Positions 1-64,000 of a stretch of DNA of 64,000 bases are shown here, piece by piece. The stretch spans positions 650,244 to 714,243 of the forward strand of contig JAHDYR010000067.1 of assembly GCA_019828565.1 (NCBI GenBank), in the 5' to 3' direction. Numbering within the stretch: position 1 is the first letter of the stretch; every line of letters starts with the position of its first letter. A program made the translations under genes and the position numbers. The stretch is from Carpediemonas membranifera BICM. Its lineage: Eukaryota; Protista; Fornicata. Under the pieces are notes generated by a model. It was not told the DNA's origin and ran no database searches. It worked only from the letters and a program-made list of their open reading frames with translations.

Positions 1-14
1 TCTGTAGATATATC

Positions 15-803
15 ATGCCGGACACCATTTACTATGTGTTTTATAACTTCGTCGTTGTCCCGTTCTCTATAGTGTATATCATTCTTTTATACACCATAAT
101 TCCCGTCATGTTTATTATCGTACCAGGAAGGGTCAAGCGGTGCGTCCCCCAGGCGGTGGCGAGCAGCCCGAGGTGCAGACGGTACCTGCGCTCGTTCATG
201 AAACGCCAGTACTGCGAGGAAAATTTCGACTTTCTGACTGTTACCGCCAAGTTCAGGGCCCAGGCCTCGAATATGCCGAGTTCCCAGGACAGAAAGCTTC
301 TTGCTAAGAGCATCTCAGCCCAAGAGATATATGACGCTTTCATTTCTGACTTTGGTGACTTCCAGGTCAATCTTCGTCAAGATACGTGTCTCACGATCCT
401 TCACAGAATCAAATCGGATGATATCTCGGCTGACCTGTTCGAGCAGGCGGAGAAGGATGTTTGGGCGATCATCAACGGCGACGTCTACCCCCGTTTCCTC
501 TCCAGCGACGAGTACGGCCACATGGAGCTCATGCTGCGCCACGGCGGCGCCATTAAGGCCGTCTCCGTGATTGGCGCGGGCTTCATTCTTGCGCGCCAGG
601 GTATCAAGGAACGCCTCATCAAGTACGGCGTCATCAAGGACCATGGTTCCGTCGACGAGAGCTGGGTGCACCCGTTTATGAGGCCGGACGCGTTTAAGTT
701 CGACCGGGATGCCCACAAGAACGTTGAGATGATGGAGAACCCGTTAGCGCAGGCATACCCCGCCGTCGGGGGCGGTATGCCTGGCCCTCTCTCCTCGATA
801 TAG
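15..803 (+). CDS. RGS (regulator of G-protein signalling) domain protein with N-terminal hydrophobic helix; may extend upstream of the window
   Basis: RGS motifs FMKRQYCEENFDF, AQEIYDAFI, FQVNL, LFEQAEKDV and DVYPRFLSS; hydrophobic N-terminus; frame is open back to the window start. Confidence 0.85.
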   Translation: MPDTIYYVFYNFVVVPFSIVYIILLYTIIPVMFIIVPGRVKRCVPQAVASSPRCRRYLRSFMKRQYCEENFDFLTVTAKFRAQASNMPSSQDRKLLAKSISAQEIYDAFISDFGDFQVNLRQDTCLTILHRIKSDDISADLFEQAEKDVWAIINGDVYPRFLSSDEYGHMELMLRHGGAIKAVSVIGAGFILARQGIKERLIKYGVIKDHGSVDESWVHPFMRPDAFKFDRDAHKNVEMMENPLAQAYPAVGGGMPGPLSSI

Positions 804-1241
804 TTGTTGCTTCAGTTTTTGCTTGGGTTGCTGGTGAGCTTGGTAAGTTGCGGTTGCACCTCGCGTCTTCCTCTATTCTTGCTGAATGTTGGTGGTGTGT
901 GCTCTTCCCGGTAGTCGGCACTCATGTAGATTCTTCAGTAAACTCTTAGATACGCTTCTCGATGACGGCGTTGAGGCGACTTGGCTCTGTCTCGACGCTC
1001 GTTCCATCGCGTAAGATGGGGCAAGTGGGGCAACCAAGGCAAGGAGCATCCCTCGCTGATATGGAAATGGATCAGAAAGGTGTTGTGGCATTTGAAAGTG
1101 CGTCCCTCCACCGATCTTTCGACACACACCGCTGGCGATCATGTGGTGAAGTCAGCCATCGATCATTCTGTAGTCGATCAGCCTTGATCATTATCGGCAT
1201 CAACGCGGGAAGTGATCCGGAGGCGACGAGTATCACACAAT

Positions 1242-2858
1242 TTATGAATCATTCGGGTCGACGTCGACGGGAATGATGTCTCTCGGCCTTCTGGGCGCCT
1301 CGCACTCGACCAGCTCAGCCACCCCATCTGACTCACCCACCTTGAACCACTGGCCAGTTGAGCCGCAGAAGCGGAGGCGGCATTTGTTGACCGCTGTCGC
1401 CTCAATTGGAACCATGGTAAGATTCCCACGGTGGCAGTAGTGGGTGACACCCTCGGTCACCCAGACCATCCGATCATATTCACCCCAGAACCCCTTGACC
1501 CTCTCTGGGAACCAGAGCGGGGTGGATGTGAGGCACTTGTCGCGTTCGCTGAAACCAGGCAGCAGGCCCGACTGGGCGATATGAAAGGGAACTTCGCCGG
1601 CGAAGAGCAGCTGGCGGCCGCTGAGGAAGACGGTGAAAAAACGAGTCTCTGAAGTCATGATCCGGTCGACCCAGAAGGGCAGGTCGACGAAGCGTGTCAT
1701 ATCATCATCGTGCCCGAGCCCCAACCGGCCACAATAGTTGCCCCCGCTGATCATCTGCCGATCGCCCATTGAGAGGATGACAGTTGTTGCATTGAGCAGA
1801 CCTGCATGCATGATGTGATCTGGGACAAAGCCAGACGGCACTGCTACTGGGGTGAACGGACGTCTATTGCCCCTCTCGGCTTCGCCTATGAACCAATTCG
1901 CCTTGTTGCCCGCCATGACAGTGCCGACCGGAGTGAGTATGAACGTCTGATATTCATATATCGACACAGCAGTCACCATCCTGTGCTTCTCCCAGGGGGG
2001 CAGGCTGGCCTCGAGCGCGGCGACCTTGGGGCAGGCGGGGAAGGTGAGGCGGGTCGGGTCGTTGAACTTAAATGACTGGAACCCAAGCTGGCTACGTCCG
2101 CTAGTGCCCCAGCCCCACATGCCCTTGGGCGTCCTGGCGATGTGGGTGAACCAGTAGCCGTAGACCTCGAGGGCCCTGGGCATCCTGGCCCTGGTGAGGG
2201 CGGTGTGGTGTCTCGTGTCGAGCATGAAGAGGCGGCCCATGTACATGTGGTGGTGGTAGCAATATTCGTACTCTGTGAACTGATAGCACTCGCCGTCCTT
2301 CTCTGCGACATTAAACGTGAAGAAGAACTTGCGGCAGAGGAACCAGAGGCACTTGGCCTCGGGGGTGAGAGCGTTGCGGATCTTGTCGTGTGTCTCCCGA
2401 TCACGAGGCCGCCTCATTAGATTATCCTTCAGCACTCTGTCCTCGAGGTCGGGGTTGGCCCCGCCGCCCAGCAGACACGCCCACACCGCGCCCTGGTTCA
2501 GCGTGTGCAGGGCGACCGGGAGCTCCTGCCCCGCCACCAGCTCGACGTTCATGGACAGCGGGGGGCCGCTGGTGAGGATCGAGCGGGCGCGGTCGAGGAG
2601 GGCTTGCGCGGACGGTTCAAGAGGGGGGAGCTTGGAGAGCGTGGCGAGGAGGGATTCGAGAGAAGGGGCGCTCGCTGGTGTAGAAGTGCTCTTGTCGTTG
2701 TGGATCGAGGGCATCTGCTTCTTGAAGTGCCTGGAGTAGGCGCATTGGATCAAACAGGGGATGTCCCCAGAGATGGAGGCCGTCACAACAAGCGAGGCGC
2801 GGAATGCGGTGATCAGCGCATCTCTGATGGCAGATGGCGAGGAGCTAGCGCTGCTCAT
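1242..2858 (-). CDS. RCC1/BLIP-II-like multicopy family protein, copy 1 (intact, 538 aa)
   Basis: RCC1-like motifs GMWGWGTSGRSQLG and ISGGNYCGRLGLG; highly similar to four other copies in the window. Confidence 0.7.
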   Translation of the reverse strand: MSSASSSPSAIRDALITAFRASLVVTASISGDIPCLIQCAYSRHFKKQMPSIHNDKSTSTPASAPSLESLLATLSKLPPLEPSAQALLDRARSILTSGPPLSMNVELVAGQELPVALHTLNQGAVWACLLGGGANPDLEDRVLKDNLMRRPRDRETHDKIRNALTPEAKCLWFLCRKFFFTFNVAEKDGECYQFTEYEYCYHHHMYMGRLFMLDTRHHTALTRARMPRALEVYGYWFTHIARTPKGMWGWGTSGRSQLGFQSFKFNDPTRLTFPACPKVAALEASLPPWEKHRMVTAVSIYEYQTFILTPVGTVMAGNKANWFIGEAERGNRRPFTPVAVPSGFVPDHIMHAGLLNATTVILSMGDRQMISGGNYCGRLGLGHDDDMTRFVDLPFWVDRIMTSETRFFTVFLSGRQLLFAGEVPFHIAQSGLLPGFSERDKCLTSTPLWFPERVKGFWGEYDRMVWVTEGVTHYCHRGNLTMVPIEATAVNKCRLRFCGSTGQWFKVGESDGVAELVECEAPRRPRDIIPVDVDPNDS

Positions 2859-2997
2859 TGGTTTCAGCGCTCAGCTCGGTGGTGCCAAAATTCTGACTGC
2901 CGACTCGCCGACCGCCGACGCCAGCTGGGAGGTCGGGAGATGAGGCATGACCATCGCCTGCACTATCGGACACGGGATCATTTACTGCCCAGGCGGC

Positions 2998-3898
2998 TCA
3001 CTCGTCCTCCGTAACCCACCCCTCATCGTCCTCCTCTCCACCCTCCTCATCATCCGCAGGCAGCGGCGAGAGCTGCCTACTATGCGGCATGGTCGGCAGC
3101 GACTGGATGGTCGCGGCCGGACTGACAGAGGGCGGTCTGCCAGTTGTGACCAAGCTACACGGCACACTCGCCTCGACCTGATGGGCCCAGAGGTTGAGGA
3201 AAAGAGAGTTCAACGCGCTAAGTCTTATCCGCTGATGGGGATAGTAGACTGGATTTTGGTAATACGAGGCGTTAAACACGAAGCTCGGGCAGCAGATCAT
3301 GAGGCCGACGAGTGAAGCGGTGGGAATGCGTCGTGTGTCATACGTGAACATCGTTCGGATTGGGACCGAGGAGGAAAGCTTGTGGATCTCGGCCTGGAGG
3401 CGCAAAAAGGCATGCAGAGGGAACTCGATCTCGTGTGGAAGCATGGGGGAGAGGCAGTTCGCCTCAAAGACTATGTACACGCCGCGGCCGCTAGCTTCGG
3501 CCTCGGCGACGAATGATGCAAACGGCTCAAGTCTCTTTTGCACATCAACAGGAGACCACAGGGTGTTTTCGTCGAAAAACTGCTCACCGCTAAGTATACT
3601 GATCTTCTTGGTGACGACATGTAGACTGGGCATGATCTGCTGCTTGCGGAGCGTCGACATCACAAATGGGAAGGCTTGCTGTGAAGTCACCCAAAGAACA
3701 ATGTCATTGGTGCCTAGAAAGCAGGGACGAATGAAAGACACAGCTGAGTGCAACTGATCATCACTGTTATCATAAATTAGCGTCAGGTTGAGCTTGTTAT
3801 CGTCAGAATGCTCAGCGACATATTCAGAGAAGGGCTATATGAGAATTCGAGGAGCAACCAACCTTTACGCATGCATATGATTGCATATACCGTTCCAT
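2998..3898 (-). CDS. MEDS (DcmR-like sensory) domain protein; predicted 28-nt intron 3835-3862
   Basis: Spliced N-terminus MERYMQSYACVK|PFSEY...LIYDNSDDQLHSAVSFI; C-terminal TYDTRRI...CP...YQNPVYYP matches the MEDS pattern; intron GTTGGT...ATATAG removes an in-frame stop. Confidence 0.6.
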
Positions 3899-4187
3899 TT
3901 CTCTGGGTTCGTTCGCGTTGATCTGTTTTGGAGTTTTGCTTCGAGCTAGAGTCACAGTCGCTGGGTGCCTCACCCCATAGCGGACTCACCAAGCCCTAAG
4001 AAGTGACTGGCAGATAGGCACACTGGCCCATTCACCCCAAACCATTCGATAAATGTTGAAGTAAGAAGGGGAACTGAAAGACACAATCACACGGAAGCTA
4101 GACACTAACCTTAACAGCTAACGGCCTGTCAGACACTTCATTCATTCTCGTTTCATCCCCGAGGGTATGATCTTTATGATAAAGAAC

Positions 4188-4574
4188 TTACTTGCCTTGA
4201 AGAACAGCCTCCTTCTTGGTGCAACGGACCTTCTTGGCGCGGTTCTTGCGCTGGTGGCGCTGCTGGCGGGAAGACTCGACCTTGGTCTCGAGACCGGCGC
4301 GGACAAGGCGGAACTTGGGCTCGAACTTCATCATCTCCTCACGCTTGTTGTAGATGAGGCAGAAGCCAGTGGACTTGTTGCCACCGAACTGAGTGCGGAA
4401 GCCATGGAGGATGCAGCACTCGGCGTCCTTGATCTTGAAGGTGGCGACAAGCTTCTGCTTGATCTCCTCGCGGGAAACGTTGGCCATACCGGGGTGGTGG
4501 ATATCAACGATCGCCTGACGACGGCCGATAACGGCGTTGTTCATCATCTTACGGGTCCTAACAGTGAAAGACAT
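4188..4574 (-). CDS. RPS24: 40S ribosomal protein S24 (eS24)
   Basis: TVRTRK..N..IGRRQ..VDIHHPG, GFRTQFGGNKSTGFCLIY, KFEPKFRLVR, RKNRAKKVR. Confidence 0.97.
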   Translation of the reverse strand: MSFTVRTRKMMNNAVIGRRQAIVDIHHPGMANVSREEIKQKLVATFKIKDAECCILHGFRTQFGGNKSTGFCLIYNKREEMMKFEPKFRLVRAGLETKVESSRQQRHQRKNRAKKVRCTKKEAVLQGK

Positions 4575-5019
4575 GCAGAACAGGCGCTCGAAGCTGCTAC
4601 TCGAAAGGCGCTGAAGGAAGAAAGGGTTTTTGGCAAAAGTGGTCTAAACCAATACGCATCCGCCAGGGGTATTTGGGCCGATATAGGGCCGTATAGTCTA
4701 GCAATGTTGTAATGGCTGCTCTTTGCGCATATTCAAATACTTTTGTTGCTGTGAGAGGGCTGGGTAATTGATGGCTCTCGGTCGGGCCCGAAAAACGCTC
4801 AAGGGCAAGCCTGGGTATCTATACTGTGTGAGGTTTATGGTTAGTTAACCATTGTTAGCATGTGCTCGATCTCTTGGCTATGAAGTTTCATGCTCTTGGG
4901 CATTCAAAACTCGAAAAAACTCCACGCTCCAGGGTCAGGAGCTACTCGAGCTGCGAGCGTGTGATAGCACTGCGGGACTTGCTTGAGCGAGCGAGACTCG
5001 AGCCGACTGTGCGACGACG

Positions 5020-5460
5020 ATGGAGATTCTCCTCAATCGCATCGAGCGCCTCGAAGAGCATCTGAAAGGGCGCAATGATAGCTTATTGCTGAAGCAAAAC
5101 ATCGCTGAAATGCAGCAGGTTGTTTCTGAGATCTGCCAGAAGAGGCGCATCGATCAAGCCGCTCTCCGCCAAACAGCCAAGTACATGGACCTCAAGATCG
5201 AGAACATTGCTCCTCGCAGTGCTCAACTTGCTGTTATCCACACGATTGCCGCCGAACTGGACAAGATGGACCATGTCATCTCGCTTGTTGCAGAGAGCCT
5301 GCCGACCATCTCAGCAGGCTGGATGGACGATGCCCTGGCCCAAAAGGAGAGGGTCCGTGTACTAGTTAACAACCAGCTCGCCCTGCTGCATGCTATCGTG
5401 GAGCAAGCGGCTGTAGTCGATGCCCTTGCTTTGAACCACGCCAGGGCAGGCGGGCAGTAG
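5020..5460 (+). CDS. Hypothetical helical/coiled-coil protein (weak resemblance to the dynactin p22/p24 N-terminus)
   Basis: 146-aa ATG ORF filling the intergenic gap; begins LLNRIERLEEHLKG. Confidence 0.5.
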   Translation: MEILLNRIERLEEHLKGRNDSLLLKQNIAEMQQVVSEICQKRRIDQAALRQTAKYMDLKIENIAPRSAQLAVIHTIAAELDKMDHVISLVAESLPTISAGWMDDALAQKERVRVLVNNQLALLHAIVEQAAVVDALALNHARAGGQ

Positions 5461-5682
5461 GCTGTTGGTGATATATGATCAGTAATCATGTGACAAGAGC
5501 CCTTAGTCGGCATACATCAATGAGCTCTGTCGACAACCAGTCATATGCCAACTCATGTTCTTCATTATCTTGCAACGGCTCGGTTGAGTCAAAGAGCTTC
5601 ACCAGTAAACACACCATGAAACACAGTGAAGCGGCGACCTTTATCTGTAGCTGTACCGATCTTGCATGGCTGGGGGCCTCGA

Positions 5683-5962
5683 TCAGATCGTCTCGAGGGG
5701 AACGACCGAGATGACGCTATTCCCGCGAACAACGCACGTCCCACACTCGATAGTGCTTCCATCCTTGCACTTTTCTTGCGTCTCAACAATCGTGAGATTC
5801 GAGAACACATCGTAGCCCATCAAAACGCCCTCGACGCGGCGATTGCCGATGAGAGTGAGCTCTACGCGGTTATTAAGGTAGCTGAGTAACATTTGCGGGT
5901 AGTTTGGAGGAAACGAACGTGTTGATTCCAGGGGGAAGCTTCAATTGCCTGGTTCTTGGCAT
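5683..5962 (-). CDS. SNRPG: Sm-fold protein, SmG-like; predicted 37-nt intron 5882-5918
   Basis: Sm1 motif NRRVEGVLMGYDVFSNL and Sm2 motif VVRGNSV; splicing GTTCGT...CTCAG gives MPRTRQLKLPPGINTYLNNRV, like SmG PPELKKYMDK. Confidence 0.8.
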
Positions 5963-6116
5963 TTTGGGCTCTTTCCTATCCCGCGAAACATACACCTCAT
6001 GTAGCAAACGTAAATGGCTTTATTTCTACAAGTATGGGCAGCAGCGCAGTCTAAAATCGCTGAGTCGTCACCTCCTTTCCCCCCATCAGATCCTCTTCTT
6101 TTCATTTCCAATTTCT

Positions 6117-6579
6117 TCAGAAAAAGGCAGCGGCGCACACTGGCATAGTAATGACGGCCAACAGTAGCCACATAAATCCCAGATAGTAATCGTATACCAC
6201 GATGTATGTCTGCAGTACGGAGAGATACAGCACGTCAGCGGCGGCGAATACGAAGAGAACGAGGCACGGAATGAAGTCGAGAAAGGTGACGCGGCGACGG
6301 TTGAACTTTCGAAGAAGTGAGAGGCGGACAGCATCCGTAATAATGAAGCTAAACATCACTATGCCGTCGATAAGGCCTCTGAAAAGGTTATACTGGAGCT
6401 CTGAGACTGGATAAGGGTTGCGGGAGATACCAACGCTTCCAGACGGAAATTAGCACTAATAGGGTCATATAGAACGCTAAGTAGTACCTGCTATATAGAA
6501 GAAGCAGCTCAGATGGAACGGTTAGGATTTGGAGCAGCCGCATATGGCGTTGCATGCCAAACATGCCGAAATATAACAT
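6117..6579 (-). CDS. TMEM216/TMEM17/TMEM80-family ciliary transition-zone membrane protein; predicted 28-nt intron 6407-6434; start uncertain
   Basis: Two hydrophobic ORFs are joined in frame by GTTGGT...TCCAG, giving WKLSELQYNLFRGLIDGIVMFSFIITDAVRL; family motif LQTY(I/V). Confidence 0.7.
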
Positions 6580-6704
6580 GTAGCATGTCTCACGGCTCAG
6601 CCGCAGTCATTGGGAGCATCAAAGTCCATTTACCAGCAGCGCTGTATGATTCCACGACCCGCCCCACATAATTCCGTCATTTCCTCCATTCTCTCTACAA
6701 CTCA

Positions 6705-9700
6705 ATGATACTTAAACAGAGGCCCACAGGCCCCTACACCGAGAGATCCGACCCAGTCTTGCTCACCGAGCTTTCCGGCGGGCCGGATGACGTGACATCG
6801 ACTTTGATCGAGTCGGGATATTTCGCTCAAAATCTCATGGGTGGAGTACGAAGCGTGCTGCTCCCACAAACTGGTGCCCAAAACATCAGTAAGCGCGATG
6901 ATACCTCACTATTGTTGACAATCGGCACCGAAGAAGAGATCTATCACTGCGATTCAGTGGTTGCCGCCAATCTCGGAGCCTCCTACAGTTCTATATGCCA
7001 TCCCGTAGTAGAGAACGTTGCCCATGGTATAAGTGGCAGCATCGTCTTCATTGGTGCCCCAGGAGCTTCCATTAGCAGCGAAATTTCTTCCTCCGCCGCA
7101 GAAAATTCCATAGTACGTCAAGCCGCTGGCCAGCTCATTGCTTCCGCTCAAGACCAGCGCAATGCTCAGACGAACTGTTTTGTCACCTTGCGCAGCATTG
7201 CCATTGGCGCCGACTTCTCCCACGATCTTCTCAGTCCCGATTCTTCAGACCTGACGCTTGCTGAGTCTGAAGGGGGGGCTGTTACAAACACAAGCTGGAC
7301 AAAGGTGAGCACTGATACACAGGTCACTACTGTCCTGGACAGATTCGCTGTTGTTCAGCAGCTGAAGATGGACTCGACCCAGCTGAAGCAGGCCTCGATA
7401 GTCTGGCTCCTCGGCCTCCATGAGGAGTCTGACAAGCACTCGGTCGTCTCCCAACTCGCCATCGTTCAGATGCCCGAGTGGTCCGGGTCTACCCGTGTCC
7501 ACGATGCTCTCGCCGAGTGTCTCCAAGCACTGAGCAAGATCATTGGCGGGCTCGGCTCTAGGGCACATGGGCACGATGTTCCATTCCACGTGCCATACCA
7601 GAGCTCTGTGCTCACCACCCTCCTCAGCAAAAATCTCGAGAACTTGAACGTCGAGGTGGTGGCAGTCTTCCCCCCAGCTGCCGAGGATGCCACTCGGAGC
7701 CTGCTGAGCTACATCCACAACCTCCGGCTCGGGTGGGTCCCCGTGCCATCACCTACAGCCGCTGCGTACAAACCGGCCGCATCCCACAGTTATTCTCAGT
7801 CAACTCGCCACAACGGACCGACTGATGCTCAGCAGTCCAGCACTATCGTATTTACCTCCCAGGCGATCCCGTCTACCCCACCCAGATACCAGAGCTACGA
7901 GTCACCCAACCCGGCAGACCAGCGCGGTCGAGTACAGGCCGAGTCCCGTGTCAAGGAGCTTCAGGCACAGCTTTATGAGGAACGTCAGAACAGTTCGGTC
8001 GTACAGCAGTCCGTGAACGGATACAAGCGGAAGATCGCGGAGCTCGAGCAGGCTTTGAAGGCGAGTCGGGCAACGAACGAGGCGTACGGGGTCGAGGTAG
8101 ACCAGTTTGACTCACTTGAACGCGAGAACTCAGAGCTTAGAAGCAAGTTGGCTGACGCGGAGAGCACTATCGTCGAGCTTGAGTCGCAGCTTACCGATCT
8201 CTCTTCGGCTGAGGTCCGCGCGAAGGAGGCTGAGGCGGCACTCGACTCAGTCCGCCAGCTGGCAGCCGAGAGCGCAGACAAGACAACAGCTTCTGACAAG
8301 CGGCTGCGGCAGGTGCAGGACGAGATGGCAGTGCTTGAAGACGAGGTGGGTCAGCTCCGCAGGGATGAGGGGGTGATGGCCGATAGGTTGCTGGCGACTA
8401 AGCTCGAGAAAGACATGGTCGAGAACAAGCTCACCAACGCGCAGTCCGAGCTCGTCGAGCTCACCCAACGTTTGTCTGAAAAGACTGCTGCGGAGAACAG
8501 ACTTCTCGCTGAGACTACTGAGTTGAAAGACACACTGGCTGACACTGAAAAGCAGCTTAAGCGGATCACGGGCGAACTGAAGGAGCTCGAGGGGAAGCAT
8601 ACGACTCTCAGTCAATCTCACAGAGAGCTGTTGGAGAGAGTAGCGGCGACTACAACTCAGCTTGACCAGTCGCGTGAGGCAGGAAGCGGTATGAACGTCA
8701 TGATTGCAAAACTGCGCGAAGACAACACAGGGCTGACTGAAGCAAACAAGCAGCTTGAGCTGAACCTCACCGCTGAGCACCAGCTCAGGAACAAGGTGAC
8801 GAAAGACGCCGAGATGTTCAAGAGCCAGTGCGAGACCATGGAGCAGCAGATCGCCCAGCTCGTGGACCACAAGGACGAGCTTGAGAGGAATATCGGACTG
8901 CAGAAGAAGGCGCTCAAGGACAGCGAGAGGAGGGTTGAGGATCTCGAGTCGGTTACTAAGCGAAGCAGGAAGCACACAGCGAAGCTCGAGAAGCAGGGAG
9001 AGGAGAGCCGGGTTTTGATTAGCTCATTGTCAACTCAGGTTGACTCGCTGAAGTCGAAACTTACTGATGAGCAGAACAAGGTCGGTGACCTCGAGCACGA
9101 GCTGATGCAACTCAACGGCAAGCACCAGACACTCGCGAGACAGCAAAAGGACTCGGCCGACAGAGCCAGCCGCAGTGCAAACACCGTCGAGACTCTCAGC
9201 GCGAGGGTTGCTCAGCAGCAGAACGACCTCCTCGACTCCGCCAGTGAAATCAGGCGCCAGAGAGACACAAACGAGGACCTCACAACCAAGCTGAACTCCA
9301 AGGAAGTGGCCCTGTCCAATGCCAAGCAGAGGCTCAAGGAGCTCGAGCACGAGGTCGAGACTCTTCGCACCGAGAGAAACCAGCAAACACGCAGGCTGGC
9401 CGAGCTCGAGACCAAGGCCGAGTCCGCCCAGGCGCAGACCCAAGGTCCGGCGGCTTCGAAGGCCGAGACTGTATACCACTCATTTGCTCCAGAGTCTACC
9501 TTTGCCTCTCATTGGGCGGGCCAACCCGACCATTCCGCAGTTTATGGCAGTCAGTCACAATACCGACCGACGCCGTATGTCAATCAGGCACCAGCGCCAC
9601 GCTACGACTATGGGTCGACTCAGCCTCAGCCTCCAGCACGGTACTCTCGGTGTGAGCCCTACCACTCTTACCAGCCAACCACGAGTGCCTCCGGCTACGG

Positions 9701-9893
9701 TGGTCCCATGGCGCAACGCTCAGTGTACAGTGGCACAGCCGCGCCTCTTTCTCGGTTCGACCTTGAGTCAGGTAAGACCATGTATACTGGCCAGGCGATG
9801 ACTGACGAGGGACAGACCAGTGTGAATGTTGTGAGGACCGAGAGCCCAGGTCGCCGGGAGATTCAGCTCACCATGAGTGAGCCACGGACGTGA
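6705..9893 (+). CDS. Divergent kinesin-like motor domain followed by a long coiled coil
   Basis: HVPYQSSVLTTLL resembles HVPYRDSKLTRLL; PVVENVAHGISGSIVFIG resembles the pre-P-loop segment; about 500 aa of heptad repeats; P/Y/S-rich tail. Confidence 0.7.
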   Translation: MILKQRPTGPYTERSDPVLLTELSGGPDDVTSTLIESGYFAQNLMGGVRSVLLPQTGAQNISKRDDTSLLLTIGTEEEIYHCDSVVAANLGASYSSICHPVVENVAHGISGSIVFIGAPGASISSEISSSAAENSIVRQAAGQLIASAQDQRNAQTNCFVTLRSIAIGADFSHDLLSPDSSDLTLAESEGGAVTNTSWTKVSTDTQVTTVLDRFAVVQQLKMDSTQLKQASIVWLLGLHEESDKHSVVSQLAIVQMPEWSGSTRVHDALAECLQALSKIIGGLGSRAHGHDVPFHVPYQSSVLTTLLSKNLENLNVEVVAVFPPAAEDATRSLLSYIHNLRLGWVPVPSPTAAAYKPAASHSYSQSTRHNGPTDAQQSSTIVFTSQAIPSTPPRYQSYESPNPADQRGRVQAESRVKELQAQLYEERQNSSVVQQSVNGYKRKIAELEQALKASRATNEAYGVEVDQFDSLERENSELRSKLADAESTIVELESQLTDLSSAEVRAKEAEAALDSVRQLAAESADKTTASDKRLRQVQDEMAVLEDEVGQLRRDEGVMADRLLATKLEKDMVENKLTNAQSELVELTQRLSEKTAAENRLLAETTELKDTLADTEKQLKRITGELKELEGKHTTLSQSHRELLERVAATTTQLDQSREAGSGMNVMIAKLREDNTGLTEANKQLELNLTAEHQLRNKVTKDAEMFKSQCETMEQQIAQLVDHKDELERNIGLQKKALKDSERRVEDLESVTKRSRKHTAKLEKQGEESRVLISSLSTQVDSLKSKLTDEQNKVGDLEHELMQLNGKHQTLARQQKDSADRASRSANTVETLSARVAQQQNDLLDSASEIRRQRDTNEDLTTKLNSKEVALSNAKQRLKELEHEVETLRTERNQQTRRLAELETKAESAQAQTQGPAASKAETVYHSFAPESTFASHWAGQPDHSAVYGSQSQYRPTPYVNQAPAPRYDYGSTQPQPPARYSRCEPYHSYQPTTSASGYGGPMAQRSVYSGTAAPLSRFDLESGKTMYTGQAMTDEGQTSVNVVRTESPGRREIQLTMSEPRT

Positions 9894-10085
9894 GAGTGTT
9901 TATGAATAAAGCTAGGAAAGAGAGAGTTATCGGCGTACTTGTTCTTGCTGGTTTCTGAACTGTCATGTCAAGTTTCGGCGATGAATGAATATGACATTGT
10001 ATTGGAGTAGATGACAGCAATCTCGATGTTGGCCCTTCCGTGCTGGGTCCACTTGTCGCCAGCCTATTTGCGACATACAGAAATT

Positions 10086-11709
10086 TTATGATTGAGGGGT
10101 TGGGTCGATGTCGACGGGAATGATGTCTCTCGGCCTTCTGGGCGCCTTGCACTCGACCAGCCCAGCTACCCCATCTGACTCGCCCACCACCTTGAACCAC
10201 TGGCCAGTTGAGCCGCAGAAGCGGAGGGGGTATCCGTTGACCGCTGTCGCCTCAATTGGAACCATAGTTGGATTCTCATCCTCGTAATAGTGGGTGACAC
10301 CCTCGGTCACCCAGACCATCCGATCATATTCACCCCAGAACCCCTTGACCCTCTCTGGGAACCAGAGCGGGGTGGATGTGAGGCACTTGTCGCGTTCGCT
10401 GAAACCAGGCAGCAGGCCCGACTGGGCGATACAATCAGGAACTTGGCCACTGAACAGCAGCTGGCGGCCGCTGAGGAAGATGCTAAAATAACTCGTCTGC
10501 GAAATCATGATCCGGTCGACCCTGAAGGGCAGGTCGACGAAGCGTGTCATATCATCATCGTGCCCGAGCCCCAGCTGGCCATAATCGTTTCTGACTACTG
10601 ATCATCTGCCGATCGCCCATTGAGAGGATGACAGTTGTTGCATTAAACGGACCCACATGCATGATGTGATCTGGGACAAAGCCAGACGGCACTGCTACTG
10701 GGTTGAATAGTTTTCTGTTGTCCTCATCGGCTTCGCCTGTGAACCAATTCGCCTTGTTGCCCGCCATGACAGTGCCGACCGGAGTGAGTATGAACGTCTG
10801 ATATTCATATATCGACACACCAGTCACCATCCTGTGCTTCTCCCACGGGGGCAGGCTGGCCTCGAGCGCGGCGATGTTGGGGCAGGCGGGGAAGGTGAGG
10901 CGGGTCGGGGCGTTGAACTTAAATGACTGGAACCCAAGCTGGCTACGTCCGCTAGTGCCCCAGCCCCACATGCCCTTGGGCGTCCTGGCGATGTGGCTAA
11001 TCCTGTTGCTGTAGATCTCGAGGGCCCTGGGCATCCTGGCCCTGGTGAGGGCGGTGTGGTGTCTCGTGTCGAGCATGAAGAGTCGGCCCATGTACATGCG
11101 GTGGTGGTAGCATCTGTCGTGCCCAGGACGCTGATAGCACTCGCCGTCCTTCTCGGCGACGTTCAGCGAGAAGAAGAACTTGCGGCAGAGGAACCAGAGG
11201 CACTTGGCCTCGGGGGTGAGGGCCTTGCGGATCTTGTCGTGTATCTCGGTCCTGCGTGGATCCTCCTTTCGAGCCTCTTTCAGCACCCTGTCCTCGAGGT
11301 CGGGGTTGGCCCCGCCACCCAGCAGACACGCCCACACCGCGCCCTGGTTCAGCGTGTGCATGGCGACCGGGAGCTCCTCGCCATCCGCGAGCTCGATGTT
11401 CATGGACAGCGGGGGGCCGCTGGTGAGGATCGAGCGGGCGCGGTCGAGGAGGGCTTGCGCGGTTGGTTCGAGAGGGGGCAGCTTGGAGAGCGCGGCGATG
11501 AGGGATTCGAGAGAAGGGGCGCTGGTTGGTGTAGAAGTGCCCTTGTCGTTGTGGATCGAGGGCATCTGCTTCTTGAAGTGCCTGGAGTAGGCGCATTGGA
11601 TCAAACAGGGGATGTCCCCAGAGATGGAGGCCGTCACAACAAGCGAGGCGCGGAATGCGGTGATCAGCGCATCTCTGATGGCAGATGGCGAGGAGCTAGC
11701 GCTGCTCAT
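10086..11709 (-). pseudogene. RCC1-like family copy 2, frameshifted near 10,595
   Basis: Split into ORFs 10555-11709 and 10086-10550; reads AGTAGTCAGAAAC where intact copies read AGTGGGAGAAAC (+1 nt). Confidence 0.75.
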
Positions 11710-11861
11710 TGGTTGTAGCGCTCAGTTCGGTGGTGCCCAAATTCTGACTGCCGACTCGCCGACCGCCGACGCCAGCTGCGAGACATGGCCTTGCAGCAAG
11801 CCAAGCCTCACCACAAACATACTTTATACATCCATCGATGACATGCAGCCACCCAGCCAAC

Positions 11862-13250
11862 TCACCGACCCCGCAGCAGCTTCCGCCAGGCCTTCTCTTC
11901 CTCCGTCAGCCTCGGCCGGCCCCTCCTCCGCTTAGGCTGCTCCACCGCCACGTCCTCAGGCTGAGCCACGCTGAACTCATAGCCCCGTACGGCCCCAGCC
12001 AGCCCAAGCATGCCGCACTGGGCCTGGTTGATCCAGCCCTGCCGTATGTACGACCTGAGGCTGGCCAGACCCATGTTGTACGAGTCCGTCTGGGCGATCA
12101 CCAGGTCTGAGGACGCGCTGGGGACATTTGGGAGGTGGACGTCAAGTTTCACCAAGTCTGCTGGCATTTCCCGTGCTGGTATGGCCTTGATCTCGTCAGC
12201 CCAAGCATGACGCGCCGCCCTGCCTGTCTGGACCACCTCAGCACTCCTAGTCTGGCTTGGAACGGAAATGGAGGCCCTGATTTGCGTCGGTTGGCCGTAT
12301 GCCCAAGCGATAGTCACCCCGCGGGTAGACGCGAGGATAAGGCCGCGCTTGGAGGTGAATGCGTGACTCATCGCACTCGTGAGCTCGATATGCCCCAGCC
12401 TACGTTCCTCTATGATCTCGACACAGGTTGACTCGTTCTCGACTCGACTTGGTCTATTGTCCTCAGCAGGGGGTCTACCCCGCCGTGCCTGGCGGAGCAC
12501 ATCAATAGAAAGCTTGCCTGTAGGCACAGGAGCGTCCGCGGGCAGACTGATTGGCGAGTCGACATTCGCCCCACGACCCACCTCTGCCGTGGCCTCAAAC
12601 CAGGCGTCGACCTTGTTATCCCGGACCATGACGAGCATGTGGTTTTCTGGCGTGACAAGGATGGTCGTGTGGTCATGTGTCACGGGCGAGAGGATCCTGC
12701 CGTCCAAATACTTGGCCTCAGAGGACAGGACAGTGTTGACTTGGATAGAGACGGTGGCGTAGGTCAGGTTGGGTATGGGCTCGGACTCGAGGCGGACTGG
12801 GTCCCAGTCGTCGGCCCATATGTCGGCAAGGCTTTCACAGTCGTCCAGAGTCACGTCCCGAGTCCAGTTGGGGACGTCGCGGAGGAAAGGAGGGCGGCCC
12901 GTAGTCTTGTGGAAGCAGGGGAAGATGATGTGGCAGGTGTTCTCTTCGATTTCGGCGCTCGTGATGAACTTTGAAGTGGCTGCGGCGGAAGTCTTCATGT
13001 GATTGACACGGACGGTCACTGCGATGTTCCCGGGCAGAAGAATCGGAGGAGAGGCAGATATAATGCCTGCATCCTCCTCAGCATGAAGTTGCTGATCAAT
13101 GTTGAATGAGTATCGGCAAAAGAGGCAAGTATGACGGGCCACAGGCAGATGGGCAAACGAAAAGTTGCCAATAGGCCTGCTTGTTAGTCCTTCCCAGATT
13201 TTCACTGCAGTGGGCATGACATATGGCTGGCATAGCGAGTACATGTACAC
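11862..13250 (-). CDS. Hypothetical protein with C-terminal AT-hook/NLS-like KRRRGRPR; start uncertain
   Basis: 462-aa ORF with no recognisable domain. Confidence 0.55.
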   Translation of the reverse strand: MYMYSLCQPYVMPTAVKIWEGLTSRPIGNFSFAHLPVARHTCLFCRYSFNIDQQLHAEEDAGIISASPPILLPGNIAVTVRVNHMKTSAAATSKFITSAEIEENTCHIIFPCFHKTTGRPPFLRDVPNWTRDVTLDDCESLADIWADDWDPVRLESEPIPNLTYATVSIQVNTVLSSEAKYLDGRILSPVTHDHTTILVTPENHMLVMVRDNKVDAWFEATAEVGRGANVDSPISLPADAPVPTGKLSIDVLRQARRGRPPAEDNRPSRVENESTCVEIIEERRLGHIELTSAMSHAFTSKRGLILASTRGVTIAWAYGQPTQIRASISVPSQTRSAEVVQTGRAARHAWADEIKAIPAREMPADLVKLDVHLPNVPSASSDLVIAQTDSYNMGLASLRSYIRQGWINQAQCGMLGLAGAVRGYEFSVAQPEDVAVEQPKRRRGRPRLTEEEKAWRKLLRGR

Positions 13251-13430
13251 CGCGCCGTCTTGCGCAGTTTAAAACTTTCGCGCATTTCTTGGGCGGAATG
13301 TAGCCGGTGAAGTGTATTAGCTGTGTATAGCTCGGCTGGGGCATCATTTACGAGTCGGGCAGGCTTTACCTAAAACTGCGCTGTTTTGCAGGACTGGCTT
13401 GGCAGCAATTGCACGCATTCGCGCTTTCTG

Positions 13431-16400
13431 ATGCCCAGAAGAACATCCGCACGCCTTGCAGACAAGAAAGATGCCATTCCAGCTGGTGATTTGGACACCA
13501 GCGCCGATGAGGGAACACAAGAACTGTTTGAAGAGGATAGCGCTCCCGATTTCTCTGAAGAATCCGAATCCGAGGCTCCTCAGCCCGTTCGTACACGCAA
13601 GCGTCCCGTCACCGGTGCTCGTCCTCGTGCTCGCGGCACCTCCACAGCAACTCTCGGTGATACCCGTTTGTACAACATTCTCACGAAATCAGCCAACCAA
13701 ATCCCCCGCTCAGCCGGCCAGTGGGTCAACGAGAACCTTGTGAACCTCCGCGGTCCTTCCACCACTAACGTTACCCGAGAGCTCGTCCAGCTCATCCTCG
13801 ACCTGTCGATCCAAGACACGACGCTCGAGGAGGACGAGTTCGACGCTGTGTCCTACCAGAGCGCGGCCAGGGCGTGGGGAGAGACTGCCCAGCTCACCAA
13901 CCCGCCTCTCTTGAGCCGCAACGACAAGTATCGCCGGGCCCTTGCCCAGCTCATCCACCACCTGGTCAAGCAGGCCCCTAAGGCCGTCTTCGTAGCCGAG
14001 GACTCGCCCCTTGCAGGTGCTCTGGTCGACTGGCTCATCCATCTGTGCGGCGTGAAGCACCGACCCCTCAGAGTCACCGCTCTGCTCGTCACTTATGAGC
14101 TCTGGACTCAGTACGTCGCCCGCAGCATCCGCAGCGAGAACAAGAGGAGCGAGGACGCCAGAGACACCAAGGAACGCGAGCACCTGGTCGAGGCTGCCCG
14201 CAGGATTTACAGGGAGGTGTTCTGCGAGCACTACCGCGATGTCAATCCACTGGCCCGTATAGCAGGCATCAAGGCCCTCTGCAGCATCATAGTCAAGGTC
14301 TCACACGGCGACAGCGACGAGATCAACACCAAGAACCAAGAAACATACCTTGGCAACACCACGACGAAGTACGTAGGCTGGACCCTCAGCGACACCGACG
14401 CTGACGTCAGAAAAGCCGCGTTCGCCGGGCTGAAGGACATGGTCGACCAGGAAGACCTCCACACCACGCTGCTCTCCTTCTACAACTACTTCTGCAACAG
14501 GGTCGGAGAGGCGATTGATGACAAGGACCTGGATATCGCAGTCGACGCGGTGCACATCTGCACCGAGTTCCTCACCCACCCCGCCCTGCAGAAGCTCAGA
14601 GACGTGCTCAAGCCTCAGTACATCGCCCTCGTCGACAAGTCTGTGCTGCAGCAGTACGCGAAGCTCGCTGACAATGCGCTCATTTACATCGACTCATTCG
14701 TGTTCGGTGTGCTCGCCTCCAGCGCCGTTGACGAAGCAGCCGACCGCGGGCTAGACACCCACCCCACCCGTGTTCAGCTCGAAACATTTATGAATTGGGC
14801 CCGTCGCTGCCAAACCCCTGCCTCCATCGCCCGTTTTGTCCCCATGCTCTGCCCCAAGCAGCCGTGCCTCACGAACTGGCCTATTCTCCTTGAGATCGCC
14901 CAGGAGGACAGAGAGGGACCGGCCGTGAAGGTCATGCTCCATGCTGCCCAGTGGGCGGCCGGGATTCACGCCTTTGCCCCCGAGCCAGAAGCCCTCATCG
15001 CTTCTCGCCAAATCTCAGTCGGCCCCGCGCCAGACATGAACGAGGAGCTTCTCGACTCCCTCACTGCCACCCTCCTCGAGCCCAAAGGCCTCGGCGCCCT
15101 CCTTGACGAGTACACCAACACGCCCATGGAGGCATCCGTCCTCGAGATAGTCACCCTCCTGGCGGGCAGAGTCACACTGCCTACCCTAGATGCGGGCAAG
15201 TGTCGCGTGCTCGAATCTGTGGTCCGGACTGTTGGCGACACTCTCCAGTCGTCGATCGACCAGGCCGTCTGTGACGGCGCCGTACGCGCTCTCAGGGCTC
15301 TAGCAAGAGACGGGGCTCTAGGTCAGATTAGTATCAGCGCGGACGCGAAGCTGCAGGAGGCCATGCCTTCCCTTGATTCCATCCTCACAGGCCCGGCGCC
15401 CCTCATTCGAATCGCCGCCATCGCTCGCAATTGCCACCGCGAGGACGTCGACCAGCTCTCGGACGAGGTCGTCGGCGCCATCCTCGAGGCCTTGAACGAC
15501 CCCAGCTCCACCCCTGCTGTATGCGCTGCTGCGGCCACCGCCATTTTCAGAATCGCCGAAGCGAATATGCAGTTTAAGGAGTTCATGCCGAGACTCGGCG
15601 CGACAGTCGCCGCGCTCATTCGTGCGGGTGACAGGGCGACGATGGCAGACAAGCCCGACCTGAACCAGTGCTACGACATCGCCTACTACTCTGTCTCGAC
15701 CATCCTAGCGTACGCATCAAATGATGAAGAGATCCTGGACCAGTGCAACAGCGCCCTCACGCCTGCAGAGGCGGGCACGCAGCTGATCATGGCTGCCGAG
15801 GAAGTACTGGAGATGCTTGAAGACGCCATCAGCTACGACAGCGCCGAGGTGGCCAAGAAGCACCATCAAGCCCTCCGCGACTCTCTCATGTCACAGCTCT
15901 GCCTCGTGCTCATGACATATCCTGCCATGGTCGAGAAGGTCTTCCTAATCATGGCCCGGTGGCAGCAACACGAGGAGAGGTGCGAGAAGTCTGTCGATTG
16001 GGCGATCAGTGCACTTTTAGGCAAAGACTGTACCGGGAAGTCGTGGTTCAAAAAGCAGGCTGCCAACCAGGCAGTGGCTGCCCTGGACCGCATGTTCCAG
16101 TCGACCATTGGGGAGGACGACGATATCTCCCCTGAAAGCCTCAAGTTCGTGGTGAGCCTTGCTGCTAAGATCAGCGCCATATACGCAGCTGCTGATCACC
16201 GCCGGGCCCTGGCGAACGCAGTGGTTACTATCGCCCAGAAGGCCTCGGGCGAGGACAAGAACGCGGTTTTGTTCGCCAAGACGACCATCCCGCAACTCAT
16301 TTCAGGGTGCAAGAAGGAGGAGGTGGCCAAGATACGACTGACCCTCGACCAGGCCAGGTCACAGACCCAGAACGGCGTCGTGGCCGCACTCAGCCGGCTC

Positions 16401-16796
16401 TGTCTCGACTGGGCCGACCAGCTGAGAAGGAAGCAGGTTCTCAACGCCTTTGAGCGTGCCCTCGAGAGTATTCTGACCGGCGAGCCAGTGACCCAGCCGA
16501 GGCGCGGGCCGCGTGCTTCTCGTGCGACCGGGCAGACTAGCCGCAGAACAAGGTCAGCGCGAGACAACGAGACAGAGAGCGAGACAGACGAGGGCACCGC
16601 CACTCAGAGTGGAGCCGAGAGTGAGACGGCGACCGCAGCCACTCACAGAGTCCATGACACGCGAGACCCAGCCGACCACTCGATTGAGGAGGACGAGGAC
16701 GTAGACATGATGGATATGGAGACACAGCAACTGGTCAGCCCGCAGACGGGGGTTACAGCGACTGCTCATGCGGAGGCGAGTCTGTCGAGGTGGTGA
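13431..16796 (+). CDS. SCC3: Cohesin subunit Scc3/STAG (stromal antigen)
   Basis: RPLRVTA in the STAG domain; SCD motif HYRDVNPLAR...YLGNTTTKYVGWTLSDTDADVR; first ATG at 13431. Confidence 0.9.
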   Translation: MPRRTSARLADKKDAIPAGDLDTSADEGTQELFEEDSAPDFSEESESEAPQPVRTRKRPVTGARPRARGTSTATLGDTRLYNILTKSANQIPRSAGQWVNENLVNLRGPSTTNVTRELVQLILDLSIQDTTLEEDEFDAVSYQSAARAWGETAQLTNPPLLSRNDKYRRALAQLIHHLVKQAPKAVFVAEDSPLAGALVDWLIHLCGVKHRPLRVTALLVTYELWTQYVARSIRSENKRSEDARDTKEREHLVEAARRIYREVFCEHYRDVNPLARIAGIKALCSIIVKVSHGDSDEINTKNQETYLGNTTTKYVGWTLSDTDADVRKAAFAGLKDMVDQEDLHTTLLSFYNYFCNRVGEAIDDKDLDIAVDAVHICTEFLTHPALQKLRDVLKPQYIALVDKSVLQQYAKLADNALIYIDSFVFGVLASSAVDEAADRGLDTHPTRVQLETFMNWARRCQTPASIARFVPMLCPKQPCLTNWPILLEIAQEDREGPAVKVMLHAAQWAAGIHAFAPEPEALIASRQISVGPAPDMNEELLDSLTATLLEPKGLGALLDEYTNTPMEASVLEIVTLLAGRVTLPTLDAGKCRVLESVVRTVGDTLQSSIDQAVCDGAVRALRALARDGALGQISISADAKLQEAMPSLDSILTGPAPLIRIAAIARNCHREDVDQLSDEVVGAILEALNDPSSTPAVCAAAATAIFRIAEANMQFKEFMPRLGATVAALIRAGDRATMADKPDLNQCYDIAYYSVSTILAYASNDEEILDQCNSALTPAEAGTQLIMAAEEVLEMLEDAISYDSAEVAKKHHQALRDSLMSQLCLVLMTYPAMVEKVFLIMARWQQHEERCEKSVDWAISALLGKDCTGKSWFKKQAANQAVAALDRMFQSTIGEDDDISPESLKFVVSLAAKISAIYAAADHRRALANAVVTIAQKASGEDKNAVLFAKTTIPQLISGCKKEEVAKIRLTLDQARSQTQNGVVAALSRLCLDWADQLRRKQVLNAFERALESILTGEPVTQPRRGPRASRATGQTSRRTRSARDNETESETDEGTATQSGAESETATAATHRVHDTRDPADHSIEEDEDVDMMDMETQQLVSPQTGVTATAHAEASLSRW

Positions 16797-16983
16797 GGAC
16801 GATGTAAATATGGTGTGGTGTGGGTTGACGGTTTATGGTGGTTGTCGTGGATATTCCTGGAATGGGTCAAGTGCATCCTGATCACAATAGATGATTGCTG
16901 GCGGTCATGGTGTAGTCGATCAGCCTTGATCATTATCGGCATCAACGCGGGAAGTGATCCGGAGGCGACGAGTATCACACAAT

Positions 16984-18619
16984 TTATGAATCATTCGGGT
17001 CGACGTCGACGGGAATGATGTCTCTCGGCCTTCTGGGCGCCTTGCACTCGACCAGCTCAGCCACCCCATCTGACTCACCCACCACCTTGAACCACTGGCC
17101 AGTTGAGCCGCAGAAGCGGAGGGGGTATCCGTTGACCGCTGTCGCCTCAATTGGAACCATAGTTGGATTCTCATCCTCGTAATAGTGGGTGACACCCTCG
17201 GTGACCCAGACCATCCGATCATATTCACCCCAGAACCCCTTGACCCTCTCTGGGAACCAGAGCGGGGTGGATGTGAGGCACTTGTCGCGTTCGCTGAAAC
17301 CAGGCAGCAGGCCCGACTGGGCGATACAATCAGGAACTTGGCCACTGAACAGCAGCTGGCGGCCGCTGAGGAAGATGCTAAAATAACTCGTCTGCGAAAT
17401 CATGATCCGGTCGACCCTGAAGGGCAGGTCGCCGAAGCGTGTCATATCATCATCGTGCCCGAGCCCCAGCTGGCCATAATCGTTTCTGACTACTGATCAT
17501 CTGCCGATCGCCCATTGAGAGGATGACAGTTGTTGCATTAAACGGACCCACATGCATGATGTGATCTGGGACAAAGCCAGACGGCACTGCTACTGGGTTG
17601 AATAGTTTTCTGTTGTCCTCATCGGCTTCGCCTGTGAACCAATTCGCCTTGTTGCCCGCCATGACAGTGCCGACCGGAGTGAGTATGAACGTCTGATATT
17701 CATATATCGACACAGCAGTCACCATCCTGTGCTTCTCCCAGGGGGGCAGGCTGGCCTCGAGCGCGGCGACCTTGGGGCAGGCGGGGAAGGTGAGGCGGGT
17801 CGGGGCGTTGAACTCAAATGACTGGAACCCAAGCTGGCTACGTCCGCTAGTGCCCCAGCCCCACATGCCCTTGGGCGTCCTGGCGATGTGTGTGATCTCG
17901 TTGCTGTAGATCTCGAGGGCCCTGGGCATCCTGGCCCTGGTGAGGGCGGCGTGATAGTCAGTGCGGAGCATGAAGAGTCGGCCCATGTACATGCGGTGGT
18001 GGTAGCATCTGTCGGGCACAGGACGCTGATAGCTCTCGCCGTCCTTCTCGGCGACGTTCAGCGAGAAGAAGAACTTGCGGCAGAGGAACCAGAGGCACTT
18101 GGCCTCGGGGGTGAACGCGTCGCTGATCTTGTCGTGTGTCTCAATATCATATGGCTCCTCCTCTTGAGCCTCCTTCAGCACCCTGTCCTCGAGGTCGGGG
18201 TTGGCCCCGCCACCCAGCAGACACGCCCACACCGCGCCCTGGTTCAGCGTGTGCATGGCGACCGGGAGCTCCTGCCCCGCCACCAGCTCAACGTTCATGG
18301 ACAGCGGGGGGCCGCTGGTGAGGATCGAGCGGGCGCGGTCGAGGAGGGCTTGCGCGGTTGGTTCGAGAGGGGGCAGCTTGGAGAGCGCGGCGATGAGGGA
18401 TTCGAGAGAATTGGCATCTTGGCGGACGTATTGGCTCATATTTTCTTGAATGAACTCGCTCAACTTCATGGATCTGCGCGGTTCTTGCTCATCGAAGTGA
18501 CGCTGGTACGCACAGGCGATGAGCGAGGGGATATCGCCAGCAATACCACTCGATGCCGTGATTGAGTGCCGATGGGCCGCGATCAGCGCGTCTCTCGCCT
18601 TCTTGCCTCCATCTCTCAC
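16984..18619 (-). pseudogene. RCC1-like family copy 3, with a divergent N-terminus and the same frameshift as copy 2
   Basis: ORFs 17450-18619 and 16984-17445; identical lesion at about 17,490. Confidence 0.75.
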
Positions 18620-18864
18620 GTCGTCTGGTCGTCGTCCAACTCAGCCACAGTCGGCCCAGTGAAGACAGTCAGTGTAATCGGGAGAGCAGACCCACTCGCT
18701 TTGCGGGGTTTTAGGGAACGACTATCAACGGCCCTTTGCATGTCAGGTCAGCTTGAGAATAGAGAGCAACGCGGATGAACCAACAAATCCACCCAGGCAT
18801 GCACCATGACATGGGAGACAGTCAGCAAGGCAACGGCATCACTTGTATGGCATGAGGCGACTGC

Positions 18865-20316
18865 ATGAGAGTCACAACAGCAATCACAACAGAAACAATG
18901 GAACACAAAGAATCTTCTCCGACAACGGAAAAATCAGCCTCACCGAAGAAGAATTCGCCAACTAAGAAGGTATCTGCCGATGAAGGCGTGCCGGGCTATC
19001 TTCGACCGACTCATGCTTCAAGCCGTCGCAAGTCAATGGACAATGAGGCCGTGGGCTCGAACTTCGGTCCTTTGGGATTCAAAGGCGTCCGCGGTCTTCC
19101 GAACAAGTTTAAGCCCGGCTTTGCCGATGCCTGCCAAAAGAAGACTGCCAAGGCAGTGAAGAGCTCGCCTACAGCCCGCGGCTCCGCCTATCAGAATGCT
19201 GCAGAGGTCCACCGTGCACAAATGAACCTCGACACTCTCCGCGGCATGCCAATTGCCGGCGCCCGCCGCCCATCGCCTTCACACCCCCGCTCCACCTTCA
19301 GCGAGTTCGAATACACAAGCAGTCCGTTCTCCGCAGCCCACGACAAGGCAGTGAGCGACGACAAGCTGAGCAGGAGCCGTTTTAAGGGCGACACAGATCT
19401 TGCGGTGTCCAGGACCCATCCCCTGCCCCACGACGGCGTGTTCGACAAGGTCACTTACATGCCTGACGTATACGCCCCAGACGCCCTGCATGACATCAGT
19501 ATTAGCGAGCTTAAGGCCCACCATGAGGCTACGGTGGCTGGGCTGGGTGTCTACACGGGTAAAACCCCGCACTCGAAGCACTACCGAGATGACACGGTCA
19601 CCGCAAGAGCAGGCGTCGCGATGCTTAGAGATGTGCTCAGGCATATTTCTAGAGAGATGAAGATTAGACTCCGAGGTCGCTTTATTAACGTAGCCCTCAT
19701 TCAGGAGGACGGCAAGGCTCTGTGGGCAAGCCAGAGTGACTCGACCCATGAGCCAAGAGAGGCCGTTATTCTCGTCCATGCACCAGGCGGGGCAGATTCT
19801 GAGATCATCAGAAAGGTTATCAATCAGTTCATCGATGACCCGATGCTCGACCTCTCACTCACCCGCAACGCTGCCCGCTGGGGTGTCTCAGCTTCCACAG
19901 TCACTGAACTCCCTACACCTCTCAAGATTGAGCGCGCGCGGTCGCCTTCACCTCGGCGTCTCGACTCTTCAATCCAAGTGCTCCCCACCCGCGCCGCTCT
20001 CCCCTCCACTCTTACTGACCCATCCTCAGTGCTCTGCTTTGGTGTTTATTTCCCTTGGAGTCGAGTCGAACATGACTCTGCCTTCGAGTCAATGCACCCG
20101 GACCTTGCACACACCCACCACGCGAAGATGCCCAGAGGTCGCCGGGCGTCGCACCTGCATGTACCTCTCAAGACCACCAAGACTTTTGCCTCGCCGTATG
20201 TGTCAGCGCCCACGAGCCCTCAGCGGTCGCGCCGTTCTTCTGTGGGCTCGCTATCGCCTAGGTCGCCGAGGCGGAAGGAGGAAGTTGAAAAGATGGTCAC
20301 GGTGGATGAGGAGTAA
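18865..20316 (+). CDS. Hypothetical S/P/R-rich protein
   Basis: 483-aa ATG ORF with AATAAA just after the stop. Confidence 0.7.
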   Translation: MRVTTAITTETMEHKESSPTTEKSASPKKNSPTKKVSADEGVPGYLRPTHASSRRKSMDNEAVGSNFGPLGFKGVRGLPNKFKPGFADACQKKTAKAVKSSPTARGSAYQNAAEVHRAQMNLDTLRGMPIAGARRPSPSHPRSTFSEFEYTSSPFSAAHDKAVSDDKLSRSRFKGDTDLAVSRTHPLPHDGVFDKVTYMPDVYAPDALHDISISELKAHHEATVAGLGVYTGKTPHSKHYRDDTVTARAGVAMLRDVLRHISREMKIRLRGRFINVALIQEDGKALWASQSDSTHEPREAVILVHAPGGADSEIIRKVINQFIDDPMLDLSLTRNAARWGVSASTVTELPTPLKIERARSPSPRRLDSSIQVLPTRAALPSTLTDPSSVLCFGVYFPWSRVEHDSAFESMHPDLAHTHHAKMPRGRRASHLHVPLKTTKTFASPYVSAPTSPQRSRRSSVGSLSPRSPRRKEEVEKMVTVDEE

Positions 20317-20522
20317 GAGGTTGTAATATGAATAAAGCTGGATAATTTATTTATCCTGGGGCGTGTGTGATGGATGTCATGTCATGTCGGCCGTGAAGCC
20401 AGCTTTGTTTGCCCTGTATACTGGGAGATAAATGATTCAAGCCGACTCGCATAAAGATGAACCACTCACCCCGCTGCCACGGGGCGACCCTTGCTGCCCG
20501 AGAAGAGATGATGTCATTAACC

Positions 20523-21608
20523 TCACTGGCCTGAGACAACAGCGTAATCCTGACCCTCGTCATCTTCTGCCACCGAATCCCATCGTCTAAAGGCCACCCT
20601 TGCCTGATAATACTCCAGCACAAGCTCAGTCCTATGCTGCATCAGAAGCTTCGAGTCGACCCAGTAACGTTGATCTCCTTTGGAGGTGACTACTGCGAGG
20701 TCGACTGAACCTTCTTCTGCACCTCGTCTGCATCCTAAGATCTTTGTGACGTCCCTTATGCTGACAGATATACCGGACGCGTTGTCTTGCTTTGCTGCCC
20801 GCTCCGCAATCCGCTTCGCCCGCGCCAAAGAAGCATCCTTGGCCCGGCGCTTCTTCTCCTCTTCTCTCTCCTCTTCCAACTTGGCCTGGCGCTCAGCCTC
20901 TTCCCTCTCACGTCTCAGTTGCTGCTGCTCAGCTGCCAGAGAGGGGTGGAGGTTGCTCTCGGGCTCCCACGAGTTTTCAGCCTCCGGGTAGCCCTTCCAT
21001 TTGATAAGATACTCGTACTCCCGCCACTTTCTGCTGTACCTGCTGCTTCGTACTGCTTGTACCTCGTACACAGGGCCACCCCGTGCGTTGAAGTCGTCTA
21101 CATCTGATTGCTCCGACTGCATTGATTGATCGGGCGATTCTTCTGGCTCGGAGAGGTCGGCCGGGGGTAGCTCTGCTGTATCTGGCTGGGGGTCTTGGTC
21201 AGGCTCGCCAGGGCTGGGCAAGGGTGCGGTGGGCGTTGTATCGGGGCTTTGCTCTGGCATGACACTGCTCTCGGTGGGGAAAGCGTCATTCTCGTCAACT
21301 TGACAAGGATTGGCGGTGTTGAGATCTTGGCTGCCTTCTTCTTGTGTTACGGGGCGAATACGGCGTGGAATAAGACTTAAGAAGGATGGCTTGCGCTTGA
21401 CGATCATTGAAGACACCTTGCCGCCATTCTTCTTCTTCTTGCGACGCGATGAACGTAGTACAATCGAATGGGTAACATTATTACCAAATATTCTGATGCT
21501 GACCATTCTTGTGTCTTTCGACGGCAGATGAGAGAAATGATTTTGCGACTGACCAAAACAGGGTCGAAACCCGAGAATGAGCGGTGATGCATGGCTGCAG
21601 ACTGCCAA
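20523..21608 (-). CDS. HP1-like protein (chromodomain plus chromo-shadow-like domain); start uncertain
   Basis: Chromodomain YEVQAV...EYLIKWKGYPEAENSWEPESNL; C-terminal KILG...WVDSKLL..HRTELVLEYYQARV matches a chromo-shadow pattern. Confidence 0.8.
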   Translation of the reverse strand: MAVCSHASPLILGFRPCFGQSQNHFSHLPSKDTRMVSIRIFGNNVTHSIVLRSSRRKKKKNGGKVSSMIVKRKPSFLSLIPRRIRPVTQEEGSQDLNTANPCQVDENDAFPTESSVMPEQSPDTTPTAPLPSPGEPDQDPQPDTAELPPADLSEPEESPDQSMQSEQSDVDDFNARGGPVYEVQAVRSSRYSRKWREYEYLIKWKGYPEAENSWEPESNLHPSLAAEQQQLRREREEAERQAKLEEEREEEKKRRAKDASLARAKRIAERAAKQDNASGISVSIRDVTKILGCRRGAEEGSVDLAVVTSKGDQRYWVDSKLLMQHRTELVLEYYQARVAFRRWDSVAEDDEGQDYAVVSGQ

Positions 21609-21816
21609 TACACGCCCCTCGCTAGCTTTTTGCCGCGGTGTGAGTGACTGTGAGTCTGGCCATCAGTCGCGAAACCCTAAAGAATGGCGAAAGAACGCAT
21701 TGTACACATTTCTATGGGCCAGTTTCTCTCACCACTGCCCGAACCTCATTCGCACTCTCACTCACCCGCCAGATCGCGTCTGATTTCTTGTCGACTTCCG
21801 GACTCGAAGCAGAAGC

Positions 21817-22101
21817 ATGGCAGACGTCGCGGAACTTGCCAAGAAGGTTGAATATCTCGAGGTTATCGCCAAGGAATCATCTAAAACCGCCTCTTATTCC
21901 TCTGGAAACGAAGAGATGCTCAAGGACGTCCTTCGCGCCCTGATCAATGCACGCAGAGCCATTGAGACCAGCAAGAGAGAGTTTAACGCAGTATTTGCTG
22001 AAAACAAGAAGCTCCAGGAGCAGGCAACGAAGGACAAGATCCGCATTGAGCACCTTCTCAAGGCTTACGAGCGGATGGAGGGCGAGCTCGCCGAAAAGTG
22101 A
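21817..22101 (+). CDS. Small coiled-coil hypothetical protein
   Basis: 94-aa ATG ORF with heptad pattern and host-like codon use. Confidence 0.65.
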   Translation: MADVAELAKKVEYLEVIAKESSKTASYSSGNEEMLKDVLRALINARRAIETSKREFNAVFAENKKLQEQATKDKIRIEHLLKAYERMEGELAEK

Positions 22102-22363
22102 TCAATGCGTCCGGATATGACTAAATAGCATCCCTTATGATGTGTAGAGCATGATGTGCAGTCTATATACGCTGGGATAGAAGGACCGAGGGTGAACTCA
22201 ACTCTGATCTCGTCAGCAGCTCGCAGCAAGGACCAAAAAAAAGGGCCATGCTCTATACCCAGGCGCATTAGTTCAGCAGGCACCCTGGTACAACCGTGAT
22301 CGCACTTTTCGGGAGAATTTCTGGCGGCTCGACTGCATGCTACAGTCATAGCATTATCAAACC

Positions 22364-24541
22364 ATGGTTTTCCTTCGGCGGCGCGCCAATGCGCCAGAAA
22401 CCGAAGTTCTTCTCGATGATACCAATCCTATTGACACTCATCCTGAAGAACACCAAGACGAAGCAGAAGCGAAGTCGAAACCCATTGTTGTAATGAAACC
22501 GAAAAACGGTGTCATCCGCATGGTCAGAGTCGTTCTTGCCTTCATCTTCAAGCGCATTGGAGGCTCCTTCATGATCGTATTCTTCGTGTACAACCTCTTT
22601 TTCACCATGGTCGGCCTAATCCCGTATCGACAGGTCAAGGGCCCAAGGATTCCCGTCATAAGCTGCCTGGCACGCCTCAGACGTAGCATGCCTAAGGACA
22701 AGGGCACGGAGACTGTGAAGACTCCCATCGTTGAGAGCGAGACGCAGGCACACGTCGAGCCCGTCGAAACTTGCTGTGACGAGACGCAAGTCGAATCCGA
22801 GGAGGAGGAAGAGACCGACGAGGCGGTCCTTGAGCCCATAGCCGAGCCCGAGCCCATCGGCACCTGCTCCCAGACTCTCGCCACCCTCTTTACCACGGGC
22901 CTCTTCGCTGACTCGGCCATCATCACCGGCCCCGACGAAACCGACGTTGTGCCCATCCACCGCGCCATCATCGCTGCCCAATCAGCCACCATGCAGGCCC
23001 TGTTCAACGCAACCACGGAGCCCATTGACCTCTCTCTCCTCTTCATGCCTGAGACTTGTGCCCAAGCAAAGATCATCGTCGAGTCCTTCTACACTGGAAC
23101 CAAGGTCGACCTTGACACCACCCTGCCCGAGATCGACCGGCTAGCCATGATGTTTGACGTCGTGGTTGATACTGACGAATCCGACTCTGAATCCGAGTCA
23201 GAGGAGTCTCCCGCAGTTTTTGACCCGACCGCGGACTCGGCCGAAAGAGCAGCCAAGATCGTCGAGGCGTACGTTGCCGCCTTCCAGGACCGCCAGAACC
23301 GCGAAGAACGCCGCAAGAAGCTCCGCAACTACGCCGCCCAGGAGATCCTTTCCACCGAGCGCACCTACGTGAATGACATTGCCTTCCTCGTCAACCAGCT
23401 CATCCCTGAGTGGCGTAAGCGCTCTTCTAACTTCCCCGAGAGCGTCCGCAACCCCGACGAGCTCATGCCGGCCATTGCTTCCATCCACATGGCCAACGCT
23501 AATCTGCTCGATTCCCTCGAAAAGCTCCTCGGCGCCTCCTTTGACAACGACACCACCCGTATTGGCCGGGAATTCATCTCGCTGGCGCCTTACTTCAAGA
23601 TGTACAAGTCATACGCCGCTGCTTACGAAAACACCAACCAGGCCGTGATGAAAGCTCGCAGCTCTTCGCAGAAGTTCGGAAAGTTCATGAAAGACATCAG
23701 CGCGATGGAGGGCAGCAAGAATCTCGACCTGATTTCCTTTGTAATCATGCCGATCCAGCGAATCCCAAGATACGTTATGCTGCTCGAGGAGCTACTCAAG
23801 CGCACTCTCCCCACCCACCCTGACTTCGAGGACCTCAAGGAGGCCATCGCCAAGAGCCGCGAGGTCGCCCAGGTCGTCAACAAGACCATCGAGACCGAGT
23901 CCAAGTCCGGCGAGGCGACTCGCCATGCAGTCGATTCTATGAACCGTCTCTCGATCAGCGGGAACAAGAACGACATGATGAGCGCAGTCCTGCAGCCCCA
24001 CCGGAAGCTTGTGAACGAGACCGAGCTTGCTGACCACACTGCTGGCAAGGCTCGGCGGGACCGTCACGTGATGCTGTTCAGCGACATCCTGATCATCTCC
24101 CGCCTGAAGAAAAACAAGACGGCTGTGATGAAGCATATCATGCCTCTCTGCATCACTTTTGTCGACATGTCGAAGGCAGACGAGGGTCAGGTTAGTATCT
24201 ACTCGCCCGATCAGCACCACACGTTCAGAGACGAGGACGGGGCCATGGGCGAGGCCAGTGCCGTCGTGCAGTGGGGCATCAAGGTCCAAAACTGCATCGA
24301 CGAGATGATCCGCCGCATGCCCGCCCTTTCTGACGAGAGAGAGCGCCTCGACGCGGTCATCCAGCAGCCTACCCCGACGTACATGACTGATCTCAGCCTG
24401 AACATCACGTTCCAACCCCAGAGCCCTGGCCAGACATCGCCCAAGCCGCACGGCCCACTTTCTGTGATGTTTGATGACACGAACTGGGTGCGGGTGGTCT
24501 CGACTCTGACTCCTGAAATTGAGAGGCGGGTTGAGGGGTAA
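22364..24541 (+). CDS. BTB plus RhoGEF (DH-PH) protein
   Basis: BTB motif PIHRAIIAAQS; DH motifs EILSTERTYV and IMPIQRIPRYVMLLEELLK; PH motif RHVMLFSDILI. Confidence 0.9.
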   Translation: MVFLRRRANAPETEVLLDDTNPIDTHPEEHQDEAEAKSKPIVVMKPKNGVIRMVRVVLAFIFKRIGGSFMIVFFVYNLFFTMVGLIPYRQVKGPRIPVISCLARLRRSMPKDKGTETVKTPIVESETQAHVEPVETCCDETQVESEEEEETDEAVLEPIAEPEPIGTCSQTLATLFTTGLFADSAIITGPDETDVVPIHRAIIAAQSATMQALFNATTEPIDLSLLFMPETCAQAKIIVESFYTGTKVDLDTTLPEIDRLAMMFDVVVDTDESDSESESEESPAVFDPTADSAERAAKIVEAYVAAFQDRQNREERRKKLRNYAAQEILSTERTYVNDIAFLVNQLIPEWRKRSSNFPESVRNPDELMPAIASIHMANANLLDSLEKLLGASFDNDTTRIGREFISLAPYFKMYKSYAAAYENTNQAVMKARSSSQKFGKFMKDISAMEGSKNLDLISFVIMPIQRIPRYVMLLEELLKRTLPTHPDFEDLKEAIAKSREVAQVVNKTIETESKSGEATRHAVDSMNRLSISGNKNDMMSAVLQPHRKLVNETELADHTAGKARRDRHVMLFSDILIISRLKKNKTAVMKHIMPLCITFVDMSKADEGQVSIYSPDQHHTFRDEDGAMGEASAVVQWGIKVQNCIDEMIRRMPALSDERERLDAVIQQPTPTYMTDLSLNITFQPQSPGQTSPKPHGPLSVMFDDTNWVRVVSTLTPEIERRVEG

Positions 24542-24928
24542 GAGGATGTTTTGTGATAAATATATTGGGATGGGTGGATGATGAGCATTTGGTCGCTGGC
24601 TCGACTGGCGTGTTGGGTGCTTCGTAGCATGTGTTTCTGGCAGATTTGTAACCACCGGCCAGTGGTTCAAGGTGGCGGGTGAGTCAGATGGGGTGGCTGG
24701 GGCCAACCCTCCCATGGGCCTCCGCCGCATGTCGTACAGGGGATCGTCATTGTGGGAACTACTCTACAGGACTGCACTCTCCATCGAGCGAGGTGCCAGC
24801 TGGCTCAGCTGCTGTGATGGTCATGCCTCTAAGTCAAGGTCATGCCTCACATCGCGACCTCCCAGCTGGCGTCGGCGGTCGGCGAGTCGGCAGTCAGAAT
24901 TTGGGCACCGAACTGAGCGCTGAAACCG

Positions 24929-26342
24929 ATGAGCAGCGTTATTTCCTCGCCAACATGCATCAAAGACACACTTATCTCCGCATATCGCGCCTCGCTCGAT
25001 CCTCACCAGCGGCCCCCCGCTGTCCATGAACGTCGAGCTCGCGGACGGCGAGGAGCTCCCGGTCGCCATGCACACGCTGAACCAGGGCGCGGTGTGGGCG
25101 TGTCTGCTGGGCGGCGGGGCCAACCCCGACCTCGAGGACAGGGTGCTGAAAGAGGCTCGAGAGAAGGAGCCAGATGATATTGAGACACACGACAAGATCA
25201 GCGACGCGTTCACCCCCGAGGACAAGTGCCTCTGGTTCCTCTGCCGCAAGTTCTTCTTCTCGCTGAACGTCGCCGAGAAGGACGGCGAGAGCTATCAGCG
25301 CCCTGTGCCCGACAGATGCTACCACCACCGCATGTACATGGGCCGACTCTTCATGCTCCGCACTGACTATCACGCCGCCCTCACCAGGGCCAGGATGCCC
25401 AGGGCCCTCGAGATCTACAGCAACGAGATCACACACATCGCCAGGACGCCCAAGGGCATGTGGGGCTGGGGCACTAGCGGACGTAGCCAGCTTGGGTTCC
25501 AGTCATTTGAGTTCAACGCCCCGACCCGCCTCACCTTCCCCGCCTGCCCCAAGGTCGCCGCGCTCGAGGCCAGCCTGCCCCCCTGGGAGAAGCACAGGAT
25601 GGTGACTGCTGTGTCGATATATGAATATCAGACGTTCATACTCACTCCGGTCGGCACTGTCATGGCGGGCAACAAGGCGAATTGGTTCACAGGCGAAGCC
25701 GATGAGGACAACAGAAAACTATTCAACCCAGTAGCAGTGCCGTCTGGCTTTGTCCCAGATCACATCATGCATGTGGGTCCGTTTAATGCAGCGACTGTCA
25801 TCCTCTCAATGTGTGATCGGCAGATGATCAGTGGGAGAAACGATTATGGCCAGCTGGGGCTCGGGCACGATGATGATATGACACGCTTCGTCGACCTGCC
25901 CTTCAGGGTCGACCGGATCATGATTTCGCAGACGAGTTATTTTAGCATCTTCCTCAGCGGCCGCCAGCTGCTGTTCGCTGGTCGAGTTCGCCCTCATATC
26001 GCCCAGTCGGGCCTGCTGCCTGGTTTCAGCGAACGCGACAAGTGCCTCACATCCACCCCGCTCTGGTTCCCAGAGAGGGTCAAGGGGTTCTGGGGTGAAT
26101 ATGATCGGATGGTCTGGGTGACCGAGGGTGTCACCCACTATTACGAGGATGAGAATCCAACTATGGTTCCAATTGAGGCGACAGCGGTCAACGGATACCC
26201 CCTCCGCTTCTGCGGCTCAACTGGCCAGTGGTTCAAGGTGGTGGGTGAGTCAGATGGGGTGGCTGAGCTGGTCGAGTGCGAGAAGCCCAAGTGTGAGCTC
26301 ACCCCGATTGACCTCGACCCTTGGGCCGAGGACGCTGAGTGA
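24929..26342 (+). pseudogene. RCC1-like family copy 4 with an out-of-frame ~200-bp 5' deletion (438-aa ORF remains from 25026)
   Basis: MSSVISSPTCIKDTLISAYRAS jumps directly to sequence about 200 bp downstream in the other copies; microhomology (CGCT) at the junction. Confidence 0.7.
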
Positions 26343-26711
26343 AGAGTGGACATAATCCGAGACGAACGTCACCATTTCAGTCGTGCGCCGTCCGCACTAG
26401 CATAATGGCAAGCAGTGATACTATAATGTAATCACCTCTGTTTCCAGTCCAAAATTTAGTCAGCCCTAATTAATCTCTTCGGTTTCATGGATATTCCTGG
26501 CTATGATCCCGGCGGCCCATGTCTGTGAAACTGATCGTCCAACCATTTTTTATCCTGCGCGCAGTTTTGACAAGCGACATCGTGACGTTTCCTAATTCGT
26601 CAAATGACACATCTTCAATTGTGACATTTTAACAGAAGCACAAAAACCAGCAACAATGCCACGAGAAGAGGAAGTTGCCTTATCTTCCCTTTTCAGCATC
26701 GCGATTCAAGT

Positions 26712-29700
26712 ATGTGTCCTTGTTTTCGCCTTCTTATGAAGCGAGAGAGCGATGAAGCAGCGATTGCGATCATTCAGCAAGCATCTGACATCAATTTCAA
26801 CCCCAATACCCCCGATAACGACGGCGATTACCCTCTAACGTACGCTACACTCAAAGGTCGCGTTGATGTCGTCCGCGAGCTCCTCACCATGCGTAACATC
26901 AAGCTTGAGGTCATGGATAGTGATGGTGATACCGCTTTGATCATCGCAGTCCTTAAGAACCACACTGAGATCACTAGAATGCTCATCAACGCAGGCGCAA
27001 GCATTAAGGCTGCCCGCAAGAAGGGCCGCATCACCCCTCTATTCCTTGTAGCCCGCAGCGGCAACAGCGAGATCGCCGGTGCTCTTCTGAACCACTCCAG
27101 CTGCAAGCGTTCCTACGTCAACGCCACCGGAAACCACGGCGAGGCCGACTCCGTCACCGCCGCCTTCATCGCTGCCGCCTTTGGCCACGCAGACGTCCTC
27201 CGCATGCTCAGCCACGCCGGCGCGGACCTCAACCTGTCTAACGCCAAGGGAGTCTCGCCCCTCGCCGCCGCAGCCACCACGGGCAAGGTCGAGTGCGTCC
27301 AGTTTTTGATCGAGGCGGGCGCTCGCCTCAACGACAAAGATGGAGACGGGGACACTCCCCTTCTTAGCGCCCTCGTAGCCAGCAAGGAGGACACCGCTCG
27401 AATCCTCGTCGAGCGGGGCGCTGACATCAACATCGCCCGCCGCAACAGCTCGGACCCCCTCTTCATCGCCGCACAGAAAGGCATGGTCAGTGTCATCGAG
27501 GCTCTCCTTCGTCGTCGGGAAGTCCGGATCGAGAACACGACTTCGAATGGCCAGACTGCACTTTTTGTCGCCTGTTTCAAGGGCCACGACGTCGCTGCCG
27601 AGCGACTCATCCGCGCTCGGGCGAACATCGAAGCTTCTGACAACGACGGCGACACGTGCTTGATGGCAGCCTGCTTCTGCGACAACGGCCGCCTCATCGA
27701 CTTGCTCCTGGACTCTGGTGCCAACCGCAATGCCCACCGCCCCAACGGCACGCATGCAGTCCACATTGCCACACAAAAGGGCAACATCGCCTCTCTCCAG
27801 GCCCTCATCCGCCACGGCGTGTCGACCGACACTCAGACGACGAAGGGTCGCACTCCTCTCTTCATGGCCGCCATCGAGGGCAACGCCAACGTCATCAGGG
27901 CCCTGATCAGCGCAGGGGCGGACGTGAACAGGACGGATTGCGACGGCGAGACCCCAATCAACCGGGCCGTACTCAACGGCAAGGTCGAGGCCGTCGCCGC
28001 TCTCGCCCAGGCAACCGGGGTCAATCTGGAGATTGCTGACAAATCTGGAGATACTCCTATTCTCAACGCATCGATGAAGAACAACACCGAGATGGCGCGC
28101 ATCCTCATCCAGGCGGGCGCTAACTGCTCCCGGGTGCGTGCCAATGGCTGCAGCGCCCTGTTCGTGGCCGCTGAGCACGATACGGTCGATATGGTCGAGC
28201 TCCTCGCCAGTACGAAGCCCGAGCTGATCGATCTGGTTGACAAGAAGGGCCGCTCGCCCCTGTTCGCCACGGCACTCTTCAACAAGGTCGACTCAGCTCT
28301 AGTCCTCCTCAAGCACCGCGCCGACCCGAACCTGACAACAGTGGAGAAGCGCACAGCCCTCATCGCCGCTGCTGTGGAGAACCATCATCGGATTGTGGAG
28401 CTTTTCATCAAGTTTGGGGCGAATCTTGACCTCAAGGACGGTGATGACGACTCAGCACTCATGGCCTGCTGCATCAACGGCCACACGGAGAGCGCCAGGC
28501 TCTTGATCAACGCTGGAGCAGACACCAACACCACCCGGAGCGGCGGTGAGAGCCCTACGTTCTTTGCCACGATCCGCGACCGCCACGAGATCCTCGGTCT
28601 GCTCATCAATGACCCCGCCACCGACATCGATAAGCCCGCCGTGAAGCAGCTGACTCCCCTCTTCTGGGCCTGCGCTACGGGCAAGACTACTGCTGCGATC
28701 GCTCTCATCAACGCCGGTTGCAACGTCGACTTCTCCGGAATGGGCGGATGCTGCATGACCACCGCCGCTATTGACGGCTTCGACCAAATCATCAGACGCC
28801 TTCTCGAGGCCGGGGCCAACGTTGACGGCGTCGACCAGGAGGGCGACACAGCCTTAATCTGCGCCGCCATGAAGAACCAAGCCTCTACAGTCCGCCTGCT
28901 CCTCGAGGGCGGGTGCAACATCAACGCCCGCCGCCGCAACGGGTCGACCGCCGCCTTTATCGCTGCCGAGAAGGGCGAGACTGAGATTCTCGAGATTTTG
29001 ATCGGTGCTGGAGCAGACACGTCGATCCCCAACGTCATCGGCATGCTCCCCAAGCACATTGCCAAGACGAACAACCACCCCGACTGCGTTCGTCTCATCA
29101 AGAACCCGAACCAGTGCCGCCGTCGCCTGGATGTGCGGGTCGGATCGATTCGTGGTCAGAGGCTTCCTCCACGCCAGATCGCCCCCCGTCGCCGCGAGCC
29201 GCTTGTGAGACCAGACCACCCCTCCTTCACCCCCTCTCCCGCTGCACTCGCGCCTCCGTCTACTTCCAACCCACCCAGCGCGCCCAACATGTATAGTCCT
29301 GTCAACCAGCAGCCAACCCCCCCGCAGTCGCACAGCCAGGGTCACAACTCCAACAACTCGATGGGCAGCAGCTTTGGCGGCTCGTCCGGCTCTCCCAGCT
29401 TCAACAACATGGATTTCATGCTGATCAAAGAATCGGACATCCACGTGGGCGAGAAGATCGGGGCTGGAGGCAACGCTGTGGTATTCAAGGGCACGTACCT
29501 GACGAACACACCCTGTGCTGTGAAGAAGTTCAGCATCGCGGGCATGCAGGAGAAGCAGCTCGAGACTTTCTTCAACGAGATGGCCGTCCATCGCATGCTC
29601 ACTCACCCCCATGTCGTGCAGTTTTTGGGATACGTCCGCACCGAGACCGAGCTTTGGCTCATCAGCCAGCTGGCAGACTGTAACCTTTCCGACTACGTCG

Positions 29701-30212
29701 CCACCGGCTACCACTCGATGAAGGAGAAGGTGAAGCTGGCTATGGATGTTGCGAGCGGTATGGAGTTCATCTACTCTCGAAACATTGTTCACCGCGACCT
29801 TAAGGGCCTTAACGTCCTCATGGTCAATGGAACCGCGAAGATCGCAGACTTTGGCACTAGCAAGATCAGCAACATTGTTCGCACAGCCACGGTTGGCGGC
29901 CAAATGACCCTGTTCTGGTCTGCCCCCGAGCGGTTCCGATACCAGTGGGTCGACGAGAAGAGTGACGTCTATTCCTTCGCCATGGTCATGTACGAGATCC
30001 TCACTGGCAAGGCTCCGTGGGCTGATGATCTCATTGGCGACACCGAGTCCTTCGTGCTTGGCGTGATTAACGGGAAGAGACCTAGCATACCCGGTGGAGT
30101 GAACAGCGAGTACAAGAAGCTCATGGAGCGGTGCTGGGCGGGCGAGGCGTCGGCCAGGCCTTCTTTTGGAGAGATTAGTGAGATTCTCACGCGTCTTGAG
30201 GGTCGAGTTTGA
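26712..30212 (+). CDS. Ankyrin-repeat plus TKL-family protein kinase (possible extra micro-exon from ATG 26656)
   Basis: More than 20 ankyrin repeats (G.TPL..A); kinase motifs GAGGNAVV, AVKK, HRDLKGLN, DFG, APE and DVYSF. Confidence 0.95.
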   Translation: MCPCFRLLMKRESDEAAIAIIQQASDINFNPNTPDNDGDYPLTYATLKGRVDVVRELLTMRNIKLEVMDSDGDTALIIAVLKNHTEITRMLINAGASIKAARKKGRITPLFLVARSGNSEIAGALLNHSSCKRSYVNATGNHGEADSVTAAFIAAAFGHADVLRMLSHAGADLNLSNAKGVSPLAAAATTGKVECVQFLIEAGARLNDKDGDGDTPLLSALVASKEDTARILVERGADINIARRNSSDPLFIAAQKGMVSVIEALLRRREVRIENTTSNGQTALFVACFKGHDVAAERLIRARANIEASDNDGDTCLMAACFCDNGRLIDLLLDSGANRNAHRPNGTHAVHIATQKGNIASLQALIRHGVSTDTQTTKGRTPLFMAAIEGNANVIRALISAGADVNRTDCDGETPINRAVLNGKVEAVAALAQATGVNLEIADKSGDTPILNASMKNNTEMARILIQAGANCSRVRANGCSALFVAAEHDTVDMVELLASTKPELIDLVDKKGRSPLFATALFNKVDSALVLLKHRADPNLTTVEKRTALIAAAVENHHRIVELFIKFGANLDLKDGDDDSALMACCINGHTESARLLINAGADTNTTRSGGESPTFFATIRDRHEILGLLINDPATDIDKPAVKQLTPLFWACATGKTTAAIALINAGCNVDFSGMGGCCMTTAAIDGFDQIIRRLLEAGANVDGVDQEGDTALICAAMKNQASTVRLLLEGGCNINARRRNGSTAAFIAAEKGETEILEILIGAGADTSIPNVIGMLPKHIAKTNNHPDCVRLIKNPNQCRRRLDVRVGSIRGQRLPPRQIAPRRREPLVRPDHPSFTPSPAALAPPSTSNPPSAPNMYSPVNQQPTPPQSHSQGHNSNNSMGSSFGGSSGSPSFNNMDFMLIKESDIHVGEKIGAGGNAVVFKGTYLTNTPCAVKKFSIAGMQEKQLETFFNEMAVHRMLTHPHVVQFLGYVRTETELWLISQLADCNLSDYVATGYHSMKEKVKLAMDVASGMEFIYSRNIVHRDLKGLNVLMVNGTAKIADFGTSKISNIVRTATVGGQMTLFWSAPERFRYQWVDEKSDVYSFAMVMYEILTGKAPWADDLIGDTESFVLGVINGKRPSIPGGVNSEYKKLMERCWAGEASARPSFGEISEILTRLEGRV

Positions 30213-30411
30213 TTTGAATTGTAAATATTGTAGATACTGAAACAACCTGTTTTTTTAGACGACACCTTTTGGGTTGACCCGGCTAAGTATCGAAAAGACT
30301 GAAAGGCAGCCATCATTGGCCTGGTTGGGTTTCTCTCATTTTCTGGAGTCTCGTTTGCACGCGGACAATAGCTAATTATCGTGCGCACGACTCTCGGATT
30401 ATGTCCACTCT

Positions 30412-32034
30412 TCACTCAGCGTCCTCGGCCCAAGGGTCGAGGTCAATCGGGGTGAGCTCACACTTGGGCTTCTCGCACTCGACCAGCTCAGCCACCGCAT
30501 CTGACTCACCCACCACCTTGAACCACTGGCCAGTTGAGCCGCAGAAGCGGATGGCTAATCCGTTGACCGCTGTCGCCTCAATTGGAACCATAGTTGGATT
30601 CTCATCCTCGTAATAGTGGGTGACACCCTCGGTCACCCAGACCATCCGATCATATTCACCCCAGAACCCCTTGACCCTCTCTGGGAACCAGAGCGGGGTG
30701 GATGTGAGGCACTTGTCGCGTTCGCTGAAACCAGGCAGCAGGCCCGACTGGGCGATATGAGGGCGAACTCGACCAGCGAACAGCAGCTGGCGGCCGCTGA
30801 GGAAGATGCTAAAATAACTCGTCTGCGAAATCATGATCCGGTCGACCCTGAAGGGCAGGTCGCCGAAGCGTGTCATATCATCATCGTGCCCGAGCCCCAG
30901 CTGGCCATAATCGTTTCTCCCACTGATCATCTGCCGATCACACATTGAGAGGATGACAGTCGCTGCATTAAACGGACCCACATGCATGATGTGATCTGGG
31001 ACAAAGCCAGACGGCACTGCTACTGGGGTGAACAGACGTCTATTGCCCCTCTCGGCTTCGCCTATGAACCAATTCGCCTTGTTGCCCGCCATGACAGTGC
31101 CGACCGGAGTGAGTATGAACGTCTGATATTCATATATCGACACATCAGTCACCATCCTGTGCTTCTCCCAGGGGGGCAGGCTGGCCTCGAGCGCGGCGAC
31201 CTTGGGGCAGGCGGGGAAGGTGAGGCGGGTCGGGTCGTTGAACTTAAATGACTGGAACCCAAGCTGGCTACGTCCGCTAGTGCCCCAGCCCCACATGCCC
31301 TTGGGCGTCCTGGCGATGTGGGTGATCTCGTTGCCGTAGACCTCGAGGGCCCTGGGCATCCTGGCCCTGGTGAGGGCGGCGTGATAGTCAGTGCGGAGCA
31401 TGAAGAGTCGGCCCATGTACATGCGGTGGTGGTAGCATCTGTCGGGCACAGGGCGCTGATAGCTCTCGCCGTCCTTCTCGGCGACGTTCAGCGAGAAGAA
31501 GAACTTGCGGCAGAGGAACCAGAGGCACTTGGCCTCGGGGGTGAACGCGTCGCTGATCTTGTCGTGTGTCTCAATATCATCTGGCTCCTTCTCTCGAGCC
31601 TCTTTCAGCACCCTGTCCTCGAGGTCGGGGTTGGCCCCGCCGCCCAGCAGACACGCCCACACCGCGCCCTGGTTCAGCGTGTGCATGGCGACCGGGAGCT
31701 CCTCGCCGTCCGCGAGCTCGACGTTCATGGACAGCGGGGGGCCGCTGGTGAGGATCGAGCGGGCGCGGTCGAGGAGGGCTTGCGCGGATGGCTCGAGAGG
31801 AGGGAGCTTGGAGAGCGCGGCGAGGAGGGATTCGAGAGAAGGGGCGCTGGTTGGTGTATAAGTGCTATCTGCTTTGTGAATCGAGGGCATCTGCTTCTTG
31901 AAGTGCCTGACGTAGGCGCATTGGATCAACGAGGGGATGTCCCCAGAGATGGAGGCCGTCACAACAAGCGAGGCGCGGAATGCGGTGATCAGCGCATCTC
32001 TGATGGCAGATGGCGAGGATCTAGTGCTGCTCAT
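30412..32034 (-). CDS. RCC1-like family copy 5 (intact, 540 aa)
   Basis: Full ORF with ISGRNDYGQLGLG; C-terminus identical to copy 4. Confidence 0.75.
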   Translation of the reverse strand: MSSTRSSPSAIRDALITAFRASLVVTASISGDIPSLIQCAYVRHFKKQMPSIHKADSTYTPTSAPSLESLLAALSKLPPLEPSAQALLDRARSILTSGPPLSMNVELADGEELPVAMHTLNQGAVWACLLGGGANPDLEDRVLKEAREKEPDDIETHDKISDAFTPEAKCLWFLCRKFFFSLNVAEKDGESYQRPVPDRCYHHRMYMGRLFMLRTDYHAALTRARMPRALEVYGNEITHIARTPKGMWGWGTSGRSQLGFQSFKFNDPTRLTFPACPKVAALEASLPPWEKHRMVTDVSIYEYQTFILTPVGTVMAGNKANWFIGEAERGNRRLFTPVAVPSGFVPDHIMHVGPFNAATVILSMCDRQMISGRNDYGQLGLGHDDDMTRFGDLPFRVDRIMISQTSYFSIFLSGRQLLFAGRVRPHIAQSGLLPGFSERDKCLTSTPLWFPERVKGFWGEYDRMVWVTEGVTHYYEDENPTMVPIEATAVNGLAIRFCGSTGQWFKVVGESDAVAELVECEKPKCELTPIDLDPWAEDAE

Positions 32035-32309
32035 TGGTTTCAGCGCTCAGTTCGGTGGTGCCCAAATTCTGACTGCCGACTCGCCGACCGCCGACGCCAG
32101 CTGCGAGACATGGCCTTGCAGCAAGCCAAGCCTCACCACAAACATACTTTATACATCCATCGATGACATGCAGCCACCCAGCCAACTCACCGACCCCGCA
32201 GCAGCTTCCGCTAGGCCTTCTCCTCCTCCGTCAGCCGGCCCCACGGTTTAAATAACACGCACCCTCGCCCCTTCCACGCTAATTAACATTTACATGCCCC
32301 ACTACAGCC

Positions 32310-34131
32310 TCATTCCCGTTCCCCCACCCGATCGGTCTGCAGCATCGCCAGCTCTGCCAGCAGCTCCTCGTTCCTCGCCGCAAGCTCCTTGTTTCTCGCA
32401 AGAAGTGTGTCTATCATGCTCTGCATTGCACCAGGACTCATATCACCGGCAAGACTGCCCGTATCTGCGGTCACAGGTCGGATGATTTGCTCAAGAACAG
32501 CGGTCTGTTGCTCCAACATTGTCTGGACAGTAGCCACAGTTAGCCCACTCCCTAGGGGCTTCGGGGTAGTTGCCTTGGCTTGCGACGGCGTGGCCACGGG
32601 CCGTGTTGCTTCATCCCGCGCGCTGACGAGGGGTAGATCCCGTATGCTCGGCTCCTTCTCGCCAATGAATCTATCAACCTCCCCGTCCCCGTCGCTGAAG
32701 ATCCCAGTGCCAGTGCCCCCCTCACCGGGCGGTTTCTTCTCAGATCGCCGGACGGTGAATCGTCCTTTCTTACGGCCGCCTGCTACGAGCTTGGCGCTCT
32801 CCGCGGGCGTATCTGGTCTTGACCCCTCGACCGAGTCGTGGTCATCTCTGTCGCTAGGAGCGCGCTCAGCAGGCGTGCGTTCGTCTCGATCGCGTGTTGG
32901 TTCTCGAGTCGTGCTGATTGTGCTTGGTATCTCGCGTGTGTCCTTCTCCTTGCGGTCGGGGGCAACTACCTCTACCCGCTCGACCCTGTCAACCGGCTCG
33001 ATCTCGTCCTCACAGATCCTCTCAGGCCGGTGCGAGGTCTTGCTCTGAACTCTGTCCGCGTCTATCTTGGCTGCGGCCTTGTTCTCCTCCGTCCCGCTGA
33101 ATTTCCAGCTCGTGTGTAGCTGGGCGCCGGTCGCTACCTGCGGCACCTGGCGGGGCGGTGCAGTTTTAAGGAACTCGACGTATCTTGCCAGAGCCGCGCC
33201 GAGTTGCTGCTTGCCATCGGGAATGCGGGATTTCTTGGCCGCGGCCCAGGCTTGGAGAATGCCGAGGAGTTCTTTCATGGACAGCCGCTCCTGGGGCGAG
33301 CGCTTGAGGCATCCGTGGATGAATGACTTCATCTTGGAGCTAGTCTCGGGCGGTGGGCCGGGCGGGTCGCGCTGGAGGGTCTTGATGAGGACCTTCATGG
33401 CCGGCAGGTCCGAGTGGGGCGCTGCGCCGTACATCATCTCGAGAGCGGTGATTCCGAGCGACCATACATCCGCCTTCTGGTCGTAGCCCTTGTTGTTCTG
33501 CTCCACAACCTCCGGGGCCATCCAACAGGGCGTGCCCACGAAAGTCTGGCGCTTGTTGACTCTGGAACCAGCGTCAAACATGGATGCTGAGACGCCAAAG
33601 TCCGCGAGAAACACGCGGAGGTGAGTGTCCACGAGAATGTTGCCTGTGTGAGTCTGAGCGATGGGCTGTTGGTAGAAGGCCGTGCTAATACATACCTGCC
33701 TTGACGTCCCGGTGGATGCGGCCCGTTGAGTGGAAATAGACGAGAGCCTCGACCACTTCCAGGAGGATGTAGCCTACTGCTTCTTCTCGAAGGCCATCGC
33801 GGGATACTGCGTGCATGATGTCGTGAATGGAGCCCTCGAGCAAGGGCATGACTATGTATAGGCTGGATTCGTGCAGGAACACAGTGTGGAACTGAACGAG
33901 GTTGTTGTGCCGTGTCATACGCATAGTCTGGATCTCCTGGCGGATCTCCTCGAGGAAACTGGAGTTGCCGTGCTCTAAGTCGATGATTTTGACTGCAACT
34001 TCTTCGTCTTTAGCGAGACAGCGCGCCTTGTAAACTGTGGCGGATGCACCATTGCCGATAGGACAAATAAGCTCGTAGTCCTCTTTGCTATCAGGCCATA
34101 TCAAGCCTTCTGGTTGGGTTTCAGTTGACAT
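32310..34131 (-). CDS. STE20-family (OSR1/SPAK-like) Ser/Thr kinase; 52-nt intron 33644-33695
   Basis: GTATGT...CACAG splice restores HRDVKAG|NILV; motifs IGNGASATVY, DFGVSA and TFVGTPCWMAPEV; C-terminal KKGRFTV. Confidence 0.93.
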
Positions 34132-34485
34132 CGACGGATTGTCGCCCTTGTAGAGCCGCTCTTGTCGACGTGCCTTAAACCGCTCGCTCGAAAAAATGTT
34201 GTTGCTGTTGACAAACAGCACTTGTTGCCTTCTCTCGGACATTGTGTGTTGCGTATAAGATGTTCAGTTGTTTCAGTTCTCCAATCGCCGCTCAATTTTC
34301 AAATGGACCACGCCGCTGGTCAGAAACGCCATAAATTGCGCAAGAAACAATGCACAGAGGAACATGATGCCCAGCATTCTTCGCTCCGCCACATTTCCAG
34401 CTCAATCGTCCCACCCCGGCTCATTTTCGTCGGGGAATCCTCTGCATGAAAAAAGCTGTAGCAAAATCCAAATCGACGTTGAACT

Positions 34486-35703
34486 ATGGAGCCGCAACAC
34501 GCCAAGGCTCAATACGACTATAACGGAAAAGAAGAGCGTGAGCTTAGTTTCCATGTGAACGATATTATCCTCGTGCTTAAGTCTGATCCCTCTGGCTGGA
34601 TGAAGGGTGAGCTCGATGGAAAGCAAGGCTGGTTCCCGCGGTCCTATGTGACCATTGGAGACTCCAACAGTACATCAACTCAAGCAGCGGCCAAATCTGC
34701 TGCCAGCAGCGCTGATTTCCCCTATATGGCTCGAGCTGCCTACACGTATGGCGGTCAGGAGGAAAAAGAGCTTTCATTCAAGAGTGGGGAGCTCATCAAG
34801 GTCCTCAAGGCTGATCCGTCAGGCTGGATGAAGGGTGAACTGAACGGCAAGCAGGGCTGGTTCCCCGAGACGTTCATTGTACCAATTCGTGACGAGCAAG
34901 TGACACAGGGCGCAGCTGACTCTGCGTCCATCCAGCCTGCCACAGCCCCTGCCCAGCCAGTAAGCAAGCCCAGCCCCGCCGAGGCGCCCGAGAAGGAGAA
35001 GAAAGACAAGGACAAGAACGCCACCCATACTGATGATACCTCCTGGAAGGGCGTGCTGAAGTTCCTCAATGGCTTCTTCAAGCGTCGCCCGACCCGCGAG
35101 GAGCTTATCCGCAAGAAAATCCTCCCTCCAGAGGGGGATCGACTCTTCGGCCTCGACCTCCAGCGCGTGCTCGACCGTGAACAGCGCACTGTTCCGCGTT
35201 TCGTCACAGACGCCATCGCATACCTGAGAGAACACGGCATTCACGAGGAAGGCATCTTCCGTCTCTCTGCTTCTGCCGCACAGCTCCAAGAGAAACGACT
35301 GGCCCTCGACTACGAGCACCAGGTCGACCTCAGTGGAATCAAGGACCACAACCTCGTCGCCGCGCTGTTTAAGTTGTACATCAGAGAGCTTCCTGGCGGT
35401 GTGATCGGCACGGCTCCTCTGGCCGAGCTCGGGGCTGTCGTGGGCGACCTTGAGGCGACCGCAGCGGTTCTCGATAGGCTGCCTGCGTGCAAGCGGGACT
35501 TTATGAAGACTGTAATGCCGCTACTTGCGGAGGTCGCCGAGATTCCTGAGAATCGTATGGATGCCAACAATATCGCCATTATATTCGGCCAGAACATATT
35601 TGAGCAGGTGGGGGCGTTCGACCCTGATGTGCTGAAGAATCAACACGCTGTCCTCAAGACGATGGTCGAGAACTGGGCCGCGATCGCGGGGATGCTGGCG
35701 TGA
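34486..35703 (+). CDS. SH3-SH3-RPEL-like-RhoGAP protein
   Basis: Two SH3 domains (ELSF, GW.KG, GWFP); RRPTREELIRKKIL; RhoGAP motifs EGIFRLS, KLYIRELP and NRMDANNIAIIFG. Confidence 0.93.
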   Translation: MEPQHAKAQYDYNGKEERELSFHVNDIILVLKSDPSGWMKGELDGKQGWFPRSYVTIGDSNSTSTQAAAKSAASSADFPYMARAAYTYGGQEEKELSFKSGELIKVLKADPSGWMKGELNGKQGWFPETFIVPIRDEQVTQGAADSASIQPATAPAQPVSKPSPAEAPEKEKKDKDKNATHTDDTSWKGVLKFLNGFFKRRPTREELIRKKILPPEGDRLFGLDLQRVLDREQRTVPRFVTDAIAYLREHGIHEEGIFRLSASAAQLQEKRLALDYEHQVDLSGIKDHNLVAALFKLYIRELPGGVIGTAPLAELGAVVGDLEATAAVLDRLPACKRDFMKTVMPLLAEVAEIPENRMDANNIAIIFGQNIFEQVGAFDPDVLKNQHAVLKTMVENWAAIAGMLA

Positions 35704-36290
35704 GGGATAAATGCTTGTAGAACTTGAGTTGAGAGATGATGGAAGGGTTGTTTTAAGTCGAACTTGACCCGACTGGGTATCGTTGGAGGGGAGGTTTATC
35801 AGTGGCAGGTTGGCGCGCGGGGGCAGGTTGAAGGACCCACCCGGTAGCCCCCCTCCCCCCCCACACACAATTTTAGAATGCTAGGTTGTGTGTTCTGCCT
35901 CACCTGCGCGACTCCGTCGACTCAGGGTCGATCTGGTAAATCTTATGTGAGGGTTGAGAGAGAACCTTTCTCGTCTCGCCCTCGTGCCAAAGAAATACTA
36001 TTACACTGGTGAATGGCCGTCTAGTTTATTGTCGTTCTTGTTCAGTTACCAAGTGAACGTGTCATGTGACGCTATGGAGTGCAGCTTGCTGATTCCGGCT
36101 TGGGATGGAAGCATGCAACCTCCTTTTGTCAGGATACTGAAGCCCGGCTCTTTTCAAATTTTTGATTTGAATGATCGACTGTCGCAGTCCAAGTCCGCAA
36201 TCAACCGTTTGACCGCTGCTGGTTACGCTGGAAGCTTGTAATTGCCTTGGTACTGCTAAGGTGTTGATCTTGGTTAGTTTCGCCGCAGAC

Positions 36291-36304
36291 TGGTGTCAGC
36301 GCGG
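36291..36304 (+). promoter_or_regulatory. Candidate primer-binding site TGGTGTCAGCGCGG
   Basis: TGG-initiated sequence complementary to a tRNA 3' end, about 150 bp before the gag ATG and preceded by CA plus 3 nt. Confidence 0.5.
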
Positions 36305-36439
36305 CACTTCAATCAAATATTTATTTGATTGATGATCCGATCCGATCCCCGGGCAGGGTCCCGAATCATCTTTTTGTTTTGCTTGTAAAGCTTCACCCCC
36401 CGTTTCGTCTGCGAAACGAACAGTATTAATACTAGTTTG

Positions 36440-39400
36440 ATGCAGAACGTTCCTGTGCCGGTTCCTAAACTAGCACTACAAGAATTGAGCCCAAAGACCT
36501 GGGCCAACTTCAAGAGAACGATGATCCAGTTCAAAATCTTCTACCCCGCAGCCACATACGCTGCCTTCCTAGACGCTGAACTCCAAGGTGCCCTAGAGGT
36601 CCAGCACAACGTTTCGCTGGCCTCCCAGTCCGACGACGACGTAATCCGCTGGGTTAACCAGCTCTTGGCGCCCCGAGACCCTCAAGACCTCCGCCTCCGT
36701 CTGGAGGCCGTGAAGTGCCAGGTGGATGCGAACCACGCCGTGTCGCGCGCCAACCATATCCGAGCTTATGCTCGTGCGTTTACAGATGTCCTGGGCTCTG
36801 CGGAGTTCATGGCCACCCCGCCAGCTACCCCTGAGGCGGACGAATCCATCCTCGCCGGGAACACTGACGGCACCGAACCAGAGCCCCCGGCCGATACCAC
36901 CGTTCCGGCCGCCAGCGAGACCACGTCGGCCTCTCGGGCTCATCAGCGCATCTTTGCGCAGGGCTTGAGGCCCGCCGCCTTCAGAGATGCCGTTGACTAT
37001 GCCCAACGTGTAGAACGTCCGTCCTCTCTGCAGGACCTCATCCAGCTAACTCTCAAGATCGCGGACGAAGATGACGAGGCCCGCGAGAAGGCCCAGCGCT
37101 TCGGATACTACGCGGGTCGGGGCCATGCCCCCACTGGGCCGCAGCGTCAGGGCCCCATAACCCCCTATCGTCCCAAGCCGCTGACCGGACCCAACCCGGG
37201 CCGCCAGGATCAGCCGCGGAATAATCCCGACCAGAGACGCCAGACCTTCGCCCAGCCACGCGAATCCCCTGGAAATTTCAGGGCTCCCGATTATCGCGCA
37301 GGCCGCAGAGCATGGAACCGAGAGAATGGATCCCTTCGCCCCGCCAGAGGCAACACCGCTCGCCAAAGTGCCCCTCGCGTGGTGAACACCCTCGATAATG
37401 GAGAACAGGTCGAAGATCATGAGGTTTTCCTCTTAGACGGTGATATCTCCGCGTCCACGGGACCTCTTACCGTGGAAGCCGCGATCGGTGACATGTCTAT
37501 GCGCGCCATCATCGATACCGGTGCTTCCGTCACGTGTATCACCGAGCCTCTCGCGCACATGCTTCTTGAGGCCAAGAGCGCCAAACTCGTCGCCCGAGAG
37601 CCCATCACGGCCACCCCGGCCTTCGGCAGTACCCTATCTGTGAATGAGTTCATCGAGACCTCCCTCACTGCCACCCTAGTCGGTAGCCCGGTCCACACCA
37701 CGATCATCGCCGCCGTCATTCCCGGACAATCTCAGAAGGTTCTGATTGGGACCGACACGCTACGGAGCCTGGGAGTCCTGTGTAAGGACGAGCTATTCCT
37801 GAAGCTCAGCGCCCAGCCCGACAACCCCAAGGATGACGATATCCCGCTACCTGTGTTCTCCATCGCTCCAGCCACCGAGGACCCGCTATCGCTTATTCAG
37901 ATCCCGAACGACGACCTCCGCCCGGAGATAGTTGAGCTCGTGAATCAATACGCCGAGCTCTTCAGCGATATTCCCCCAGAGGGCGCCAATGTGCCGCCGA
38001 TGCACATCCCCATCGCGGAAGATGCCCCTCTAGTCCAGTCTGCACCGCGCCGTCTTGCCCCGCAGGCCAGAGACGCAGTCGATGCTGAATGCGAGCGCCT
38101 CCTTCAGGCCGGCATCATCGAGCCGAGCCAAGGCCCTTGGGCCAGCCCCATTGTTGTGGTCGGAAAGAAGGACGGACGCATGAGACTGTGCGTTGATTAC
38201 ACGCAGATCAACCGCCTGACGCCGCCAGACAACTTCCCGCTACCTAACATCCGGGAGTTCCTTCGCGCAGCCGCAGGCTGCACGGTGTTTGCCTCGCTAG
38301 ACCTCAAGCAAGGCTATCACCAGGCCCCACTTCGAGAGGAAGACCGTCCGCTGTCAGCCTTTTGTCACACCCGACGGATACTTCCAGTACCGCCGGGTCC
38401 CCTTCGGCCTCACCCGTGCCCCGTCCTATTTCCAACGCATCATGCAAACGGTACTAGCACCCGTGCTCCACCGTGGCGTGGAAGTATACCTAGACGACGT
38501 CCTCATCTATGCTAGGTCTCCCAAGGAATTCATGACGATCCTTGGCTGCGTCTTCGAGCTCCTCCGGAAGGCCCGCCTCCGCCTCGGAGCCGCCAAATGC
38601 ACGCTCGGTGCCTCAGAGATCACTTCTGTTGGGTTCATCATGGACAAACAGGGCATCAGAGTGACCGAAGACCGCATCAAGGCTCTCACGGAGCTCCGTA
38701 GCCCTTGCAACCTGAAGGAGCTGCGCATGGTGCTGGGTAAGTTCAACTATGTGGCCCGACACCTCCCCCAAGCTCAGAAACACCTCGCGACGCTGTCGGA
38801 GCTCTTGGCTGGCGTCCCCGCAAAGGCAGGCTCCAAGAACCGCAGCAAGACGGTCACCATCACCTGGGAGGCTCGCCACGAGCATGCCCTCACCTGCCTT
38901 AAAGAGCAGGTCCGCTCCCGGGTCACCCTGGCCTATCCCGACCTGTCGAAGGAGTGGCATCTGTTCACCGACGCCTCAACGCAGGGGAGTAGGCGGTGTA
39001 CTTATCCAAGGCCGACCCGACGCGCCGGACGCTGAAGTAGTGGCATTCTTCGCCAAGAGCTTCACGACCACACAGAAGGCATGGTCCACATATGAGCAGG
39101 AGTTATATGGAATCCTACACGCCCTCTCCTCCTCCGAGTTGACGCCGCTCCTGAAGTGCCATCCCAAGCTCCACGTCCACACCGATCACCGTAACCTGGT
39201 ATTTATCCGGAAGAAGTACCCTCAGAACGCGAAGATCGCTCGCTGGCGCATTACGATGAACGAATTCACGTTTACTCTCGAACATGTCGCTGGCGAGGCT
39301 AACACGGTAGCAGACGCCCTATCTCGTGTCCTCCCCGACCTCAACGTCGACACTGTCTACGCTGTGCACGTGAACGGGAGAGGCGAGGACTTCGTCATGA

Positions 39401-39969
39401 TCGACCCACAAGCTGAGCTCACCAAGGTGCACAACACCGCGGTTGGTCATGTGGGCCCCCCCGAGATGATACGCCGTCTGCGAAAGGCGGGCGTCCAGTG
39501 GCCCGGCATGTGGGAGGATGCCCGAGCTTTCTTCACAACGTGCACCGAGTGCCAGCGTGTCCGCCCAGGCCAGCGCTTGCCGGTCCCCCAACACCCAGAC
39601 CTGCGGACAATACCCTTCCAGTCCGTCCAGGTCGACACCCTGGGCCCGTTTGCCCAGGACGAACACGGCCAGAAGTACGTCGTCGTGATCGTAGACGCGT
39701 TTTCTCGACACGTTTCTCTATTCCCGACGCACACTACGTCAGCAAAAGACGCCGCCGACGCAATCTACAAGTTTCGCGCCGCGTTCGGCGTGCCGGAGTT
39801 CATACAGACGGACCAAGGCTCGCAGTACAAGAACAGTTTAATCGAAGAGCTCACAAGAAGCCTCACGATCGAACACCGCTTCTCTACGCCGTACCACCCC
39901 CAAGCAAACGGAAAGGTCGAACGCATGAATGCTGAGATCGCCCGTCACATGAGGACGCTCGTAGATGAA
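36440..39969 (+). pseudogene. Gypsy gag-pol, 5' part; two +1 frameshifts in homopolymers (~38,362 and ~38,985)
   Basis: Protease IIDTGAS; RT DLKQGYHQ, VPFGL and YLDD; RNaseH TDAS, EQEL, TDH and ADALSR; integrase HHCC plus D-D-E (VDTLGP, TDQG, VERMN). Confidence 0.92.
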
Positions 39970-42456
39970 AGAAATTTAACGTATCCTGTACACCTGTGTA
40001 AATCAGGGAATTACCAGTTTGCACCACCCCATGTCCCCGGGAACGCCTTAGCGTGTTGACTTCCCTTCGTGAGCGAGCCTGATACTACGTTGGGGGCGTT
40101 AGCACCATCACCGTCAGGGTCCAGCTGGTAAGGCTGGGTAGTCCCTTGCATGTTGACCTATCAACTGGCTGGCCCGATACCCCCAAAGTCGGGATAACCC
40201 AGGTCTTACTCTTGGGGGTCCTTCGGGCCCCCGTTCTGCCTGGCACCCGCAAGGCCTTGCCCTGCACACCCGCCACCGGGGCCTTCTGCTCGGTTTCCCC
40301 TACAGGGCTCCTCTCAGGGATATGTTCTCCATACCATTCGACCCAGTTTGCAATTTTTCAGGCACCCGCCGAAGCGGTTTCGGGCTTGGCGTTTGCCGTA
40401 CCACGCAATTGGGCCAGTTATGAAACCCACCGATCATCGCTGGGTAGCTATATGATTCACGGCTGCGTTCGGGCTCTTCCACACTTTCCGTTCCGGCATG
40501 GATCCCCTCCTCAAGGATTTGTTCCCTATAGGGCTTCTTCCTAGCTTCCGGCTGGTTCCAAGTTTTGGGTGCCGGGCCGTTCGGCGCAGCTCTGATTTGG
40601 TCCAGGTGCCGCCCAGGTGGTATTGTTGCCTTATGGTTACCCTCCTGTTTGGCTGCTGCGCCCCGATACCTCGCACGTACGTGTATACATGTGCATACGT
40701 GCCCCGCCCTATGGCTCTGGGTTATTTCTTATACGTGTGAAGAGTGTGCCGGTTCTGCCGACTGAATGTTGTCTACGTTCCCAGTATGGGTGAGCGTTTG
40801 TGTGTTAGCGAGATTAGTGTTCGGGGTTGAGTCCCCCTTCCGCGGCTGGGTGCTACCGGGATACGTGGGGCTTGCGTCCCCCGCTGATCCCAGGAGCGCT
40901 CCGCTTCGGTTGAGGCGGGGGTTGGATCCCAGTTTGACCCTGGTCCCAGAGGTCATAGGATTCTGGGATGGTGTACTTACCCGTCTTTCCGGAGGTTCAG
41001 AAGGGCACGTCTGCCGTTCTGCAGTCCCTCTCTGACGGTATGGTCCTCGCTGCGGAGGAGCCAGAGCATTTCCAGGATTGCCCTTGAGTTGTACCACTCC
41101 GCCTCCTGCCCTTGCCTTAGGGCGTGGTACTGTGTGCGTAGATGCGCCTCTGCCAGGATGTCATTCCATCCTTCTGGGCGTTCTACCGCCTTGCATTGGC
41201 AGATGATGTGGCTTTGTGTTCCCAGGGGCTGGTTGTATGCCCATTCTGAGAGGATTTTGGTGGTTTCCGCCGCGGTTCTGGTGACAGTGTACAGGCGAGT
41301 AATGGTGTCACCTTCTGAGTCCAGGGTACATAGGGGGCAACACCGCTTGATCCTGCTCAGGAGGGCCTGGGGCTGGCCGATCGCGCTCCCAAGTATGGCT
41401 CTGCTTCTGCCACTGTTGCTGGGGGAGGGGAGTGTGTTGGATGCAGTCATGATTACTCTCTTGACTTCCCGTCTGGTTATCATCTCACCCTTGATCATTC
41501 CTGGTTTCTTGGGTCTCTTCCCTTGCTGCATGCTGAGGATGACTTCCGGGGCTAGTACTGTTGCCACCCCTTTGGCCGTTCGGCTCCCCGGTGTGCAGTA
41601 GTTCTTCTGCTGTGAGGGTCCAGCCTCCCCTCTTTGCTCTTTCCCTGGCGGGCATCTCCTCCTGTGTGCCCTGGAGGACGCTCCGTCGCCATTGGTAGAG
41701 GCGATGTAAGACCGATCCTCTCTCCGCTGTCGCCCAGTCCAGATTCCCTAGGGGGTCGGACGGTCCGGGTCGTGCGCAGACTCATAGAGCCTCACCGCTC
41801 TCTGCCCCATATCTGCCTCCCAGCACATCCATCCCATTAGTACACGGGCGGCTCCTCCTCCCCCTGGTCCTGTGCCTGCCATTAGGCCGCGCCAGTTGTT
41901 CCAGATGGCTCTTCCCCCTGGCGCTTGGCCCCAGATCTCGATCCCGAACTCGATCTTGGGCCAGAGGAAGGTTCTGAGGATGGATTCCGAGGTGGCGGCC
42001 GGGGTGGATCCTTTGGTCCACCCTGCTCTCCTTGCCAGGGCTAGGTATTTCCGGGATTGTGACGTCTTCATTTTGATGCATGCTGCCAACGGATTCTTCC
42101 CGCTGGCTAGCCAGAGTCCCAGATACCTTGCTGAGTCTGACGCCAGTGTGGGAGTTCCTTGGATGCTGACCGCTGCAGTTACGTCGGTACTTATCACCAC
42201 ACTTTTGCCTGGGCTGGTCTGGAGTCCATGGGCTTCAATTACCCTGACCACTGCGTCTGTGCCTTCTTCGGCGAGCTGTGGGGTCTCGGCTGAGATGCTT
42301 GTATCATCTACAAACATTGCAATGAGGCAGTTTTTGGGCCTATCGTCCGTTGGAGGGAGGCAGGGGTCCGGGATCTCTCTATGCCGGAGGTACAGTGCCG
42401 CCTGGCTTAGCCAGTTAGCTGTGAAGAGAATGAACAGAGTGGGGGCCACCACACAT
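39970..42456 (-). mobile_element. 5'-truncated non-LTR retrotransposon (LINE) inserted antisense into the Gypsy integrase
   Basis: 17-bp TSD GGACGCTCGTAGATGAA at 39953-39969 and 42457-42473; RT motifs APTLFILF, MFVDDT, GLQTSPGKS and RYLG; C-terminal CPLC...HIICQC knuckle; about 1-kb 3' UTR. Confidence 0.92.
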
Positions 42457-42985
42457 GGACGCTCGTAGATGAACACGAAGCCGCTTGGAGCGACATGCTC
42501 CCGCAAGTGGCCCTCATACTCAACTCGCGAGTACACCCCGTGACCCATCAGTCCCCGTTGACCCTCCTCTTTGGTCACGACGGCTTCCACAAGGATACTC
42601 AGAGTCGGGAGGAGCGCTACACACGAGCCAGGAACTCTGTCTCCCGCGACCATGCCAAGAAGCTCGGCCGTGTTGCGTCCACGACCTACCGAGCTTATAC
42701 CAGCGGGAGCCTCGTACTGCTGGCCCCCATCAAGCCGATGAAGCTGGCCATGAAGTGGCGCGGCCCGTTCCGCGTCATACAGGAGGGGAAGGTCAAGGGA
42801 TCGGTCATCATTCAGTCCCTCACCGACGACGCCGACCAGTTCACCGTCGCGTCAGAGCGCCTCCGGCCTTTCCACCGCCGCCGAGGCCAGTCACTCGCAG
42901 AACTTCGGGCACTCGTAGCCCGCCAAGACCGTGAGTTCGAGGTCGAGTCCGTCAAGGACCTCGACATGAAGGGTCGCCGTCTCCA
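42457..42985 (+). pseudogene. Gypsy integrase C-terminus and truncated chromodomain
   Basis: Resumes at TLVDEHEAAWSDMLPQV..LNS..H..T..SP..LLFG; GPY/F module KLAMKWRGPFRV; chromodomain start EFEVESVKDL is cut before the conserved W. Confidence 0.88.
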
Positions 42986-42999
42986 TACTGTGAAAGTCG

Positions 43000-43058
43000 G
43001 TAGATAATCTACGATTTTTTCTAGATAATCTAGGGCCTAAAAACCCTAGATTATCTAC
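43000..43058. repeat. Subterminal TAGATAATCTA repeats: 14-bp perfect inverted arms with an 8-bp spacer, plus a third direct copy
   Basis: TAGATAATCTAGGG (43022-43035), CCTAAAAA, CCCTAGATTATCTA (43044-43057); extra copy at 43001-43011. Confidence 0.9.
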
Positions 43059-44057
43059 GGTTGCAAGAAAAAATGAACTCGACGATGAGCCGGAGCTGGA
43101 TCTTCAAAGTGGTATGGTAGTACTTGGCTATACCTAAGCAATACGCATGCGCAGTATCAAACTTTAAATCCTGCTAGAAAAAAGTAACATAGGGACAAAT
43201 TGGAATTGAGAGTTGAGACTCAAAAAACGGGCAGGGGGGAGGAAATGGTCCATAGGTACGCCTTATGGGTCGCTTCCTCCCTCTGCCCTTTTTAATCGCA
43301 AAATCGATTTGCCGGATTTGACACACGTTTGATGTGATCAAAATGGATTTGATAGACATGGGTCCAGATCATGCAGTTGGCCATCCTGAAGCGCTAGGGT
43401 GGCCTGCAGACCGCAGCAATGCCTCTGCTGAATGCCCTTCATGCCTGACGGACAGGACGCGCGTTGACTATAAAGGACTGCATGTTTCGGCATCAGAAGA
43501 AGGTGTGGAATACAACGGAGTCATCGCCGAACCGCTCCGACCAAGTCGGTTATTAGGACATCGCGTTCAGACGCCCTCTGCAATTACCAAGTCAATAGAT
43601 GGGAGTCGACCTGATCAGCACGTCATTTGGGGCCTCAGGTGACACTATAGCTGAGTTTGGCTGGGCGCTGCTGCGGCCATGGGCCGCTAGCGCGCTGATT
43701 GGCTCGTTTCTCCTCGTATAGCTGCCGTAGAGGTCTGATCTGAGCCTCGTTATAATAGTCTGCCCGAGTAGAGTCCAGCCATACCATAAATGTCCCCCAA
43801 TCTCCCCCTCCCAGTCGCTCATACCTCCAAAATGGCCTATATTCCCTGTAGGGAGATTAATAAGGGCGGATTTCCCATAAGTCGTGGCATAGAGGGAAGA
43901 GACTTTGTACACAGCCTCCTGATCGTGGGTTCAATTTTCACCGGGAGCAATATGCTCTTTTTGGCAGACAACGCCGCTCCGAGCTCTATCGCGCCCAGCG
44001 GTGCCTGCAGCGGCCAGAACAGAGCCAGAATTCGGGTGATTTTTAATCTCGATCGAA

Positions 44058-44715
44058 ATGCTGCTGAAGCACGCTCTAGAGGGACTGAAGCGCTCTACGA
44101 AGGAGCAATACAAGCAGACATATCAAAAACTGTGCGTTTACCTTGAGTGCGACGATGAGGATGCTGATGTTGTTATTATCACAGAGATCCGACAAAATAG
44201 TGACGTATTCGAACAGTTTCTGGACTCTCTGTCCTTCTGTTGCCGTTTTGGACGGTACAAGTCCATCTCGATGCCTCAACAGGCTCTCGTTCGCCTTCTT
44301 CGCACTGCTGGTGCCGAAACCGACCTAATTTGCAGGATAAGGACTCACACGCTTCCGGCACGCCAGGTGCTGACTGAGGAAGAGTACGACAAGCTCACGG
44401 GTGCTCTGAAGTACGACATTGCCGAGTCCCACCGTCAGCTCGCCCTAGTCGTTGCTCTCTGCCGGCTGGGATCGTATGTCGCAGACCTACGTGACTTAGA
44501 CCCGCGCTACAGGAGTTGATGCAAGAGGCTGCCGTGGATCACCCTGCCTTTGAGACCCTTATCTGGATGTCCAAGGACCTTGATTCGCTCTGGGGTAGTC
44601 CCCCATGACAGTCAGGCACGCGAACCGTATCCTGCACGAAGCGGGGATGCAGAGTCTGAAAAGACCCATCTCCCTGTCCGATCTGGATACCCCTGACGAC
44701 AGATGGAATGACTGA
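44058..44715 (+). CDS. Degenerate tyrosine-recombinase-fold protein 1 (two homopolymer frameshifts)
   Basis: STKEQY, VLTEEEYDKL and LCRLGSYVADLRDL (box I with Arg replaced); after frame correction MTVRHANRILHEAG..KRPISLSDL (HxxR lost). Confidence 0.5.
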
Positions 44716-44924
44716 AGCTGTAAACATATCCATTGACTCTGAATCTTTTATTTCTCCATCTGCGAGTTAAGCCAGGCCACTGCCTTTCCGTCAAATATAC
44801 CTTACGTGTGTCGTGCGCCTTCTTTGTTGCTCTTGCGGCTGAAGCATCAACAGTGGCCTGCTTCAACAAATCTCGGCAGCTAGACTTCGGCGTCTTGGTG
44901 CCACGTCGCGTGCAGGCCCACTCT

Positions 44925-45677
44925 CTATCGTCCACGGACCCACCGCACACAACGCATGACCCTGCTAATACGATCGGTGGCTTTCTCCTTCAGCTTCTGT
45001 CGAAGCAGATCGCACATCGCGGTCTTGACGACGCGTCGAGATAATTCATCCGTGCGCAGGGTACTAACAGGCTCAACCAAGAGCTCTGTCTGAGTAGACG
45101 CCTCCTCTAGGTCTCGCACAGTCTGAGTCTCTGCATGCTCACCCTGTGGCGAAAACTGCTGGCATTTTCCCACCATCCTCGGCTTATCAGGATCAGGACC
45201 CAGCGCAGTCATGTAAACAGGTACCTCAACCCGCTTCTCGACTATCTTGACAGGCTGGGAGCCCCTGCGGGAAGGGGCTTGCGGGTGAACTCGCGTCCTG
45301 GTCGGCCCCCCGTTCGCCTCGTTGTGCAGAGCCTCCATGAAGGCATTGAAGCCGTCATCACGGCCCACCTTCTGCGTCACAAACGACATGACGCATGTGA
45401 CCGACATCTCAAAGGATGCAAAATCGGCAGCACTGGAAACATCGCGATTGTGGCAGATTGAGTTTCGAGCTGCCAACAGCTCGCGTATATGTCTCTTATC
45501 AGCGTGGTGAAGATCAGGAACACGATGTAGGATCGCTTGCAAAAGCATAGCCGGATCCATCTCGCCACCGTCACCACGGTACCTCGCGATGTACTCCTGC
45601 AGCTTCGGAATCATCCTCAGTAGCGCTTCAAACATCATGCTGGCGTATCCTGCTGAATCCTTCGCCCCAGAGCTCAT
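44925..45677 (-). CDS. Swt1-like HEPN domain protein
   Basis: MDPAMLL..I followed by IRELLAARNSICH (Rx4H motif) in a helical context. Confidence 0.6.
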   Translation of the reverse strand: MSSGAKDSAGYASMMFEALLRMIPKLQEYIARYRGDGGEMDPAMLLQAILHRVPDLHHADKRHIRELLAARNSICHNRDVSSAADFASFEMSVTCVMSFVTQKVGRDDGFNAFMEALHNEANGGPTRTRVHPQAPSRRGSQPVKIVEKRVEVPVYMTALGPDPDKPRMVGKCQQFSPQGEHAETQTVRDLEEASTQTELLVEPVSTLRTDELSRRVVKTAMCDLLRQKLKEKATDRISRVMRCVRWVRGR

Positions 45678-45937
45678 ATCGGTTTCTTCAGAACGAAATT
45701 CTAAAGAAATGTTCGGTGGTAAGTGAGATCACTGCGCGTCTAGAGACAGCAGAAACGTAACCTACAGCCCATATTGATGTGGGCTGGGCGTTGCTTCAAC
45801 TGATAAATGCCACATTTCTCTGTTTACATGGTAAGGTAACACGTGAGTGCTTTGTACTGGCATACTTAAAGGCAAGGTAAGGTTGGCGGACGTAGTATCA
45901 CCCGTGGCGCTTGACTATCACTCAATCAGACAGATAT

Positions 45938-46593
45938 TTATTTCTTCGTGGATACCTTGTCGAAGAACTGCAATGCCAAGGTCAACTTGCCTTCCTTCGT
46001 CATCTCTTTGTCGGTCAGCAGTGTCTCGAAGTCAGCGACAACGAGAGGCCGGCAAGCAAAGGGGTCAGCCCAATAGTCATCTTCGTAGGCGACCGAGAGG
46101 AACTCAAACGGACGAATGTCAACGCTTGCTTCATATACAATGACAGGCAAGACTGCATCCTCCACACAAACATGGCACAGAAGAGCACTGACATTGTGGT
46201 ACTAAATAATTGGGGGAGAGGCATGTTACAAACAGCAGAGTTGTCGTTCACCGTGTGGACTCCAAGCTTGCCCATCAGTGAAGACGCATCCATAGCGAAC
46301 TTCGTCGTGCCAACGCGAGTGCAGTACGTGGGGTCATCCGGCTGGAAGTCGATCAGTCGGCCGCAGTACAGGCCGATGATGCTCTTCGCAGGGATTTCGG
46401 CACGAGACGCGATGCCCTTGCCAGCGGTGCCTCCATATAGCGTGCGCTGATCAGTCATGTACAGCTGTACGCTCTTGGAGACACCGTTGGCCGCTATCGT
46501 GATGTCCCGGTCCAGGAACGAGCTACCCTCCTGCTTCCAGTCAATATCCTTCAAGTCTGCCGGTATTTTTGTCAAACAGCAGCTCATAGTCAT
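45938..46593 (-). CDS. SET-domain methyltransferase-like protein; 32-nt intron 46202-46233
   Basis: GKGIASRAEIPAKSIIGLYCG, MDAS, spliced VNDNSA|YHN, and ASVDIRPFEFLSVAYEDDYW; GTTTGT...TTTAG joins two ORFs in frame. Confidence 0.8.
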
Positions 46594-46947
46594 GACGAGA
46601 CATGCTAGAACCCTCCGAGGGGATTACGATCGTTTCTTCCGACATCGTTCTCAGAATTCGACCCGTTTATAAATCAATAATAAGCAAGCTAAGCTGCAGC
46701 TCAGGCACCCTCCATGCGCTCGTTCCCTGGCATCTTGGCCCGCGGCCTCTTCAGCGGCGTTTCGGCCCCTCTCGTAAATCGAGAGGTCTTCTTGATGTTG
46801 TTACTGTCTCTGTGCTCCCATTGCTTGCCAGTCTCATTGTAGTGTTAAGTTAGTGCCAAATGGTCTTTATTGCTGTTCGCTCGCATTAATACGGAAGAGA
46901 AAGAATGATGATGTTGATTAGCTTGCGGGGAAAGGCATTACCAAGCA

Positions 46948-49945
46948 TTTGACGCGCACAACCTGCTTAATACTGCATAAACGCATCGCTGATCGCTTTC
47001 TCTTCTGTTCTTCAACGCCCAAGGAGCGGCTTCCAGGTCGGCAACGGTTGCCGACCTGGACCCGTGCAGTTTATGCTTTTTCGGCCAACCGACGAAGTCA
47101 AGCTTGGCCAAGACACATACTGTGTACACGGACCCTGGCAGGCTAGTTACGCCGCTCAGCCTCTGCATCCAGTTGATAATCACTCGCCATTTACTTCTGG
47201 TGCTTTTCCTGCTCTCTCTTCTCCATCACGTCGTCATACTCGGCCCTCGTCAGCCTCACAGTTGTCATCCCGGCATCACGGATGTGCTCAAAGGCCTCAA
47301 CGGGCAGCTTCGGCATCCCGTCCTCGCTGTCGCTGCTGCTGCCCAAGTCTGACTCGCTCTCGTGATAGCGGCGAAGGCGAATGCGTCTGCTGGGCTCCCT
47401 GGTCTTCATAGCGTCATAGAGCGGAGCGAGCCCACTTCCATTGGCCCCGCTACGGACACCCTCATCGGTATCTCTCTCAGACATATCACACTCAACCTGT
47501 TGTGACTGAAGAAATGACAGGTTGTCGACGAGGCTATCCTCGGCATCGCTGTCTGAACTCTCCTCATCCTCCCACTCTCCTTCCAGCATCTCCAACCCGG
47601 CCTCATCGTCAAACTCGCCCTCCACTGCGGTCTCCGGCATCTCTGCCTCGCCAGCTGTCTCGTCAAACAGCGCCTCATCGTCAGACTCACCCTCCCCCGT
47701 GTCGCCCCCCTCGGGATTACGCTGGTCGTGGAGCTGGACCATCCTCATCCTGAGCTTTTTGTAAAGCCACCAGGTCGGCAGAGCTTAAGGTAATCCTGGC
47801 GCCCTCATCCTGGCGCCTCATCCCTGGCGCCGTCATCCCTGGCGTCCTCTCCCTCATAAATCTGAATCATCTTCTTGTCTTGCTCCCGATGTTGTCATTG
47901 CTGTTTTCGTGTCCACAAGCATTCCAGTCTCATTATAATGTTTATTCAGTACCAAATCATCCTTTAGTGACGGGCATTCTCCTCTACATTGCCGAGAAAA
48001 AGAGTTGATGTTGATTAGATGGTGACGAATGCATTACCGGACATTTGACGCGCACAACCTGCTTAATACTGCATAAAAGCATCGCTGATCGCTTTCTCTT
48101 CTGTTCTTCAACGCCCAAGGAGCGGCTTCCAGGTCGGCAACGGTTGCCGACCTGGACCCGTGCAGTTTATGCTTTTTCGGCCAACCGACGAAGTCAAGCT
48201 TAGCCAAGACACATACTGTGTACACGGACCCTGGCAGGCTAGTTACGCCGCTCAGCCTCTGCATCCAGTTGATAATCACTCGCCATTTACTTCTGGTGCT
48301 TTTCCTGCTCTCTCTTCTCCATCACGTCGTCATACTCGGCCCTCGTCAGCCTCACAGTTGTCATCCCGGCATCACGGATGTGCTCAAAGGCCTCAACGGG
48401 CAGCTTCGGCATCCCGTCCTCGCTGTCGCTGCTGCTGCCCAAGTCTGACTCGCTCTCGTGATAGCGGCGAAGGCGAATGCGTCTGCTGGGCACCCTGGTC
48501 TTCATAGCGTCATAGAGCGGAGCGAGCCCACTTCCATTGGCCCCGCTACGGACACCCTCATCGGTATCTCTCTCAGACATATCACACTCAACCTGTTGTG
48601 ACTGAACAAATGACAGGTTGTCGACGAGGCTATCCTCGGCATCGCTGTCTGAACTCTCCTCATCCTCCCACTCTCCTTCCAGCATCTCCAACCCGGCCTC
48701 ATCGTCAAACTCGCCCTCCACTGCGGTCTCCGGCATCTCTGCCTCGCCAGCTGTCTCGTCAAACAGCGCCTCATCGTCAGACTCACCCTCCCCCGTGTCG
48801 ACCCCATCGGGATTACGCTGGTCGTGGAGCTGGACCATCCTCATCCTGAGCTTTTTGTAAAGCCACCAGGTCGGCAGAGCTTAAGGTAATCCTGGCGCCC
48901 TCATCCTGGCGCCTCATCCCTGGCGCCGTCATCCCTGGCGTCCTCTCCCTCATAAATCTGAATCATCTTCTTGTCTTGCTCCCGATGTTGTCATTGCTGT
49001 TTTCGTGTCCACAAGCATTCCAGTCTCATTATAATGTTTATTCAGTACCAAATCATCCTTTAGTGACGGGCATTCTCCTCTGCATTGCCGAGAAAAAGAG
49101 TTGATGTTGATTAGATGGTGACGAATGCATTACCGGACATTTGACGCGCACAACCTGCTTAATACTGCATAAAAGCATCGCTGATCGCTTTCTCTTCTGT
49201 TCTTCAACGCCCAAGGAGCGGCTTCCAGGTCGGCAACCGTTGCCGACCTGGACCCGTGCAGTTTATGCTTTTTCGGCCAACCGACGAAGTCAAGCTTGGC
49301 CAAGACACATACTGTGTACAAGGACCCTGGCAGGCTAGTTACGCCGCTCAGCCTCTGCATCCAGTTGATAATCACTCGCCATTTACTTCTGGTGCTTTTC
49401 CTGCTCTCTCTTCTCCATCACGTCGTCATACTCGGCCCTCGTCAGCCTCACAGTTGTCATCCCGGCATCACGGATGTGCTCAAAGGCCTCAACGGGCAGC
49501 TTCGGCATCCCGTCCTCGCTGTCGCTGCTGCTGCCCAAGTCTGACTCGCTCTCGTGATAGCGGCGAAGGCGAATGCGTCTGCTGGGCTCCCTGGTCTTCA
49601 TAGCGTCATAGAGCGGAGCGAGCCCACTTCCATTGGCCCCGCTACGGACACCCTCATCGGTATCTCTCTCAGACATATCACACTCAACCTGTTGTGACTG
49701 GAAGAAATGACAGGTTGTCGACGAGGCTATCCTCGGCATCGCTGTCTGAACTCTCCTCATCCTCCCACTCTCCTTCCAGCATCTCCAACCCGGCCTCATC
49801 GTCAAACTCGCCCTCCACTGCGGTCTCCGGCATCTCTGCCTCGCCAGCTGTCTCGTCAAACAGCGCCTCATCGTCAGACTCACCCTCCCCCGTGTCGACC
49901 CCCTCGGGCTTACGCTGGTCGTGGAGCTGGACCATCCTAATCCTG
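46948..49945 (-). repeat. Array A: about 2.7 tandem copies of a 1,096-bp unit
   Basis: Near-identical ORFs at 46938, 48034 and 49130 (period 1096). Confidence 0.95.
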
Positions 49946-50745
49946 AGCTTGTTGTAAAGCCAGTCATCGAGCGTCGGCGGCACCAGGTCAGCAGAGCTTC
50001 GGATCTCCGGGTTGAGATCGAGGATCGTTGGGCGCCGCGTGGTCGTTAAGTGACTGGACGCCAACTGGTGCCTGAACTGCTCATCGGTCAGGCTGATGCG
50101 CTTGTCCTTAATGACCTTCTGAGGCTTCTCCCGCGGTCTGCCGCGGCGCTCTAGCGTGCCGATAGACTGCATCCTATCGGTGGACACGTCGATCCGCTGC
50201 GCAAAGCGAAGCATGCGAACCGTCAACCCCTGAACCTTGAGCGCCTCCGATACAGCACTGGCCTGCGGGAATCCCGATTTGAGCGTGCCAAAGCCCATCC
50301 AGCTCGGGCACGAGGTAAGGTCTATCGCATCGGGGAGATTACCTTGGAGATACGAATACTCCCAGCCCGTCTGGTTGAGCAGAATGGCAATGGCGCCATA
50401 CGGGCTGGGGAGACTCTCAACTGATGCAGGCGACACCTCTTCCTCCTCTTTCCAGGACAACGGCTTCGCGGGGTGTGGCAAGTCGAAGTTCCGGAAAGAC
50501 TGAACAGCCGAAACGATCTTCTTCTGCGTCCCCAGAGGCTTCTCAGCGAGGTACCGGCGCAAATGGGTTACCAGCTCGGCACTACGAACAATCGCGATGC
50601 CCTTCTGGATATCTGTGGCGGTTTCCTGACAAATTCTGGCCAAAACGTCTTTCAGAAGCTTGTTGTAGTTCGTACGCGATTTGGTTGGAACATTCTTCAA
50701 CCAACGCTTCATGATATCTTCGTCTATTGCCGCTACAGCCTCCAT
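49383..50745 (-). CDS. Degenerate tyrosine-recombinase-fold protein 2 with acidic tail (1-nt frameshift ~49,700); likely source of the repeat ORF
   Basis: SRTNY, YLAEKPLGTQKKIVSAVQSF (SAM-like), AILLNQTGWEYSYL (box I with Arg lost) and GLTVRMLR; 3' half equals the 185-aa repeat ORF. Confidence 0.5.
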
Positions 50746-51873
50746 GGGATGAGTTTTTGCTGCTTCAGTTTGGATTGCTATTCCAGAATTTCGACCATAC
50801 AAAACTCTAAAGTATTGGGAATTGACCCAAACTGAGCTCAGATACGTGATCTGGGGCCTGAGTGGGTGAATGGGGACCTTTCATTTTTTAAAAGTGTTGT
50901 TACACTCCCAGATTTAATGATAATCTCCGGTGCTGGAAGTAATTCTGAAATGGCGATCCAAATGCAATTATTATTCTGAAAACCGAATCCATGGTGCTGC
51001 CATTCTCTATTCGCTCTAATAGGTACCCAGGCCAGGTTTTGTACACCCTCCCGCTTGCCTCGGAATTCGGACATGCCGAAATTCTGAAATTCGAATACCA
51101 CCGCCCATTTTTGACGTATGAGATCAGTATCCCATGCCAAACCTCAGGACGGCATTCGTGTACCTTTTCCTGCCCTGTATCCATTAGATAACCACCCACT
51201 TTCCTTTCACAATGTGCACTTTATGCTCGCAACGAGATTGAAATGGCGAACTTAAGAATAGAAAGAATACTGGCGGCTTTAACGTAGTAGGCATGTGTAC
51301 AACACTAAGAAACATCAGTATGCGGGCGCAGAGCATCATTAAAGCAACAATAATCCCTAAACAACATCAAGTACCATAAGTCCACCAGGACCATACGATA
51401 TGAACTATAAATGGAGCATAGATCAGTACAGCTGATTTGAAAGTACCAGGCATGGCCAGAATACCGCAATTATCGTCCGTTGATCCACGTGACCTCCATC
51501 TTGGTCGGTATCCAGAGAACCTCCGTCAGACGCTTGCAACGGAACATTTAGGGGGAGCATCCTGAATGGGGCCAGATTTGAGGGACCCTTGGTCTGACAT
51601 GCCATGACCGAGTACTCTAGGGGCCTCCACAGTGCGTCCCGAGGTACGTTATAGCACCACAGACTTGGTGTGTCTTAGCCTGCACCGCCCGAAAGCTCGT
51701 CGGATCACTCCCCATACGTTATATCGCCATTCAGTCCACATAATGGATGTTTTCGGAGCGATTATATCCCCCGTTTGTATGGTATAACGTTTCCGACACC
51801 CCGTTGCCTACGGTTACTGGCAATTTTCTCATCTCTGTTATATGTCCATTATTGGGATATAACGAAGAGAAGA

Positions 51874-53858
51874 ATGACGTTCGAATTCCTTCACGAGTGG
51901 ATCGAGAGCACCTCAGATGATGTGATTGAGGCCGTTATCACCGAATTCAAGGAGAAGAAGACAAACAAGGCGAAGAGTGCCGTTCTTCGGGACAAATTGC
52001 TCGACGAGAACGATATCTTCGATATAGTCGTCAAGAACGGTACGTAATTGGTGCAAATGTTTATATAGGGATCAACTTTAACCACCTGTGCTCATATTTC
52101 GAGATTCAGGGCGAGAAGAAGGCAGAACTCGAGGCATTGCTGTCTCAGCAGGTGCAGGATAAGACCTCGAACGAGAACATCGAGGCAACCTTCACGGAGA
52201 AGGAGATGAAGGCGTTTGAGTCGGCCGCTGTCACAGCCTTCAAGAACTCCAAGAGGGCTGAGTATGCCAAGGAGAATGAGGGCGCGCGTATCGAAAAAGA
52301 GGCGCTGAGTGTCAAGGTTCGGGCGTGGCGCAACGCGACATCCACCAACGCGCTTGTGCGCGACCATGTCACAGCAATGGTTGCCAGGGTGCGCAGCAAG
52401 GAGGCAGACCTTGCTTACATGAAGCACTCCTGCCGCTCGTACTTCGAAGAGTACATCATCGCCCTGGAATGGTTGGAGACCCCCGCGGGAGAAGGTACGC
52501 CCCTGCTCCCCCCAGGTACTGGCGCTATCATCGATTACTATCACAAAATTGTTCGAGGATACAAGAAGAGAGTCAAGCAGTTGAGGAAGAGCTTGACGGC
52601 AAAGAGTGAGGAAGTCATCACGCTGCATCGACGCCTTCTGCAGCAGCAGGCTGAGCGAGAGGCAGCCTATGACGCTGACAAGTCCATGGATGCATCACTC
52701 CCATGCAGCCCCATCCCGCCACAGTCTGGCACAGTCTCCAGGACTTCCTGTCCCCGACGCGATACGGACGAGGCGCAGGCAGCCATGTCTGTGAAGCGCA
52801 AGGCCCTCATCATCACGCCCGAGAAGGCCAGGCCAGAGGACTCGGAGGAGGAGTCAGAGGAGGAAGAGGAGCCAGTGGAGGAGGTCGAGTCAGAGGAGGA
52901 AGAGGAGCCAGTGGAGGAGGTCGAGTCAGAGGAGGAAGAGGAGCCAGTGGCGGATGAGTTGATGGAGGAGCTGCACTTTGGCGACCTCGAGGGCGGCAAC
53001 TCCGGCGACGACGAGGATGTTTGCTCAGCGTCTGCACAAGCAACCGCTCCGAATGACCTGGCAGACCCCATAGACCTCAACTTTACGCCTGAGATGAAGG
53101 ATATCATCGCACAGCACTCTCCGGCCAAGAGTAAGTCAGAGGAGGAGCAGGAGGAAGAGAAGGCCGAGTCAGACGAGGAGGGTGGGGCAGAGGAGGAGGG
53201 TGAAACCGAGGAGAGCGGAAGAGTGGTCAACGCCAGGTCTGACCCAACCCGCTACAACCGAACTGTGGCATTCGACATGATCATCACGACAAGGCTTCCG
53301 AGTTCAGGTTGGCCTACGTATCCGACCCTGGGTTATGGGAACTGCATCATTCACTGCCTGATGATGATGTCGGGTCTGAGAACATTTACTGCGTTCAGAC
53401 GCAAATTGCCCTTGTCGCAGAAGCTCAAGGCTGAGGATGAGGCGACAGCTTACCGCCAGACGCTCCTCGCCCACGCAAGGACCATGGCCGTATTCTCAAA
53501 GATGACAGAGATAGAGCTTCTGGATGAGCTGTTTCCTGAGCACGTCAATAGTGACGGGACAGTGACGAGATGGGCATGCGTTGAAGCAATCAGAGTGTGG
53601 ACTTCGATGACAGGGAAGCCGACCATGCTTGTCAACATTGATGAGAAGATGATCACGCACATTTACCGTAACGAGAAGGGCAATGCATTGACAGTGCGGC
53701 GTCCCTTCGATGGCGATCAGAGTAGAGCGCTGGAGAGTTTTAGGGCGGAGTGCGCCAGGCTCGACATCAACTACGTGATACAGTTGATGGGTCGACATGC
53801 AACTTTGCGGAAGGTCTCAAAGCCGACCCAGGTGAAGATTAGGAGACGTAAGAACTAA
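51874..53858 (+). CDS. OTU-like cysteine protease domain protein with coiled-coil and acidic region; 29-nt intron 52040-52068
   Basis: GTACGT...TATAG joins the upstream exon in frame; motifs PTLGYGNCII, WACVEAIRV and LMGRHA. Confidence 0.65.
52851..52950 (+). repeat. 36-bp coding tandem repeat x2.8 (ESEEEEEPVEEV)
   Basis: GAGTCAGAGGAGGAAGAGGAGCCAGTGGAGGAGGTC repeated. Confidence 0.9.
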
Positions 53859-54041
53859 ATATGACATGAAGTATTCGGTAATTTGATCGGTACTATTAAC
53901 TAGGAGTCTGTTCATAGTCACAAGTGCAACATCACTCACGTCACGTGAATTAGCGAGGATATATTAGTTCACACCAGTGTTTACCCGTCTATGTTGCATT
54001 GTTAACACGTATCATTGAAACTGTGACCAACTTTGGTTGCG

Positions 54042-56555
54042 AGCATAAACTGCACGGGTCCAGGTCGGCAACCGTTGCCGACCTGGAAGCCGCTCCTTGG
54101 GCGTTGAAGAACAGAAGAGAAAGCGATCAGCGATGCTTTTATGCAGTATTAAGCAGGTTGTGCGCGTCAAATGTCCGGTAATGCATTCGTCACCATCTAA
54201 TCAACATCAACTCTTTTTCTCGGCAATGCAGATGAGAATGCCCGTCACTAAAGGATGATTTGGTACTGAATAAACATTATAATGAGACTGGAATGCTTGT
54301 GGACACGAAAACAGCAATGACAACATCGGGAGCAAGACAAGAAGATGATTCAGATTTATGAGGGAGAGGACGCCAGGGATGACGGCGCCAGGGATGAGGC
54401 GCCAGGATGAGGGCGCCAGGATTACCTTAAGCTCTGCCGACCTGGTGGCTTTACAAAAAGCTCAGGATGAGGATGGTCCAGCTCCACGACCAGCGTAATC
54501 CCGATGGGGGTCGACACGGGGGAGGGTGAGTCTGACGATGAGGCGCTGTTTGACGAGACAGCTGGCGAGGCAGAGATGCCGGAGACCGCAGTGGAGGGCG
54601 AGTTTGACGATGAGGCCGGGTTGGAGATGCTGGAAGGAGAGTGGGAGGATGAGGAGAGTTCAGACAGCGATGCCGAGGATAGCCTCGTCGACAACCTGTC
54701 ATTTCTTCAGTCACAACAGGTTGAGTGTGATATGTCTGAGAGAGATACCGATGAGGGTGTCCGTAGCGGGGCCAATGGAAGTGGGCTCGCTCCGCTCTAT
54801 GACTCATGAAGACCAGGGAGCCCAGCAGACGCATTCGCCTTCGCCGCTATCACGAGAGCGAGTCAGACTTGGGCAGCAGCAGCGACAGCGAGGACGGGAT
54901 GCCGAAGCTGCCCGTTGAGGCCTTTGAGCACATCCGTGATGCCGGGATGACAACTGTGAGGCTGACGAGGGCCGAGTATGACGACGTGATGGAGAAGAGA
55001 GAGCAGGAAAAGCACCAGAAGTAAATGGCGAGTGATTATCAACTGGATGCAGAGGCTGAGCGGCGTAACTAGCCTGCCAGGGTCCTTGTACACAGTATGT
55101 GTCTTGGCCAAGCTTGACTTCGTCGGTTGGCCGAAAAAGCATAAACTGCACGGGTCCAGGTCGGCAACCGTTGCCGACCTGGAAGCCGCTCCTTGGGCGT
55201 TGAAGAACAGAAGAGAAAGCGATCAGCGATGCTTTTATGCAGTATTAAGCAGGTTGTGCGCGTCAAATGTCCGGTAATGCATTCGTCACCATCTAATCAA
55301 CATCAACTCTTTTTCTCGGCAATGCAGATGAGAATGCCCGTCACTAAAGGATGATTTGGTACTGAATAAACATTATAATGAGACTGGAATGCTTGTGGAC
55401 ACGAAAACAGCAATGACAACATCGGGAGCAAGACAAGAAGATGATTCAGATTTATGAGGGAGAGGACGCCAGGGATGACGGCGCCAGGGATGAGGCGCCA
55501 GGATGAGGGCGCCAGGATTACCTTAAGCTCTGCCGACCTGGTGGCTTTACAAAAAGCTCAGGATGAGGATGGTCCAGCTCCACGACCAGCGTAATCCCGA
55601 TGGGGGTCGACACGGGGAGGGTGAGTCTGACGATGAGGCGCTGTTTGACGAGACAGCTGGCGAGGCAGAGATGCCGGAGACCGCAGTGGAGGGCGAGTTT
55701 GACGATGAGGCCGGGTTGGAGATGCTGGAAGGAGAGTGGGAGGATGAGGAGAGTTCAGACAGCGATGCCGAGGATAGCCTCGTCGACAACCTGTCATTTC
55801 TTCAGTCACAACAGGTTGAGTGTGATATGTCTGAGAGAGATACCGATGAGGGTGTCCGTAGCGGGGCCAATGGAAGTGGGCTCGCTCCGCTCTATGACTC
55901 AATGAAGACCAGGGAGCCCAGCAGACGCATTCGCCTTCGCCGCTATCACGAGAGCGAGTCAGACTTGGGCAGCAGCAGCGACAGCGAGGACGGGATGCCG
56001 AAGCTGCCCGTTGAGGCCTTTGAGCACATCCGTGATGCCGGGATGACAACTGTGAGGCTGACGAGGGCCGAGTATGACGACGTGATGGAGAAGAGAGAGC
56101 AGGAAAAGCACCAGAAGTAAATGGCGAGTGATTATCAACTGGATGCAGAGGCTGAGCGGCGTAACTAGCCTGCCAGGGTCCTTGTACACAGTATGTGTCT
56201 TGGCCAAGCTTGACTTCGTCGGTTGGCCGAAAAAGCATAAACTGCACGGGTCCAGGTCGGCAACCGTTGCCGACCTGGAAGCCGCTCCTTGGGCGTTGAA
56301 GAACAGAAGAGAAAGCGATCAGCGATGCTTTTATGCAGTATTAAGCAGGTTGTGCGCGTCAAATGTCCGGTAATGCATTCGTCACCATCTAATCAACATC
56401 AACTCTTTTTCTCGGCAATGCAGAGGAGAATGCCCGTCACTAAAGGATGATTTGGTACTGAATAAACATTATAATGAGACTGGAATGCTTGTGGACACGA
56501 AAACAGCAATGACAACATCGGGAGCAAGACAAGAAGATGATTCAGATTTATGAGG
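54042..56555 (+). repeat. Array B: about 2.3 copies of the 1,096-bp unit, inverted relative to array A
   Basis: Same ORFs on the + strand at 55032 and 56128. Confidence 0.95.
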
Positions 56556-56681
56556 ACGCTGAAGAGGCCATGGTGAATCGACCGGGGACCCTGGCCCGCC
56601 ATCTTCCTTCGTAAACAGTACGTCTGGTGCTCCCATGGTTGTTCCCAAGGTTCTTGTTCTTCGCGCATTGCTGGAATCGAC

Positions 56682-57956
56682 ATGGAAAGCAATTACATGC
56701 TTCAGGAGCTTCACTGCCTCACTGGTACGTCCTATCGTATGCGACGGGACAAGTTATCTGAGAAATCGGTCCTCGTTGTCAACCGTTTCAACGATTCCGC
56801 CCGTGGACGTGCCGAGGAGCTCTTTCTCGCCGCTCTTGAGCTTGCTCCAGCCTCTAACGTGTTCGAGGAACGCGATGAGCCCATTGTGCGCAAGGCAGCT
56901 CCGCAACCTGCTGAGAAGCGCGTTCGCTCCGCCGATTGCGCAGAGCAAGTCGATTATCCTGCCAAGCCTTCAGACCGAGCCCTGCGCGCAGCCAGGCGCG
57001 CAGCTGGCGACGCCGCTACATCCCTCGCCGGCCCATCTCCCACCGGTTCTGCTGCCAGACAGCTTTCAGCGGATGACCCGTGCTCTGGCACCCGCTCGGC
57101 TGTCCCTTCCATGTCCCTCGCCGAGTCAGCTTCTTCTGGCTCTGTTGGTAGCTCGTCTGTGGCCATCGCCGACACTGGTGCATCCGCATCCGCCATAACT
57201 CCCACTGCCCGCGCCAAGGCGCCGAAGCGCAAGCTTCCTTTCCTTACCAGTGAGATTGATGTGGAGCAGTTCCTAAGCTCGTGGGCTAGTTCCACCAAGC
57301 TTGAGGCAGCCGGCGCCAGGGAGCTGAAGTTTATATCCAAGTCGGACCTGAAGTCGGTCATTCGGAATGAGAGGGTCCAGAGTGTCGAGCGCATCTGCAA
57401 CATCGCATGGGTGGCATATCAGATGGAGCTCTACAATGAGCTGGAGAATGACGGTGTGGCCATCGACGACTGCATCGTCCCGACCGAGCAGCTGGAGGTA
57501 CTGCAGGCTAGGGTTAGCGAGGCCTTGATGCGACCCACCAGAGAACTTATCGATGGAACTCGGAAGGTGTGGAATTACAGGGCGACGTACGCCGGCATGG
57601 TCAAGTCGATTTGTGACTCCATGGCAACGATGTTGTTCATCGACCCTGGGACCGTCACGCGACACTATATTCTCGTGGTGAGATACATGATTCTCTTCCC
57701 CAATCTCTTCTGGGACCTGCTCTCGAGCCACTGTCTGCCTGACACCATCGCTTACACCAACGTTGTCATGGATGTTGGTCTGAAGAATCTTTTGCTTGAC
57801 ACCCCTGCCGAGGATGACTCGTCCCTCACCACGCTCATCCAGAAGAAGTTTGAGGGCGATGACAGAAGAGTTGTCATTTATAAGGCGATTGGAACAGCTG
57901 ATGAGGAAGTTGTCTCAACTGGGGCAGTTCCTCAGGTCGAAGAGCCTGACGAGTAA
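56682..57956 (+). CDS. Hypothetical protein (element cargo)
   Basis: 424-aa ATG ORF with no recognised domain. Confidence 0.65.
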   Translation: MESNYMLQELHCLTGTSYRMRRDKLSEKSVLVVNRFNDSARGRAEELFLAALELAPASNVFEERDEPIVRKAAPQPAEKRVRSADCAEQVDYPAKPSDRALRAARRAAGDAATSLAGPSPTGSAARQLSADDPCSGTRSAVPSMSLAESASSGSVGSSSVAIADTGASASAITPTARAKAPKRKLPFLTSEIDVEQFLSSWASSTKLEAAGARELKFISKSDLKSVIRNERVQSVERICNIAWVAYQMELYNELENDGVAIDDCIVPTEQLEVLQARVSEALMRPTRELIDGTRKVWNYRATYAGMVKSICDSMATMLFIDPGTVTRHYILVVRYMILFPNLFWDLLSSHCLPDTIAYTNVVMDVGLKNLLLDTPAEDDSSLTTLIQKKFEGDDRRVVIYKAIGTADEEVVSTGAVPQVEEPDE

Positions 57957-57980
57957 ACTATATCCATTGATTTATCAGTG

Positions 57981-58892
57981 TTACTTACCAAACCGAGTAA
58001 AGGAGCTACGGGTAAACTGCTCCAACAGCTTTCGAGCCTGAGGCGAAGGCTGCGGACAATACCAGCTGCGAGTAGTTTTGTTTTCGACCAGATTGTTTTG
58101 TTTGGCGTCTGCAGTCGCCTCGCACGGTTTCTGCCAAGTTCTGGTCACCCACGGCTCCTCCCACTTGGTGAGGTGATATCCGGACTCAAACTTGGAGATA
58201 GAGTCTATGGCATAGTGCATCACAGTGTCAGTGAGCTGAACAGCAGTCACCTCTCCAGTGACGAGATCGGCTGTGCTCGTAAAGTTGGCCCAGTCAATAA
58301 AGTCCTTGAAGACTTCAGGAGAAATCTTGCGAAGGGCATAGTGCTCCCACCAGACCGTGAAAGCAGTAGGATGGCTGACGATTGCGTAAGCCCTCTTGGC
58401 CACACTCGTCGGTGCGATGGTAATGCACGCCTTCCTGACCTTGTCGCTCGGTAGTCTCATGCGCCTCACCTTAGCAGCAATGTCACACCAAACAACCAAG
58501 TCCTGCACGTCTTTGAGCAGTGCGAGGGTGGTGTCGATCGACATTGACGACGGATCACCAGCACCGAAACCTGCGAAGACTGTCGTCTGAATGTCGACTG
58601 CCACAGAGCCCGAGAACGACACAAGAAGGCTGTTCGTTCTCTCCATCATCCACTTACTGCCACACTGAGTGCATAGCCAAGCGGAAAAGAACGAGCTGCG
58701 GACATCGGCCCTGATTTTGGCTGTGTTACCGTTATTCTCGCCCTCGTTAAGCCTACTGATTGTGAATAGCGAGTACTTGTCCATAAAGAGCTCAAAAGCT
58801 TCCTTAAAAGCCGTTGTCTCTTGCTGTTGGGTGCTTGACGTGATAGTGTTCATTTCCATCCGTGCAGAGCCCAGCCGAACGTCTCTAGACAT
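57981..58892 (-). CDS. Hypothetical protein (element cargo)
   Basis: About 300-aa ORF convergent on the previous gene; the upstream extension in the ORF track lies in repeat array C. Confidence 0.55.
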   Translation of the reverse strand: MSRDVRLGSARMEMNTITSSTQQQETTAFKEAFELFMDKYSLFTISRLNEGENNGNTAKIRADVRSSFFSAWLCTQCGSKWMMERTNSLLVSFSGSVAVDIQTTVFAGFGAGDPSSMSIDTTLALLKDVQDLVVWCDIAAKVRRMRLPSDKVRKACITIAPTSVAKRAYAIVSHPTAFTVWWEHYALRKISPEVFKDFIDWANFTSTADLVTGEVTAVQLTDTVMHYAIDSISKFESGYHLTKWEEPWVTRTWQKPCEATADAKQNNLVENKTTRSWYCPQPSPQARKLLEQFTRSSFTRFGK

Positions 58893-58897
58893 AGTCT

Positions 58898-60296
58898 GAG
58901 CAGCGTAACTAGCCTGCCAGGGTCCTTGTACGCAGTATGTGTCTTGGCCAAGCTTGAATTCGTCGGTTGGCCGAAAAAGCATAAACTGCACGGGTCCAGG
59001 TCGGCAACCGTTGCCGACCTGGAAGCCGCTCCTTGGGCGTTGAAGAACAGAAGAGAAAGCGATCAGCGATGCTTTTATGCAGTATTAAGCAGGTTGTGCG
59101 CGTCAAATGTCCGGTAATGCATTCGTCACCATCTAATCAACATCAACTCTTTTTCTCGGCAATGCAGATGAGAATGCCCGTCACTAAAGGATGATTTGGT
59201 ACTGAATAAACATTATAATGAGACTGGAATGCTTGTGGACACGAAAACAGCAATGACAACATCGGGAGCAAGACAAGAAGATGATTCAGATTTATGAGGG
59301 AGAGGACGCCAGGGATGACGGCGCCAGGGATGAGGCGCCAGGATGAGGGCGCCAGGATTACCTTAAGCTCTGCCGACCTGGTGGCTTTACAAAAAGCTCA
59401 GGATGAGGATGGTCCAGCTCCACGACCAGCGTAATCCCGAGGGGGGCGACACGGGGGAGGGTGAGTCTGACGATGAGGCGCTGTTTGACGAGACAGCTGG
59501 CGAGGCAGAGATGCCGGAGACCGCAGTGGAGGGCGAGTTTGACGATGAGGCCGGGTTGGAGATGCTGGAAGGAGAGTGGGAGGATGAGGAGAGTTCAGAC
59601 AGCGATGCCGAGGATAGCCTCGTCGACAACCTGTCATTTCTTCAGTCACAACAGGTTGAGTGTGATATGTCTGAGAGAGATACCGATGAGGGTGTCCGTA
59701 GCGGGGCCAATGGAAGTGGGCTCGCTCCGCTCTATGACGCTATGAAGACCAGGGTGCCCAGCAGACGCATTCGCCTTCGCCGCTATCACGAGAGCGAGTC
59801 AGACTTGGGCAGCAGCAGCGACAGCGAGGACGGGATGCCGAAGCTGCCCGTTGAGGCCTTTGAGCACATCCGTGATGCCGGGATGACAACTGTGAGGCTG
59901 ACGAGGGCCGAGTATGACGACGTGATGGAGAAGAGAGAGCAGGAAAAGCACCAGAAGTAAATGGCGAGTGATTATCAACTGGATGCAGAGGCTGAGCGGC
60001 GTAACTAGCCTGCCAGGGTCCGTGTACACAGTATGTGTCTTGGCTAAGCTTGACTTCGTCGGTTGGCCGAAAAAGCATAAACTGCACGGGTCCAGGTCGG
60101 CAACCGTTGCCGACCTGGAAGCCGCTCCTTGGGCGTTGAAGAACAGAAGAGAAAGCGATCAGCGATGCTTTTTATGCAGTATTAAGCAGGTTGTGCGCGT
60201 CAAATGTCCGGTAATGCATTCGTCACCATCTAATCAACATCAACTCTTTTTCTCGGCAATGCAGAGGAGAATGCCCGTCACTAAAGGATGATTTGG
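58898..60296 (+). repeat. Array C: about 1.3 copies of the 1,096-bp unit
   Basis: 185-aa ORF at 59403-59960; palindromes at 58995 and 60091. Confidence 0.95.
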
Positions 60297-60587
60297 AACT
60301 AACAGGCTTTAATAAGCATGTCAAGCCTGTGATCACGATAACAGCCTTCAATAACTACATCAAGGCAATACATCAAGAAGATTGTTTAAAGAGACGGCGG
60401 GGAGCAAGATGCAGGGGAGAGCGGCAGGGAAACGAAGGCATGGGGACAGGAGCCCGAGAAGAGCGCCTGGAGAACGGTGAGGAAGAACGGCGGGGAAGAG
60501 CAGCCGGGCGCATGGGTACACACATCTGTCATCATGTGGCATCAACATTGCCACAGTGGTCAACTCAATAACAAGCAATGTCTTCAT

Positions 60588-61870
60588 TTACTCACTGTTC
60601 TGGATCACCAATTCGTACGACGAGTAACAGTCGGGACAGAGCCGAATCTTGGGAATCGACTTGCCACAGATGACAATCTTCAGCAGCTCCATCTGTACGC
60701 AGTTGGCAGAGTTACAGAACCAGTGCCCGCACTGCCTACAGTGCACGGCTGAGTCGTTGCGTCGGCATGCGTAACACTTCTTCTCATTGAGGCAATAGCT
60801 ACACGTGTATTTCCAGCGACCTTTAGTGGACTCGGCCCAGTTCTTGTTCTTTCCAGTCTTAGGCCGGGGAGGGACACAGCGTGAGTTGTCGTGGAAGTTC
60901 ACTTTGCATTCCTGGCAAGTCACAAACTTTGACGTCACGCGATTGTCGATCCAGTCCAGACTGTGGCAATGGCCGCAACAGAAACAAAGCAGCCTATTCT
61001 GAATGTCGAGAATCGAGAAAGAATCATCACCGACCTCAGACACATCGTCATCGTTGTCCCCTTGGCTGGCCAGACGTGCCTCCACGGTGGCGAGCCTCTG
61101 ATCGACACTCATCGCGACACGGTGAACATCGTGCAGCACAATCGACTCGCGAGGCGCTTGAGGGGAAGCTGGAGAGGGAACCGAAGTGGGACCGGACGAT
61201 GAGTGCAGGAAAGGCTTCACTTTTCACGCAAAGCTCTTGCTTCACGTGTGTAAGGGCGGGGGTGGCAGGGTTGGGGATTTCAACTGTTCTGCACTTGCCC
61301 ACAAATCTCTCCGGGTCATTGATATCGGGCACACAGAGATTAAAGTCTCGGGAGTCGAGATTATCTGGCACAGGAATATTGAGTCTCGACAGGACGGATC
61401 TGATCGCGCTGGTTAGCTCCGAACGGACTGGGCGAGGAGCTCTTGCAGAGAGCATGGACAACCTTGGGTTTCCCGTCAGATATGGCCACAGTCACCCCCA
61501 TCGTCTCAGCCCAATCTCGGACGTTCTTCGCAACAACCCTTCCCATCGAGACGCCAGGTTTCAACTTCAGCTCATCGAGGAAGTCCGGTGTTTCGGAGCA
61601 CGGCTGAAGAAACGACACGATGATGTGGTTGAACGCATTTCCGAGCTTTTTGATGGACAGGCCAGTTGGGTCTGAGTCAAAGACGTCAAACGCAAACGTG
61701 AAGAAGGCCTTAAGCATGCCCATCATGAGAATTGACCGGCAAGTACTCAAAGCGGTTGTGTTCCACTTCGTCATCGGTCTCGATCTCTTAGAAACAGCCT
61801 TAACTGCATGATCGTCCGCCATGTTCTCATTTACGGCCGCGCGCTTCGTTTCTAGCTCCGTTTCTGTCAT
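60588..61870 (-). CDS. PHD-like double zinc-finger protein (three ORFs joined by two 1-nt homopolymer frameshifts)
   Basis: CFCC...CQEC..NFH...C...YTCSYC followed by CYAC...CRQC..WFC...C...CPDC; overlapping ORFs each shift by one base at GGGAAACCC and AAAA. Confidence 0.65.
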
Positions 61871-62047
61871 TCCAGAGTAGATTTTCTACTAAAAATTGGC
61901 ATTGTTACAACCAATCATTAACATTAATAGAGACTCACCAGCCCGCGGCCAATCGTGACTCAGGTTCGCATCAGACGTCGACAGAGACGAGTTAAACATG
62001 AGGCTGGGCAATTGTCTTCTGAGCTAATCCTTAACCTTTCAAAGAGG

Positions 62048-64000
62048 ATGCTAATACCGAAGTGGACGCTATTACACGGCACTATTTATGCTCCTCAAGA
62101 GGATACTGGCATCAACACCATTCTATGCAGCGTGTACCTTTCCATTGACTCAGATAACGTCAGCACACATCGGTTTCGTGTTTCCAAAGCTCCCCAACGC
62201 CGTGAGTTCGTCCAGGTTGTTCAAGAGTTGCTCAGTGCAGGATATATATGTCGCCAGGATGTTTCAAAGCAGCTGTACCCCTCTCCGACTGCCACATCTA
62301 TCGCTGCGGAGAAGAGGAATCACACGACTTACCCAAGAGCCTACGTGAAGCATACATCCGCAGTTGACACTCTCGCAGCCGAGAATGAGTGTCTACGGAA
62401 GCGTCTGGCCGACACGGAGCGCCTGATTCAACTAACGAACCAGCTCAAGTCCATCACAAACGGATACAATGCCGTTAACGACGAGATCCGCATAATGAAC
62501 TCTCTTGCAGGTAGGCTTAACCTTGATATTGTGCGGATATCTCCTGTTACCTCGAAGATCAAGTCTCTCGCGTGTAATATCCAGAATATGGAGGAGATAG
62601 AATCACTTCTCCAATCTGACACCGCTTGGAGGAGATTTATCCGCAGTCACGTTCCCGCCAACATTCAGCACAGGGTAACGGCGAGAAGGTCTGATCAGGC
62701 CAATCAGGAATATGAGCTCGACCTCATCACCCATGTCGAAGCTCCTCTTGATGTTGTACGATCATCTATTCAGGGCGACTCGGCCCATGCAGAGCACGTT
62801 GCAGGAAAGATCGTCGTCTTCTATGACTCAGAGCAGGACCGTGAGACTCACTATAGCATCATGAAAGAGCAAGGCCTCACCCCTCGGATGCAGACGAGTG
62901 CAAGATATACCCATGTATATCATGCATCATTTGATATCATGGAGTATTATCGCCAAGCGGTTGCATTCCCCGTATCGCTGGAGACGTCACGATCCGGGCG
63001 CAAGAGTGCAGCTCGGACATTAAGACGACAGAGTCATTCCGCTGAGACGGGGACGATCCCACTCGTGTTAGAGGTGTGGGTCGATGCGTGGAGAGGGCTG
63101 ACAACCGCTGTTAAGATTCGTTTCCTCGACGACTCCCACAAAGTCTTTCCGTCTGGTGCGACTCCTCCTTTCCGGATTCTTGAATACAACGGCCCAGAAA
63201 GTCTCATCACTGAGCATTTTGCCTTCATTGAACAGTCCATCGAGAGCACACACCGCGAGGTGCTGGAAGTCAGGAACACGGGTCTCCTCTGCCGAGTAAC
63301 GCGTGTCTTTATTATCGCTGACCATCCAGCCATGTCCAAGGTTTGCGGGGCACTCATTGGAGGCAATTACCCCTCGCCATTCAGTCCCGTTCATTCGAAG
63401 AACAAGGGCTGGAGTCCCTTTGGTCGCACCCCGCGCTGCACCTTGGCAGATATCCTGCTGGCGAAGCATAAGTCACAGTTCGACACTATTATGGACAGAG
63501 AGGCCAAATGGGGATCCTTCTATAACCATCAGAAGAAGTGCATCGCTCCCACTTTGTTTGAGACGTCGACTGCGTCGCTGCCCAGAGACTGCGTCTTCTT
63601 ATTCCCTCCAATCATGCATGTCAGTCATGACTTTGTGTCGTTGATTCATGCCATGTGCCGCATGTTCAAGCCAGAGCCAATTGACCCAGAGAGCGACCCT
63701 CGTCAAATTAAGGAGGTGAAGGCAAGGAACGCGATGCTAGCGAATCTGGCGTCGTTTGAGCCACCCAGCCGTACGACGGGCTGCAACGAGCAAGTCAAGG
63801 GGAGAAAGATGATAGCATCGATTGGACTTAAGCTGCATCGTGCGTTCCCGCCACCCGTGCAGTCATTATTCATACTCGCTGCATATCTCCAGGAGCACTA
63901 CTATTCCCACGAGGATGTAACTGAGAACATGGTCGTGTGGCATCGCTTGACAGCACTTCTCGTGCACCTCTTCTCTGTGACCATGTGTCTTAGCACATCT
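62048..64000 (+). CDS. RAG1/Transib/CMC-like DDE transposase candidate, partial (651 codons, runs off the window)
   Basis: Hand-translated stop-free ORF from ATG 62048; motifs LEVWVDAW, PFRILEYNGPES, FIIADHPAMSKVCG..GGNYP, PPIMH and VKGRKM occur in the expected order. Confidence 0.6.
   Translation, partial: MLIPKWTLLHGTIYAPQEDTGINTILCSVYLSIDSDNVSTHRFRVSKAPQRREFVQVVQELLSAGYICRQDVSKQLYPSPTATSIAAEKRNHTTYPRAYVKHTSAVDTLAAENECLRKRLADTERLIQLTNQLKSITNGYNAVNDEIRIMNSLAGRLNLDIVRISPVTSKIKSLACNIQNMEEIESLLQSDTAWRRFIRSHVPANIQHRVTARRSDQANQEYELDLITHVEAPLDVVRSSIQGDSAHAEHVAGKIVVFYDSEQDRETHYSIMKEQGLTPRMQTSARYTHVYHASFDIMEYYRQAVAFPVSLETSRSGRKSAARTLRRQSHSAETGTIPLVLEVWVDAWRGLTTAVKIRFLDDSHKVFPSGATPPFRILEYNGPESLITEHFAFIEQSIESTHREVLEVRNTGLLCRVTRVFIIADHPAMSKVCGALIGGNYPSPFSPVHSKNKGWSPFGRTPRCTLADILLAKHKSQFDTIMDREAKWGSFYNHQKKCIAPTLFETSTASLPRDCVFLFPPIMHVSHDFVSLIHAMCRMFKPEPIDPESDPRQIKEVKARNAMLANLASFEPPSRTTGCNEQVKGRKMIASIGLKLHRAFPPPVQSLFILAAYLQEHYYSHEDVTENMVVWHRLTALLVHLFSVTMCLSTS

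Follow-up and report, generated by a model that had tools for sequence, protein, structure and literature searches.

Background

Antibody-gene recombination has its origin in RAG1-related transposons. Transib and RAG-like transposons are flanked by a 5-bp target site duplication, with matching inverted repeats at the two ends. The first three positions of the heptamer (CAC) show no variation across all Transib ends and RSSs, the Transib spacer is 23 (or 12) and autonomous Transib elements are 3-4 kb long, according to the available portion of PMC1131882; the nonamer is missing from some RAGL ends (accessible part of bioRxiv 10.1101/2023.08.20.553239). Most ends in the EnSpm/Transib/Plavaka clade have the form 5'-CA..TG-3', and PlavakaB ends start with CATCA (available text of PMC12730594). 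In CACTA/En/Spm elements a separate protein, TnpA, binds the subterminal repeats and regulates the element (available text of PMC2613891). Another protist has RAG-like elements with CAC ends and 5-bp duplications (available portions of PMC9435367 and bioRxiv 10.1101/2023.08.20.553239). The main text of PMC8516963 makes no mention of transposons, RAG, retroelements or integrase, and its supplements may bear on the point. In literature without most subscription papers and without Repbase we found no published RAG1-related transposon in Carpediemonas, and in literature without most subscription papers no inactive tyrosine recombinase tied to a eukaryotic transposon.

Carpediemonas membranifera is a free-living metamonad. 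The stretch of its DNA analysed here, 64,000 nucleotides in all and called the window below, likely contains part of an undescribed giant RAG1-fold transposon marked by palindromes. The proteins encoded in the window have close-to-identical named relatives in C. membranifera. The element has in common with Transib, ProtoRAG and AanRAGL a predicted RAG1-type DDE fold and motif order. It differs from Transib and RAGL elements in that its junction is without CAC and without a nonamer at 12/23 spacing, its block exceeds 21 kb as against the 3-4 kb of Transib, its C(2)C position reads YPSPF, and no RAG2-like gene was recognised in the visible part. EnSpm/CACTA and the CMCT group (ESTA, Plavaka, Chapaev, Mirage) are large cargo-bearing elements with a RAG1-related transposase (available text of PMC12730594), as appears to be the case here, and the C. 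membranifera motif is short and repeated like the EnSpm/CACTA subterminal motifs bound by the separate TnpA (available text of PMC2613891). Compared with CMCT elements, the motif is palindromic and present three times, the helper candidates have a tyrosine-recombinase fold, C(2)C and H(3-4)H were not found, and the CA end is uncertain. Tests for the CAC end, the 12/23 spacing and the zinc motifs found none of them, and for this reason we do not class the element as Transib, RAGL or CMCT.

The left flank and the junction

A Gypsy retrotransposon lies to the left of the palindromes, with gag-pol starting at 36440 and Pfam matches to protease, RT, RNase H and integrase. Its integrase is interrupted by a minus-strand non-LTR retrotransposon fragment (39970-42456), whose 17-bp target duplication lies at 39953-39969 and 42457-42473; the integrase frame picks up again at 42457 and reaches a stop codon at 43005. 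At 43000 the GC content falls from about 60% to 25-40%, and from there to the end of the window the DNA is a different block, more than 21 kb long to the right of the junction and multi-copy in C. membranifera. The area around the junction is a nest of broken elements. The Gypsy piece has about 36-37 relatives, which carry the chromodomain, and is the sole member of its 90% cluster; no longer Gypsy relative was found among 2209 candidates, which is weak evidence. A second LTR was absent from the five block stretches compared with the Gypsy 5' region (nothing scored above shuffles), and the chromodomain profile did not resume right of the junction up to 43400; on these two results we rejected a short insertion in an otherwise whole Gypsy element. 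The features that meet at the junction are as follows.

42457..42995, plus strand: 3' piece of the Gypsy integrase and start of its chromodomain, broken off at the junction (from the frame, Pfam and relatives)
42984..42995, plus strand: the 12 bp in dispute, CATACTGTGAAA, probably the final Gypsy codons (H-T-V-K) ahead of the chromodomain Trp, otherwise the first bases of the element with a CA start at 42984

Three positions are candidates for the start of the block: CAT (42984), TAC (42986) and GTC (42996). In the Gypsy frame, a gap-free alignment pairs the window peptide KGRRLHTVKV with KGKRQYLIKW of P0028. The chromodomain test used the 18 Gypsy relatives, out of 36, that have a readable chromodomain strand. 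TVK scores 5.8 on the three columns before the Trp. Of the 18 real strands 8 score at least this high, and so do between 0.2% (a single register) and 1.7% (seven registers) of 20,000 draws of random block DNA. A Val-to-Trp distance of 19 in the chromodomain would follow, which is absent among the 17 measured (16-30, mode 21), and automatic alignments did not place TVK on the chromodomain strand. H-T-V-K fits the chromodomain strand, and therefore TACTGTG with the AAA that follows it is probably made up of Gypsy codons; we judge it probable that the block begins near 42996 (junction 42995/42996), where it would start with GTCG, without the 5'-CA of most relatives. A beginning at 42984 is unlikely; of 15-bp stretches, 9-12% contain a CA-start heptamer within two mismatches and about 70% contain a CA. 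The preliminary description had begun the block at 42986, bases that the Gypsy frame crosses as H-T-V-K, and this position, the least likely of the three, is very doubtful.

The same description had seen an RSS-like geometry in TACTGTG (42986-42992) and CTAAAAACC (43037-43045), a 7/9 match to the RSS nonamer. Both motifs are present, 44 bp apart, but the geometry does not stand: there is no CAC, the spacer is 44 and not 12 or 23, and the pairing is at chance level. TACTGTG begins with T and is two mismatches from CACAGTG. CACTGTG, with which it had been compared, corresponds to the RSS heptamer on the opposite strand, and it had therefore been paired with a nonamer in the other orientation. 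No CAC occurs between 42978 and 42995. Starting from TACTGTG the nonamer match is 3/9 at spacer 12 and 0/9 at spacer 23, and for all 18 starts from 42978 to 42995 there are at least four nonamer mismatches at spacers 11-13 and 22-24. A loose test for heptamer plus nonamer is satisfied at 14 places in the window, the edge site included, several of them inside repeats. As some RAGL ends have no nonamer, the spacing test excludes the RSS type only, and the end tests cover one junction.

The palindrome cluster at the block edge

The edge carries three copies of an odd palindrome, TAGAT(A/T)ATCTA, which start at 43001, 43022 and 43047; from centre to centre the distances are 21 and 25 bp.

43000..43012, no strand: palindrome copy 1, GTAGATAATCTAC (core TAGAT-A-ATCTA at 43001-43011)
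43021..43033, no strand: palindrome copy 2, CTAGATAATCTAG, centre 21 bp from that of copy 1
43046..43058, no strand: palindrome copy 3, CTAGATTATCTAC, with the middle base flipped and its centre 25 bp from that of copy 2
43022..43057, no strand: 14-8-14 inverted repeat formed by copies 2 and 3 plus GGG/CCC, containing the nonamer-like CTAAAAACC (43037-43045)

The copies begin within 5-17 bp of the junction; the closest codon at which a gene could start is about 800-1050 bp from them. Neither the 14-bp arms nor the triple 11-mer arose in any of 1000 dinucleotide shuffles of 42980-43379, the 11-mer triple within 70 bp is the only one in the 64-kb window, and the strand in the palindrome region folds far better than shuffles (z -7.3). 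The palindrome array is known from one junction only, and other copies of the block demonstrably share sequence only from 43790 inward (P0091). The 36-bp inverted repeat had no exact match in metagenome contigs. The double-palindrome pattern was found at 15 loci in viral contigs, all AT-rich (22-41% GC) and several of them simple tandem repeats, and none resembled the C. membranifera site in the 80 bases viewed at each. Rfam on 42900-64000 and a tRNA scan of the whole window gave no matches.

The perfect 14-bp inverted arms reported earlier (43022-43035 and 43044-43057, around the 8-bp spacer CCTAAAAA) are there, and the reported third copy of the arm core is present as the 11-bp core at 43001. 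It had been overlooked that the arm core is itself palindromic, with 10 of the 14 arm bases 'inverted' between any two copies. Because each arm core is a palindrome, the inverted arms are nearly automatic, and what is extra is the GGG/CCC and the flipped middle base. Arms of loxP and FRT are non-palindromic, each for one monomer. The locus is like loxP/FRT in its two inverted arms, asymmetric 8-bp spacer and third repeat; it differs in that the arms are palindromic, the third copy lies 10 bp from the core and no catalytically complete recombinase was seen in the part of the element up to 64000; another could be encoded beyond it. The layout of a tyrosine-recombinase site is therefore upheld as far as the 14-8-14 geometry goes, and a working site is not, given the palindromic arms and the block proteins with tyrosine-recombinase-like features (YR1 and YR2, below), in which no catalytic residues were seen. 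The window holds no second 14-8-14 site.

A transposase of predicted RAG1 fold and a fourth near-copy

Two features near the right end of the window are of interest here.

61877..61889, no strand: fourth near-copy of the palindrome, GTAGATTTTCTAC, 12/13, in the gap that separates a minus-strand gene (ATG at 61870) from the transposase (ATG at 62051)
62051..64000, plus strand: predicted RAG1/Transib-fold DDE protein, 840 aa as P0007, extending beyond the end of the window

The transposase family consists of P0007 and ten relatives, all from C. membranifera; P0006 (57 aa), which fell in the transposase cluster, was left out as unrelated by eye. A Pfam sequence search did not detect the transposase, and a PDB search with its profile returned one coiled-coil match only. 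With its structural model, of low overall confidence (mean pLDDT 51), Foldseek placed RAG1, RAGL and Transib structures in the top ranks, BbRAGL and HzTransib among the matches, with a best E of 6e-4. The best VIA match was core RAG1/2 (Z 8.0, rmsd 9.9, 328 aligned), a Z of 8 being the tool's ambiguous level, and RAG1 was the top Atlas feature (0.93). A candidate triad, D346, D425 and E705, was assigned by eye; the two D motifs are kept in all 11 family proteins and the E motif in 5/5 of those that reach it intact. A RAG1-type DDE catalytic core is thus predicted from the model. The C(2)C position reads YPSPF, without cysteines, in 11/11 proteins (by eye, under the definition in the available text of PMC12730594), and the second zinc motif, H(3-4)H, has one His or none in the 11 proteins, again by eye. 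Searches of metagenome and viral contigs with the transposase gave 163 and 17 pattern matches, of which none was confirmed.

With one mismatch allowed, GTAGATTTTCTAC is the only further match to the palindrome in 64 kb. Over the whole window the number expected by chance is 0.01-0.06 as a 13-mer and 0.22 as an 11-mer, figures to be read with the fact that the fourth site was found post hoc and its flanks were picked from the three edge copies. Its place as a possible operator at the transposase gene suggests a binding site rather than a crossover site.

Two diverged transposase subfamilies (P0003, P0004, P0012) are found on the same contig with tags two apart (7645 and 7647), which suggests that the elements occur in clusters. 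A long peptide repeat replaces the catalytic C-terminus in P0004.

Recombinase-like proteins without recognisable catalytic residues

The block also encodes two kinds of protein with recombinase-like features and, beside the first of them, a HEPN-like gene.

44058..44712, plus strand: YR1, the first gene of the block, with two frame breaks; its product has 220 aa in two other copies and was judged integrase-like by eye alone
44751..45677, minus strand: HEPN-like gene, Pfam HEPN_Swt1 below the cut-off, in an 11-member cluster
49687..50745, minus strand: YR2, with an Xer/integrase core-binding fold, catalytic residues absent, an AT-hook-like RxGRP and an acidic tail

The fold of YR2 was taken from a 97% identical full-length copy, whose model is of low overall confidence (mean pLDDT 53) and is unreliable after residue 190. 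In VIA the top ten matches of this model were all recombinase-fold chains, with XerD at Z 8.0, rmsd 2.7 and 81 aligned, and with XerA, an integron integrase, SroF, Ndc10 and MrpR among the others; Foldseek gave no match under E 0.001. The gene at 49687-50745 itself has integrase N-terminal features. Ndc10 and MrpR are non-catalytic binders, and proteins of the Ndc10, MrpR and SroF type have roles at yeast centromeres or in phage regulation; we know of no role for these three at the ends of DDE transposons. The tyrosine-recombinase motifs of YR1 and YR2 were assigned by eye. On that footing, 21/21 motif-bearing YR2 proteins (22 examined) have no Arg after TG, no HxxR His and no later Tyr, and both intact YR1 proteins (2/2) have no catalytic Arg or Tyr box. 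YR1 and YR2 have no BLAST similarity to each other.

For seven of the nine transposase records with locus tags, a YR-family gene is found no more than 11 tags away, compared with 6.9% of all tags; the 11-tag distance was set after viewing the data, and the transposase copies are related. One other locus has the order of the window: YR1 (8734), HEPN-like (8735), YR2 tails (8739 and 8743) and transposase (8745). The folds and this linkage in other copies support the earlier view that a large multi-copy block, encoding RAG1/Transib-fold and recombinase-fold proteins, has its edge at this site. No kelch (RAG2-like) match was found among the block frames scanned in the visible part, up to 64000.

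The frame breaks at 44500-44600 (YR1) and near 44980 (HEPN-like) are found also in P0090 and P0094 and in P0053 and P0055, and other copies are intact. The common breaks reflect either an amplified broken subfamily or a systematic sequencing error.

Interpretation of the palindromes

The explanation that we favour, at a probability of about 0.5, is that the three palindromes are subterminal binding sites of a giant RAG1-fold cut-and-paste transposon. Candidate subterminal binding repeats had been among the readings offered in the preliminary description and are the best of them. Each palindrome would take one dimer of a protein that the element encodes. This protein is most likely a catalytically dead one of tyrosine-recombinase fold and otherwise the transposase itself, the dead recombinase-fold proteins being the best candidates because they retain the DNA-binding domain. 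The array may bring the end together for the RAG1-like enzyme to cut, in the manner of TnpA on the subterminal repeats of En/Spm, and at the fourth site (61877) the same protein could regulate transposase expression by feedback. A start near 42996 would mean that the end is not of CA type or that its outermost bases have been lost. By analogy, the element likely combines an end that functions in the CACTA manner with a RAG1-type enzyme.

The palindromes could instead be internal control sequences (an enhancer or operator, a host-factor site or a cruciform-forming origin), and the Gypsy junction would then mark the breakpoint of a deletion or rearrangement. What speaks for such a role is the absence of CAC from every candidate start, the many broken elements around the junction, the position of the fourth copy in a promoter-like gap and strand folding that stands out from shuffles; so does one other copy in which a YR2-family gene stands two tags outside YR1 (8703 vs 8705), as the unit could then extend to the left. 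Genes outside YR1 elsewhere might equally belong to a neighbouring element, however, and immediately beside a junction and far from start codons is where end-binding sites lie, and we consider internal control unlikely. A little less likely again is an element of EnSpm/Transib/Plavaka type that starts at 42984 (CATACTG), with the palindromes subterminal and the H-T-V-K fit coincidental. Ends of the form 5'-CA..TG-3' are usual in that clade, with CATCA in PlavakaB (available text of PMC12730594), and CATACTG keeps the CA at two mismatches from CACAGTG, but its third base is not C, such heptamers and any CA are as common as given above, and the TVK fit would have to be a coincidence of 0.2-1.7%.

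Recombination at the palindromes themselves is improbable. Under this explanation 43022-43057 would be a loxP/FRT-like crossover at which an element tyrosine recombinase excises, circularises or resolves the element, and the 14-8-14 layout, asymmetric spacer, third copy and recombinase-fold proteins of the block are what recommend it; the palindromic arms, which make the inversion nearly automatic and are not those of loxP/FRT, and the missing partner site in the window weigh against it, and YR families without catalytic residues (the YR2 family and two intact YR1 proteins, by eye) argue against recombination of this kind. Least probable of all, and very much so, is an RSS end, with a Transib-like heptamer as the start of the element at 42986 and CTAAAAACC as nonamer. 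The predicted RAG1-like fold of the transposase and the retention of both conserved adenines in the nonamer-like sequence are in its favour, against a first base of T where positions 1-3 are invariant elsewhere, a spacer of 44 with 14 equal pairings within the window, and TACTGTG bases that can be read as chromodomain codons.

A broader proposal can be put forward, tentatively and with more doubt than belief: that giant metamonad RAG1-fold transposons dropped RSS recognition, and that dead YR-fold dimers on end and promoter palindromes act as an end-binding, self-regulating partner that replaces RAG2 or TnpA. The motif alone is of modest interest, subterminal repeats being ordinary. The element is several times larger than Transib, is without the zinc motifs of the clade and is accompanied by dead recombinase-fold proteins; should the YR proteins bind the palindromes, a RAG1-type enzyme would be able to pair with a wholly different end-recognition module.

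Other repeats and possible cargo in the window

A 1096-bp unit, made up of the 3' half of YR2 and a spacer, forms arrays at 46828-49962, 54042-56555 and 58890-60383, the first opposite in direction to the other two, with units 95-99% identical; each unit has a 29-bp palindrome (14-bp arms, 1-bp centre), eight copies in total. Possible chromatin-related cargo was noted among 46018-46593, 51930-53858 and 60591-61112, comprising a SET-like start and an OTU-like protease tail (by eye, no Pfam match) and a cysteine-rich finger (FYVE E 0.022, below the cut-off). An RCC1-like repeat gene is present in five copies (1242-2870, 10555-11721, 17450-18640, 24933-26342 and 30412-32046), which are 87-99% identical in DNA over their common parts and are dispersed among host signalling genes.

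Follow-up and report, generated by a model that had tools for sequence, protein, structure and literature searches.

The CMCT transposons (CACTA, Mirage, Chapaev, Transib, Plavaka and ESTA, together with RAG1) have 5'-CA..TG-3' termini and target site duplications (TSDs) of 2-5 bp, and two zinc motifs are reported for all of their lineages as well as for RAG1, namely C(2)C between the second Asp and the Glu of the DDE triad and H(3-4)H before that Glu (PMC12730594). TSD length is labile within Transib, where it is usually 5 bp and varies down to 2-3 bp (10.64898/2026.08.26.747230), and PlavakaB combines CATCA ends with TSDs of 2-3 bp (PMC12730594). The mechanism of RAG1, BbRAG1L and HzTransib has been described (PMC10462144), and structural matches to RAG1 are reported for Arabidopsis CACTA TnpD (10.1101/2024.04.02.587720) and for a fungal ESTA transposase (PMC12730594). 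Here an open reading frame (ORF) of the protist Carpediemonas membranifera is compared with these systems; no literature linking Carpediemonas with RAG1 was found. Very probably, the product of this ORF is the DDE transposase of a lineage of large, CMCT-related cut-and-paste DNA transposons in Carpediemonas-type protists.

The stretch of DNA analyzed (the window) comprises 64,000 nucleotides, of which positions 52048-64000 match C. membranifera contig JAHDYR010000067.1 (locus L004) with zero mismatches; outside the element described below it carries ordinary eukaryotic genes (STAG, RhoGEF, ankyrin kinase and RhoGAP). On the plus strand, 62048-64000 consists of 651 codons free of stops; the nearest in-frame stop on the 5' side is at 61928, and 690 open codons would be expected by chance with a probability of about 6e-14. 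An earlier, sequence-only reading had explained the absence of this ORF from the ORF track by the want of a stop within the window, and the frame does run past the window end: the full gene (P0005) is intact, consists of a single exon and encodes 840 aa, the first 651 of which lie in the window (62048-64000, plus strand, continuing to extended position 64570; L004 10001-12523). The same reading had listed five motifs in the order of the RAG1/Transib core, and all five are found in that order--VWVDAW at residue 343, PFRILEYNGPES at 374, IIADHPAMSKVCG at 422, NYPSPFS at 440 and PPIMH at 520. The motifs go beyond chance resemblance, because D346, D425, H524 and E705 are conserved in 20 homologs at 21-61% identity. 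A 99% identical copy at locus L001 has a one-base insertion near codon 792, where the window copy is intact. Substitutions between P0005 and the family member P0002 number 90, 68 and 244 at first, second and third codon positions, so that third positions dominate.

A search with residues 280-651 returned C. membranifera hypothetical proteins, and when 1.84 billion representatives were scanned exhaustively with HMMER, only 17 relatives emerged, those with a source name all being C. membranifera hypothetical proteins as well. The family is drawn from C. membranifera (where several subfamilies are 23-60% identical), from a second NCBI assembly (GCA_002919055.1) and from a few environmental contigs. 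A divergent lineage in a deep-branching eukaryote had been proposed from the sequence, and the host, C. membranifera, is indeed such a eukaryote. In a tree of the cores, sequences of different sources are interspersed, and such intermixing fits several old subfamilies. Residue counts given below refer to a 20-sequence alignment (21-61% identity) that includes some near-duplicates and hence overstates independence; also conserved in it are C579, E581, P686 and E701/E702/E705. Neither single proteins nor profiles, when searched against Pfam, NCBIfam and PDB sequences, gave a transposase match or detectable similarity to the RAG1 core; specifically, none of the 20 members matched Pfam RAG1, and none matched the Pfam CACTA or Plavaka models up to E 1. 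Profile searches of a 5.8-billion-sequence set returned only known paralogs among the matches listed; 27 motif matches in metagenome contigs included no homolog, and viral contigs no confirmed family member. A viral origin is ruled out by the eukaryotic host genes and by the anatomy of the element's ends and TSD. Separately, three metagenomic proteins of 380-400 aa (P0032, at L008 244-1386, P0024 and P0025) match the family in its RNase H half alone (102 columns, hhalign probability 97.6) and seem to stop before the Glu helix; they lie on a contig that carries a UvrD-like helicase and inverted terminal-like repeats.

An AlphaFold2 model of the 840-aa protein, built on the family alignment (pLDDT 83, pTM 0.75), has strands at residues 336-348, 352-360 and 375-381, a helix at 384-403 and a strand at 414-424, which is the RNase H order. 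In this model D346 belongs to strand 1 and D425 sits where strand 4 ends; a long helical insertion and then a helix bearing E705 follow. The window transposase is predicted, in other words, to combine an RNase H core and a helical insertion like that of RAG1; the lack of an RNase H fold had been named beforehand as a point on which the original proposal could fail. With the 840-aa model as Foldseek query, ranks 1-42 are RAG1 chains (E from 1e-8) and ranks 43-45 are HzTransib, followed by the P element at E 0.01; with the core model alone, RAG1 is again the best match (TM about 0.5, E 5e-8), TMq to RAG1 and BbRAG1L being 0.45-0.55 at 9-13% identity. The E-values for HzTransib are 6e-4 to 6e-5. 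The alignments have an rmsd of 8-10 Å, and the full-length ones span 500-790 columns. Against BFVD nothing was found at E below 0.001. That RAG1 is the top match does not place the protein in RAG1/Transib, since CACTA TnpD and ESTA also match RAG1. The Foldseek matches include no CACTA, Chapaev, Mirage or Plavaka structure; to our knowledge none has been solved, and within the wider group structures exist for RAG1 and Transib alone.

From conservation and position, the catalytic triad is inferred to consist of D346 (63083-63085, plus strand; WxD motif in strand 1; conserved in 19/20), D425 (63320-63322, plus strand; 19/20) and E705 (extended 64160-64162, plus strand, past the window end; 18/20). 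The two Asp residues are those that the sequence-only reading had singled out, in VWVDAW and in IIADHPAMSKVCG, as first and second catalytic residues. It had also proposed locating a catalytic Glu and a His pair beyond position 64,000; the Glu is there, and the His pair is not (its second His occurs in 0/20). H524, the His of PPxMH (63617-63619, plus strand), is invariant (20/20) and probably corresponds to the DxxH/CxxH His of transposases that form hairpins. The alignment further defines a family signature, RTTGCNE (63770-63790, plus strand), with C579 and E581 invariant.

At the position of C(2)C, the window protein has the degenerate S443-P-F-S446 (63374-63385, plus strand). Column counts in the 20-sequence alignment show Cys at 443 in eight members, at 446 in two and at both in none, so that ten keep one; the first His column (679) holds His in 12 members and Leu in the window protein, and the second His of H(3-4)H is found in 0/20 homologs. 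None of the 20, therefore, has a complete C(2)C, and in none does the RAG1/CMCT zinc site retain its second His. The window protein has zero ligands in the four zinc columns, although a His stands two residues ahead of column 679. Because remnant Cys and His residues persist in some members, the alignment suggests a zinc-binding ancestor that lost the site rather than a misalignment. The Cys-to-Ser interpretation originally given to NYPSPFS is thereby upheld, as the S443 and S446 columns hold a single Cys in other members; the accompanying idea of a zinc-free lineage is right for the ZnB/C2H2 site and too strong for the whole protein, because 16-17 of the 17 full-length members conserve a C-terminal H766-x-C768...C836-x-C838 arrangement and H524 and C579 are invariant too. 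This arrangement is likely a separate zinc site, and the window transposase is probably not zinc-free overall.

Sequence common to L004 and the 99% identical copy at L001 stops at L004 13670, and since the reverse complement of this end matches window 42984-43057, the two define an element of 22,734 bp that extends from 42,984 to extended position 65,717. Its left terminal inverted repeat (TIR; 42984-43057, plus strand, 74 bp) begins CATACTGTG, as does its right TIR (extended 65644-65717, that is, L004 13597-13670), to which it is identical at 73/74 positions; each TIR holds three inverted subterminal YAGAT(A/T)ATCT boxes. The element splits the chromodomain of a Ty3/gypsy LTR retrotransposon into two halves. 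The 5' part of the latter (36293-42983, plus strand) comprises an LTR (36293-36422), protease-RT-RNase H-integrase and the start of the chromodomain; downstream are the other chromodomain piece (Chromo match, E 9e-4) and the 3' LTR (L004 14179-14308), and the two LTRs are 98% identical. Of the duplication lengths 0-6 tried, only 2 bp gives the same sequence on either side while also restoring the chromodomain frame, so that the TSD is TC (42982-42983, plus strand; other copy L004 13671-13672). Between the integrase and chromodomain ORFs of this gypsy element lies a pyrimidine-skewed stretch of about 2.4 kb (40059-42495), possibly another insertion.

A relative in the second assembly, P0014 (L005), belongs to an element with the same anatomy: 11,629 bp, TIRs of about 70 bp starting from CATACTG, and a 2-bp TSD (GC), removal of which repairs an RT-RNase H frame. 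Its flanks minus 2 bp are collinear with, and abut exactly on, an uninterrupted homolog. The TSD is thus known from only two complete, independent elements, both of which are inserted in retrotransposons. All 14 termini, from several subfamilies, begin CATACTG. Ends of identical sequence are found next to three or four different flanks, and this difference in flanks indicates a recent spread of the element.

Several arrangements of ends were also observed that depart from this simple anatomy. At L004 21792-22523, 8 kb past the right end of the window element, there is a second right end of the family in inverted orientation. At four loci, sequence abutting a CATACTG end is directly repeated several kb away (67-522 bp: L002 3849-4010 and 7312-7473; L003 7055-7224 and 21042-21211; L009 14383-14449 and 18359-18424; L010 13184-13702 and 17585-18106), and in L009 two ends of the same type point outward around the repeated segment. 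Such repeats could reflect aberrant transposition, recombination repair in a host lacking non-homologous end joining (NHEJ), or an assembly artefact. A 436-bp stretch at L009 13405-13840 lies between two different CATACTGTC ends that lack a matching 2-bp duplication; it may be a non-autonomous derivative that has undergone rearrangement. Beyond the 3' end of the window element are a Dam-like methyltransferase gene (L004 16183-17399) and an RT gene (19160-21075); Carpediemonadida DAM proteins have been reported (10.64898/2026.05.21.726589).

A partner gene, ORF2 (60588-61870, minus strand), starts 178 bp upstream of the transposase gene and is divergent from it. In the window it is spread over three frames; an intact ORF of 411 aa lies beside P0002 (L002). 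The broken ORF2 and SET-like gene of the window were searched in pieces, and the intact L002 paralog was used in place of a joined version. Further homologs occur beside P0003 and P0012, inside the L005 TIRs, and in L006 and L010, and 16 Cys/His residues are invariant over six loci. The protein has an N-terminal domain of unknown fold followed by PHD-like and FYVE-like fingers; profile matches to PHD fingers and to a FYVE finger are weak (best E 3e-4). No kelch signal was found in the scanned element ORFs or in the ORF2 homologs, which rules out ORF2 as RAG2.

Within the element is also a SET-like cargo ORF, apparently frameshifted or spliced (46015-46593, minus strand), which is 28% identical (E 3e-6) to a SET protein beside P0017 and which alone gave no Pfam match. 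SET-like genes also lie beside P0017 (two copies) and near P0002, and GNAT acetyltransferase genes near P0012 and P0017; location inside TIRs is shown for the window SET-like gene only. Other cargo ORFs encode 250 aa (44925-45677, minus strand; a weak HEPN-like match at E 0.006, below the cut-off, and a homolog near P0003), 372 aa (49684-50802, minus strand; no family, homologs in L001, L002 and L009) and 573 aa (52137-53858, plus strand; no family, homologs of the C-terminal part in L003 and L010). A unit of about 1096 bp coding for an acidic 185-aa ORF forms three arrays: A (46828-49962, minus strand), B (54042-56555, plus strand), which is inverted relative to A, and C (58890-60383, plus strand), oriented as B. 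The interior of the element is rearranged between copies. Three further repeats or genes were seen alongside. The 1096-bp unit of the window contains a short stretch of a 14-bp minisatellite (47795-47854 and its copies), which is expanded to about 1 kb near P0003 (L003 16600-17620). A gene of about 330 aa and no known family (L005 8643-9647, L006 7977-8957, L017 2172-3152, L002 508-1512; 25-34% identity) lies in or near family elements of both assemblies and has no homolog in the window element. A single-ORF repeat of about 1.4-1.8 kb is dispersed in five copies over the window (1255-2931, 10102-11911, 16902-18410, 24986-26362 and 30392-32236); the copies are 90-98% identical and encode about 540 aa with a weak RCC1-like match, and a homolog lies directly upstream of P0018 (L009).

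The predicted RNase H fold with conserved D, D and E, and the TIRs and TSD around the gene, are those of a cut-and-paste DDE transposon; 5'-CA..TG-3' ends (14 termini) and a 2-bp TSD (two elements) are shared with CMCT. Because both the C(2)C and the H(3-4)H motif are missing, the element is described as CMCT-related only, apparently an undescribed lineage of cut-and-paste transposons, and is not filed in a clade or named superfamily. The affinity to the RAG1/Transib core originally proposed survives as a RAG1-like topology, and not as a specific branch. That the protein belongs to Transib/RAG1L proper, as a far-diverged member placed specifically on the RAG1 branch of the CMCT tree, is decidedly unlikely. 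Like RAG1/RAG1L (ProtoRAG, AanRAGL), the Carpediemonas protein has an RNase H core with a helical insertion, the DDE order, CA..TG ends and a partner gene with a PHD-like finger; RAG1 outscores HzTransib in both fold searches, over the long alignments noted above, and CATACTG agrees with the RSS heptamer except at 2 positions. With Transib (HzTransib) it shares the fold family, an EExxE-type third motif and a single-exon transposase gene. In several members the conserved Pro is preceded by YFH or YYH, as in RAG1. Its D2-E spacing of 280 is nearer that of RAG1 (253) than the shorter one of insect Transib (206-214; PMC1131882). Against such a placement, the fold searches held no other CMCT superfamily as a structural competitor, while TnpD and ESTA match RAG1 too, and no member matches Pfam RAG1. 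The SxxCxxC motif of Transib, the CCGHC tail and ZnB ligands of RAG1, and a kelch/RAG2 gene are all absent; the RAG1/RAG1L partner has kelch and is convergent or tandem, whereas ORF2 is divergent. RAG1/RAG1L have a 5-bp TSD and a bipartite, RSS-like TIR, whereas both complete Carpediemonas elements have a 2-bp TSD and symmetric TIRs with no heptamer-spacer-nonamer (the best nonamer-like word is at position 54 and both TIRs are alike), and Transib elements are 3-4 kb long as against multi-gene elements of 11-23 kb here. The TSD argument is not decisive with respect to Transib, because TSD length is labile there.

The 2-bp TSD, symmetric TIRs, FER motif and size of 11-23 kb look more like CACTA/Plavaka, and a divergent family inside a named group with 2-bp TSDs (EnSpm/CACTA, Plavaka or Mirage) is conceivable, if doubtful. 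EnSpm/CACTA likewise have a short, CA-initiated TIR, and TnpD too resembles RAG structurally; further traits reminiscent of CACTA are the subterminal repeats, the large size, the second gene, the captured cargo and motifs of the D-x-P-A...G...CP and FER type. Plavaka, ESTA and Mirage share the 2-bp TSD, PlavakaB having 2-3 bp together with CATCA termini; Plavaka and ESTA also carry epigenetic-enzyme cargo (TET/JBP there; PHD/FYVE-, SET- and GNAT-like here). Yet the Pfam CACTA and Plavaka models fail for all 20 members, the HMMER relatives with names are confined to C. membranifera, and the zinc motifs, kept in Plavaka, ESTA and Mirage, are lost. EnSpm/CACTA have CAC(TA/TG) ends and a 3-bp TSD, as against CATAC and 2 bp; Plavaka has TGT or CATCA termini; and the ESTA TSD is TA, as against TC and GC. 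It is highly improbable that the gene is merely a domesticated or dead transposase amid repeats that are incidental or assembly artefacts: P0001, P0006-P0009 and P0011 are truncated or frameshifted, the window ORF2 is broken and the interior is rearranged between copies, but both TIRs are intact, the TSD is clean and lies in a retrotransposon with 98% identical LTRs, 99% identical copies are found elsewhere, and no conserved residue is missing from the window copy. The reading as the transposase of a CMCT-related lineage has its own points against it, namely the lack of a sequence-level transposase match, the 9-13% Foldseek identity, the missing zinc motifs, the broken window ORF2 and SET-like gene, and a TSD seen in two elements. 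A bolder version, in which the family would be a separate lineage of superfamily rank (sister to Transib+RAG1 or basal to CMCT), resident in metamonads since early eukaryotes, making RAG-type hairpins without ZnB zinc or NHEJ, and with its PHD partner an independent RAG2-like mark reader backed by SET and GNAT proteins, is rather unlikely as a whole.

If the ORF is the transposase of this lineage, then by inference from RAG1, BbRAG1L and HzTransib a dimer would synapse the two ends; by analogy with RAG1 and Transib the flank would be nicked and hairpinned on excision; and strand transfer with a 2-nt stagger would follow at insertion. The helical insertion would have to stay together without the usual zinc. 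Most speculatively, and as the weakest step, ORF2 and the SET and GNAT cargo might read and write histone marks, so that the element stays active or its insertion is steered. Because metamonads, including this host, are without NHEJ, lacking Ku and DNA-PKcs (PMC8516963), the repair of donor breaks would fall to alternative end joining or homologous recombination.

A host without Ku and DNA-PKcs raises the question of how hairpin-ended donors are repaired without NHEJ, and a transposase that keeps its fold, triad and recent mobility without the full ligand set may serve as a natural test of the role of that zinc. The PHD-, SET- and GNAT-like genes parallel the capture of TET/JBP by fungal CMCT elements; the element is no evidence of a RAG1-RAG2 precursor in protists. 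The window transposase is, as modeled, a distant structural relative, in a free-living protist, of the RAG1 of vertebrate immunity; it would extend RAG1-fold transposons to Metamonada, and this bears on whether they originated in the earliest eukaryotes.
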